64,000 bases of DNA from Dimorphilus gyrociliatus (lineage: Eukaryota; Animalia; Annelida). A program made the position numbers and the translations under genes. Below, piece by piece: positions 1 to 64,000 of the stretch. The number at the start of each line of letters is the position of its first letter. Positions within the stretch are counted from its first letter, which is position 1. The stretch is from positions 4,666,408 to 4,730,407 of the forward strand of contig CAJFCJ010000006.1 in NCBI GenBank assembly GCA_904063045.1. Direction: 5' to 3'. The notes below the pieces were generated by a model. It saw only the letters and a list, made by a program, of their open reading frames with translations. It searched no databases and was not told the origin of the DNA.

Positions 1-891
1 AATATTGATTCCATTATTATTAACGCGTTAAGTAATTTTCTATAAGAAAAGTTTCGAATTCCTGGGTTGTCAGGCGCCGTTTACCGTTTACAATCTCGTT
101 AATTATGTAATTAGGCCGATAGACTAGTCGGAAGACGGCGACAACTATCCGACCACATGGGGCGTTTCTATTGCCGTCTCGCTTCATCATTTTGCAATTT
201 TTCACCATAATTTTCTCACTAGAATAACTCGATGGAAATTGCTAACGTATTTTTTTTTCAAAGCAATCTTCATCATCTGACCGTAAAAAACGTTCTTTTC
301 TCTCTTTATTCTTTCTTTTTGTTTATTCTCCCATAGCTGTTTTTTAATTAGGAGAAGCGAGCCGTGCATCACCACCATTTTCATGCTCTTTGCCTCTTCC
401 GTAAACAATACATCAGAATTTAGTTATTCTTCTTATCATTTAAGTCCTGTGTTAGTAACTTGAATTTCATAAGAAAAAGAAAAAAAATACGTTCAATTGT
501 TGTATAAGCAAAACGACTTGATTGTTGTGCCTTCACGCGCCTATGACCCGAATGAAAAACTACAGCAAGAAAGATTCTACGCCTGAACGATTGATGATGA
601 TCTTTCATTGATCTAAGAGTTCTTTTAATAGATAACTTTCTTTAAGAAAAAATTCTAAATTACACTCTGCCCTACCATTTTAATCTCTTAGAGCTTTTTT
701 TATTTTTCCGCTCCAAGTGTTATAAATTTAGTAAACTTCAATTATCTTTTTTGGCCCTATTATTGAATATTTACAGATTTAAACCGTTTTCAATACGAAT
801 AGACTGACACGAACCTAATGTATCGCTATTAACTTCTATTTTTAACTTTACATTCCCCTAATTGGTTAATCAACTTTTACGAGCGTCGACG

Positions 892-899
892 TATAAATA
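892..899 (+). promoter_or_regulatory. TATA-like box at about -30 of the 5S gene
   Basis: TATAAATA lies 23-30 nt upstream of the 5S +1, a position known for upstream TATA elements in invertebrate 5S genes. Confidence 0.55.
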
Positions 900-921
900 G
901 CCACAAATGTCTCTACCTATT

Positions 922-1040
922 GTATACGGCCATACGACGTTACAAGCACCGGTTCTCGTCCGATCACCGAAGTTAAATGACGTACGGCCCAGTCAGTACT
1001 TGGATGGGAGACCGCCTGGGAACACTGGGTGCCGTGTTCT
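922..1040 (+). rRNA. RNA5S: 5S rRNA gene, single dispersed copy
   Basis: 119-nt GTATACGGCCATACGACG...CCGATCACCGAAGTTAA...AGTACTTGGATGGGAGACCGCCTGGGAACACTGGGTGCCGTGTTCT matches metazoan 5S. Helix I (TACGGC/GCCGTG) pairs and helices II and V show compensatory changes. A Pol III T-run follows at 1040-1043. Confidence 0.97.
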
Positions 1041-1043
1041 TTT
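1040..1043 (+). terminator. Pol III terminator (TTTT) of the 5S gene
   Basis: T4 run immediately at the 3' end of the 5S sequence. Confidence 0.75.
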
Positions 1044-1849
1044 GTTGTATATATTTTCATAGTTTTTTCTATACTTTTCAATACTATCCATCAATGTTAG
1101 TCAGTTTATTTTGTACTAAGATCGACTTTTATTGTTATATAATAACGTTTATACTTTATTGCGATACCGATAAGGTAAAGTTTGTTCGTTACCTCGTCTA
1201 GCGACATCTATGAAAGTGTTTACGAACTATTTTTTGTGTGAACGTATATACTACACCGCCACCTACAGTATATAATATTGAAATGGAATAATTACTCCTA
1301 CAGCAAGAAATGAATAAAAGTTATTAAGTTATTAAAATTTTTGATGAGATAAAATTAATGAGAATTAAGGTAAAAATATTATGCGAAAATCGTTCAATTT
1401 AACAATTAAAACAGTCAAGGTGATACAAAGAATTACATGTTGTCTTCATAGAGAAAATGATGCTGACGTCATAGTAATAGGACTTAATATTATAAACAGT
1501 TGTTTACCAAAGTTTTATTAACTACAAACGATATATAAGTTGATGTTTTTTTTGTAATCAAAAATAGAATTCATAGTAGAGTTTAGGCTATTTTTCAGCT
1601 AAATATAAAAAACCTGCTATTATTATCATACGAATTTAAAAGCTATTAATTATTTACGGTGTAACTTTAGTCATTGTATGCAATTTTAAGCTAAAGTTTA
1701 GTAATAAGACACGTGTGAAAAATATACTTATTATCAAAAAATAAAACACTATTTGATCTATTTTAGCAGACCTCAATATGTAAATGAGCTCGAAAGAGGC
1801 TAAAGCGCACCCTACGTATATGTAATCTACGAGATTACATTACAATGTC

Positions 1850-1970
1850 ATCACTGCTCAAACCCAGGTTCAATCGTGCAACTCATTCGCCTTTTACTAA
1901 TCAGTTCCGTGGATCTGGGTTAAATTATGAGCTTAGTTTAATTTTTTTTCGCCCTAGTCTTACTGGGGCA
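1850..1970 (+). ncRNA. RNU5: U5 spliceosomal snRNA
   Basis: Invariant loop I CGCCTTTTACT (1888-1898) is closed by stem AACTCATT/AATCAGTT and followed by the conserved CCGTGGA internal-loop sequence. Further stems are AACCCAG/CTGGGTT and GCTCA/TGAGC. There is an Sm site AATTTTTTTTC (1940-1950) and a 3' hairpin GCCCTAGT-CTT-ACTGGGGC. Length is about 120 nt; ends are uncertain by about 3 nt. Confidence 0.93.
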
Positions 1971-4900
1971 TCTTATAAAAAGCTAAAAAATTTTTATCTA
2001 CGAAAGAATAGATATACTCTGACATTCCTCAAAGATTAGGTAAAGTGTTCAGAGTCGACAAAAGGGGTAACTCAAGTACGGCACTTTCGGAATCGAATAT
2101 CTCTTAACTTCTCTTACAGCCGACAATATCAAAACTTAAAAAAGAGAAATTTCCAACTAAGATACTTAAACTAACAAAATATTATAAAGATTTATATATA
2201 TTAGTATATATCCTTATGAATAATATTTCTCTTTCTTCTTATATATCCCTATCCACTAATATTTTTTTTATCAAGAGAAGGAGGGAATAAACAACAAAAA
2301 AGAAATAAAAGTTTATTCAACAGAGTCAATGTCTGTAAAAAGGATTACGGCTGTTCACACGGGACTAACAAAAGAGGACAGGTTTTACTATATTTTACAC
2401 AAAATAACCCTTGTGTATATATTATATAAATATACTCTTTATGTAAATGATACAAGTTATTAATAAAATAAAAAAGAACCATTTGAATATAATATAAACA
2501 AAAAAAAAACAACATTTACAATACATCTTCCACACTCTTTGATTCATTTGTTCTATTAGGCTCTAAAAGCATATATAGGCTTACACAGTTTAGTTTGTAA
2601 ATATACATTAAATAAAATTACATAATTGAGTAGAAATAGACTAATTTTCTTCTACTTTATTTTCTATTTTTTCCTGATTGTACTTGATTGAATGATTTAC
2701 CATACGGGAGACGGAGAGAGAGAAAGAGAGATGATTTACATTATAATGTTCCCTTCACCTATCATATCCATACAATTAACAATAATAGTAATCGTTATTT
2801 AAAACTGATAAATGTGGTTTTTTTTTTTGATATTCAACTTTTTTAATAAAAAAAAAAGAAACATGTTGTTCAGATGATAAGAATCCGTTTAGTTATTATA
2901 CGCTCTGTCTCTGTCTCTCTCTCTTGCCCTCATTTAACACATTTTCTGTTAAATAGATAAACACTAGAAAAGTAAAAGTGTTATTCTTGTTTTTCTGGTA
3001 TCACTATCTATAAATGAATGAGAGAATTATAATAAAGATTATTTCCAATGACTTTCTATTAAAATTTTAGATCATTAATTCCCTGAGAGAACAATATTTC
3101 TCTTTTATTTTATTTTTTTGTCAATGAAAAGGTCTTCTCTGATTTAGAGATAGAATATTCTCCGTTTTCTTCTTATTTATTCTTAAATACTATACCTGTT
3201 CTATCATGCTCAACTTGGGTGGTATTTTATCAAGATACTATCAAAAGAAGCTTTTTTTCAAGTGTCGTTGAACGCTGCGAAAACTTGAATTCGGATTTAA
3301 AGATTTATCACTTAAAAATAAATTAAATAGATATATTTTAATATGAGAAAAACAATTATCTTCTCTTTCTGATTTCTCTCTCTTAAAAAAAAAAGAAAAT
3401 ACAGAAGTTATGTTCAATATTTACAATAAAAATGAGAACTTTACAATAAGTATATAAAGACTAGAAACTCTTAACTGCCTATTGTCAAAGTTAAACAAAC
3501 GATTACGTCCCACAAAAACAATAATAATAATCGTCTTGTAAATAATTGTGATGACACGAAATGCTAATCTTCCACTAAATGACAACTAGAGTCAATAAAT
3601 GACAACGAATGACTACAACTAGGATATATAGCGATCAATGTAAATAATCGACAAAAAAAAATTTAGAATGATGATTGTTGAATACTTAAGATAATGATTC
3701 TATGAATACAACAGTAACGGTGTAATAATATCCTCTTTTTTCATTCTTACTAGACCTATCAAAACCGGAATATTTAAGTAAAGATTTGGTTTTTTATTCT
3801 TGCTTATCTTAGAATATTTTTTATCCGTTATGACTGTATAATAGAGGTATTTTTTTATGAGTAATTTAGGTATATACTTGAAATGACGACCATTGTATGG
3901 GTGTGTGACATATCTATAATCTTGACAGTTTCGTGTTGTTTTTACAAGTTACTATGTAGTCTTCATTTATCCCATTAGTTTTGCATACTTTATACATATA
4001 TAGTATTCTATTAAAATACAATACTTATAATTATTATCTCCTGATCTTTTTCCAAAGAAGGAATTATTCGAAACAACATTTAAGTTATAACTATCAAGCT
4101 GTTGACAAAAATTGTTATCTTTTTAATCTTTTATCAGCCAATGTTTGATCTAAAATACAATCGAGTTATTGTAACTAATTATGATGATAACAACATAACC
4201 AATAGAACGTTTTAGGGCTATTTTGCAATTATTTGATATTGTTACTATCTATCAAAGTAACGTATTTATATATTTTATATGCGGTATATATATATTGATA
4301 TAAATTTATACTCTTAGATAACTTCATTCTATTATACATTTGTTGTATTTATATGTATTAAGAGAATTTTAAGGGTAATAGCGTTGTGACCTCCATCCTT
4401 ATCAGATATTTTACACGATAGATGGCAGAGATGTTGTCGGGTAGGGAAAAAGGTAACCAAAAGATGCCATCACTGAAATTGTTTACCTAAGAGCGTGTGT
4501 AAAAAGTCTGCGCGTAATTCATCGATTCTTATGCATTTTTAAAAAGGGCAATAGCGATTGATAAACAGGGAGTTCTTTACAATGAAATATATAATGTAAT
4601 CGTACTGCAAATCGAAAAATGATCTATTGAGTACCTATATTTAAGTCAAATAAGACAATTTTGACAATATTTTATCGGATATCAATGCACTTAAACTTGA
4701 ACCCACGCAAACTTAGTTATTCTAATGGTCATGGGTCGAAAATCTTTTAAGAGTTATAATTGGGGGAAAAGTAGAAGATGTCGCTACTGTATTGGAACGA
4801 GTTAAGGATAACGAGTATAAATAACCCATTTGCCTTCATAAGACACGCGTCAGAAAGGCGAAAAAAGACTGTTATGTTGATAAAGATCGAGATGTAAAAA

Positions 4901-5149
4901 ATCTCTTCTACAACCTAAACGCTAACTTTGTCCATTCAAACTGAAAAGCGCACAATCAAACTTTTGTTGGGAGAAAGATAAAGGAAGGAAACACATCGTT
5001 AGGATCGGCTGCCCGTCAATCAAGTGCCTTATCATTGCTATATCGACCGCTGAAGGCTTAGGATTTATTTAATCGCTTACAAAATTGTATTAACTCCATC
5101 TCTAAACCGTGGATCGAATTGAGAAGCTTTAGTTTACAGGTAAGAAGCC

Positions 5150-5720
5150 GTGGTGTTTATACTCATTTCCGGCGCGGAAGCGCCTAGAAACGCGCAGCAT
5201 CCGGTCGCTGGAAATCGGTCTGCAACGGATTAGCTCGCTAAAACGCTCGTTACTATTGCTGCCGCGTATACGTATAAACATTCGAATCGCGCTAAACTAC
5301 GCGCATATGCGGCTAACTGCAGAACAAATAGCCGCCGGTAAACTAGGCGATTTACTCCATTTTTCCAGTTCTTCGCCTTTTGCTCCCTATAAAAAAAATT
5401 TCGCTACATATTATAGTCGTAGCTGTCAATCTAAAATCGTCCGGAAGTGACTAAGTCATAAGGATGGCTTTGTAAAATATTGTCTTATCGACTGCTAATT
5501 GTTTTATCGTTGACAGCTTTCTTAGTTATCTATTTGTAAATACGTATAAGGGATAGCACTAAGAAAGAAAAAGTCGCTTAGGCAGGGCGTTTTTTTCCGC
5601 CGTCCAGAAGCGTAACATTACAATACATAAACCGACCAATCAGCGATCGACTCGAATTCCTCCGACCAATCACCGTACCACTGTAAAGATATTACGAGAA
5701 ACTGTTACAGGCAGTAGCGG
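5150..5720 (+). promoter_or_regulatory. CpG-rich promoter region of the Dmrt gene, with an ETS site and tandem CCAAT boxes
   Basis: Locally high CG density in an AT-rich background; CCGGAAGTG at 5441-5449; identical CCGACCAATCA at 5632-5642 and 5662-5672, directly upstream of the ATG at 5722. Confidence 0.6.
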
Positions 5721-5721
5721 A

Positions 5722-8652
5722 ATGAACGTTTCGACGGCCGCTCCGATTTATCCGCTCACTGAAAAAGGAGCTCGCAAGCCAAAGTGTGCAAGATGCCGAA
5801 ATCACGGTATGGTCTCCTGGCTAAAGGGTCACAAAAGACACTGCCGTTACAGGGATTGTACCTGCGCCAAGTGCAATTTGATTGCCGAAAGGCAGCGAGT
5901 CATGGCCGCTCAAGTGGCTCTGAAAAGGCAACAAGCAGCTGAAGACGCTATAGCAATAGGATTGAGAGCTTGCACAGAAGGAACGGTGCCGATGCTCACA
6001 CCCGGTCCCCTTTGGGGACCAGGCACAGTTACTCCAGCTGAGAATTTGCAGGAAAACCCTAATTGTGGTATGTATACTCTCTGTACGAAAAACTATAGGC
6101 GCTTATATAAACAATGAGCGGCTTGGTACGTATTGTTTTACAAACGAAACACGTTAGGAAAAGGTTAAATATCGGCAATAATGATAAGGAATTGCCTAAA
6201 AAGTTAACAGGCGTAACAGACTTGTATATAGTACGCTGGACAGCAGCTGTCAAAACAGCCTTTAGCTATATCTGTGTCAGGTATATATAGGTTAGTAGGT
6301 CAGACTAGCGCATCGCTTCTTTGTTTGTCAAAGAGACGCAGAAGAATACCCTCGTAACAAACTTCCCCCTCTTTCTTATAAGCAATTATTAGTTTCCTGT
6401 CAGAGTAAAATATTAAAAAACTCACTACTTCACCGGTAAGTTGTGTATTTAAAGTATACCTTGTTCGTGAATGTAAATACATGGGTACACATATATTCAA
6501 CCACTTAAAAAGAACAAAATATATATATATATATATTTATATATATAGAGATAGTATAAATAGTATGAATATACAGTATATGTATAATATATATATATAT
6601 ATAATATATATGTTAAATAGGGAAAATATATATTAATATATCTATAGATATATTAAAACGTATGCATATATGTTTATCTATCGGTGTATGAGAGATAGTA
6701 TATATTTTAATATCATTCTCGGAAAAGTACAACTCTGTATGGCTAGATTTGCGCATATACATTTATACTTGACCACAAACTGACCGGGCGCTCACTGTGA
6801 GAAAGCGATCAAGTGGATAAACAAGAAAATTAGCCGTTCTCACCGAAAGTTTTGTTTGTTCTAGCCGTTGCGGACCCGTTTAATTGTGGCAGTAGGCGGC
6901 CGAAAAGGTCGACTCTTGTCATGACTGATAAGGGCGAGTAGTGTTTATTAAACGAAATAATTGGGACGGATATAGCGATAGTTTTTGTTTCTACATCTAG
7001 CATCTCACTTTCTTATCGGATTGAGACATGATAAGATTCTGCGAATGCTTCTAATTGACCATGAATAATAAATTAAGATCATAATGGAGTATAGTATATA
7101 TAAATATATCAGTTAGACGCTTTTAAAATAGGTTCGTATCAATGTTGTATAATTTGCGTATACGTTCAACAAATAAAGGATTCGAATTTCAATCGAAGTT
7201 TGTTTATACGCTTTTAGCGTGAAAGGCAATTAAGTTAATATGTTATAAATCCCTTTTTCATTAACTCTTTCTACACTTTCATTTCATCCTTTTAAGTTCA
7301 TTTTCCACGCCGTCATATTCCCATTATTATTTTAACGTTTTCCATTTTCTTATATATACATACTTTTTAACCTCTACTAGTTTTAACAACTAAAATAATA
7401 AAAATAGAAAAAGAGAACAAACTGTTTGATTTCTTATATATTAATACCGTTTAGATAACCTAGATAAAAAATCTATGAAATAAATAATATGTATACTATC
7501 AATTATTTATTATTCATATGTCAAAATGCAAAAATTACTTAATAATCCTCTTCCCATCATTCATATTTATATTAAATTATGTTTATGTAAATTTATGTGT
7601 ATGCGCATATAAACTTTGCCTCAATTATTCATTCATTAATTTATACATATTACATATATACACATATGTATAAATATATAACAAGTAATTTTATTTGTAC
7701 AATCTCTTTCGACCTTGCCCATAAACGACTTAATAGAAGAGTTTGTACAACGATTTTTTGATTTACTAAAGTAAATTAAACGAATAGTCATATTTAACAT
7801 TTTTTATCCATATATATTCATAAGAAGAACAAATTTTTTGTAAAAAGAGACTTGATTATATAAAAGCTTTCTGTATTTAAGCTTTTCATTAAACAATTTC
7901 GTTCAATATCGTTCCACCTGGCTATTTATATACCGTTTTTTTGGTCTTTGTTTAATAAATTTTCACTTCCTATAAATTTTTTTTAACCCTATTCTTCTCT
8001 ATTGTATTATGTGTTTTTGTTTGTATCATGTCTCTTAACTACCGCTTACCCCCTCTATCCTACTCAAATCTGTAACACACCTCCCGTAAATGCCCCCCGC
8101 CTCTTTTCCCCTTCCCCTGTTGGTCATTTCTTTGTAATGATGCGTATAAAAGGAAGCGATAATGAAGCGTTTAAGAAAATACTCTTCGGATAATTAGGTT
8201 TATCTAAATTCTACTAGTTTGACGGGTAGTCAATCAACTTTTTTTTAACTTGTAATAACAAATTTAATTAGGTCAAATTGTGTTTAAACTTTCTTTTTTA
8301 GGAGACTTTTTTTGTATTTTTCTAATTTATTCAGCCCTTTTTTAATCTCGCACCTGCCCTTTTAAGTGATTAGGAAACTTTACTCGCTTTCACTGACAAT
8401 AAAGTTTAACGGTTTAAGTACACAAAGCTCTTTATACATGATATATGTATACAAGCAGTAGCTGCCACCTCTAAAGCGAAATAAATAATAAATTTGCTGG
8501 CAAATACTCTGCCGTCAAACATCAAAAAATACCACGCGTCCTTCGCTCTATTGTTGACTTAATTATATTCGATATTTTCGTTCGCTTATTCCTTTCTATC
8601 CTAACCCCGTTTTCTTTTTTTTTTTGTTTATTCCCTTTACTCGCCTCCCTCT

Positions 8653-8704
<52 letters not shown>

Positions 8705-10426
8705 CCATACTATTTCTGTTTCACCCCCTTTCATACTTTTTTATTATCTACCTTCTTAGCTTCTTGCCCTTTTTGTGTTATGTTTAGGACGTAAGCAGTA
8801 TAACAAGTTTTTTTTATGTCTTGTACTTTTCTGTTATCATTTGTTATTTATTCAAGTTTTAAATCTTCTTTTTTTTGTTATGTTGTATAAATATATATTA
8901 AGTATCAGTTAGTTCATAGGCCTGTATGAAATTCCAGTCGGCATGAGAAAATGACCACCCAAAAAAGAATGCAAAGTTATATATACTGAAAATATTTGCA
9001 AACATATTCAATTTCACTTTTGAACTCGTTTAAAGTATCCAGTCGTACTTGAAAGCGTTTAATCCTCTTCTTGTAGGAGCTGTGCCTAGTGTATTGACTT
9101 GACTAATAACTCAACGTCATACGTTTGTTTATCATCGTCATTATATAACGATGACAAAAGAGATGCTTTTTCTTTTCTTCTTTCTTATATTATCCTTTAC
9201 TATATATACTTTATGCGGGACGTAAATTATATATTATATGGAACGGTGTCGCCTCATATATTTATACGGATTAAGTTACTCCGCTTTCACCGCTCGTTTG
9301 TTTCGAATAAACAAGGTAGACAATGTAAGTTTCGGAGGAGAAATGGCGCGGTTAAAGGATTAAAATGTCAACGGGGACGCGTTAAGCCATATATTCAATA
9401 TTTAAACCTTTCAGATACTCTTAATTATTGAAATATGTAAACATTGTCGAAAGTAAAACGGTTACCGCCATCGCCGGCGGGGTGTCCGCGCAATCGGTGT
9501 TTATGATTGCCCGATAACTAATATACACGTAGGGTGTACGTAGAATTATATCAAGTTATTTTTTAGACGCCTTAGGCAGGAAAAAAAACAAAATAAGGAT
9601 AAGGGGTGGAAAATCAATTGAATTGTAATGTAAGAAGGTGCGAGTTGTATCACGGTCATCGGACGGTTATTGATCACTTCTTGACGCTTGATCGAAGATC
9701 GAATAACTAAACGTCTCTTTCTTTCCAGATTCGTCACGTAAAGCGTCACCTGCCGCTTCAGAAAGCGATTCGATTATTGCCGTCGAAGATAATGAAGATG
9801 ACGACGACGATGAAGAATCAGAAGAAATGGAGCAAACAATTTCGGAAGAAAAGAAAGAGGTTGTTAAAAATGAGATGAAAGAAGAGAATGATAAAAAGAC
9901 GGATTCGTCTCCTAAACCTACGGCATACAGGCCTGGTCGTCTCAGTCATATGGAAATATTAGAAAGAATATTTCCGTTGCAGAAGAAGACAGTATTGGAG
10001 CTGGTTTTACATGGTTGTAACGGTGATCTAGTGAAGGCGATAGAACATTTTTTGTCCGCTCAAGACACGATCATTGCCCAACAACAGAGAAAAACTGATA
10101 CGGTGACAACGCCTAGAAGCGTATCTAATGGAAAGTCGGCCTTTAATCCGCCGCATCCAACTCTTCATTCGGCGTTCAGTCCTCGAGCTGCGGCTTTCAC
10201 GACCGAGGCGCTCTTAGCAAGACGACCCCACAATACTAGGATCACCCATAACCCGCCGGCTCCACCTATGCCACCACCTATTTTCGCTCATTCTCTCGCA
10301 ACTAACCCATTTCTTTTCCCTTTCGCTAGACCTCCCAGTTTTTTTCACGGCGGATTACCCCCTCTAAGGGGTGGAAATCGAACGCCTGATTCCGAACAAG
10401 ACTCTTGGAATGGGGAGCAGGAATAA
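5722..10426 (+). CDS. dmrt93B: Doublesex/mab-3-related transcription factor, Dmrt93B type (DM + DMA domains), 347 aa
   Basis: join(5722..6067,9729..10426). The GTATGT donor and TTCCAG acceptor join in phase 1 and the total is 1044 nt, in frame. The DM domain [24 protein letters not shown]...[13 protein letters not shown] carries Dmrt93B-type residues ([15 protein letters not shown]). The DMA domain is [13 protein letters not shown]...[14 protein letters not shown]. Confidence 0.93.
8657..8704 (+). repeat. Compound microsatellite (TC)n(AC)n in the Dmrt intron
   Basis: About 18 TC units directly followed by an AC run. Confidence 0.9.
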
Positions 10427-12813
10427 ATTCTATATACAGTACATGTTCATATGTGTTCTTTTCACATGAAAATTCTCTAATTATGTATTGCACGCTTCAT
10501 TATATATTCAATTAATATACTTTTTTAAACGTACATATATATATATATACAGTATATATGTATATTATATTGGCATATAAAGTATTATAGATGTGTAAAT
10601 AATGTGCATGTGTATATAGGAGTAGATAGGCTTTAATTCGTATATTTTTGTATGTTTATGCCTCATGTATAAAATGTGCCAAATCGTTGTATTTTTTGAA
10701 TACAAGTAAAACTTTTCTTAATTTGTAGCAGCAAGAGACAATTTTTTTTGAAATGCTTTCCAACTGCCAAACAGGTGCTAAATGACAGCGAAAATAAACA
10801 TATAAAAAAATAAAAACCTTCCCATCCGCGGGCTTGTGAATCGTATAAGAGAATAAGAAAGAAAGAAATATGTATACAAAGCATCACTGCTTATGCATGT
10901 TGGGTACTTTTATGAAGAAAAAAAAAATCTCAACAACTTGTATATGAACTTGTAAAGCCTTTTGTATATATATATATAAATTATAATAGAATATTGTATA
11001 TAAATATATATTATTCTCTTATCGCTCTTATCCTTATCCGTCAATAATCATCTGTGCACTATGGGCAATTTCTCTCGTTCTTTTGAAGTTTGTATAGGAT
11101 AGTGTTTTGGCTTTTCAACGACGCACTTCCGCTTTTGCCTCCGTGTATTCGACCTACTTTCCAACCGCCAACGATATTTAAATGAAAAAAAATAGAAAAA
11201 AAAGTAATTATCTTAAAGTAATGCGCATGCGCAAAAACGTGCCGGCGCATACGCGTCCCGTTCTTAGAACGAAAGATCATTTTCCAAGTGACATTTCTAC
11301 TCGATTGTTCGCCGACAAATAGACGCTTTCTATGCGCGCCATTGTACGCAGTCGCGGCGTCTATTTAGACGCGGGACGTTTACAAATAATATTAGGAACA
11401 GTATCGGCTATCGCCGTTCGAATAGACTTGCTTATGTACATTCGTATCGGGCGTCTCTCAACGAAATAATATATCTTCATCTTCTGCCGGCGTCTATCGG
11501 CGTTGCTCTTATCCTCTAATTAACTATTAACGCTTGATAACGGACGACTGTTGACAAAATACGTACTTTCCCACAAAAGCTAATGGAATGACACCCGACC
11601 AATGTACACACGTCCGACAATGTATAGTGGTAAACGCGTTGATAAACGTTCATAAAGTTTGGTGTGTATTGAACGAATTCGGTATATACATAAACCATAA
11701 CGAATGCAGAGTCACGGACAGTATTTGTGCAATTTTATTGACGACTGCCGAAGATACACGCAATTTTCGACGCTTTCCTCCGTGCCAAGCATATAAATAC
11801 AGTTTGTCTATATACATCTTACACTTCTTGTCCTTCTTATCCCCTCCACTTCTTCCTTTATAACCAATTGAAAAGCATTTTTTCATACGTCCAAAAATAA
11901 CGGTGGCGTCATCTGTTTGCTGTTTTACTATCTCATATTATTAGTTTTATCTATGAATATATATAATATTTTATAAATTTTCTCTGTATATATTACACTC
12001 GTCTAGACTGTATATACAAAATATTCTAAAGCTCTCAGAACGTTTTCTGAATGCTACAAACACAATTCGGTAAGAGAATAAACAACCACCAACCAGGCAG
12101 TTTTTTCTGTTAAAACTTTTTCTTTATCTCTCCTCCCCCTATCCTTTTCTCCCTCGCGCGCGCTCTCTCTCTCTCTTCCATTCCTCCCCACCCCCTCCCT
12201 CTCATTCTTTACTCCCTATATCTTCTCTAAATACTCTTTTTTTTGTTCGATTTAGGATAAATTATAGCTTTAATAATTAATTGTTATCTATACGCTTTCT
12301 TATTCATCTAAGTAATGGAGATTATTATTTGATAGACAAGACTATGATGAAAAGTAAATCTCACCTTTTAGATAGATGGAGAAAAAATTACAATACGAAA
12401 CATTCGATTTATCGATATGTAAGCGCGCCAAAAAGAATAAATTAATAGGTTAAAGTATATATAACTTCTTGACGTATTGTATATTGTAAACACATAATTA
12501 ATAGTCGTTGAAATTTTACCCAGTAATGAAAGTTTTCAAGATTAGCTTTTTTCCAATTTGTGGCGACATCTGGTGTGTTTATAAAGTAATACAAGTTATT
12601 TGCAAAGCTAACGATTTTTTTATTTATTATTATTATTATTATATGTAATTAGTTCATTTTAAAGTAAACACAATTTTCATTTTCATGAAGATTTATATAT
12701 CTGCATGGTTCAGAAATACTTCGTTCTAAGTCATAAAGCAGTAAATTTTCAAAGTAAAAAAAAACAAACAATAATTTTTAAAATTAGCGCGTAAAGCTGG
12801 TTTTCTTTGGCAG

Positions 12814-14767
12814 TTATTGTTCAAATAAATGTCTACAATCGACTTCTGTTGCAACAGTCCATCGATTATGCTTGGCAAATAGATCACTTTTATCCAAAGG
12901 TGAAGTTGGAGTAACCTTTCTTCCCGATTTCGAATGAACGGGTGACATTGGCGGGGCGTAGCTGTTGCGAACGGCTAGAATGGATTTTGTTGTGGAGCTT
13001 GTAACGGGTGATGGAGAGTTTTGAACTCCTACCGCTTTTAGGGTAGTTGGAGTTAGCTCTTGAACTACTTTGTTTAGTCTTTCAGATTTCTTGGATGATG
13101 CTGAACCGGAACCGAGAACAAGGAGAGATAAGGGAGGTGTGCAATCGACTGGTCTCAGTCGTCCTTCACAATTCTTACTTGTAGTCGACCCAGATAATGG
13201 TTCACTGCTACCAGCCGAATGCGTATTACTTTGGCTACAATCGTTTGAAGATGTTTTACTGTTGTTATTATTGTTACTGTTGCTGTTATTATTTAATCCG
13301 TCCAATCGTTGGGTAACTTCGGTGTTATCCGCAACTGATCTGACATTATCACCTTGCTCATCAAAGAAGACGACGATAACGGTAATGTTATCCGTCTGAC
13401 CCTCTTTTTCGGCTAGATTAACAAGATAATCTGCAAGGGAGTATTTGGAACGTTTGCTTAAATGATCGTAGACGTGCGTAGGTAAAGAATCAGGGGATAT
13501 GTGGTCCCACAAACCATCACTAGCTATAATTAATAGTTTCTCGGAACCATCTAATTGTAATTGGATTGTGTCGGCGTCTGCCGTGACGTAGGGTTTAAAA
13601 TTACAATCTCCCACAGATCTTGTGACACTCAAAGAATACTGACATCTCCAAACTCCGTCAACAATTTCAACGGTCCCCCCCAAAGATTGTACACGATCTC
13701 TTTCACTAGGATTGTCCGCAGTATGAGGTTTGCATAAAGCTTGACATTTTCCGTTTCCTTTGCGGACCAATACGGCTTGGGAGTCTCCTACATAAGCAAG
13801 AGTTAAAACCTTGTCGCTTAATAGGCATACACAAGCTGTACTCCCAGATAGCATCCTTTCTATGGAAGATAAGCGACAAAAGCTTGAATCCAAGGAAGAT
13901 AAAGCCTTTTTAAGAACAACATCTTCACGACCATTGCAATCGCTAAGTCCTTGTCTAAATAATTCTTCAGGTAAATGTGCGCTTAGATATGAGGACGCCT
14001 CAGATCCTCCATGACCATCGAAGACACCAAACAAAGAATACTGTTCCATCAACTGATTGGCCTAAGATGGTAATTTTTGTTATTACAAAGAAGCATTGGA
14101 TGTATAGAAACAAATAAGTGTTACTTACATGATTACATTTTTTGAGATTCGGCAAGACTATGTATCTGTCTTCCATATTCCTTCGCTTGTTTCGCACGGA
14201 TTTGAAGCAGAATGAGAATGGAAATTTTTGCGGAATATTTGAAGATGGTAAGATTTCTTTTGATAGCCACACTTGAACGACATTTTCTGCAATTTTTGGA
14301 ATATTTGTTGCTAAAGAATCTAGATCCAGTAGCCCTATTGCGATGACGAATATCAGTTAGCCTTATCACGTGTTAAAATTTAAACATCCTGCTGTAACAT
14401 ACTTTCCGATTGGTTTTCACCTGACTCCTTGTCAACCATACAAGACGTCACAAATTCCTGTAACTCATTGCTCATATCTTTGGCCAGATCAAAAATATGG
14501 TCGAAAGGACAATTTCTAATGGGACAATTATTATAAAATTGATTAATGAGTCTTCGTAGTACAAAAAGTTTCCGCTTACTGTGATCTCAGATACTCTGAG
14601 CATAAATGTTCGCTTTCTTTGATCGCATATTCTTCGAACACATATCTATAAGAATTAATTCTTGTTTTCTTCGCTTGTCGCCTTAATAATGGAGATTCTT
14701 CTGGTTTTTTTGTCGTGAAATTCCTTAAAAAGCTTAATAGACCATTATTATCGTTCTCTGCCGCCAT
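12814..14767 (-). CDS. PPM1E/PPM1F: PP2C/PPM phosphatase of the PPM1E/PPM1F (CaMKP/POPX/FEM-2-like) group, 584 aa
   Basis: complement(join(12814..14061,14129..14334,14403..14515,14580..14767)); introns of 67, 68 and 64 nt; 1755 nt in frame. PPM motifs are intact: RNKRRNMED, FGVFDGHGG, VGDS, SRxxGD-type TRSVGD, IIASDGLWD, DNITV. The N-terminal extension (LLDLDSLA...VWLSKE) resembles PPM1F. The C-tail is Ser/Asn-rich with a poly-Asn tract. Confidence 0.88.
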
Positions 14768-14850
14768 TTTTTCCTAGAATAAAGTGCTAGCCTGAAACAG
14801 AATTGGATCCTGTCTATGAAAGAAAATGGCCGCTTCGAAAGCGCGCCAAA
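14757..14850 (-). promoter_or_regulatory. Housekeeping-type promoter motifs of the PP2C gene
   Basis: AAAATGGCGGC (YY1/TISU-like) overlaps the start codon. On the + strand there is a second AAAATGGCCGC near 14823-14833 and an E2F-type GCGCGCCAAA at 14841-14850. Confidence 0.45.
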
Positions 14851-15460
14851 TAGGAATGTTATCCTTTTTGTCAGAATATCTTTATCTGTATCTGTGAATT
14901 TTCGTATTATTCAGGAATGATGTATTCTTTACGTCATAATTATATCATTTGCACTGCAGGATATCTTAATTAAAGCAAACATAGCGTGCGAAGCCAATAA
15001 GATTAATTTGCATCTAATTAGCTTTACAACGCTACCCTAACATCTTCTTCATGATTGAAAAAATTGTTAATTGTGAAGGAATAAGCTTCCTAATTTCTTT
15101 CTGGGCATTGATTTATCACTCTAGTGTATATTTGGTACATGTTTTTCGTAAATATTTCTATTTTCAGAATTGTAAGAAGTATAGTCTTATATAAATAGGA
15201 TTAAATGAGATTAAGCGCTTTTGAAACACGTCAAAAGCTATATTTAAATCTATATATAAATTATATATATATATATACAGTATATATACGTTTCATCGAA
15301 AAGCACTAATATTAACGAACAGAAAATAGCAACTAATGGTAAGAATAAGGTTTCGTACAAGAAAAAACTTAGCTATTATGGCCTCTTTAATGAGGAAATA
15401 ATGAACAAAAACAACTTATAGTGGTATTTGTACCTATGAGTTCCTCAGATTACTACTGAT

Positions 15461-18400
15461 CTAGAAACGATGACACTCGTCTTGGTTAATTGCTCCAGTT
15501 CTATCCGTTACCTCATCGATTGGGCAATGGTAACAGAAATTTGATCCATAGTTAGGTTGGTAACTTCCATCACTGCATGGATGACACAGATTCAATTCCT
15601 TAGAGTACCAACCGGGTTTGCAAGGCGAACAAGCTAAACCCTCTGTCTCATAAATCAATTCATAACCGTCTTCGCAAACGAAGAGGAAGTCATCTTGCTT
15701 CTCTTCATTTTTTGTCAATTGGAAAATTTTATTTTTCTCTAGGCTCTGCCTAAAATTGTCTGATGTTTTGAAATATTGATATAAATTAATCACATGTTTA
15801 TTCAGTTTGTTTTTTAGATCCTCGCGACAACTGCGGTCACATGCATCTGTTGTCTTATTTATGATTGATCTGTATCTATTTAAAGGTGCAAGTGTAAGAT
15901 TTACAATTAAAGTTTTCCCGAACGAGTTTAATTCCGAAAAAACATTTACGACTCTCTTGGAGCACTTTCCAAAGTCTTGAAAACGAACTCTTATGCATGC
16001 CTGCTCTCTCATAGAATCTAGAAAATTCCGCACACTATCCTGACTTGCATTCTTTTCCATTGACTTAAATTCGTAGATAATTAATATATTTGAAAGTGGT
16101 ATTGATATTACAAGTAACGTGATTGAAATTTGAGTATTTATTATTCTGTCCTTTCCCTCTATCTGTACTTGACATTTATAAACTCCAGTCATATGTTTCT
16201 TAGCTCTGTGAATAACTAAATTTCCATCCGAGTTTATTAGGGCTACTCCAGTTAAATCATCTAAGTTTAAATCCTCTTCGTAATTGAAAATTTGTAATCC
16301 ATCGGGAGATGTCCAAACATAATCATCTCCTTTTAACAACTCCCCTCTTAATTCAATACATCCAATTTTTGTGCTATCACCTAACCAAATGGTTTCTATT
16401 CTATTTCTTAGTTTGTTACAGTAATTACAACATTTTTTCCTGGCAAAATTATAACTTAATATACAGTCTCTGCTTAAATCTTTCGATTCGCAATCCTCCT
16501 TATCACCATAGCGACAGCTGTACGGTAGGCCACTAGATTCACTCTTTTTCAAACAAGTTAGACAGCAGGCTGAGAATATCTCCTTTGAGTAACATTTACT
16601 AAAGGGAACAGTCTTTTCGTTACACCCTTTTTCTAAATCCCCATACAGACATTTACGATCGCTATGTTCTTTTACATAAAAACCCTGAAGAGGGCAAGTT
16701 ACACTGCATTCTCTTTCCCTTGCTTTGCAATCTCTTAAGTTTGTAATATTTTTACATGATTTATCATCAGTCTTAACATGGTCTTTTACAAGATTTCTCC
16801 TCAATTTGTATGAATTTAATTCCAAAGAAGTTTTTTCCGCTGTGCTTTTTAATTTTGACAATTCAGAATCTGTTAGAGTTGTGTTATCCTCATTTATACA
16901 TTCCATTTTAGATTTGCTACCATTCTGATAAGTAATTTGATTGTTTGGACAAATGTAACAGAAATTCATTCCAATTTTGTCTTGATAAGAGTACATATCG
17001 CAAGGTTTACATTTTTTTGTAATGTTAGAGGAGTGATAGCCTAATTTACATGGTAAACATCCTCCCAAAACTTCTGAATATTCCATTCCTATTTCACAAT
17101 CTATTCTCTTCTTTTGATCAATGTACACATATAAATCAGTTCTATACGTTTCTTCTACTACTATTCCGAACTCGTCAATGTTCTTTAAAACGCATTCATA
17201 AATACCAGAATGATGCTTCTTGGCTGAATCAATTCTTAAAGTAGGAAAATGTTGTTGGAATAATGTGATTCTAGTTTCTCCATATCTAAAATACCAACGA
17301 TATCTCTTTTTTCTTGAAGTACTAGATTCTCCCCTACATCTTATAAGAACCAAATTACCCCTCCTGGTTATTATTTCCGTTCTATAACTGTAAGAATCAG
17401 CTTTACAAAGAGATTTTCTATCAGAACCCACTTTTACTGTAGTAGTGCCCTTTGGACATCTTATACAATCAGTAGAACCAATCTTGAACTGATAATAACC
17501 TTTCGGGCATCTTCTGCATCTATTTGTACTCTGATCGGGTTTAAATCGTCCCAGCAGGCAGGGGATACAATATTGCCCGTTAGTTTCATATCCACGATCA
17601 CAAGTTTTTGAGACAGTATAAGGCAAATCTATAACTGTACTTATCATATTCTCATAATGACCCTTCTTTCGTAAATAAATATCTCGTATTTCATTTAATA
17701 TTAAAAGATGCTTTCTTAAATTAGCTTTGGAATATTCATTATATCTATAAGTTATAAATATGGATACTACATAGTCGTATTTCAATTCGCTTAAGGAATC
17801 GTCTTCCTCTCTCTTACATGTTTGAGTAGTATTAAATAAACAATCAGATTTTATTGTCTTTTTTACTTGATAACATAATTCAGAATTTATTAATTTAGCG
17901 TAAAACTCATCATCGTACGATTGACAGAATTTGATTTTCCATTTCCATTCCTGATGAACTATCTTAACAATATTCACTTCAACAGCTAAGGCAATTCTAT
18001 AGGTGAGAACGTAACTCTGACCATCTATACGGCCATATCGATGACATTTGTAAACGTCGTTATGAGATTCGTCTACACTCTTTAAAAGCAAATATCCATC
18101 TTGAGAAATACTAGATCTAGTTTTATTTACTAATTGAGTAGGGTTTAAGGTTAACCATTCAACTCTTGTAGCAGACTGCTGAATAAAATTGTCGATTAAT
18201 TTACATTTCAGTTTAGCATTATACCCGTATTTAACGGTTGCTAGTTCGCTTCCTAAATCTTTCTCTCGAGTGCAATTTTTCCAAGAGTGCGATCCAACAG
18301 CAAGAGTTGTTGATCCTGTTGGACAATTGAAACAAATTACACTACCCAATTGATCGGTAAATGATCCAATTGGGCATTTTTTACATAATTCCATCCGATC

Positions 18401-19533
18401 GTTTGGCTTATAAAAACCAGGCAAACATTTACTACAGAACCGATCCAAGAAAACGTCTTGCGACTTATTTCTCAATAGTTGTAAGCATCTAATTGTTTTT
18501 AAACAATCTAAAATTATAAATAAGAATTTAAGTTTACGTAATATTTATCTAATTAATCAATTAATATACTTGGATTTAAGATATTCAGAGGTTCGTAGCC
18601 AGGGAGACAAAATCTCTTTAGACGTTTAATTGTATTTGATTTATAAAGATTTCTAAATTGTTTATCAATTTGTTTTGTGTACGTCTTTAGGTTTGATTTT
18701 AGTAGATTAGACCCTTTTTTATAGATTTTCTTAGCAGCTGATTCTGGACAGTTTGCGCATGAGCTTGAAATAAAACTCACTAACCAAATATCAAAATGAA
18801 ATTTTGCGCTATATCTTTTAATATATAAACCAACCGAATTATAATATTTTATAACATTCTTCTCCAATTCTGTTGATTTTTTGTCATCAATTATATCTTC
18901 CATTCTCATATTGTTCAATTCACAATCTACCCTGACCCTGATATTGAACGATTTCCTTATCTTTTCCTTTAAATCCCTAGAATATTCTTTTTGTAAAATA
19001 TTAGCTGTTTTTTGAAGTAATCTAAAATTAGTGCAACTTGAAACGTCAGAAATATAAGTTTCTGTTTGAATTACTGCTGCGTAATCAGAAATACTTAGAT
19101 AATGACTAAATTCATGAATTAATTTATCTTCTTTAATTAATAAACACTTATAGATTCCACTCCAACTAGTTTTTGCATAGCGTGTAATTTTTACTTTATG
19201 TTTGCTTTTAAAGTATATGTTTTTCTTTACGTCTTCTAGATTAGCTTCACTAATAAATCCGTCGTCTCTATAAAATTCTGGATATACTAAAACATAGTCA
19301 TATGACTCGATATCCTTAAATTTTGGCAGATGATCAGGTATGCAACTAAATGATTGCCTGTCTCTCATACTCCATCTTAGGGTAATTCTCTGCTCAGTAT
19401 CTCTATCTTCGCGCCTTTTGGAGATTAGTTCGCATGAATCGTAAGTATTAAAACCTTTACAATCTTCTTTAAGAGAATTCTCAACTATAGGATTTATTAC
19501 CAATAGGAGAAATTGAAGATAAGAGATAAGCAT
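15461..19533 (-). CDS. Secreted 1336-aa protein with four Ig + Cys-rich (GCC2/GCC3, ephrin-receptor-like) units and two PLAC/ShK-like Cys modules; ZPBP-like architecture
   Basis: complement(join(15461..18507,18570..19533)); one 62-nt phase-1 intron; 4011 nt in frame. Signal-like N-terminus MLISYLQFLLLVINPIVENS. Four Ig F-strand motifs (SGIYKC, NDVYKC, SGIYEC, TGVYKC), each followed by a C..GY...CxxC..G.(F/Y)...CxxC..G...CxxCP cluster. Two YGD...CC..C modules. No transmembrane segment. Confidence 0.85.
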
Positions 19534-19849
19534 ATTGAATTTTAAATTAATCCTTGTGAACTTTAGTAAATAATTTGTACACGTTTCTTTAATGATCATT
19601 CTTGATCTTTCAAAATTCAACTTTTACGAAACGTCTTTATTTATAAACGGTTAGTTTTCTAAATTGATAAATTGATAATTTTAAAGATATCTGAGAAAAC
19701 AAGTAGTGACATCTATTTGTTGTAAAATAAATAAATATGTCATATATGTGTGTTTAATATTAATGTGTTTAATTACAACAAAAACAAAAACAAAATAAAA
19801 AGATCAAGAGATCTTCAAACTATTTACCTCCATTTGTTGATGATAAATT

Positions 19850-20410
19850 ATGAGGTTATTATTCCTCGTTTTCCAATTAATCCATACTTATGAGAGTGAT
19901 TTATTACAACAAAGAGAAGGAAAATCGAATAAAGTTCGTAGGTCAATAATGGAACGTTATTTAAAGCCAAAGGAAAGTTATTTATTAGCCAAAGAAAGGA
20001 TTGAAACTACATTTAATGGACATTCCACAGACTATAATTTATTGTGGTATAGAACATTACCATTTTATCAATATCAAAATTCTTATGAATATATCAGGGA
20101 ATTTTTGGAAAGAAATCCTAATTCTACAATATCTAAATCAAGGGTCAGAGGTGATTTAGCTCTCTCTACGGCTTTTTCTTGCCTTCTTATGCTATTTTCG
20201 TTCATCATACTTGTAGCTGTTACACCTATTTTTACTGTCTTTCTCCAATGGATGGTTGAAAGAAGATGTATTAAGTTAAGAAAAGAGCAGTTTCGCAATA
20301 AATATTTAAAAAAAGTTGAGTTAGAGAGAGAGAACTGTCAATCTACAGCGATATTCGTTCAATATCCCAGGACGTTGATAGAGAGAACTAACCAACCAGT
20401 TGGAGACTAA
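19850..20410 (+). CDS. Uncharacterised intronless type-I membrane protein, 186 aa
   Basis: ATG-started ORF with a signal-like N-terminus (MRLLFLVFQLIHT), a Cys-free ectodomain, one hydrophobic segment (AFSCLLMLFSFIILVAVTPIFTVFL) and a basic cytoplasmic juxtamembrane stretch. No family recognised. Confidence 0.7.
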   Translation: MRLLFLVFQLIHTYESDLLQQREGKSNKVRRSIMERYLKPKESYLLAKERIETTFNGHSTDYNLLWYRTLPFYQYQNSYEYIREFLERNPNSTISKSRVRGDLALSTAFSCLLMLFSFIILVAVTPIFTVFLQWMVERRCIKLRKEQFRNKYLKKVELERENCQSTAIFVQYPRTLIERTNQPVGD

Positions 20411-20538
20411 TAAACCAACGACATTTGTAAATATTAGCAAGTTGAAATTTATAAAGGCAGTCTTCTGTAAATATACAGGCACATATATATACTTATTTAG
20501 TCTTCACAACTTTCTTTAAAGACTACGAAAGCGATTTC

Positions 20539-20570
<32 letters not shown>

Positions 20571-20735
20571 CTGTATATAGTATACTGTATATTACCATTT
20601 AATGTGAATTCTCTTACACAGTAAGAAAACAATCAATCATGAACGTTGTTTTTGATGAAGATATCTAAAAAAAAATTTAAAGAAACAAACATATCTTAAC
20701 AAACAAGGATTTGATAGAAAAATCATATATTATAT

Positions 20736-23638
20736 CTAACTCTGCTCTAAAGTATTTTGTTTAAATAAAAATCCCTTCTTCATGCCAACGGGAGTTTCAA
20801 AAGGGGTTGTTGCATATTGAGATGGTGCTTCCACAGCATGTTGCTTTTTCAAGTCCATTGTTATTTTGGCTACAGCCTTTCCAATTCTTTCTGGTGAAGC
20901 TTGATCATCCAACAAGACAGACCAGTCCTCCAATGATACTGCTACAGGTAGATCAAATATTTTTGGTGAAATGTCGTATTTACCATCAGCTGCTCCACCT
21001 GTTTTTCTGATTGGTAACACTACTTTCTCACTCCAAACGAAATGGTCTATTTCCTTAGCTAACTCGGGACCGCCACCGATGAGAATACATATATCGAAAA
21101 CTCTTGAAGTTATAATCTCTCTCTCCTTGACGGAATCGCCTGAAAATACAGTATTGCCATATTCCACCATTTCAAATGTTCCATCTTCGTTTTGGTCGGC
21201 CACATCTGAATATTTGTAGTCGTCTTTTCTGGGAAGTATGTGCCATATATGCTTTTCATCATCCACCACGTCGTTCCTTTCATCGAATGCTGATCTAGCA
21301 ACAACATCCCCAACACCTTTGAATCCACCAGTTACAATATGAACGTTCTCCAAAGCTGCCAGATGTTGGCCTATAAGTCTAAAAAAAACCACAGAGTGAA
21401 TTGATTAACAGAATTGCACAATATCAGTGCAACTTACTTGCAGATATTTCTTGTCTCTTCATTGTTTATCAACTTGGAACCTGTGACGTACACGCTAAAT
21501 CCTGTAGGCATCAGTTTCTTTATTAAGTTGGAAGCGGTGGAAATTTTTTCCTCCTCCACATCATCCGCCCAACAAAACCTTGCACTTGTATGAAGGGCTT
21601 TTCTTATGTTATACTTGAGAGTTTCTTCAAAATTCTTTGTTCTAGCGTCAATAATTAGTCTGCTATTGATTAAACGATTAGTCCACGCAGGCATCTCAAA
21701 ATCGTCGCATATTATTGGTATGAGTCGTTTTCTATGCTCACAATAGTAAAGATGGCTTTTTGATATATTGGATGCTATAAACTCTTTCGATAATAGCAAA
21801 ATTATGCAACCTGCCTCGTTTGCTTTATCTTGAAAGATTGAACTGCGCTTTAAACTAGCTTCCGGAGTTGGTGAAAAAAATTCCGAGTTACGTAATTTTG
21901 GTGAGACATTTTCAGGGAGTGTTGGTTCATCGGCTAGGGATTCACAAGATGTTGAAAGCCAGACATCGACACAAACATCTTCTACTAACTTGGCTATTTT
22001 TTGTCCCTAGTCGTAAAAATGATAAATATAATGTTTTTCATAGATAATAGTGATAAACTGTATCTTATTTTATCAGTTAAGTGATTACTTACAAAAGAAT
22101 TTTTAGCAGGATGAAGACTTATTACAACTAAAGGATTTCCTTCTTTATTTCCCCTTACTTGATAACCTATATCAATGGGAAGTTTTGATGTTTTTGGATA
22201 GCTCTTTAACTTCGATGGTTGTCTTGCTAAAGATGTCTTAAGTTTCTTCGAATTGTCATTGTTCGAATCTCGAAGAAATTTTCCTATTTCATCGGCAACA
22301 AATTCAACATGTTCTGGATGCCATTTAGTATTTTCTATTGTATTTGCATTTTCTTGAGAGTTAGGCGAAAGAACTTCGCTATAGACGGATTGAGTATCAG
22401 CAGTTCCCTTAATATTTAAATCTGGACGATAGGTAACATACTGAGTTGAAGCGAACTGAATGGCTAACGGTTGGGGGGGCCAATGCGTTAAAAACGTAAC
22501 TGGAAGAATAGGTTTTCTTAGTACATCGGCTAGTTTAACCTCTCTATTGGTCCATTGCGTTTCACCGTAATTTTTCGTTATTAATGGAACAAATAATTGA
22601 CAATGAGTAACTGCATTGTTTAAAGAATCTTGCCAGTCAATTCCAGGCTTAATTTCATGAACATCTAGGTAGACTGTAACAAATTTTCGAATCAAAGCTG
22701 ATTTTAATAGGAGAGCGAATTCCGCAGCCTCTTGTCTAACATACGAAATAAGAATATCTTTGTAGTCATCACCAGCAGCCTGGATAGGAGGAGGAGGAGG
22801 AGGAGGGGGAGGAGGAAGAGGCCTTTTCTTAACTTCAGTAATTTTTACAACGGCTCCCTGAAGAACGTCTAGAACCACCAATTTAGCTTCGTGTTCTTTA
22901 ATTACAAGCCAATTGTTGGAATCTTTAAAGCGAAAATTTTCTGGTACTTTTAACTGAAAAACATGATAATCGATTCAGACAAAGGCTAAGAGGTTGTCGT
23001 AAACTTATCGAAAAATATATTATCTGTCTATACCTCCGTTTGAATGGCTGTTCTAAGTGCTGATAAACCGCAAGTGTGATCAATAAATATAAAACCGAAA
23101 TCATTATTTTTTACATCTTGTACACCAATTCGAGGTTTCTCAAAATTCTTCTGAATTTTTATTAAATTTCTTTCATCACAAATATCCGAGCAGGTAAATT
23201 GATTCTCGTCATCTTTTGTTATTGGATATCCATCTTTAGTTAAAAATATAAAACTGGCTGGTAAATAGCGTATAAGGACAACAATTTTTGTTCTGGCACA
23301 TGATAATGAGGAATCGGTTGGGAGTTTCATAACTCCCAATTTCCGTTTACATGATGATCCGCATGCTTCTGTTGTTAGTTCAATTGCATATATTTCAGTT
23401 CTACTAGGACGAGTTGTTGAACAGTCCTCATCTCCTGGGTAACATATATAAAACTATATAAATAGTTTTGGTAGTTACGAAATAAATGTAGAGGGTAATT
23501 ACCGTTCATGCTAGAGGAACATTGAGTTAGACAGACTTTCTTTGGAGAAGTCGATGGTGCTTCCGCCACAAGTTTTGTACGCTCTTTAAAAGTTCGCTTA
23601 AACCTGGTCGTCGCCTTTAGTGAATCGAAGCTTGTCAT
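20736..23638 (-). CDS. 869-aa protein: two ubiquitin-like folds, polyPro, TIR (catalytic Glu), degenerate TIR, and a C-terminal SLOG (LOG/Smf-DprA) domain
   Basis: complement(join(20736..21378,21438..22006,22093..22953,23034..23434,23503..23638)); introns of 59, 86, 80 and 68 nt; phases are consistent; 2610 nt. TIR: DILISY...VYLD...GIDW...FVPLITKNYGETQWTNRE...PILPV. SLOG: VYVTGS...IGQHLA...IVTGGFKGVG...KERE...ILIGGGPELAKE...VLPIRKTGGAA. Confidence 0.85.
22786..22818 (-). repeat. (CCT)n-rich repeat encoding a 10-residue polyproline linker
   Basis: GGA repeats on the + strand translate to LPPPPPPPPPPI between the Ubl region and the first TIR domain. Confidence 0.85.
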
Positions 23639-25240
23639 GTGTAGCTTTTTTTCTCTATCACACAAAGCGTGCTTGCCTATTAAAACCAAACTCTATTCGA
23701 ATTTATCAATGATAAAACGTGTTTGTTGAAAATTGATAAAACAATCACACTTTTTAAGACTAACCTGCTCGGAAAATCCAGATAGCTAATTCGGCAATTT
23801 TTTTCGAAGCTGATTGGCTATAAAATTAAATAGGCCAGCAGTTTCATAGGCGTATGTATGAGTCAAATCCGCCTTGACTTGTTATTCCATATATGGAATA
23901 ATTTTAAAGAAGTAATACTATAGGATAAATTAACTGATAAGAATATTATATTTTTTATAAAGAGAATATGATATATTTCTATAAATAAGTCATTACTAAT
24001 ATCAATCATGTTACAACCTTATCTTTACAAAGGGCAAATCATATAGCCCACTTTCTTGAAGAAGAACTGAAAATAGATCTGTACAAAACTTCCGTCTTTC
24101 TTTAATAAACGGAAGCGGATGTTCAAAAGAAACAAAATATTCTTTAGACAGTTTTTCAATAATTTCCCGATGTTCTGCATTGTATGCTCAGATTGCAAAA
24201 TAAATAAATGTTCTATAAAAGTAAATACAATGGATATTTATAAGTTATAAACAAGTGCTTTAATACACACCATACGAATGTATATATATATATATATTTC
24301 AAGTACTTTATATCAAATTCATGAATAAACAAAATATTTCATTAATTAACAAAATGATAAAACTATGAAAATTGTTTTTTCAATTATCATTGTAGGCTAG
24401 CTTAGCTTACTTGGCAGTTCTTTTTAAAATAAATATCAGTTACTAATCTTACCCCCAATAAATTCTTGGTAAGATTAAACACTGAACGGGAAAAATTGAA
24501 TTATGGGAGAGATATTGCTTACTCTACTCTTTTTTATCTCTTATATACTAATATACTGTATATACTGTATATATTATATACAGTATATCTATTATAAAAA
24601 TGTAATAAATCCATTAACACGATGACTGAGGATTATTAGTTATATATTTAACGAAACTAACATTGATTAGTTCTTCTCCAAAAGTTTTTTATATTCGTTA
24701 TTTAAGAGTTGAGGAACGACAGGGGTAACGTAATCCGGAAATAGGAAAAAGTTTGAATTATAGCATTAAGCTGTTTTGCATAAAAACATTATTGTATTTT
24801 CTTTCAAATTTCTGGTAATTCCTTTAGATTTGGAATGTTTTATTGCGCAATTAATTATACAGGAAGAAAGAAAACGAAAACATATTAGCATATTATTTAT
24901 GTAAAAAAAAAAACACTTTCAAGGTCAAAGCCAAGCAATAATAGGTATCAACGTAATTTTTCTATTCAGGTTAGGTGGAATAATAATCGGCCTTTGGCTC
25001 TTTAACTTAAGTTATGAAAGGGATTATCGACTTAGGTCGTCACCTCTTTATAACAGAGGATAAACACAACAAAAGAAGAATATTTGAGAACGAAAACTAT
25101 AATTTATTTATTTTTGAACTAGCTTAATAGGATATTACATACGAAATATAGCATAAACAGTATATATATTAGTATATAGAAGATAAGTATATGTATATAC
25201 TGGACATACTTAATAAAAGTAATTGATTATAACACAGTAA

Positions 25241-27072
25241 TTACGTAGGATTGGAGGAAGTAGATGATTTTCTAAGAGGATATTTATCCCTCGGTACTGG
25301 GCTATTTGGGAATAACGATCTTTCCAATGCTGACAAGTGATTTTCAAACGTCACTTTTGCCTTGTATTTTCCATCGCAAAATTGATCATATAAACCATGA
25401 ATAATAACTTTTAGGAGTGGTACACTATGTTTGATAGATTTCTGAGAAATTCTCCTTGCCAGTTGTAATTCTGAGGCTTGCGCCATCTGCCTGATTGTGT
25501 TGGGATTTTTGCGACGGAAAAGCCTCTCAAAGTGTGTTTTCCTCAAACTCATCACAGATGTTTCTTTCGCACTGGTACAAGTCGTGTAGTAGCGTCCCAT
25601 GTTTAGTGCAAATTCAACATCGCTTAAAACCTGATTTGGTCCTAAATAGCAGAGATTTACAGCTTGATGAGACTTGAAGCTGTGTCTTCGAGCACTCGGT
25701 TGAGATTTACCTATATCCATTGGTTTAAGACTATTACAATTCTCCGAAGATGATATAGAATCAAAGGTTGATATCATTTTATGAAATTGAACTTGATGTT
25801 CGGAAGGATCAACGTGGACTTTACACTCTCCATTAGTTATAAAATACATTGTATCAGCCTCTTCGCCTTGCTTATAAACTGTGTCACCAAAAGTAATAAC
25901 TTCTTTCTTTAACGACATAGCTAAATGCTTTTTCCATTTGATCGACCAATCTTGAAACCAATGACAAGAATCAACAAAGTTCATTTTTTCATCAAATTCC
26001 CTTTTAATAATGTTAGCAACGGACCTATTATACAATTGACGATCTATAACAATTAAATCAGTTGTTTCATCAGCTATAACAGAAGCCGTACGAATGCAGT
26101 CCGGATTAATAAGGGCAATCTCGCCAAATGCATTCCCATCATCTATTTAAGAGGATGGAAAGATAAATAAATTTATTATAAAACTATTTATTAATATTAA
26201 AGGAGCGTTCTTAACACGCACGCAAGTTTACTAAAAAGTTGCCAAATTTAGATCGATCGCTTTCCCTATCTGTCGTGGATTGTCCTTCTTCGGTTGATTC
26301 CTTATTATAAATCGATACCTGACCTCTGAGAATAATATAGAAGCTATACGTGCAAAAACAAGAGAGTTAAAATAAACATAAGCCACACAAAGAAGATGTG
26401 TAATTAAATATGTATACCAATGTCCTTTTTCACCCTGAAGAATGACAACTTCATCTTTTCTTTTAATCGCATGATTGCAATTCTTTATCAAGTCTGAGAG
26501 GATGTCTATATATATGTATGAAAAAAGGATGATTACTTAATAATTAACGTTATTGGCAAATTTTTCTGTCTTGTATAGAAGAATGCACAATTAAATTTTC
26601 AATAATTAACTGTCACATTCTTTTGAAAAGTTAAAGTAAGAAAAGAGAATGCCTTCGTTAAGTTTATAATCCCAGAGAACAAATTTAAGCCGGCATAACA
26701 CCTGCCTACCAAAGAAAAGAAATCAATCAGAACGACGCGAGTTTAATTCTCTATCCTATTGACTCGGCTGCCGTTAATTATTTCACTATCGATTGATCAG
26801 GTATAGAGAAAAAAGACTGAGAACGAGATAGAAAAGGGTGAGGGGGGTAATTTACAAAAAGGGCGAGGCTGAAGAAGGGATACAAAAAAAATGAGATTTT
26901 GCAAATAGTTAAACAGCTTTAACTAGTTCAGCGGTTACTAACCTGTTTTGATTTTTTGTAGAAGTTGGCTCTTCTTTGTGAACCAGGGTTGGAGAGCTTG
27001 AATTTCTGCTTCAGTTCTTTCATTAGGAGGTTTATTAATAATTTGAATAACTCTTGGTAGGAGGGAAGACAT
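25241..27072 (-). CDS. Protein with two cyclic-nucleotide-binding domains (CNBD2-like), about 413 aa
   Basis: complement(join(25241..26142,26222..26343,26418..26505,26943..27072)), in frame. N-terminal KPPNERTEAEI. CNB-A: VILQGEKGHCFYIILRGQV...FGEIALINPDCIRTASV. CNB-B: VYKQGEEADTMYFITNGEC...VLSDVE. The 3' end is uncertain because a possible donor (AC/GTAATT) overlaps the stop. Confidence 0.82.
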
Positions 27073-29343
27073 GGTTGTCAAGGTCTGTTTGTTATATTTA
27101 AATTATTAATAAAAAATAAAAATATCAATGATCCACTGTTTGTATTACTCTCTCGAAGGATTTTCACCAATAGTGTAATAGAAAGAAGAGTAAATGACTA
27201 AAAAAGCTGATTTGAAAGAAGGTAGATTATTGTGCCAATATGACGAGTAAATTATGCAGTCTTTTATCCAGCAACGAAATATATACGCAATGGCCGTTAT
27301 ACTTAATAACTATATGAAATTCCTTTGTAGACAATATTGTCTTTTTTAAGATAAACAATTTAGACACTTTTATCGTAATAACTTCCGATAATATCCTTAA
27401 TCAATAACATATTTATTTAATACAAAATGAAAAGTATAAATCCATATTTCTTAAGTATTGTTGCAATTTTTTTGTGCAGACAAACTATGGTTTTTCATTA
27501 AATGAATTAATACTAGTACAATTTTTACTAAACGCTGAATAGAACAGTTATAATCCTTCTTACAATTAGTTGAATATATGATTTATCGATAGTTAGTTCA
27601 ATGAATAACAAAAACAGAATATACGTTGATAGATTTTATCTATAGATATATACGAGTGTCATATATTTGTAAATAAGTATTAGATCCATGTAATATTTGT
27701 TTATATATACGTTTATTTATATTTTTATAATATAAATATAGAAACGCAACTATGTAGTAGATATTTATTAAAATATATATATATATATATATTAAGTAGT
27801 TATGAATGCAGCACTTAATATTCAATAGGTAGTTACCGCTTCTGAGCGTTGTCACTTTAGAGAAAACACAAAAATTTGCTCACCTTTCATATAAAAGTTT
27901 TCAACTTATTATTAGCAACGATGCTTTCTCTCCGAAGTCTGATTCGTTTGTGCGATCCTTGTTAGACTTCTCTAAACGATCAATAAATTTCAACGTCGAT
28001 CGTTCAGGCTCTTTTTAGGACAAAAAATGCCTTTTTTTCCTACTTTTTTAAAGCAATCCGGGCTTATAACGGCACGCGAATTAACCGCTTTGAAACGTTG
28101 ACAAGTTCAGACACAGTATATATTATATTTGTATAGTTCAATAAAAAGGTTATTCTATATATTTAAAAAAAAAATTGCAATGTGATAAGGATAAATCGTG
28201 ATTTAGAATATTGCATAATGATTTTCCTTCTTAACATTTCCGCTTAATTTACTAAGATCTATGAACTATATAACCGGTATAAAATAATTAAATAATGTAA
28301 AAGTGTTAATGCAAACTGCATTATTAATAAATCTGTTAAAATATTGCTATAGAAAAACCTGCAAGGAGTAAATTTTTACTGTTCAATTAATAAAAATATC
28401 GTTAAATTCTTTTTTTTTTCTTTAATATATAAGTGTTAGAAATATAAAACCAAAAGTATAGGCCTACTAAGGAATTTATTAAGAAAAAGGCTTTATATAT
28501 AGTATATATACTTTTTAATTTCTCTCTATATTAACCTTTTAGTTAAGTTATATAAGAGAAAATATTTTATATTACTTTTAATCAAATACACTCAATAATT
28601 TTCTTTTTCCCCTTCATTTATTATTATTGCAACAATTTCTTATCAAGAGAATATAGAATAAAAGAAAAAGAGTAGAATTTAGTAACAAGGTTAATCGAGG
28701 TTATTGTGCTTGAAAATTTCTTTTTAATACACCTATTTTTGTTTTGTGTCTTCTCAGTGGTTCTTCACTTTTCGATATTATTTATTCAACGGTGACCCTT
28801 TAACTTTCTTCTGACATTGACCTATTAAACCTATTTTTATAAGAAATAGCCAGTAGTACGTTTTTAGTAAAAGATAAGCATTAAAAGTTCTTATCGTTAT
28901 AGTACAATGCTTCTGTTTTATAATACTACTGTAAACAACTATGATATATAAATAATAAATACTATAATGTGTTGAAATTGTGTTGTTTTTTTCAAATGCA
29001 ACCTCTTCCCGCAGACTTTCCCTTGCGGAAACCAGTTTAAAATGCGGTAAGTACTCTCAAAAAAGTTAGTCAATACAACCACACATCTTATTCTATAGGC
29101 CTATGCAACGTAAACTTGTAGTACGCCGGTAAGCAATGAAACAAAAACGGAAATTGATATACATATATATATAAATATCTATAAGTGTATGTTATTCCCT
29201 ATTGTTTCTAAGGTTCGGCATGTTTAAAAAATAGGTAATCTGAACACCAAAACAATGAATCATAACCTATTTTTTTTTTAGAATTATCTGGAATAATCGC
29301 CCTATGTTTTCTACTCTTATTTTTATGTATGCCTAGAAAACAA

Positions 29344-29353
29344 GTCACGTGAC
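29344..29353. promoter_or_regulatory. Perfect palindromic E-box GTCACGTGAC upstream of the PP1 glycogen-targeting gene
   Basis: 10-bp palindrome (USF/MiT-TFE/CLEAR-type) about 370 nt upstream of the ATG at 29721. Confidence 0.4.
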
Positions 29354-29720
29354 TGCATGGTTACCCGGTCGAATTTAGAAAATATAAATATTGTAGATCA
29401 GTCGAATGTGACCTCTTAGGAAGGTTGCTTGGAGAGGAACTATTCGATTAATTAGTAATATGTTTAATAGAGGCTTTGGATAATTATACAGTAGCCTAAA
29501 TCGTTGGTATCGCCCTATTCGTTAGAAAATTTTAAGGTCAAACTTCGGTCATATGTGTTTATATAAAGGGCGCACGTAGACAATTCGAAAAATTTATAAA
29601 AGTTGGATACCAGTTTTATTGGGTTAGAAGTCTCCTAGTGTAATATTGGCTCAACACGAAAGGATACGTTAGCAGATGCTTTGTCTGGATAATTATTTTT
29701 ATTCGACCGTTCAACAGAAT

Positions 29721-29764
29721 ATGATGCATGGTCTTGAACCCCATGTGAGCAATCTGATGAATGG

Positions 29765-29795
<31 letters not shown>

Positions 29796-30648
29796 GGTAT
29801 TACACAGATAAACAGATCAAATAAGCGAATAGAAAAGTAAGTTGTTTATTTATTATATTAAAATATGATATATTTTTATTAGAGAGAGAGAGAGAGAGAG
29901 AGTGTGTGTATGTGTAAAGAGTTAAATCTATATAAACATATATATTGATGCTTTGTTTTGGAATAGTAGCTCAATGATAAAGAATGGTTACAATCGCAAG
30001 CTATCATCTTCCAACTCGATCGACGATGAAGACGAATTCGGTCAAAGAGCAATAAGAAAAGCAACCTATAAACGATCTAGTTCGGAAGGCGCCCCTAAAA
30101 TACCTATCGATTTTCAGAAGACAAAAAGTGTTCGATTTGCCGATTGTCTTGGTCTGGATTTAGTCTATGTTAGGGAGTTTTGTAAATCACCGCCAATTCT
30201 TCGCCGAGTTCCTTCCATCTCAGATTATTGTAAGATGAAGGAAGATTTTGATTCCAAGTTTCAATGTCAATTTGAACAACCTTCTTGTCAATCAAACTTT
30301 TATGAAAAGCTACACGCTCAAAATGTGGTTTTGGAGAGTATAGCTTCAGAGGATCAACACTTAATAGTTGGTTTTATACTTTGCGTAAATCTGGCATACA
30401 AGAAGAACGTTGGTATTCGTGTCACAACAAACAATTGGAAAACTTGGGAAGATTCTACTGCTAACTTTTATGAAGATACTCGTCCAAGTCAATTTACTGA
30501 CAGATTCATATTTAAAATTGATCCATCAACTTTTAAAAATGGGAAGAAAATTGTAAATTTAGAATTTGCTGTTTGGTATAAAGTCAATGGAATGGAATTT
30601 TGGGATAATAACTCCAAGAAAAATTACATAATTGAAGTTAAATTTTGA
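29721..30648 (+). CDS. PPP1R3: Protein phosphatase 1 glycogen-targeting regulatory subunit (RVxF + CBM21), 265 aa
   Basis: join(29721..29836,29967..30648); phase-2 intron; 798 nt. PP1-docking motif KSVRFADCLGLDLV. CBM21 motifs VNLAYKKNVGIRVTTNNW, DRFIF, EFAVWY...EFWDNNSKKNY. Exon 1 has an (AAT)n poly-Asn run. Confidence 0.92.
29881..29912 (+). repeat. (AG)n/(TG)n microsatellite in the PPP1R3 intron
   Basis: About 11 AG units followed by TG repeats. Confidence 0.85.
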
Positions 30649-31562
30649 ATTCATTCATTCAAGCATTCATTAAAAAAAAAAACACGCCTCATTAGAACAA
30701 AATAATTACACTTATTCATATATATTATCTTGTTTTTGTTTGCTCTACTTTTCCGTTCTTAAGTTTATTTACTTGTTTAGTTTTTTTACACCTTTTGCAA
30801 TTGTATTTCGTCTAGTTTCGAGTATTTGTACCCTATTTTCTTAAAAAATTTTCGGATGATTAATTACACTTGAACTGACTTGGTGTTATTTGTATCCCCG
30901 TTAATGTTATTGAACAGGTCTTGTTCGAAACTTCTACAATGAATTATTAGTTTATGTTATTGGAAAACGAACGAAGGAACGAGTGTTTTCCAGAATATAG
31001 TAGATTGTTCTATGTAAATATACTAATAAAAAGTATAATTTACACACAAGATGGCACTACTAGAACAATGTGAAAAAAAATGTTTTATGCAATCTTTAAC
31101 CAGTTATCAAGGAAATTATGACTATTCTCTCTTTTTTATTCGAATTAAATAAATTCTACGATTATATAATTATTTTATAAGATATATTGCGTAATATCAT
31201 TGCGGCCTTGGTTATGTAAACGTTTGTCAAATAGTCTCGAGGAAACTATGATAGAGTTGCGCAAGACTCCTAATCGGACTCGTCGATCAATATGAGCGCG
31301 TAGAGCGAATATTTCACTGCCGAACGGGAAACCCAACTCTGTGCCAAATACGGCCCTTCGCTGTAGGATAATCGACATGCGCAACTAGATTTTTTTAATA
31401 TTTTTGTATTATTTATGTATTTTTCTAGTAACTTCAAGTAGGATACCCAAAAGATAAGGATCTAAGGATAACTATTTCTATTTGAGGTTTGTTTTCCATG
31501 TTGTCTTGTCATGTATTTCGACCAATAACTAATCTTCTGATGACTAATCGACGTTCCCAGTG

Positions 31563-32246
31563 ATGAACATTTTGCGGTTGGTAGCTGCCGAAAAAGAGAA
31601 GAAAAAAAATCCGTCTGGTGCTTTCAAGAAGTTAGAGGATGAAGCGAAAAAGTGTCCCTCTAACGAAAGAAAATCTGGACCGGCAGTTCAGGATAAGAAT
31701 GATTTAAAGCATTCTTTATCTCCTATGCAATATCACGTTACGCAAGAACGTGGCACCGAAAGGTTAATATAAATATAAGGATCTAAGGGTATTCTACTAA
31801 CGAGTATTCCATTATCAGGCCTTTCAGCGGGAAACACTTGAGAAGAAAAGAAGAAGGCGTTTACACTTGCATAGTCTGTGATAACGTCCTCTTCCATTCA
31901 AGTTCGAAGTTTGAACATGTTTGTGGTTGGCCGTCCTTTAGGGATGTGATAGCCCAAGGAAAAGTCTCATATACAACGGATACAACACACGGTATAAATA
32001 AAAGTATAGAAAAAAACTAGGGACGGGAAACGCGAGAATAAAGGGCGAAGGGGGATTTTGGGGCAAATAGGGCAAATATCGATTGACGTATTTTTCTCTT
32101 TTCTAGGGCAAGTTCGAGTAGAAGCTACATGCGCTCAGTGCGGAAGTCACTTGGGTCACGTCTTTGACGATGGCCCAAAAAATCATCCTGTACGATACTG
32201 TGTCAATTCAGCATCATTGGAGTTCAAAAAACACACAACAGTTTAG
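31563..32246 (+). CDS. MSRB: Methionine-R-sulfoxide reductase B (Cys-type, zinc-binding), about 170 aa
   Basis: join(31563..31762,31819..31991,32107..32246); 513 nt in frame. Motifs: [61 protein letters not shown]. The start codon is tentative. Confidence 0.93.
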
Positions 32247-32698
32247 CAAAAAAGATGGTTTTTGATAGCTATATACAAATCATACATATTTCAAAGATAT
32301 GTATATAAATATATGTGTAAGATTACTTATGGGCTATGTAGAATAAGGTATATTTTAAGTGAGAGTTGAACTGTATAACGTTAAAATATACTTCATTCGT
32401 TTTTAGTGAGGTTTTTATTAAATATTTTTGACTTTAGCTTCAATGGAATTTTATGTGCTTATTACCATATTGTACAAGTATATATATATATATATATATC
32501 TTATCGTTTACAATGATAAAACGGTATTATCATAAGCCTTGTTAAATATTAATAACTTTAACGAATAATGATAATACTTGTGACGTGGTACATGTGACAT
32601 ATTTTTTTTCTCTTAATTAGTTTATTTTCTTTTTTTTTTTAAAGAAATTATTGATGTATTCTTATTTAACTTTTATAAAAAAGGGAACCCAAATCATA

Positions 32699-33751
32699 TT
32701 AAGACCATTCTTCGTTGTACTCATCAAGTAAATTTCGATCATGTTGTCTTCTTTTAGTACAATATTCCTCGTGAAATGAATTTGGAAATATAAGTCCTTT
32801 TTTAGGGTCGTTAGCGCAATCTATCTCAATTCCGTTTAGGGCAACAGTTCCATACACTTTCATTGATGCTAGGCAAATAGTACCCATTAAATGGCAAGAC
32901 CAGCCGCCTATTAGACTGTTTGGTAGGATATAATGTTTGCATAGATCCCAGGCGCCTCTCCAAGCCAAAAGGGTTATACCGGTGGCGATAAAATAAACTA
33001 TATTCTCATAGATTAATCTTATTATAATGTTATTGCTACATAATGCCGAAAGGTGACTTAGTAACGGTGAGACGAGGAGGAGGAGAAACATTCCACTGTA
33101 ACCTGATATTGCCGAAATCCAATCAGAGAGTAAGAGGTTTTGTGGATAAATAAATGCATCATAAATATTCCAAAAACCTCTCCAAATGAAGATGTTACTG
33201 CTTATAATTACATATTGACTGATAGCTACATCAATAAAGTACATATACGGTCGTTCATCAAAATCTATCCTAAAGGCCGTTGCACTTTCTAGCACCTGAT
33301 TATCGTCCACAGTAACAGAAAACGGGAGACCAACAGCTGTCCTAAAAGTTTTTGTGCAGCACATAACTATACTGGCAATAAGAAGTATAATTGTAGAATT
33401 TATCCATTTTTCCGAAAGATAAATATCAGTCAAGTTCCATAATCCTCTCCAGTAACCGAGATTTACTATCGAAATCACATATAAAAAAATTATTGTGTAT
33501 ATCTTGAAAGAATTTGAGTCCTTATCTAAATTATTAATATAAGGTTGTATAATATATCCAATTACAGCTAATACAGCTCCAATGATTAAAGTAATCTGAC
33601 TAGAAATGAGTTCGTGAGATGGATAAATGTAAAAGTCTAATAAATCCCATGTTCCTCTCCACCATAGCACAGCAAGAGGATGTAGTAGAAATGTTCCAGT
33701 GAATGAATCGGCAAAATTAAGTAAGCAGAGACAGCAGTAGTTCGAATTCAT
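32699..33751 (-). CDS. fusl: Fuseless-family multipass membrane protein, 350 aa, intronless
   Basis: Repeated WRG.W.L.D motifs (WWRGTWDLLDFYIYP, YWRGLWNLTD, IWRGFWNIYD, AWRGAWDL) separated by about eight hydrophobic helices. Confidence 0.85.
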   Translation of the reverse strand: MNSNYCCLCLLNFADSFTGTFLLHPLAVLWWRGTWDLLDFYIYPSHELISSQITLIIGAVLAVIGYIIQPYINNLDKDSNSFKIYTIIFLYVISIVNLGYWRGLWNLTDIYLSEKWINSTIILLIASIVMCCTKTFRTAVGLPFSVTVDDNQVLESATAFRIDFDERPYMYFIDVAISQYVIISSNIFIWRGFWNIYDAFIYPQNLLLSDWISAISGYSGMFLLLLVSPLLSHLSALCSNNIIIRLIYENIVYFIATGITLLAWRGAWDLCKHYILPNSLIGGWSCHLMGTICLASMKVYGTVALNGIEIDCANDPKKGLIFPNSFHEEYCTKRRQHDRNLLDEYNEEWS

Positions 33752-36359
33752 ATTATTCTATGTGATATTTTGGAAGTATATACGTTAACACCATAAGATG
33801 AAAAAGGGAAAAAAGTTATATTCACATCATATTCTTTCCGTGTATATGCTGATTTCTTGATATATACTTCTTTGTCTATATATGTTATATATATATATAT
33901 ATATAAATGTATAAATATATGTACAATTTATTAATATATATATCTATATCTATATAGAAAGATAGATTATTTTGGAAATGTAACCATACTAATCTAACTC
34001 AACAGCTGTTCCATACTGTTCGACATGTTTTTTTTATCAGTTACTATATCGTGCATTGTGCATTTAAATATTTTTTCTCTTCAATATGACGAGTGAAATA
34101 ATCGATTTTATATGAAATTAAAAAAAAAATAGTAACAAATATTAGGCTTACGACTTCCTATTCAATATATAATATACGATTAGCATAAAAAAAAGGCGGG
34201 GTGGGGGAGGGAGTGGACGAAATGAATTTTAGTATATATTATCCGTCTAACTATCTCTTTCCTATAGCTTGTAGGTATTTTGTCTATTGTTTATAATATG
34301 TCTACTGTAGAATCAATTATTTCATTCTATTTACAAATGTTGTTCTTTTTCTTTTTATATATTTATAAAATAGATTTAAATAGTTTAACAACTTTTTAAT
34401 TATCTTGTTTAACTATTTTTGAATTATTTATAAAGTGAATTCATTTGCAAGTGATGAATTGAAGAACGACGTTGTGCTGAAATCATTCGAACCGGGTCAT
34501 TGAACGTTATATATTGGGAAACAATGTAATAAAATTGCTTTAAAAGAGTTAAGTTCTATATTAGATATAGACCTAGAGGAGTTTACTTTTCGCTGTCTAT
34601 TTAAGTTTAGACAGCTCAATCAATAATCAAATGTCCTAAAAGTGCTGAGTTAGTTAAATATCAGTCGATTTTTGTAAGTATTTAACTAAAATATTTCCTC
34701 ATTTTGATTAAATATTGAGTGCATAAATAAGGGAACTGTATCCTTTATTTTTGTTTCCTCTTGACTCCTCTTGTCTTATTCGATGAAATCTTCACTCAGC
34801 AGCAAAATACAATGTTTAAACAAGAAATTGTTCATGAAATATTCAAAAGAAGATAGAAAAAGAAGAGATAAAAAACAGACAAAAAAAATAAACCAACACC
34901 CCCACGCATGCAAACATAAATTCTTACACTTTTTCTCCCATCTTTTGACATTCTTAATGTCAGCCTTGATTAAAGTGATAAAACATGGATTAGCAATTTC
35001 CGGAATATTTTCCCTTTTTAGATAGATTAGTGTGAAATATTTTGCAATGAGTTTTTATCAATCATTATAGATTTCTTTAATTAAAATACAGTATATCATC
35101 ATATATTAGAATGCATACAATTAGGAATAAATTGACTAAGATCGAAGATAATTAAAGTATAAGATACTTTGTTTAAAATTTCATTTTGCACCTAATATTA
35201 GTATATATGTTATATAACTGAAAATGAGTAACGGATAGTTCGTTATTGATAATAACCTATATTTAGATAGATTTTCTTTTATTAATCAAATGAACGATTA
35301 ATAAGTAAATTTTTATGACGAAAACTCTATTTATCGTCTTTGTTAAATAGTGAAAGGAATCTGAAAACAAATTTTACATAAGAACAAGTTTCTATTAGAA
35401 GAACTCATATGTAGTAAATAAGAGAATAATAAATATTCATAAAGAAATACATTATAATACGTTCATTAACATATCAACAATTCTAAATAGAATAGTGTAA
35501 CCGGAATAACTCTGATATACGTCATAAAGTATGAACTGAATAGCCTTACCTAATTTTAATCCTACTATTCAAGCCAATTCTAAGAATAACTGAGATGACT
35601 TTTTTTATAATAATATTTGCTTTGATTGTGTTTATATAAAAGATTTAATAGGACTTAATTTTTTAAGTAGTTTCAAATCATTTACTTTATCCATATTATT
35701 CCTTAAGGGTAATTGATACAATATAATCAATAATTAATATTTAATAAATATATATTAAATACGCATTGTATTAAATATAAATATAAATCTTTACTTTGTA
35801 GTTACTATTATCCAATGTACTTAATTGAGAAACATAATTCTTCTTATCAACTCACTGTTATTGCCTCATAAAAATGAAACTGTTTAGAGATAATGATCAA
35901 GTTAAAAGTTAAACGATTTTTTTATAATAACTGGGAAATAACGATAAATCTTCTGCTTTAGAAAAGGAATAATAAAAGTTCTGTGTCCTTGACAATTTTC
36001 ATGTTTAGTTCAAATTTAGGATGAAGATAGGAAAAGTTTGAAGCTTAATTCATTTAAAACAAAAGAAAAGCATCCTTCCTACTGATGATCTTGAACTAGG
36101 AATTAGGCTGATTTACAAATGTTATAGGCGGACGAGGATTTGACAATCAGAGGACCCATTCTAATATGTACGTTTTAAATGAGCACGTAGTCATGTTTGT
36201 TCTCCTATCCTTAGAGAAATTCTTTCAGTTCAGATTATACTTAACATCGAGGGTCTTTCATTTTGTTCTCATATTATAATCAGGGGCGTTGGTTTTTTTT
36301 ATATCAAGAGTTCAACACCTACGCAGTTTGTTTGATAAATATTACATATTAAATATTAA

Positions 36360-37261
36360 NNNNNNNNNNNNNNNNNNNNNNNNNNNNNNNNNNNNNNNNN
36401 NNNNNNNNNNNNNNNNNNNNNNNNNNNNNNNNNNNNNNNNNNNNNNNNNNNNNNNNNNNNNNNNNNNNNNNNNNNNNNNNNNNNNNNNNNNNNNNNNNNN
36501 NNNNNNNNNNNNNNNNNNNNNNNNNNNNNNNNNNNNNNNNNNNNNNNNNNNNNNNNNNNNNNNNNNNNNNNNNNNNNNNNNNNNNNNNNNNNNNNNNNNN
36601 NNNNNNNNNNNNNNNNNNNNNNNNNNNNNNNNNNNNNNNNNNNNNNNNNNNNNNNNNNNNNNNNNNNNNNNNNNNNNNNNNNNNNNNNNNNNNNNNNNNN
36701 NNNNNNNNNNNNNNNNNNNNNNNNNNNNNNNNNNNNNNNNNNNNNNNNNNNNNNNNNNNNNNNNNNNNNNNNNNNNNNNNNNNNNNNNNNNNNNNNNNNN
36801 NNNNNNNNNNNNNNNNNNNNNNNNNNNNNNNNNNNNNNNNNNNNNNNNNNNNNNNNNNNNNNNNNNNNNNNNNNNNNNNNNNNNNNNNNNNNNNNNNNNN
36901 NNNNNNNNNNNNNNNNNNNNNNNNNNNNNNNNNNNNNNNNNNNNNNNNNNNNNNNNNNNNNNNNNNNNNNNNNNNNNNNNNNNNNNNNNNNNNNNNNNNN
37001 NNNNNNNNNNNNNNNNNNNNNNNNNNNNNNNNNNNNNNNNNNNNNNNNNNNNNNNNNNNNNNNNNNNNNNNNNNNNNNNNNNNNNNNNNNNNNNNNNNNN
37101 NNNNNNNNNNNNNNNNNNNNNNNNNNNNNNNNNNNNNNNNNNNNNNNNNNNNNNNNNNNNNNNNNNNNNNNNNNNNNNNNNNNNNNNNNNNNNNNNNNNN
37201 NNNNNNNNNNNNNNNNNNNNNNNNNNNNNNNNNNNNNNNNNNNNNNNNNNNNNNNNNNNNN
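36360..37261. other. Assembly gap (902 N)
   Basis: Run of N characters. Confidence 1.
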
Positions 37262-37990
37262 CAAAAAGTAACATTCTAGACAATTTTTCTTTTATCTATA
37301 ACACTTTTATATTTATCAAAGCGGTTATATTTCTCAACGAAGAAGTAATAACTTAATATCATAATTTAATTTTTAAACGTTTAACTGAATACGACTACTT
37401 TTATTGTTGATCAAAGCTTAACTTTAGGTTTGGATACATCTATTTATATTTACTTTTCTTCAACTTGATGGCTTTTTTATAGCTTTCTGTACACTTTTTG
37501 ACTTGTTAGTTGTTTAACGGCTTTACTCGACATTTACTTTCCTTATTACTTCCTAACTTTGTAATAAAATAAATATTCTACTGTAATAAGAAAAGAAATA
37601 GTACTTCTTATTATGTAATAAATTAGGAAAGAATATCTTCTTCATATTCTCTTTAAATCAGCTAACTTTAGTCTCTTAAATAACTTTTGTCAGATTTTTT
37701 TTTCATTTTATATAACAACTTTTTCAACTGTATCTCGATCACAAAAAACTTTTTTCATCATATTTGTATATGTAATCCACTTTTCCAATATTATGAAATC
37801 TCTGAAAACAACTAGTATTAGTTTTTTGAATATCTTCTGAATATGCTCTTCTGTATAGAAAAAAAATCAACGTCATAGTGTAAACATTAAAATTTTATTT
37901 AGCCTCCAGTACTTTGTTAATAAATTTTGTTTGATTATATTAGTAATGTGTATACTTTCTTTTTGTATTCAAAGTTTTCTTCATTTTTAG

Positions 37991-40900
37991 TTCAACTTGA
38001 AAGATTTTGGTATGGAAAGCAAGATGTTCAACCTGCTGAGAATAACATTCTTAAAACTCATTCTTGGCGTGCTCATATGGTTTTATTACCAGATTATGAG
38101 ATACAAGAGAGTGGGTACATTTCTGAATGGAAATTTAAAGTATCTTGGTATGGAAATGTGTTCATTTCAATTTGGCGAGATGCTGGACAGGGTAAACTTC
38201 GATTCATCGGCCAAGTTCATAGATTGATAAGATCCAAGCAAGTTGGTTCCATTGTTACAATTAGTGGTGCAACTGAGAGATCATTTAAAGTGCAAAAAGG
38301 CGATCTTATCGCTATAGGACATTGGGGTTTAACAAAGCACAGTATAATACCTACAACTTTTGGAAAATGTACTAAAAATGTTAAGCTCATTCACACTGGT
38401 CTAACTTTAGCCTTTTTGAACTCGAGGACTACTTTATCCTTTAATCCAGTACCAGGGGATAATGGTTGCAGATCTTACGAATTAGGCATTCAAGTTGTGA
38501 GACCAAAGAATGCACATTGGGGAGAGCCTGTGGCTCGATGGGGCATATCTGCCCACAACTGGGTTACAAATTACCACAGTCATAATTTCGAAAGCTGTCT
38601 TGTTCTCTGTATGGTAGAAAATACTTTCGACTGTAAAGGCATTGACAATAGACTCGGAGACTGTCAATTGAACAACATTACTCTGCAAGAGGCTAAAGAT
38701 CTCGGTATGTGGTCTGGAAAGTGGAGGACGTATACATATCAAGAACTTATATATAAAGAAGGCCCTGTAGAGCCACCACCCCCTCCTGTGATAGAGGCAT
38801 GTGATAACACAGAGAGCCTAGGACCAATTGCAAAACTTCATCCAGCTGATACAACTATTAGCAGACAACTCCAGATTTATATTCTTTCACCTTTTAAATG
38901 TGTAGGATTGATAACGAAGTGGGAATTTTACGCTAAAGTTCCTGGCTTCGTTTACCTCTCAGTATGGAGAAAGCGAAATAATGTCTGGAAGCTTGTCAAA
39001 AGTAACAAAGTAGAAGCAACCTCTACCGGAAAACAAATAATTGAAATTGCAGAAGACGATCAAATAAGAGCAAAAGAAGGAGACGTTATCGGCTTTTATT
39101 ACGACAATGATCCAGATGCAACTGAAGGTGTAATAAGTTACGTTCAAAAGAGTGATGACAATATCAACTTATGCTGCGATCTAAAGCAGGAAGATTTGTA
39201 TCCTCTCCATACAGGAACAATTTTTGCCGATACAATCGAGAACTATGACGGATCCGACAATCCGGATCCAGTTATAACTCGTGCAGCAGCTATAAAGGCT
39301 CATCTGTTCCCCACAGCGGAATATTCTGGATTTTTTCCTCTAGATGAATGCCATACCAATGATGACGGTGATGTTACCGATGTAACAATCAATAATAATT
39401 TGGGAAAACCACAAAATATAGAATTTGTTGAAGGCTCAGACGGCAATAAATTTGGGGCTAGCTATTTTGATGGAAAGGCCGAAAACTTTATTGAAATCGA
39501 AGAAAGTCAGAGTTTAGATACTAAACTTGGAATAACAATCATGATTGATATCTATCCTGAAACTAGGACGGGAATTATCGCTAAATATAGCGAAGGACCA
39601 AATGGAGGAATTGAATTGATGATCAGATCAGGCAAAATATTCTTCCGCTTAGTTGAAAGGGGTAAAGAATATGGATCGAATGAATTTCTCATAAGCAAAT
39701 CAGTTATTACCCAAAAAACTTGGACCCATGTATCAGTAACTTACGAACCAGTTTCTAAAACGGGAACTATCTATATAAACGGAAAGAAAGACGCTACACA
39801 TACTTTTCAAACAGCAAGAGAGTTGGCTACTGAAGGAAACATTCGACTTGGCTCTTATCCAGGAGACAATAGATATTTTGCTGGTAGAATGTCTTGCCTT
39901 AGAATTTGGAGCTCAGCACTAAACGAAGAGGCAATCGAAAAAGAAAAGCAGTGTCGCATTCGTAAGATAAATAGACATAATATGTTTTTTATTATAGCAT
40001 TAACAGTTTTTTATTCTTTTACTTTTAGCCTATCCTCTCCTAGAGGAACATCCTTTAATTAAAGCAAAAATTGAAGATGCCGTTATTGTTAAAGACAATC
40101 TTACTTTACGTTGTGATTTTGTTCCGAAACCGGAGAAAGATAGTAGATATCAAATTGTATGGTACATGACAAATGACACAAAGATGGAGAAAATCCATTC
40201 TGAGTGGATTGATAATCTGGATCCATTGGTTGACAAAACAGCCACAGCCTTTTTAACAGCTGAAACTCACCTTAAATATCCTGAGCTTCTTTCTCAAGGG
40301 GTACAATGTAGAGTCTTTACTTGCTATAAAGACGAATGCGGCGGAGAAATTGAAAGCTGTGGAAAGAGGAGTAAAGTCCTTAAACCAGAGATTACCGTAA
40401 TCATTAGAATTTATTAATAAATAAGGTCTATAAAAAGCTTTAATCATTCCAAATAGATGACAACCAAAGGTCCATTCACTTTAGAAGAAGGTGGAGATAC
40501 ACAAACAATAGAATTTAAATGCTCACTCCCTCCCTCCGTTGTTTGTGATTTGGCCGAAGAATGTTCAATTAAGGTAAATTAAAGAAATCTACTATAAATA
40601 AAATGTTTTTGAACAAATAAAAAACATTCATAAATATTATAGATTGAATTTGAAATGACCGAGATTAATAAAGAACAAGTATGTCCATTCTCTAATGCTA
40701 TTTTGCCTCAAGTTGTCGTTGAAGAACCTCAATCGGAATTTTATACATCATGTGGAGTTATTGTAAATAATTTAAATTGGCATAAATCTTTAAGGTTCGT
40801 ATCAATGAATTAATAAAAGATATGCTGTATATATAATATTTAAAATTCATTTCTATTGCAGTCTTAAAATTAGAGCGACGATTGATAATATAATTGATAA

Positions 40901-43900
40901 AGACGTAAAACGTGAAATTAAATTTAAACAAGTGTATATAACTAAAACTAAAGTTCACACGGGTATTGTGTTTGCTAGTAGCGAGGTGACTATTATTGAC
41001 AGAGATAGGAGAAATCATCTTTGTCGATCTGTTAATGATCCTCATATGACTACTTTCGATGGAAACTTTTATAATAATCATTTGGAAGGAGAATTTGTAC
41101 TTTATAGACACAAAATTTTACCATATGCCGTTCATACTTTCTACAGACCTTGTAGTTTCCGCCGAGGTGCTACATGTAATTGTGCTGTTGCTATTAAGGC
41201 TGTTGATGATGTAATAATCCTTGATAGATGTGGTCCCTTCGCTGCCAAAGGACATGGCAGTAGAAAACCTCTAATGATTGATGTATTTAGAAATGGTGAA
41301 ATGACTTACGGGTTTAATATTGTCCAATTCGGCGGCGGAAAGAAGTATAAAATTTTCTTGCCTACCGGAACATCAGTTGTAGTTATGCTAAATCGTGGTT
41401 ATCTAAATGTATGGGTCAGTCCTTCAACAGCTGATTATAGTCGATCAGAAGGTCTCTGTGGTCTCTACGATCATGATAAGAGTAATGATTTGTCTGATAA
41501 GGATGGAAATATACTTGGTATTGGTGCTTTTAATAAATATTGGAGGTATATGACTTAATTTAAAAGAGGTTTTATTATAATTATTAACATATCTAAAACT
41601 ATCTTCCAGAGTTAAAGACGAAGATTCTCTATATAGAGGAGTATGTTCTGATCCAACAGTTAGCGATGAGGTTCATAGTCTTAGCAATGAAAAATATTGC
41701 TCTTGCGGTTCCTCATCTCCAACTAAATGTGAACTTGGTTTACATCTTCTACCTTGTTATTCTAAACCAAAAGTTGTGAAGGGCGTTTATGCTTGGACTA
41801 AATCAGTTGGTAGAATGATAAAGAATGCCAAGAAAATTTTACCAGATGTCCTTTCTTTGGCGAAATGTCAAGAATTCTGTTTACATGAGAAAGAATTTAC
41901 TTGCTTATCAGTCAGTTATAGAGAACGTTCAACTGAAAAGGATTGTCATCTTAATGATATTGAGAAGGAAAATGCAGGTGATAAATGGTCTGACGAAGAT
42001 AGGTCTTTCGATTATTATGGGTTTGAAAAATTAGGAGGTTAATAAGTGCTATTATTTTAATTGGATAAATTAATTAATATAGCTATTATTAACAGCTTTG
42101 GGTCAATCTAACATAAGAGGAGGAGTTGATGTCACAGAATCATATCTGCTTAAGTCTGTCGAGCCTGAGTGGTGCCCAAGTACAGAAAACGATACAGCTG
42201 GAGACAGAGAAAAGTTTGAACACGATCCAAATGCAGAGTACACCGAGCCTGACGACTTTCCAAATGGTCTAACAGAGGAAGATGTTACCATCAAATGTGA
42301 AGATTTAATATTAACAAGCTCCATATCAAAAGGATGCGAAAAAGTTACAATTGAGAAAGCGCAAGCCATAAAAAATTGCGTTGCGGATTACAAAGTGACA
42401 GGTGATTTCATCTGGGCATTTGCCGCAATAGATTCCCTTAGAGAGCAATGTAGAGATGAGCTAGACAGAGATCCATCTCTTTGGAAAAACGAATCAGGCA
42501 TATTCGTACCTGATCCAGAAATTGGTAATCAACTTTGCTTCTCTGATTGCATGCAAAGGGGAAAGTGTATAAATGGTAAATTTTATTTTAATATATTACT
42601 CAAAAAGCGTCTAATCTTCTCCATCATTAAACACTTAAAACAGCTACTTGCAAATGCGACGATGGTTGGTTGGGCGTAGATTGCTCTATCGCAGAAAATG
42701 ATGCTCCAGTTGTAGATACAATAGCAGATGGTGGTAGCTGCAATAATTTGGCTGGTTCATGTAATACAATTGAAATACTCGGTAATGGTTTTGTCGATAC
42801 GACAAATCTTATTTGTCGAATGGAAAAAATAGAGGTTTGTATTAGAAACAAAATAATTATATATCATTCATCAGAAAGTTTATCTATATCTCATGCATTT
42901 TTTTCGTTTGTCAGATTTCTGCGACAACCATTAAGAGAACCAATGATATTACTACAGTTAAATCAGTCTACATTTCAGAATCGAGAATTGAATGCGTTAT
43001 CACTACACAGCAGGTTAACTCTATAAGCTATGCCGTGACCATCAGTAATAATAATGGAAAGAATATCAGTAACGAAGTTATCTTCTTCGTTTATAATTCC
43101 GATTGTATGGAATGCGATTTGAAAAATAGAACATGCGTTGACAAAGTTGACACTTGCGTTATTAATAGCATCTGCTATAGAAAAGGAGATATTAATCCCC
43201 TTTCCAAAACAGAAATGTGTGATCCAGATAAAAATAGAAACGACTGGACAATCGACGATAGATTATCTATTGTACTTCTTCAAGCTTTTGACAAATGTCA
43301 TCCTGGAGAGGATTTGTCACCCACTGCAGCAAATGCTGAACATTATAAGGTGGAGAGCTCAGATGAGAGTCCACCTGGTTCCTTCGGTGGTTCAGCTTTC
43401 TTCGATGGAAAGAGTGACCACTACGTAAAAGTTCCCAATAGTGGTGGACCTGTAGACGTCAAATTTTCTATTACACTATCTTTCTACGTAAAGCCAACAA
43501 AATTACAAAATAGTAACATATTCCAATTCATAGAGCCAGGAGGTATATAAACTATTACTTTATTGAACCAGGGATGAATAAATTTACATCTTTTATTATA
43601 GAAACCCGCCCAAGAGGAGTCCATATTTTCTTACAGAGATCTGGCAGGAATCTGAAAATTTTGACTCAGCTCTATGCAAGAGAATCTAATAACATACTCC
43701 GTAGACTTACACCTAAAGGCGTAACTACTGTTGAAGTGAACGAGTGGACTCATGTTACAGTTACTTTTGACTATAAAACTAGCGCCTTATCTATTTATAA
43801 GGATGGTGAAAAAGCTTCCACAGTACAGGTTAAATATTTATTCCTTATAACTTAAATATATAATAATACATTAAAACATATTCTCTATATATTTCCATTT

Positions 43901-46900
43901 CTCTTTAGATAAGAGAAAAGAAACTTTTATCAACATTCAACCCTGTTTATTTCGGATATGATAGATTCAGGAGTAGACGATTTGTCGGTTATTTGTCTTG
44001 TTTCCAAATACACAGGAGAAGCCTGGATGAGGCTGATGTCAAAAGATTAATGAAGTGTCCAGTTGGTAAGTGTATTTTTAAGAAATTGTAGAAACTTCTT
44101 TTTTAATAAAATAAAACATTTTGTTCTAGCTTTCCCTGTTTTAAAAGAGAGTCCAAAAGTTTCTGTTACTGCTGTAAATGTAACAAATGGCGACACAACT
44201 ACTCTTGAAAGAGCTCTACAATGCAGGTTTGTCTCCATCTTTAAGATGGTTGAATACAATAATAAAAACTATTTGAACATAAACATTATTAAAAATTTTT
44301 TAAAGCTTTCCTGCCGTTGAAAATGCTCAAGCTGATGTTCAATTTAAACTTGAATGGCAAATTGGTGGTCATACTGTCAAATCAGCAGCTTTAACCCAAT
44401 TGCAACAATCTACTGATGGTATTGAACACATTTTACTCTTTAGCGAAATGAAAAATCGCAAATTGACAAATGGAGTTGTTTGCACTGTTCAACCCTGTTA
44501 TGATGATAATTGTAATTGCAAAGCTCAATCGGAAACTTTTAAACCAATTGTTAAGGTAGGATTTTTTCAATAATTCATATTAAATGCTAACGTTATTCTT
44601 TGCTTGTAGGTCACAACAGAGGGTCCTATTAGTCTCTACGAGGGTAAAGAAAGTGCATTTTTAAAGATTGAAGCTAACTTACCTCCAACATATCTATGTT
44701 CTGACGAAGATTGCGTTGTTAAAATCGAAGCTTTTGTTGTTTCTAGGGGTAGGGAATACCGTTGTCCTAAACCACCAAGGAATTACTATCCTCAAGCTGT
44801 CGTTGGTTGGGGAGATTCTGATATACGATTCGCCCATTGCGGTATTACCATTACGGAAGATTCGTTTGATAATTTACCATCTATACCTATCAGAGCAACA
44901 GCAGATAGAATAATAGATAGATTAGCTATCAGAAGTTTAAAAATTTATAGACGCCACTATGTAAAGAAATTGGTTGTTTGGGAAACTCTAATAAAAACAA
45001 TTGAACTTAAAATTTACAATACCGACCATTTTGCCCAATGTAAGAGTTTTAATGATCCGCATATTACAACATTTGATGGAAGGTAAAGTACTGATTAACT
45101 TAAAAAATAATAAATATTTAACAATCTCATAACATTTGTAGAAAATATGACAACCATTACGAAGGTGAATTTATTCTATATAAACACAAAACTCTACCTT
45201 ATGCCGTAAGTTTGTTAAATCTATTGAATGTTAATATTCTTTAAAATATTAAATCTTATTTTGAACTAAAAGGTTCACGCCTTCTATCGAAAATGCTCTA
45301 CAAATCCTAAGTCATATGTAACTTGTAATTGCGCCGTTGCCGTTAGATCCGGTGATGACGTTATCGTCTTTGACCGTTGTGGCGCTAAACGTGACAAGAG
45401 TAATAAGAATATCGAAATTAAATTTTACAAAAATGGGCCATTGACAACTGGAACAAGGATAATAAGTCAGCATGGTGGAAAAAAATATCAAGTAATACTG
45501 CCAACTGGAACTGTTATAAATGTACTAACCAGCTTTAGCAAATTTGTAAACATTTTAATCGTTGCTTCCTCTGATGATTACGATAATACTCAAGGTCTCT
45601 GTGGTACTTATAATAATGAGAGAAGTGATGATTTTACAAAGAGAGATGGCTCTCTTCTTACTACTACTTCAAGGAAACCCAATGTTTTCTCAGTATCATG
45701 GAGGTAAGATAGCTAACGTTTTAAATTTACTGATCTAATATCATATCTTTCCCTCAATAGAGTAACAAAAGAAGAATCAATTTACTATGGTTTATGCGCT
45801 GATAAATTGACACCTGCAGATAAAATAATACCTAAAATATATTGTCATTGCCAAGAGGGTAGGAAGACAAAAGATCAGAGTTGCGGTTTCAGCTATGATA
45901 CCAGTCTTTGTACACCACTAGGTAAACGTCTTCAATTGTCAATTATTTCCTTTTTAATTTAATAAATATTGTGCTTAGGCAAAGATATATCGGGAAGCTT
46001 GAAAGTCTTCAAATCAAAGTGTGTTATTGAAGCGGAAGATGAATTTGAATTTGATCCTGAGGAACCTAAAGATAACAAATGGGAAGATGGAGGTTTGACT
46101 GAAAAAGAGGCTAGAGACGCTTGTACTCAACGTCTAGAGAATTCTCAAGTCCATAAAATTTGCTTCCCGAAATTTTTATTTAAGAGCGAAAAAACTGATT
46201 TAATTACTGATTGCATTAATGACGTTCAGGCTGCAGGAGACGATCAATGGGCAGGAGCAATAGTAGAAGCTGCCAAAGAAATTTGTGAACAAAGAACTGA
46301 AACTGATACAGATAAATGGGATGGAAAAGATGATCCTCCACCAAATATTGTAGAGAATTTGTGCTTGAACGAATGCTCTGGAAATGGAGTTTGCAAAAAT
46401 AGTATTTGTAAATGCGAAGCTGATTTCACAGGTGCTGATTGTTCTGAAGAGGTCGGTAAACCTCCAAAAATTACTTCCGAATATGTTCATTGCGATCTCT
46501 CCAAATCGGATTGCTCGAGTATTGTTATTGAAGGGGAAGAATTTGTTGATTCTGATACTTTAGCCTGTAAATTTATTGAAGTTACTGTTAGAAAGGGTTT
46601 AAAATGGATTCTAACGAGAAAAATTCAGACTAGTGCTGCTACTTTAATAGTTGAAGGAAAAGTTCAATGCGTGGTTCCCGATAAGAGTAAACATTATGTA
46701 GTTACAGTAACAAATGATGGTGAAAAATTTGCAACTAAACTCATAATCGTCATCATTTTCAACTCGATATGTACTGATTGTAATAAAGAGACTGGATGGT
46801 GCAGCCAGAAACCTTCCGGTGGTTGCCTGATCTTGAATAAATGTTATGGGCCAGGTGTACGAAATCCAAAAGATGACAGACTAGAATGTCAACCTACAAC

Positions 46901-49900
46901 TAGCAGCTCATCCTGGACTGTCATAGGAAGTAAGTTTTTTTTTACTAAACATTTATAATATATTTTCACGGAATAATTGTAATTACTACTTTTCAGCCGA
47001 ATTACCTATCGCAATTTATGCCTTGGATGACTGCTCTCTAGCCAAAGACTCGGCTAGAGGAAGATCCGACGGAGAGGTTATCGGAGATTATATGATTACT
47101 GATGGACCAGGAGGACGAGCAGATGGAGCCATTAGCTTCAGAGGATCAACTCGCAGCTATATTAAAATTGAAAAGAAAGAAGTTTTAAATACGAAATATT
47201 CAATTTCTGTATTCATGCACGTTTATTTCGATCTTCTAAATCAAAAAGCATCTCTCTTCTCCTTTGGGGAAGAAGGACGAGTATCTTTCTTCATACAAAA
47301 TAGAAATCTTGTATTCTTAGCAAAAATGAAAGATGACACCCTCTTCGATAACAGCGTAGCCTATAGATTACCTAATAACTTGGCTGGTAAATGGATACAT
47401 GTTGGAGCATCATATGATTATTCTAAAAGTACATTGGCTCTCTACGTAAACAGAAATAGAGTTAAATTCGAAGAAGTTTCTCTTCGCGAACCAGTTACAA
47501 ATGAAGATATTTACATAAATCATGTGACTACTGGCAAATTTAGCGGACTTAAAGGAAAACTCTCCTGTCTAAAAGTTTATGATAGAGTATTGAAATCGGA
47601 TGAACTTGAAAGTGCAAGCGAATGTCAAACTCGTAAGTGATTAAATTACAATGCATATCTTCTTGTCTAATTTAAATATATTAAATAGTTGCTCCATCGC
47701 TAAAATCACCACCAAAACTTATTGGTATACAACATACAACAATCGTCAGGAAGGTGATAAAGAAAAACTTTGCCGAGAAGAGAATAATTACAAGAGTTGT
47801 TGTCGAAGGAGGCGTAAATAAGACTACAACAGAAGAAACTTGGAACAATTATACAAAAACAATTGAAACAAACGAAACAACCCAAACTAAAGCGTTTGCT
47901 TACGCATGTCAAATCAATTTATTACAATCTGAAAAGATCATAAGTTACGCATTCTCGTGGTTATACAAAGGTATAGAAGTTGGTATGTCGAATTACTTAA
48001 ACGTAAAGAAAGAATTTAACATCTATAATGGTGTCATACCTGATTCATTGATGAACTCTATTGCATCACCTGAATTGGTAAATATTTCTTCTAGTGTTTA
48101 AATCTTATATTTAATTTGTTGACTTTTATTCAGTTGTCTTGCCAAGTTGCAACATGCGAAGAAGGCGATTGTGAGAAAAAGTGCGTAAAGAAGAGTAATC
48201 CTTTTAAGAATTCACTTGAAGTACTTACAAAAGAGATAACGGTTGTTGAAGGAGGACATGTTGGCTTTATTGCAATTAGAAGTCCAGTTCCACCTTCAGT
48301 TATTTGCGCACCAAACGATACTTCCACTTGTAGTATAAGAATAACAGTTCGCATTAAGGAACACAACACTGACTATAAATGCTATGATAAAACGAAAATT
48401 CCCCAATTTGTTGTTGGATGGAAACAAGATGATGACACAACATCTTCAGAGGCTTTTTGCGGTATTGAACTACCTCATTCAAGATGGGATGATATTTTGA
48501 AAATACCAATTAAAGCCAAGTTAGATAGAATCAATGAAAAGGGAAAAACCGTTATAAGATATGCCGAAATTGTTCAAACTGTTTACATTCAAGGTGTTGC
48601 CATAAGAGAATCTGTCGTTATTGGAGAAGTAACAGTGAAAGTCGTTGATATGGATAGGCCATCTATGTGCATGAGTTATGGTGATCCTCACTTCAAAACA
48701 TTTGACAATCAGTGAGTTTTTCAATTTTTATCTATTCCAGATAATTAATATAACTATTCTATCTTGAATTTTTCATTTAGGAAATACAACTTGTACCGTG
48801 AAGGTGAATTCGTCTTGTATCGACACAAAACTCAACCTATTCAAGTAAACGTCTTACTTAAAGCTTGCGCTTATTGGGGTGTAAGTACTGCAACATGCAT
48901 TTGTGTCGTAGCCGTTAAAATCCAAGATGACGTTATACTTATTGATACATGCGGAGGTTTGAATGGTAATAAAGTTAAAAAGGAATCTTCAGAGATAAGC
49001 GCTTATTTAAATGGAAATCTTACCAAGAGCGTTAAAATCCAGCAGTTTTCTAATAATTATAGAATTCTTTTACCTACTGGTACCGTCTTGAGAACTGAAG
49101 TTTGGAAACATGATGGTTATATGTTCATGAACGCTTATATAGAATCTAGCCCCTACGATTGGGAAATGACAGAAGGTCTCTGCGGTTTCTACAATGGTAA
49201 ACGTGTTGGTGAATTAATTGGTAGCGACGAAATCATCTACAAGAATAATTACCTACCTAATAAGTTCATTTCTACTTGGCTCGTTACCGAAACACTCTTC
49301 GGAGGATACTGTCCACCAGTTGTTGAAGAGTCAAACACAACTGATGTAAATAAAACTGAAGAGGAACACTTTTTCTGCGATTGTATTTCAGGTCAAGAAA
49401 AATGTGGATCAGGCTTACTTAAGAGAGAATGTCCTCTTAATAAAATTGAAAGTAAATGGCAGGATGTTACCCAGTTTGTAGTGGACGATGCTGAACAAAC
49501 CGAATGTGAAAATCCTGATAACAAACCAGAGATTATTATAATAACAACTCCTGACCCTGTAGAAAAGACATGGCCTGTTAAAAATATCACCAAGGAGAAG
49601 GCAAGAGAAATTTGTCGACAGTCATTAACCATTATTGCGTGCGGAAAGGAAATTGATAAAGAGGCACTAGATAGAGATATCGAAAGTTGCATGGCAGATA
49701 TTTTATTATCAGAATCACTGAAATTTATTGGAGCTACAGTAGAGGCAGCAAAGACACGTTGCGAAATTGATGAAGGTAATAAACCAGAGCCAGATCCTGA
49801 TGTTACTGGCAAACTTTGCCCAAGTAACTGTAATGGGCGCGGTGATTGTAACGAGGGTATATGCGAATGCAAAGACAAGTACACTGGAGACGATTGTTCT

Positions 49901-52900
49901 ATCGAAAAAGGTAAAAAACCCAGATGTTCGAGAGCAGTTTGTTCTGGATTCTTGTGTAAATTCTTCACTATCTGGGGATGGGGATTCCAGAGAACAACCT
50001 CCCTTTCATGTCATTTCCAAAAATGGACTATCACTAAAGGTTCTGTCACGGTTGTTGGAAACTCAATAAAAACTTCAGCTACATATATTAGCGGTAGCAG
50101 AATCCGTTGTACTCTACCAGCAGATGATGCAGACTACACTATTTCGGTTAGTAATGATGGAGGAGATTCTTGTGAGGATCCACCAATTACTCCCAAGTTA
50201 AAATGTCATCGCTGCTATTACAATAAGCAAGGAAAATTAGAATGTAAAATAAGAAGAAATACTTGTTATATTGGTCAAAAATGCTTCTCAGCTAGTCAAC
50301 TAAATCCAGAAAATAACTTACAAATCTGCCGTCCAGGACAGGATCCTTATGGATGGACAACCATAAGTACTGTAAATTACAATGTTTGGTTTCCATTCGA
50401 TTCGTGCCGTCGTATGCATGACGTTCAGAGGACATACGAAGTCGAAGGGGACGGAACATTCGTCAAATGGGGAAATTCTCAAGCTCTTTCATTTATGAAT
50501 AAAAGAAGATTAATCAGACATGATAGCGATTTCAGCCCAGTGACTAGTTTCTCTATCACTACTTCTGTTCTAATCGAGAATAGAATCAGGAGACACACTA
50601 ACCTAATTAGATATTCAAGAACTTCAGCAAGAACTCAAATCACTCTAACAGCAACAACAAGACATTCAATCATATTTAGAGTTATGAATAAATATGTGTC
50701 AACCAAAAACAATATTATCGAAATAGGCAAATGGGCACATATTCAAGCATCGTATGATTATGATACTGGTAAATTGACTGTAAAGGTCACGAAAGAAAAC
50801 ACTGAAACTTTCGAAAAGGATACATCTTTGAAACTTATCAACATCGATTCGAATAGAATTTTCTTGGGTGAAAAATTAAGAGGATCAATGGCTTGTGTTG
50901 GATTCAAATCATCCCTCGATATTGAAGATGAATTTAAAGACTGTAGAGAGTCCAGCTACTTCAAAATTGCAAATAAACGAGTTTCTGAAGCTTCCGTCAT
51001 GTATAAAGAAAGTTTTGACGGAAATTTCGTTTTCAATTATAAATTTAAAGCTCTACAAGACGCAAATGTTGAATATAGATTCAAATGGTACAGTGGTGAA
51101 GATGTTTATGAACAAATGAACTTTACAGTGGCAAATGGTGGAGACTACCAAAATGGTACTCTTCTTATACCTTATGAAAAAGCATCTATTGTACAAAAAG
51201 GGGTAATTTATATCTTTTAGCAATTTTCAAATTGTTATTCACTAATGTTTCTCTTATTGCAGTTGCACTACGCGGTTACATCTTGTCTAACTAAGGATTG
51301 TACACCTGAAAATTCATGCCCAGGTTACAGTAATATGTTTGTACCAGGCATCCATGTAAGTTATCTTGATAGATTTGGTCATTTATGTAAGAGGTAATAT
51401 TAAATTATGCGTAAAATTAAGGTTACAACGGACAAGGAAATAACAATAGTTGAAGGAGGTGCAGAGGTTTACATCAAAGTCATCTCTAATGCCCCACCCA
51501 ACTTGATTTGCAGAGGACCTCCACCACCTAAAAGTAAAATATTGCACAGATGTTTTATCTAATTTTATCAAAATTTATATAAATATTTCCATTCAATAGA
51601 GGATTGTCGTTTGATTGAAGTTAAAACTCCGCACGAAACTATGATATTGAGACCAAACGGAGAGAAATGCAATGATAGACCAAGTTATATTCATATTGGT
51701 GATGATTTAGATACATATCTAGGTTTCGATGGAGAGAGATGGAATATTGGTAATTCTGTTTGCAGCGATGATGTTGCTAAAGGCATTAAGGCTGATCAAC
51801 CTTATTTCAAAGGTTCTAATGATACTGGATTCTGGCCTCCTGGCTTCCATGTTAAATGCATAGGTATATTTTCAAAATTAAAATGACCTGTTTTCGTGAT
51901 AAATAGATAACGCTAAATTACTCTTTCTTATAGAATCTTGTCAAAATATACAAATTGTTGGCACTGGAGAAACGGATGGTGCTTATGAAAAAACATTAGA
52001 AAATTGTGACAGTAGACCTGTTTACAAATCGAAGAATGATTTAGATCCTGAAAAAGAACATTTCCTATTCTCCTTTGATGGAAAGTGGGGAATTGCTAAA
52101 GAAAAATGTACAGCCGATTTCCTAGTAACAGGACCAGAAAGAGAATGGCCTGATGATAAAGCAGAAATAAGTTGGCCCGAAAATGTTGAACTGAAATGCC
52201 TCGGTTTGTAGTATTATGAATAATTTTTAATAGTTTGTCATCATACTATTCGTCTTTTAGCTTACAAATATAAGGAAGAGGGAGAACAACAAGAATATTC
52301 AAAGTGCTACGTTAAAATCGTGACTATTATTGAAACTGTCAATAGAGATTTTAAATGTAAAGATAAATCACTTATACCGCAAGCTGTTATTGGAGTTCCA
52401 CCACCAATAGGAGAATTGAAACAATATTGCGGTGTTTTCATTACAGAATTCAACTGGAATTCAGTAAGTAAAACTCTTTTAAAGCTAAAAATAGAATGTT
52501 TTACCTCTCGACTCTTTACAGCCAATTAGTATACCAGTGAAGGCCAAGATTGACGGAAAATTTGAAAGGAAAACTAAAATAAGGAAATTGTTCATTAAGG
52601 AAACTCACATTGTGAATGAAGTTGTAGTTTACAAAAGAGTAGTTGAAGAGATAACGCTAAATATTAAGGATCCCTATTCTGATTGGAAAGGACATATTTG
52701 TAAATCAGTTAATGATCCTCATATGACAACATTTGATAAAACTCGTTATGAAATGCATTTGAAGGGCGAATTTGTCCTCTATAAACACAAGAACTTATCA
52801 TATGCTATTCATGCCATATACACACCTTGCAATAGAAATAGACCTGGAGGTGTTTCATGTAATTGTGGAGTTGTAGTAAGAGCGGGTGATGATGTTGTTT

Positions 52901-55900
52901 CAATCGATAGATGTGGATTTGATAGTGGTGCTCCAACAGCTGCAGGTGCTCCTTTGAAAGTACAAGTTTATAAGAATGGCGATTTTGAAACTGACTTTAA
53001 AATTACAAAAGTACGAGGAGGAGCTTATGGCATTTATCTACCCACCGGAACTTATCTACTCGTTACCAGTAGCTTTAAAAATTTTGTCAATTTATTCGTG
53101 ACGGCGTCTGAAGCTGATTTTGGTAATGTTGAAGGTCTATGTGGTGACTATGATCACAATAAACATAATGACATGGCCGTTATTGGTGATTTCAATCAAT
53201 GGAGGTAACTTGTTAAACTCTCTAACATAAAAAGATATAATCATTATCAATTCAACTTCAGAGTACACCAAGAAACGTCATTAATTGGTGGTTTATGTAC
53301 CACTTCTACAACTGAGATAAAGGTTGAATCAAAAACATACTGCGAATGTCAAACAGGACATATTGCTATTTGTGGGCCAGGGTTAGATAAATCAGTTTGC
53401 ACATTTGCATCCGGAAAGAAATTTGGTTTGTATACATAGCTGGGATACAAATATTTGTTTATATTTATCATTAACCCTTTTCGTCTATTCACATAACAGA
53501 CATTACCGCTCAACTACTCGCTAAAGCCAAAGATCCTATTGGATGTGCTGATGGTGGACGTCCTCAAATAGTCATTGAAGAGCCTGACTTTGTAAGCATT
53601 TTATAATTAATTCTTAATAGATATGTGTTAGTTTTTATTCTTAATAAATATCAAAAATAGAATGACAAACCACGTTGGCCAACTCCCAATGGTATTACCA
53701 AGAAACAAGCTGAGGAATTCTGCAGAAAGAGAATTTTGGAAAGTACTACTATCAAAGTTTGCGGAAAAGTGAGAAATTTTGAAAAGGAATCCAATGTCGA
53801 AAATTGTATGACTGATATCCAAGCCACTGATGACAGAGATTGGGTTCAAACTGCAATAGACTCGTCTAAAATTGATTGTGAAGTATTTACGAATACCGAT
53901 ACAACTGATTGGGAAGAAGATGACGAAGGTAATCCAAAACCTCCTCCAAATACAGTAGAAAAACTATGCCCTAGACAATGTAGCGGCAATGGAGAATGTG
54001 TTGAAGGTATTTGTATATGTAACGATGGATGGTTAGGCGACGATTGTAACTTTAATGGAAAAACTCCACCAATTGTTATTCCGCAAACCGTTCGCTGTGA
54101 TTATAGCAAATACAACTGTGGTGAAATTACTATTACTGGTACTTTTGTGGAAACTGATCATCTTTTCTGTGAATTGACGCCTGTAGTATCATTCTCTGTT
54201 CGTATATTTAAATAGGCCAATTGAATTTAATTTAATAGAAGTTTCTTTACATTTTTCAGTGGAAAGACTTTAAAGTACTTGGAAATAACCGCGCCAAGGC
54301 TCTCAGCGTTAAAGCTAAAGTAATTTCAGTTAATCAAGTTACTTGTCTGATCCCAAGAAATGAAATTTATACTCTAAGACTTACTTATGATAGTAAAGTT
54401 TACTCTGAAAGCTTGACACTACTTATTTATAGTAGTATCTGTTATGGATGCACTCAAACTGGCTGCAAATTGAAGGAGGGATCGAGGATGAATTGTGTTA
54501 TAAATGGCGTATGCTATCCTAAAGAGGCAATTAACCCCTTAAATAGAGAGTACTGGTGTGATCCATCATCTAATAAATTGAAATGGACTACAATTGGTCT
54601 GACAGTTGTTAAGGGAACAGCAACCACTGTTTTACATTTCGAATCAACCAAGATCAAGTCATCTACAACTAAAATAGAAACAACATCAGTGAAAGGAGGC
54701 ACTACAACATCTATAAGTACTACTAAGACTTCAACCACAATTTCCAAGACAACGGCGAAAATCAGGCAAACGATTGAAGGAACCATAATTGATTTGACCT
54801 CTGGAAGTTCTTGCGTTGAAATTCAACCAAAGAATCCAGTTTCCTGTTTGACCGATCTTAAGAATTGCGCTAGCGGTATAACTCTGTCATTGAACATTGC
54901 TTTCATGAAACAGGTAGAAGAAGGTGCTGTCTTGTTCAGTACTGGAGGCGATGATGATAATGTGGGTATTGGTTGGACAATGTTCTACAAATTCGGTTCC
55001 TGGGTATTAAGAGCGGTTGTTGATGACAAAAAATGGGAAGTTGCTATTCCAGCATCTGTAAGTAAAGCCCACTGGCAAGAGTTCATGTTCTCTTGGCATA
55101 AAGAAGAAGGATTGTTGGTTTACGTTGGAGGTCTTAAAGTAGCTGAATCTAAGATGTTCGTTGCACGAAAAATAGCTGGTAAAGCAATTATGGCTTCTAG
55201 ACTAGTTTTTGGCTGTTCAGCAACTTTAAAAACAACTACACTTCTTCAAGTTCAAATGACTCAAATAGTAATCAGAGAGAAATTCATCACTACATTGGTC
55301 TTGGATGGTGCTATAACAAGTTAGTCTTTTACTTTATTAAAATATATAAAAGCCACTTGCAATTATTTTAACCTTGTGCTTGTTTTATAGTCAAAAGAAC
55401 AACTTGTCCACTTGGATGGGTCGCCATTGCTGGTTGGTGTTATACCACAACCTCTGAACAATTACCTTCAGATGGTTGCAAAAAATTGCATCCTGATGCT
55501 AAACTTGCTGAATGGAGAACTAAAGAACAATTTGAACAAATCCAATGGATGTTTGAAGAGGCCTTCTTCAAAACCAGAATATGTAAGTGGAAGGTCGGCT
55601 TGAAACATGTTGGAGGAAACGAACACAAATGGACACAAATTAATGAAAATCCTCAACAAGATTCTATTAGATGGTTACCTGGACAACCTAAACCAAAAGG
55701 TCCACCAATCAAGGATTGTATACAAATAAATAGAGAAAAGAATTATGGAATGGCAAACATAGTTTGCGATTCCAATCAACATTTAGCCTGTATGATTGAA
55801 GAACCATGCGCCTATAGTGAGTATCAAATTATACATCAATAGGACAATTAAAAACATGGGTTATCCAAAAAAATTAGCTTTTGAAAATCCAATGAAGACT

Positions 55901-58900
55901 AAGGAAGTTGATAATCTTTCTTCTGAAAAATCAATAATCATCTTGGGAAGCAATCAATTCAATTATGACGTCACTTTGAAAAAGGTATCTCAAAAATTTC
56001 ATATTTTCTTATATTTCATAAATTTTAAGAATAAATTTTCTCCAAACAGATTAAAATCAATATGAACAAATTCAAAGGTCAATTAACAGTTGCCATTTTT
56101 AGACCCAAGAATATCTACAATTTATGTCAATATGAAACAAAAGATACTGTCACAATTAATGTTGCAGATGAAACATCCGGTTGGAAATCTGTAAGAATAA
56201 TCTTCTAGCCTTTCTTTTTTTCCATTTTCTTTTAATTATTGGTTTTTTTATCGTCTAGTATACTTTGGATAATCCAATCGAAGGTACAACTGGAGAAGTT
56301 TTTGGTGTTATAGTTCCAAAAATGAATATGGTTTTAGCTCAAAGATCACCAATGCTTATGAAGACGTTAACTTGCACTCTTTCGTCTAATGTTGATGACC
56401 TCAGCAATAACAACTTTAATGTTGAAGGAGTTGATTTAACATCATCATTCGACTATAGTTTTGAAATAAATGGATGCTTCGGTAAGCTAAAATCTTCAAG
56501 CGAAAGATGTTTCTTTTAAACCGTTCTTTCATGTTTTCTTCCCATTAGAACCAACTGGTACAATTTCCCCTCCACCCAAATTTGATCTTACTGTGCCAGA
56601 TAAACCCACTAGACCATCTACAATAGAAGTAGTGGATATCAATTTCAAGAAGATCACCACAACTGGCATAACAATAGTAACAAATACTACAATCACTATT
56701 TCTCAAACAACAAAAATTATAAAATCATCTCTGAAATGCTCTACTATACTTGGCCTAAATGGAGTTGATTCATTCGTAAAAGTAGATCCAAAAGGTTCTA
56801 CCTCTTGTATATCTGACATTGACACTTGTGACGATAACGGTGTTTCCTTGGAGTTCAAGATACAAGTAGAGGAGGTAAAAGATAATATGGTTATATTCTC
56901 TACTGGAGGAGAAAATGAACAATATACAGGCATGACTATGTTCTATGCTTTCAATTATTACTATGTTCAAGTTAGAAGTAGTACAAGAACCTACAAATTA
57001 CAAATCGAAGCCAAGAAAATTATAATTGGTCGAATGATTGCTTGTGCTGTTTCTTACAGCCCAAGATCAGGTGTTGCCTTCTACGTTGATGCTGCCCTAA
57101 TAGGTCGTGCCTTCTCATTTGAAAAAACGACATCAGTAATCTTAAAACGTACAAGATCATCGATATTCTTTGGAAGATCAACAACAACTACAACAAGATG
57201 GGTCAATAGTAAAATGCAAATATGTGAAATGACTATATTCAAGGCCGTATTCGACTTGGTCATCATCTCAGGTAACAGAATTCCAAAATGTAGCGATTCC
57301 ATTGCCGATATCGCCTTCCTTATTGACGGCTCTAACAAAAGAACTGCTGAGGAATTTGCAACTCAATTACACTTTGTTTCTGGTATCGCTAAAAGGTAGC
57401 TATTATTTTGATTATTAAAGATAAACCATTTAAAATGTTTCATTCAAACAATTAGATTACCAGTGTCTGACGATAAGGCCCATGTTTCTGTAAGCCATTA
57501 CGGTTTCAATCCAAAAGAGCCTTTAATATCGTTTGATGAGTACTTTTCATCCGATGACTTGAAGGATGCTATTCTAGATTTAAAACAAGTTGGTGGAGTT
57601 GATGATTTGGCTAAAGGATTAAAGGTAGAATAGAGAAATACTTAATAACATTTTGATGTTCATTAAATGATTTTAATTTTCAAGGCTGTTGAGAAATATA
57701 CTTTCAAACCATCCAATAAAGATCGACCTGGTGTTCCAAATGTTCTTTATATAGTTATAAATGGAAATTATACAGATGATGATTATACTGCTCTTATTGC
57801 TGCATTTGATCTAAGAGTTAGTCTTGACGTATCAATTTACGTTATAGGAATAAATGCTGACGAAGACCAAGTCAGAATATTATCGTCTGCTCCTCAATTA
57901 CCGAACAAGCAATACTTTTTGGTCGAAAAAGAAAAAGATTTAGAATTAGTAATAAGACCTTTACTAGAAATGGCCTGTACTCCACCACCTCCAGTTGAAC
58001 CAACCAAACCTCCACTAGCAACAGTTACACCTTTGATTGGTCAGTTATAATTTCAGTATATTATTATTTTAATTAATAACCCAATTTTCTATTCAGTATG
58101 CACCAAAGTACATATAGATTTGACTTTCATCATTGATGATTCTGGATCAATTCGTAAGAAGAATCCAAAGGATGGTTCACACGATAATTGGACGTTAATG
58201 CTAGAATTTGTCAAGAGTATGATTGATTATCTGGAAATATCTGAAAATGAAAATCATGTTGCTGTTGTTCAATTTTCAACTCATGCAAAGAAAATATTCG
58301 GTCTTGACAAATATTATTCAGCTGAATTAGCTAAAAAGTTAGAGTCAATTTAGAATATTCTCCGTATTTCTTAATTCATTTTTATAGGGCTGTATCAAAC
58401 ATACCTTATTCGGCTGGATGGACCAACATTGCTAAAGGTCTTAGAACAACACGTACATCCGTTTTCGGCAAAGGAGGAGACAGACCTGATGCTCTTAACG
58501 TCGTAGTAATCTTGACTGATGGTGAAGCAACTCATGAAAAAGGAAATACTATTCCAGAAGCGAAATTAATTAAGGATACTGGTGCTAAGGTAAATCATTG
58601 TAATCTCTTTCCTTTTGGAATGATAATTATTGGTTTCTTAATAGATCATTGCCATTGGTATTACCAATTCGGTGAAAGATAGTGAAATTAAGGGAATATC
58701 ATCACCTCCTCAAGAGCTAGATAAAACTTACTTTAAGGCCCCTGATTTCACAGCCCTAAAAGATATGTTAGAAAGTATCTTGGTAGAGACGTGTGTTGAG
58801 GTAAACGTCATTTTAGTAGAAATATTGAATTATTAATGTTCTGTATAAAAAGGTAACACTACCACCATTCACTGGAACCACACCAATGATGACAACTGCT

Positions 58901-61900
58901 GGAGCTCCAACACCACCACCAACTATCAAACCACCACCACCAAATTGCAAGGAATCTTTTATCGATTTATTATTTATTGTCGATTCTTCGGCTTCTATTG
59001 AAAAGTCAGGAAAGGGCAATTGGAAAAAATTAATCGGATTTATTCAACAGACCGTCCGAAGCTTGCAAATCGGAACAAACAAAAATCAAATAGCCATTAT
59101 AAATTTTTCGACTAAAACCACTTTAGTTAGATCATTCTCTGCAACTCAAACGAGTGAAGCAGTAGAAGCTGATATACTAAACATAAACTACGACAACCAA
59201 AATACTAATACTGCCGCAGGATTCCAAATGGCTCTTGATCAAGTATTTGGTCAACAGGGTGATAGAAATGATGCTGCTGATGTTGTTATCCTATTAACTG
59301 ATGGAAAACCCAATAAAAATATAAATCAAGCTATTCCAACAGCTAAAAAGCTTCACCAAAGAGATATAAAGGTTGTGCCTATTGGAATCACTGATGGAAT
59401 AAACGAAAATTACTTGAAAGAGTTTTCATCGTTTCCTCAGATAGAAGGAGAATCATACTTCAAATCTCCTGATTTCGATAAAGTATTGGATATTATTACT
59501 GATTTGCTTACTAAAATCTGTTTACCACCGAAACCACCTTTCCCTCCTGTCGTTTGCACAAAGTCTAAGATTGATTTAACCTTTATCGTAGACACTTCAG
59601 CATCAATAAAACGAGCTGATCCTGCAAATTGGGACAAACTTCTTCTTTTCCTAAAGAAAATCGTAAATGCCTATGATATTAGCGATGACTCAAACAAAAT
59701 TGCCATCGTAAGTTATTCAACAAAAACAACTCTAGTACGTTCTTTGGGAGCTACCCAAACGAAAGATGCAGTTTTGACTGATATCGATAATATTCCCTAT
59801 GATAACTTGAATACAAACACTGCAGCTGGGTTGAGACGAACTCGTCAAGATGTTTACAACAAACCAGGCGATCGCGCTGACGCAGCAAATGTTGTTATCC
59901 TCTTTACAGATGGCAAAGCTAACAGAGAATCCAGTAAAACTTTCAGCGAAGCTCTACAACTTCGTTCAGTACCCGCAAAGGTTATAGTTGTCGGTATTAC
60001 TGATGGCGTAAGAGAAAGTGAATTGAAGGGAATTTCATCTCATCCTCAAGAAAAGGGTCAAAACTACTTTATGACTGCCGATTTCGATTCACTGACTAGA
60101 ATTATTTCAACTCTTGTCACTGAGACTTGTGTCACAATAGCACCTCAGCCAACATTGGAAACTTTACCACCTCTTACTACGGTTAAACCAATTGAAAGTA
60201 AGTCAAACTCTAATTAATAGTCCCAAATTCTTATTTATTTATTTTGAAACAGTATGCAAGGACACTAGAATTGATCTTGCCTTTTTGATCGACTCCTCTG
60301 GTTCAATCAAAAAGAGTAATCCCGAAGATGAATCATATGACAACTGGTCTCTGCTTAAGAACTTTGTTAAGAAAATTGTTAATTCCTTGGTTGTTAGTGA
60401 AACAGCCAATCATGTTGGTGTGGTAACCTATTCGGATGATGCAGAAATAGTCTTCAACCTTGAAGAATATTTCTATAAACCCGATATTTTCTGGGCTATT
60501 GACAATATGCCATACCTTGGAGAAAATACTAACACTGCTGACGGTCTAAAGGCAATTAGAGAGGAAATCTTTGGGCAGAATGGTGACAGAGTTGACGCTA
60601 GAAATATTGTCGTTTTAATAACGGACGGTAGATCAAATAGAAAGGTAGACCAAACAAAATTAGAAGCACAGAAACTCATTGCCAGCGGAGCCGAGGTTTG
60701 TCTTTATTTATACAGAAGAATCTTTTACTAACAATAATTTTAATAATTTTCAGGTGATCGTTGTTGGAGTAACACAATTTGTAAAAGTAGAGGAACTTCA
60801 AATGATATCATCTCCACCTCATCGACTTGGTGTTAATTACTTTACAAGTTTGGACTTTAACAAACTTCAAAGTATTATTAAAGTCATTCTTGGCAAAGTT
60901 TGCGGAACAGTCGCCACTTTACCAACCATACCAGATATTCCAACTGATAAAGTAACTTTCCCACCCATAACCAAAGTAACACACGCCGATATGACGACGG
61001 AAAAGAATACATTTATACCACCAACATTACCATCACTTCCACCTGGTAAATAGCCAAAACAGCACTTTAATAAGCTTTAGAAAATCTGTAATATATTTTT
61101 CAGAGTGTATTGACGCAACAATCGATTTAATATTTATTGTTGACACATCCGGATCAATAAAGAAGTCTAATCCTGCAAATTGGGATATTATGCTAACATT
61201 TATCAAACAAATCGTTCAGGTCTTGGACATCGGAAAGGTTAGAGTGGCTATTGTTAGCTATTCTGCAGTACCTACTTTGGTAAGAGATTTATCAGCAACT
61301 CAGACAAGAGAAGCGGTTCTTCAGTAAGTTTATTAAAATTTTTGAAATATATGAATATAATATAAATTTTCTTTAATTAGGGATATAAGTCAAATTCCAT
61401 ACGATGGAAAAAGTACAAATACAGCTTCCGGTTTGGAATTAGCTAGAACAAATGTCATCGGAAAGGCTGGAGATCGACCAGATGCCCTTAATGTTGTAAT
61501 GATACTTACTGATGGCAAATCAAACCGCAGAACTCGTGAGACAATTCCTCAAGCTCAAATGATCAGACTTCTTGGAGCCAAAATCGTTTCCGTTGGAATA
61601 AGCAAGGGAGTAAAAGAATCTGAAGTTAAGCAACTTTCGTCTTTCCCTCAAATTAAGAATGAAGATTATTTCTTGACTCCTGATTTTGAATCTTTATATA
61701 ACATTCTATCACCTCTTGTTGCTAGAACATGTGTTACTCTCCCACCGCAACCAACGGCTGTAACTTTCCCTGAACCAACTTCACAGAAACCGCACGAATC
61801 TTGCCAAGACACTCATATTGACTTGATTATTTTGATCGATGAATCAGGCTCAATTAAAAAGAGCAATCCTGAAGATGGTTCTTATGATAACTGGCAGTTA

Positions 61901-64000
61901 CTCATTAATTTTATTAAGAAAGTTGCTTCCTCCATCGTTATTGGTGAAAATGCTAACCATATATCAATTGCTTCATTCTCCGATAAAGGAAAAGTAGTCT
62001 TTAATTTAGAGGAATACTTTACTATTGGCGACGTACTCTGGTAAGAGAGTGAAATATGTTAGTTAATCTTAGCTATCAAATCTTTTGTTCTCCATCATTT
62101 TAGGGCAATTGATAATCTGGATTATGTTGGTAAGAATACAAACACCGCCGATGGCTTACGCAAGGTAAGAACACAAATTATTGGTAAGGGCGGAGATAGA
62201 CCTGATGCAAGAAATATTGTGCTGGTAATAACTGATGGTAAGCCCAATCGTGAAGTTGATAAGACTGCTGACGAATCTCTAAAGCTTAAAGCAACTGGTG
62301 CTGAGGTTAGTTAAAATATTTAACTGAACTGAAAGAAGTACTCATTTATACTTTGAATCAATTTTAGGTCATCGCCCTAGGAGTAACAAATGATGTTGAT
62401 GATACTGAGTTGAAATTATTATCATCATATCCTAACAAGGAAGGACTTAACTATTATAAGACATTAGATTTCCAGAAATTAAATGAAGCTCTGAATCAAA
62501 TGATAAAGAAAGTCTGTGGTACTCAAGGACCACCTGCACCAACAGTCATTGTACCTACTGTACCACCCGCACCACCAGAGTGTCAATCCACAAAGATCGA
62601 TTTGTGCTTCATAGTTGACACTTCTGCATCAATCCGAAAGAGCAATCCAGCTGATCAATCCTACGATAATTGGCAGATTATGGTTGATTTTATGAAATAC
62701 GTAGTAAACGCTATTGAAATTGGTCCTGATGCAAATCGCGTTGGGGCAGTACGTTTCTCAGAGACGGCTCATCTTGAATTCGATTTGGCCTCACATACAA
62801 GCAAGGAAGATTTACTTCAGTAAGTTTTCCTTCTATTTCTTTTTTTAGAATTGTCATTATCATTTATCTTCACTTTCAGGGCAATTGATAAAATAAAATA
62901 CGATGCATTGAATACAAATATAGCCGCTGGTTTAAGAGTTGCTAACTACGATGTATTTGGTCAACCAAGTAATAGAAAGAACGTAAGAGATGTTGCAATT
63001 CTCTTGACTGATGGAAAGGCTAATAGAGAAGCAAATCAAGTAACTCGTGAAGCAACCAACCTGAAGAAAGCCGGAGTAGAGGTATTTTTAATTATTTATT
63101 ATCAAGCCCATTTCCTATCACTTTTTTTTTGCAGATAATTGCTGTTGGCATAACTCAAAATGTGAATGGTCCTCAGCTAAAAGCCATTTCCTCACCTCCT
63201 CAAATCTTAAATCAGAATTATTACATCACAAATAATTTCTACGATTTATACAAGATTATTGGAGACATATGGAAGGTTGCGTGCGCCACTAAAGGTTAGA
63301 ACTTTGCTTATTTATCAGATAGTATATAACCTACTTTATGTTTGTAGAACCTGTTGAAGAAACCACTCAAGCACCAACAGTGAAACAGACCACAAAACCA
63401 GCTAATCCTTCTACCACGAAAAAGACTCCAAAACCAACCACTGCAGCTCCCAAACCAACTCTTCCATCATGTAATAGCGATTTGCCAGATAAACCAGCTA
63501 AACCAGGTATCACCTTTACACCAGAAAGTGGTTCAACAGAGTTGGAATATGTTTGTGAAATTTCAATCTACGATGAAACTAAAGTAGAAATGTATGTCGA
63601 ATATAAAGTTGAAGGTGTGCCAGTATCTATATCCTCAAAGGTGACTGGTAGAAGTTACAGACTTAAGGCATCAGCAATTAGCCGAACAATAGCCATTTAT
63701 AAACAAAAAGTTCAGTGTTGTGTCAAGGCACGTCATATTGACCAATGCGGTAATATGTATACTGTTGAAGTTTGTAGTGGAGAAATACAACATACATGCC
63801 AAGTTGTTGGCCAGAAAATCAGCGTAATGGAAGGACATGAAGCCCAAATACCAATTAAATGTAACGTTCCGCCTCGATATGTTTGCAATTTAGATAACAG
63901 CGATGTAGATTATGTATCAATTGAAACTGAAATGGAAGTACAAACGAACGAATTCTATTGCAATAAAAAGCCTATACCACAATATGTCTACGGTAAAGCT
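37991..64000 (+). CDS. Giant multi-exon extracellular mosaic protein (>7,000 aa, 5' and 3' partial): 2 uncharacterised beta-sandwiches, 2 PAN/apple, 6 LamG, 4 VWDE-like modules (VWD + Cys-rich + EGF + IPT-like), C-type lectin, 8 VWA, and the start of a fifth module
   Basis: A continuous chain of + strand exons separated by about 50 short GT-AG introns; frames join where checked (e.g. 39962-40043, 51534-51599, 55319-55390). The first visible exon begins at a phase-1 acceptor at 37991. No signal-peptide exon was found, and it may lie in the gap. The reading frame is still open at 64000. Confidence 0.88.
40990..54400 (+). other. Four VWD-EGF modules (VWDE-like) within the giant gene
   Basis: C.S.(N/G)DPH..TFD...(H/Y)..GEF.LY motifs at about 41030, 45050, 48680 and 52710. 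Each is followed by GLCG.Y, a Cys-rich region, and an EGF (C..CS.NG.C..G.C.C..G..G.DC). Confidence 0.88.
55391..55816 (+). other. C-type lectin-like domain on a single symmetric phase 1-1 exon
   Basis: CPLGWVAIAGWCY...C...AKLA...WKVGL...RWLPGQP...DCIQI...C......C. Confidence 0.8.
57295..63294 (+). other. Tandem array of eight VWA domains with Pro/Thr-rich linkers
   Basis: D(L/I).F(I/L).D.S.S motifs at about 57305, 58105, 58960, 59570, 60270, 61120, 61815 and 62595, each with downstream TNT(A) and (L/F/I)TDG MIDAS elements. The first domain is degenerate (DGSNK). Confidence 0.9.

What the first reader, a model, noticed from the sequence alone, without database searches (positions are those of the whole stretch)
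20736..22760. Animal single-chain TIR + SLOG protein: Thoeris-like signal-maker and sensor domains in one gene
Seen: one spliced 869-aa ORF contains a TIR domain with the catalytic Glu in its usual place (QWTNRE, codon 22540-22542). It also has a C-terminal Rossmann-type SLOG domain (VTGS, TGGxxGVG, ER, GGGPxxxxE, PxxxTGGAA). Known: in type I Thoeris, the ThsB TIR makes an ADPR-derived cyclic signal from NAD+ and the ThsA SLOG domain binds it. TIR-associated SLOG families occur in prokaryotic nucleotide-signalling systems. In animals, SLOG is mainly known from the TRPM N-terminus, and TIR NADase activity from SARM1. Inference: this may be an uncharacterised animal NAD+-signalling or innate-immune module, in which the TIR makes a nucleotide that the SLOG senses or processes, with autoregulation possible in cis. 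The ordinary short introns show it is an integrated host gene and not bacterial contamination.
Basis: partly seen in the sequence, partly recalled or inferred. Interest (0 to 1): 0.85.

Follow-up and report, generated by a model that had tools for sequence, protein, structure and literature searches.

The report
Animal TIR–SLOG gene, already catalogued
This is a real, expressed gene of the small marine worm Dimorphilus gyrociliatus that joins an NAD+-cleaving TIR enzyme domain to a SLOG nucleotide-binding domain; the family occurs from sponges to sea stars, and a 2026 preprint showed that the sea-star copy's TIR makes cyclic ADP-ribose, so the idea is sound but not new.

Summary
A five-exon, 869-aa gene on the minus strand (23638..20736) is supported intron by intron by 100%-identical spliced transcript contigs. 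It is identical to the GenBank protein DgyrCDS5383 of the annelid Dimorphilus gyrociliatus.

The order is tandem ubiquitin-like domains, a poly-proline linker, TIR1, TIR2, then SLOG.
- TIR1 carries the catalytic Glu317 (codon 22542-22540), which aligns with SARM1 E642.
- TIR2 is degenerate, with His551 where the Glu should be (Gln in 148 of 164 relatives).

The gene belongs to a vertically inherited family found in many animal phyla. Across these, TIR1 is about 67% identical and the Glu is kept in 163 of 164 members.

A 2026 bioRxiv preprint already lists TIR+SLOG animal proteins. It shows that the Patiria miniata orthologue's TIR (65% identical) makes cADPR. So this is a new member of a known kind.

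What the SLOG binds or does is untested. No separate effector domain is present, and the recorded product is canonical cADPR, not ThsA's ligand 3'cADPR. The Thoeris analogy is therefore partial.

The scan noted other TIR/SLOG pairings elsewhere in this genome. I did not test those.

The parts
20736..23638 (-). Whole coding region of the 869-aa gene. Five exons: 23638-23503, 23434-23034, 22953-22093, 22006-21438, 21378-20736.
   Evidence: Hand model. All four introns confirmed by spliced contigs. Identical to P0271, DgyrCDS5383.
23693..23764 (-). Intron in the 5'UTR. The transcript continues upstream to at least 23800.
   Evidence: Joint 23692/23765 in an X2 contig. The spliced leader has an in-frame stop before the ATG at 23638.
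22825..23399 (-). Two tandem ubiquitin-like (beta-grasp) domains, aa ~58-222, spanning intron 23033-22954.
22779..22824 (-). (CCT)n repeat encoding a poly-proline linker between UBL2 and TIR1.
   Evidence: Sequence. It is the only place where the transcript contigs break.
22426..22764 (-). TIR1, the catalytic-type TIR domain, aa 243-355.
   Evidence: Pfam TIR_2 77.1 bits. PADLOC ThsB1 5.5e-09. Best solved relatives by sequence are SARM1 TIR chains. Mean 67% identity across phyla.
22540..22542 (-). GAG codon of Glu317, the predicted catalytic glutamate in QWTNRE.
   Evidence: Aligns with SARM1 HKE, E642. Glu in 163 of 164 family members. Corresponds to E327 of the assayed Patiria TIR.
21605..22134 (-). 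TIR2, a degenerate second TIR, aa ~453-600, spanning intron 22092-22007. His551 (codon 21754-21752) sits at the catalytic position.
   Evidence: Pfam TIR_2 25.0 bits, below the cut-off. Profile-profile TIR1 against TIR2 gives E 1.9e-4 and puts His/Gln opposite the Glu. Gln in 148 of 164. The preprint tables list His or Gln for the second TIR of family members.
20841..21502 (-). SLOG domain, aa 635-835, spanning intron 21437-21379. Conserved pocket residues are G642-S643 (21481-21476), TGGFKGVG (aa 672-679), H702, R742 (21122-21120) and E765 (21053-21051).

Best explanation
**What it is.** This is the Dimorphilus gyrociliatus orthologue of a vertically inherited protein found in many animal phyla. 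The domain order is UBL-UBL, proline-rich linker, TIR1, pseudo-TIR2, SLOG.

**Shown**
- The gene is spliced and expressed as one transcript.
- TIR1 is a catalytic-type TIR with the glutamate in place.
- The C-terminal domain has the SLOG fold, and its nucleotide-pocket loops are conserved.
- The TIR1 of the sea-star orthologue makes cyclic ADP-ribose from NAD+ in E. coli.

**Inferred**
- TIR1 of this protein cleaves NAD+ and releases cADPR. Glu317 acts as the catalytic residue.
- TIR2 has lost the Glu. It probably serves as a non-catalytic partner or scaffold for assembly of the TIR active site.
- The SLOG binds an ADP-ribose-type nucleotide and gates the protein's assembly and TIR1 activity allosterically. 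The ligand could be the TIR's own product (feed-forward) or a metabolite such as ADPR, NAD+ or NMN. ThsA's SLOG, TRPM2's MHR1/2 and SARM1's ARM domain act in this way.
- The tandem UBLs are a protein-protein interface to downstream partners.

The confidence figure blends near-certainty about identity and architecture (~0.95) with about 0.4 for the SLOG-as-sensor mechanism.
For: - **Transcript and model:**
- **Identity with DgyrCDS5383:**
- **TIR1:** TIR_2 77.1 bits. ThsB1 5.5e-09. SARM1 alignment places Glu317 opposite E642.
- **Orthologue assay:** TIR1 is 65% identical to the Patiria TIR recorded as active and making cADPR (preprint 10.64898/2026.04.20.719644, Table S4 row 129).
- **Conservation:** Glu in 163 of 164 members and TIR1 at a mean 67% identity across the sampled phyla.
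- **Pocket register:** the VIA alignment starts at model residue 17 against chain residue 283. If beta1 aligns without gaps, G642-S643 fall on ThsA G289-S290, which bind the ligand's diphosphate.
- **Pocket conservation, of 164:** G642 161, G674 162, G677 161, H702 161, R742 153, G758 161, E765 145.
- **Inheritance:** the gene tree follows phyla, which indicates vertical descent.
Against: - No ligand binding or enzyme activity has been measured for this protein or for any SLOG of the family.
- The orthologue's TIR was assayed alone, over-expressed in E. coli, and needed 4 h of induction. The table row records only canonical cADPR. No 2' or 3' isomer, NAD+ depletion or ThsE activation is entered.
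- ThsA's SLOG prefers 3'cADPR, so the pairing of product and sensor is not established.
- There is no effector domain, so the output of any signalling is unknown.
- Dimorphilus departs from the family consensus in the SLOG loop (GGGPELAKE against EGGPGAAHE). It also has the longest branch in the tree.
- Apart from G642-S643, residue-level correspondence with ThsA's pocket could not be checked.
Confidence: 0.6

Rival explanations
1. The SLOG is an enzyme, not a sensor. It would be a LOG/PpnN-like N-glycosidase or phosphoribohydrolase that processes the TIR1 product, or another nucleotide, into a second signal or inactivates it. The protein would then be a two-step nucleotide-processing enzyme.
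For: - The family keeps an Arg (R742, 153 of 164) and a Glu at the end of a GG-P-G-x-x-x-E loop (E765, 145 of 164). These sit in the same order as the Arg/Glu pair and PGGxGTxxE motif of LOG enzymes; the LOG motif is from my own knowledge.
- Aravind and colleagues propose that SLOG domains act both as sensors of ADPr derivatives and as specialists cleaving 1'-ribosyl N-glycosidic bonds (PMC9503650).
Against: - ThsA keeps the equivalent Arg and Glu (R371, E403) purely for ligand binding. The motif therefore does not discriminate between the two readings.
- The Pfam matches are to LDcluster4 and STALD, not to LOG families.
- No activity data exist.
Confidence: 0.2
2. The protein is mainly a non-enzymatic TIR adaptor or scaffold in a Toll/IL-1-type pathway. 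The cADPR seen with the orthologue would be a by-product of over-expression, and the SLOG and UBLs would serve only as interaction modules.
For: - Most animal TIR proteins studied so far act as adaptors.
- The orthologue's activity needed 4 h of induction in E. coli and was seen with the isolated domain only.
- The preprint's authors themselves call their conclusions speculative at this stage.
Against: - Glu317 is kept in 163 of 164 members, and TIR1 is 67% identical on average between Dimorphilus and the 44 orthologues from other phyla. That is far more conserved than the rest of the protein and points to an enzymatic constraint.
- TIR1 is of the TIR_2/SARM1/ThsB type, not the TLR/MyD88 type: PF01582 scores only 15.7 bits.
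- The SLOG nucleotide-pocket glycines are near-invariant.
Confidence: 0.1
3. The gene model is an artefact. On this reading, separate TIR and SLOG genes were wrongly joined, or the DNA is bacterial contamination.
For: None was found. The only gap in transcript coverage is the 46-nt poly-Pro repeat, where the tool skips repeats.
Against: - One contig runs from the SLOG exon through TIR2 into TIR1, past the Glu codon, across two GT-AG introns.
- At least 163 relatives from many animal phyla have the same architecture.
- The flanking genes are typical animal genes.
Confidence: 0.01

Closest known systems
Patiria miniata LOC119739902 (UniProt A0A914B4U3, 857 aa), the TIR-SLOG protein assayed in bioRxiv 10.64898/2026.04.20.719644
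   Same: It is the orthologue, with the same UBL-UBL-TIR-TIR-SLOG order. Identity is 37% over 805 residues, and 65% in TIR1 with the Glu aligned. LDcluster4 and STALD hit its C-terminus.
   Different: It comes from a different phylum. Only its isolated TIR1 was tested. Dimorphilus has His rather than Gln in TIR2, a diverged SLOG loop, a 45-aa non-conserved N-terminal extension and a long branch.
Type I Thoeris (ThsB TIR + ThsA SIR2-SLOG) of bacteria
   Different: Here it is one polypeptide, not two genes. There is no SIR2 or other effector. The orthologue's recorded product is canonical cADPR, not 3'cADPR. The SLOG matches Pfam LDcluster4 better than STALD. It is a vertically inherited animal gene, not a defence-island operon.
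SARM1 (ARM-SAM-SAM-TIR NADase of animals)
   Same: SARM1 TIR chains are the closest solved TIRs by sequence, with the catalytic Glu aligned. The logic is also similar: a catalytic TIR governed by a nucleotide-binding regulatory domain in the same chain (discussion of NMN and the ARM domain).
   Different: There are no ARM or SAM domains. The regulatory candidate is a SLOG at the C-terminus. A second, inactive TIR and N-terminal UBLs are present.
TRPM2 and other TRPM channels (N-terminal MHR1/2, a SLOG that binds ADPR)
   Different: There is no channel or transmembrane part. The match is weaker than to ThsA, TM1055 or PpnN. Pfam assigns a different SLOG family.
Tandem ubiquitin-like modules (USP7 HUBL, ISG15, OASL C-terminal di-UBL)
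   Same: The N-terminal ~165 residues model as two beta-grasp domains. Their best matches are these proteins.

Membership tests
Catalytic TIR domains (TIR_2; SARM1/ThsB-like NADases) | Sequence match to the TIR profile above the curated cut-off | tested here: met
   PF13676 TIR_2 scores 77.1 bits against a cut-off of 28. PADLOC ThsB1 gives 5.5e-09.
Catalytic TIR domains (TIR_2; SARM1/ThsB-like NADases) | Catalytic glutamate at the conserved position | tested here: met
   Glu317 in WTNRE aligns with SARM1 WVHKE, E642. It is Glu in 163 of 164 relatives.
Catalytic TIR domains (TIR_2; SARM1/ThsB-like NADases) | NAD+ cleavage or cyclic-ADPR production | not testable with these tools
   Shown only for the Patiria orthologue's TIR, which is 65% identical. 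Source: preprint Table S4 row 129.
SLOG superfamily (Pfam LDcluster4, PF18306) | Profile match at or above the gathering score | tested here: met
   29.1 bits against 26.3 for the spliced domain aa 620-869. The whole protein scores 25.1 bits, just under the cut-off. 25 of 32 orthologue domains match.
SLOG superfamily (Pfam LDcluster4, PF18306) | Rossmann-like SLOG fold | tested here: met
SLOG superfamily (Pfam LDcluster4, PF18306) | Glycine-rich nucleotide loops plus a conserved Arg and Glu | tested here: met
   VYVTGS, TGGFKGVG, R742, GGGP....E765 and TGGAA are present and near-invariant in the family.
SLOG superfamily (Pfam LDcluster4, PF18306) | Binding or processing of a nucleotide ligand | not testable with these tools
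   No data exist for any member of this animal family.
Type I Thoeris system | SLOG fused to an effector (SIR2, or a TM/macro variant) | tested here: not met
   Pfam finds only TIR_2 and LDcluster4. No SIR2, macro or other effector is present.
Type I Thoeris system | SLOG of the STALD (Sir2- and TIR-associating) family | tested here: inconclusive
   Dimorphilus has no STALD hit. 19 of 32 orthologue domains hit STALD at E up to 0.01 (best 2.2e-06). In the full-length scans STALD scored below its cut-off of 24 bits and always below LDcluster4. In structure, ThsA ties with TM1055.
Type I Thoeris system | TIR product is 3'cADPR, sensed by the SLOG | not testable with these tools
   The orthologue's row records cADPR only. 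ThsA selects 3'cADPR.
SARM1 family | ARM-SAM-SAM-TIR architecture | tested here: not met
   No ARM or SAM hits. The N-terminus is a tandem UBL.
TRPM channels | SLOG (MHR1/2) followed by a six-TM channel | tested here: not met
   The protein ends 34 residues after the SLOG. No channel domain is present.

The most novel reading that the evidence does not exclude
The SLOG of this family may be a dedicated receptor for the cyclic ADP-ribose made by TIR1 of the same or a neighbouring chain. Ligand binding would then drive self-assembly through the TIR1/pseudo-TIR2 pair. The result would be an effector-less, feed-forward 'single-chain Thoeris' whose output is either NAD+ collapse or UBL-mediated signalling. 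It would be an ancient animal cADPR sensor, possibly lost in some lineages: no vertebrate, insect or nematode appears among the named hits seen, but absence was not tested.
Probability: 0.25. Interest if true: 0.8.

Novelty: new member of a known kind. Interest (0 to 1): 0.5.

Why it matters
**Why it matters.** TIR enzymes that make cyclic ADPR signals are central to bacterial and plant immunity. In animals the receptors for such signals are essentially unknown. This family puts a proven cADPR-making type of TIR and a ThsA-like nucleotide pocket into one conserved chain, in species from sponges to echinoderms. That makes it a direct, testable route to learning how animals read TIR-made nucleotides.

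**What this work adds beyond the preprint's catalogue**
- A transcript-verified gene model in a compact-genome annelid.
- Recognition of the tandem UBL and pseudo-TIR parts.
- The breadth and vertical descent of the family.
- Strong conservation of the SLOG pocket.

**Limit on novelty.** The central observation, an animal TIR+SLOG protein with a catalytic TIR, is already public.

Tried and rejected
- **Sequence search of solved structures.** Searching PDB sequences with the SLOG exon gave nothing. The 32-sequence SLOG profile gave only noise, plus sub-threshold TM1055 and TRPM2 hits. The fold comparison was needed.
- **PADLOC.** It has no match for the SLOG exon.
- **Single-exon Pfam scans.** These under-scored the SLOG (20.6 bits), because the domain starts in exon D.
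- **ESM Atlas.** A feature search on the N-terminus gave no usable lead; best score 0.77.
- **Bacterial ancestry.** I looked for a bacterial TIR+SLOG operon ancestor. The closest stand-alone LDcluster4 proteins sampled (P0268, P0117) sit next to DUF5619 and unannotated genes, not TIRs. Two loci are too few to exclude one.
- **Papers not held.** Burroughs et al. 2015 (PMC4678834), which defined the SLOG families, and the 2020 J Bacteriol review (PMC7685563) are not in the library. I could not check whether they already mention animal TIR-SLOG fusions. A PMC id I recalled from memory was wrong.
- **Preprint entry for this gene.** Table S3 of the preprint lists a Dimorphilus protein, A0A7I8VJV4, with a Glu TIR and a His TIR. 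That pattern fits this gene, but the gene's 869-aa isoform is UniProt A0A7I8VJR0, and I could not confirm the link.
- **Low-GC bin.** The low-GC bin at 36-38 kb is an assembly gap of N, not a feature.
- **Contamination and mis-joining.** Both were rejected.
Full report
**1. Is it there?**

Yes. On the minus strand I read five exons: 23638-23503, 23434-23034, 22953-22093, 22006-21438 and 21378-20736. All are bounded by GT-AG, and together they give 2610 nt, 869 codons plus stop.

Contigs of a public run (X2) are 100% identical to the window. They skip exactly these four introns, and also a 72-nt intron in the 5'UTR at 23693-23764. One 1896-nt contig runs from the SLOG exon through exon D into the TIR1 exon, past the Glu codon. 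The refutation test 'TIR and SLOG exons are in separate transcripts' therefore fails. The only break between contigs is the (CCT)n poly-proline repeat at 22779-22824, which the tool skips as a repeat. The spliced leader carries an in-frame stop before the ATG at 23638.

The joined protein is letter-for-letter identical to P0271, DgyrCDS5383 of the annelid Dimorphilus gyrociliatus (CAD5116506.1, UniProt A0A7I8VJR0). A second annotated form, DgyrCDS5384 (789 aa), starts at Met81 and would truncate the first N-terminal domain.

Neighbouring ORFs are ordinary animal genes: Ephrin-receptor-like/Ig, PP2C, cNMP-binding, Fuseless, LamG, VWD/EGF and VWA.

**2. What are the parts?**

*TIR1 (aa 243-355).*
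- Pfam TIR_2 scores 77.1 bits against a cut-off of 28. The PADLOC ThsB1 profile gives 5.5e-09.
- The closest solved sequences are SARM1 TIR chains. The alignment puts Glu317 of QWTNRE opposite E642 of SARM1's WVHKE.

- It scores 25.0 bits on TIR_2, below the cut-off.
- A profile-profile comparison of the family's TIR1 and TIR2 blocks gives E 1.9e-4. It places His551 (codon 21754-21752) opposite the catalytic Glu.
- Across 164 full-length relatives this position is Gln in 148. TIR2 is most likely non-catalytic.

*SLOG (aa 635-835).*
- It starts in exon D, which is why the single-exon scan under-scored it (20.6 bits).
- The spliced domain scores 29.1 bits on LDcluster4 against a cut-off of 26.3. 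25 of 32 orthologue domains match LDcluster4, and 19 of 32 match STALD, ThsA's family, at E up to 0.01; in the full-length scans STALD scored below its 24-bit cut-off.
- An AlphaFold model built on a 32-sequence alignment has mean pLDDT 90.7.
- Foldseek's best hit is 7uxs_A, the Bacillus cereus ThsA SLOG bound to 3'cADPR, at E 3.1e-07. TM1055, TRPM channels, PpnN, LOG and Moco-carrier proteins follow.

*N-terminus (aa ~58-222).*
- It has no Pfam hit. The family alignment shows a repeated F-x-F-L..G-W-P...Q-E motif.
- I modelled the Liolophura orthologue, because Dimorphilus's region cannot be given as one reference. The model (pLDDT 85.4) has two beta-grasp units.

**3. How widely does it occur?**

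A search of 1.84 billion representative proteins with the SLOG exon found 322 hits. Most of the strong ones are proteins of 750-1050 aa with the match at the C-terminus. Named relatives with the same TIR_2 + LDcluster4 pattern come from these groups:
- nemerteans, molluscs, annelids and a priapulid;
- chelicerates;
- echinoderms and hemichordates;
- Trichoplax;
- homoscleromorph sponges.

The preprint's Table S2 adds a flatworm and tardigrades.

I saw no vertebrate, insect, nematode or cnidarian among the 120 hits listed. With 101 further hits unlisted, absence is not shown.

A maximum-likelihood tree of 45 members follows phyla: Ambulacraria, echinoderm classes, chelicerates, gastropod groups and sponges each hold together. 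This is the quick tree; the careful search did not finish. The pattern fits vertical descent from an early animal ancestor. Dimorphilus has the longest branch (1.6 against a median of 0.43).

Conservation is very uneven. Mean identity to Dimorphilus by region is:

| Region | Mean identity |
|---|---|
| TIR1 | 67% |
| SLOG | 43% |
| TIR2 | 32% |
| UBLs | 28% |
| Linkers | under 25% |

Among 164 full-length members, the residue counts are as follows:

| Residue | Conserved in (of 164) |
|---|---|
| Glu317 | 163 |
| G642 | 161 |
| G674 | 162 |
| G677 | 161 |
| H702 | 161 |
| R742 | 153 |
| G758 | 161 |
| E765 | 145 |

**4. What is already known?**

- It tabulates animal proteins with a Glu TIR, a His/Gln TIR and a SLOG (Table S2).
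- It lists SLOG among the domain abbreviations of Fig. 3A.
- Table S4 row 129 records the TIR of Patiria miniata A0A914B4U3 (857 aa, TIR 254-417, E327) as active, making cADPR after 4 h.
- The text states that activity of the animal TIRs depended on the catalytic glutamate.

A0A914B4U3 is P0272, an isoform of the Patiria orthologue. It is 37% identical to the Dimorphilus protein over 805 residues. In TIR1 it is 65% identical (71 of 109), with E327 opposite Glu317.

That Patiria is the SLOG-bearing protein drawn in Fig. 3A is my inference. It is the only family member I found in Table S4, and the text names one echinoderm. The preprint's main text does not discuss what the SLOG does.

I could not read Burroughs et al. 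2015, which defined the SLOG families.

**5. How does it most likely work?**

*Shown:* one transcript; a catalytic-type TIR1; a SLOG fold with a conserved pocket; and an orthologue's TIR1 that makes cADPR.

*Inferred:*
- TIR1 cleaves NAD+ and releases cADPR.
- TIR2 is an inactive partner. TIR NADase sites form between TIR molecules, so a built-in pseudo-TIR could template or restrain assembly.
- The SLOG binds an ADP-ribose-type nucleotide and controls assembly or activity.
- The UBLs link to partners.

One residue-level clue supports ligand binding. The fold alignment starts at model residue 17 against ThsA residue 283. If the first strand aligns without gaps, G642-S643 fall on ThsA G289-S290, which hold the diphosphate of 3'cADPR. 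R742 and E765 follow in the same order as ThsA R371 and E403, but I could not verify that register.

The main rival is that the SLOG is a LOG-like hydrolase acting on the TIR product. The same Arg and Glu fit both readings.

**6.

The parts list and the enzymology are right. The 'Thoeris in one chain' picture holds only in part, for three reasons:
- there is no effector domain;
- the recorded product is canonical cADPR, whereas ThsA selects 3'cADPR;
- the two bacterial loci I examined with the closest stand-alone SLOGs have no TIR neighbour.

**7. Verdict**

It is a new (annelid) member of a family whose architecture and TIR activity are already public, so it is not a discovery. What remains open, and interesting, is the role of the SLOG. 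I score interest at 0.5.

Earlier notes of this scan flag TRPM (SLOG) genes next to dual-TIR genes elsewhere in the same genome. I did not test them.

Noticed in passing
window 23399-22825 (aa ~58-222 of the gene): The N-terminus of the TIR-SLOG protein is a pair of ubiquitin-like domains with no Pfam family. A repeated F-x-F-L..G-W-P...Q-E motif is conserved across phyla. The closest folds are USP7 HUBL, ISG15 and the OASL di-UBL.
   Followed up: partly
window 20960-21247, 22374-22689, 23193-23345: A 2024 'coral metagenome' metatranscriptome run (X1) holds three short contigs about 99% identical to exons of this gene. A Dimorphilus-like worm was probably present in that coral sample.
   Followed up: no
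window about 36361-37260: A run of N (assembly gap) explains the 14.5% GC bin and the spurious long ORFs listed there on both strands.
   Followed up: yes
window 23638 vs Met81 (about 23330): GenBank carries two protein records for this gene: DgyrCDS5383 (869 aa) and DgyrCDS5384 (789 aa, starting at Met81). The shorter one would cut into the first UBL domain. The transcript contigs support the longer 5' structure.
   Followed up: partly
window 15461-18475 (-), 37927-40062 (+), 45969-51220 (+), 58886-60217 (+): The window is rich in long exons for secreted or adhesion-type proteins: Ephrin-receptor-like repeats + Ig, LamG/pentraxin-like, VWD + teneurin-type EGF, and tandem VWA. There is no obvious functional link to the TIR-SLOG gene.
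   Followed up: no
L001 4682-5624 and L002 4558-5500 (bacterial metagenome contigs): A stand-alone bacterial LDcluster4 SLOG gene sits directly downstream of a DUF5619 gene on two contigs from different samples that carry the same set of neighbouring genes. This may be a conserved two-gene unit of unknown function.
   Followed up: no
family alignment, P0190 (Littorina saxatilis): This is the only one of 164 family members without the catalytic Glu (it has Lys instead), yet all its SLOG pocket residues are intact. It could be a sequencing or annotation error, or a natural catalytic-dead variant.
   Followed up: no
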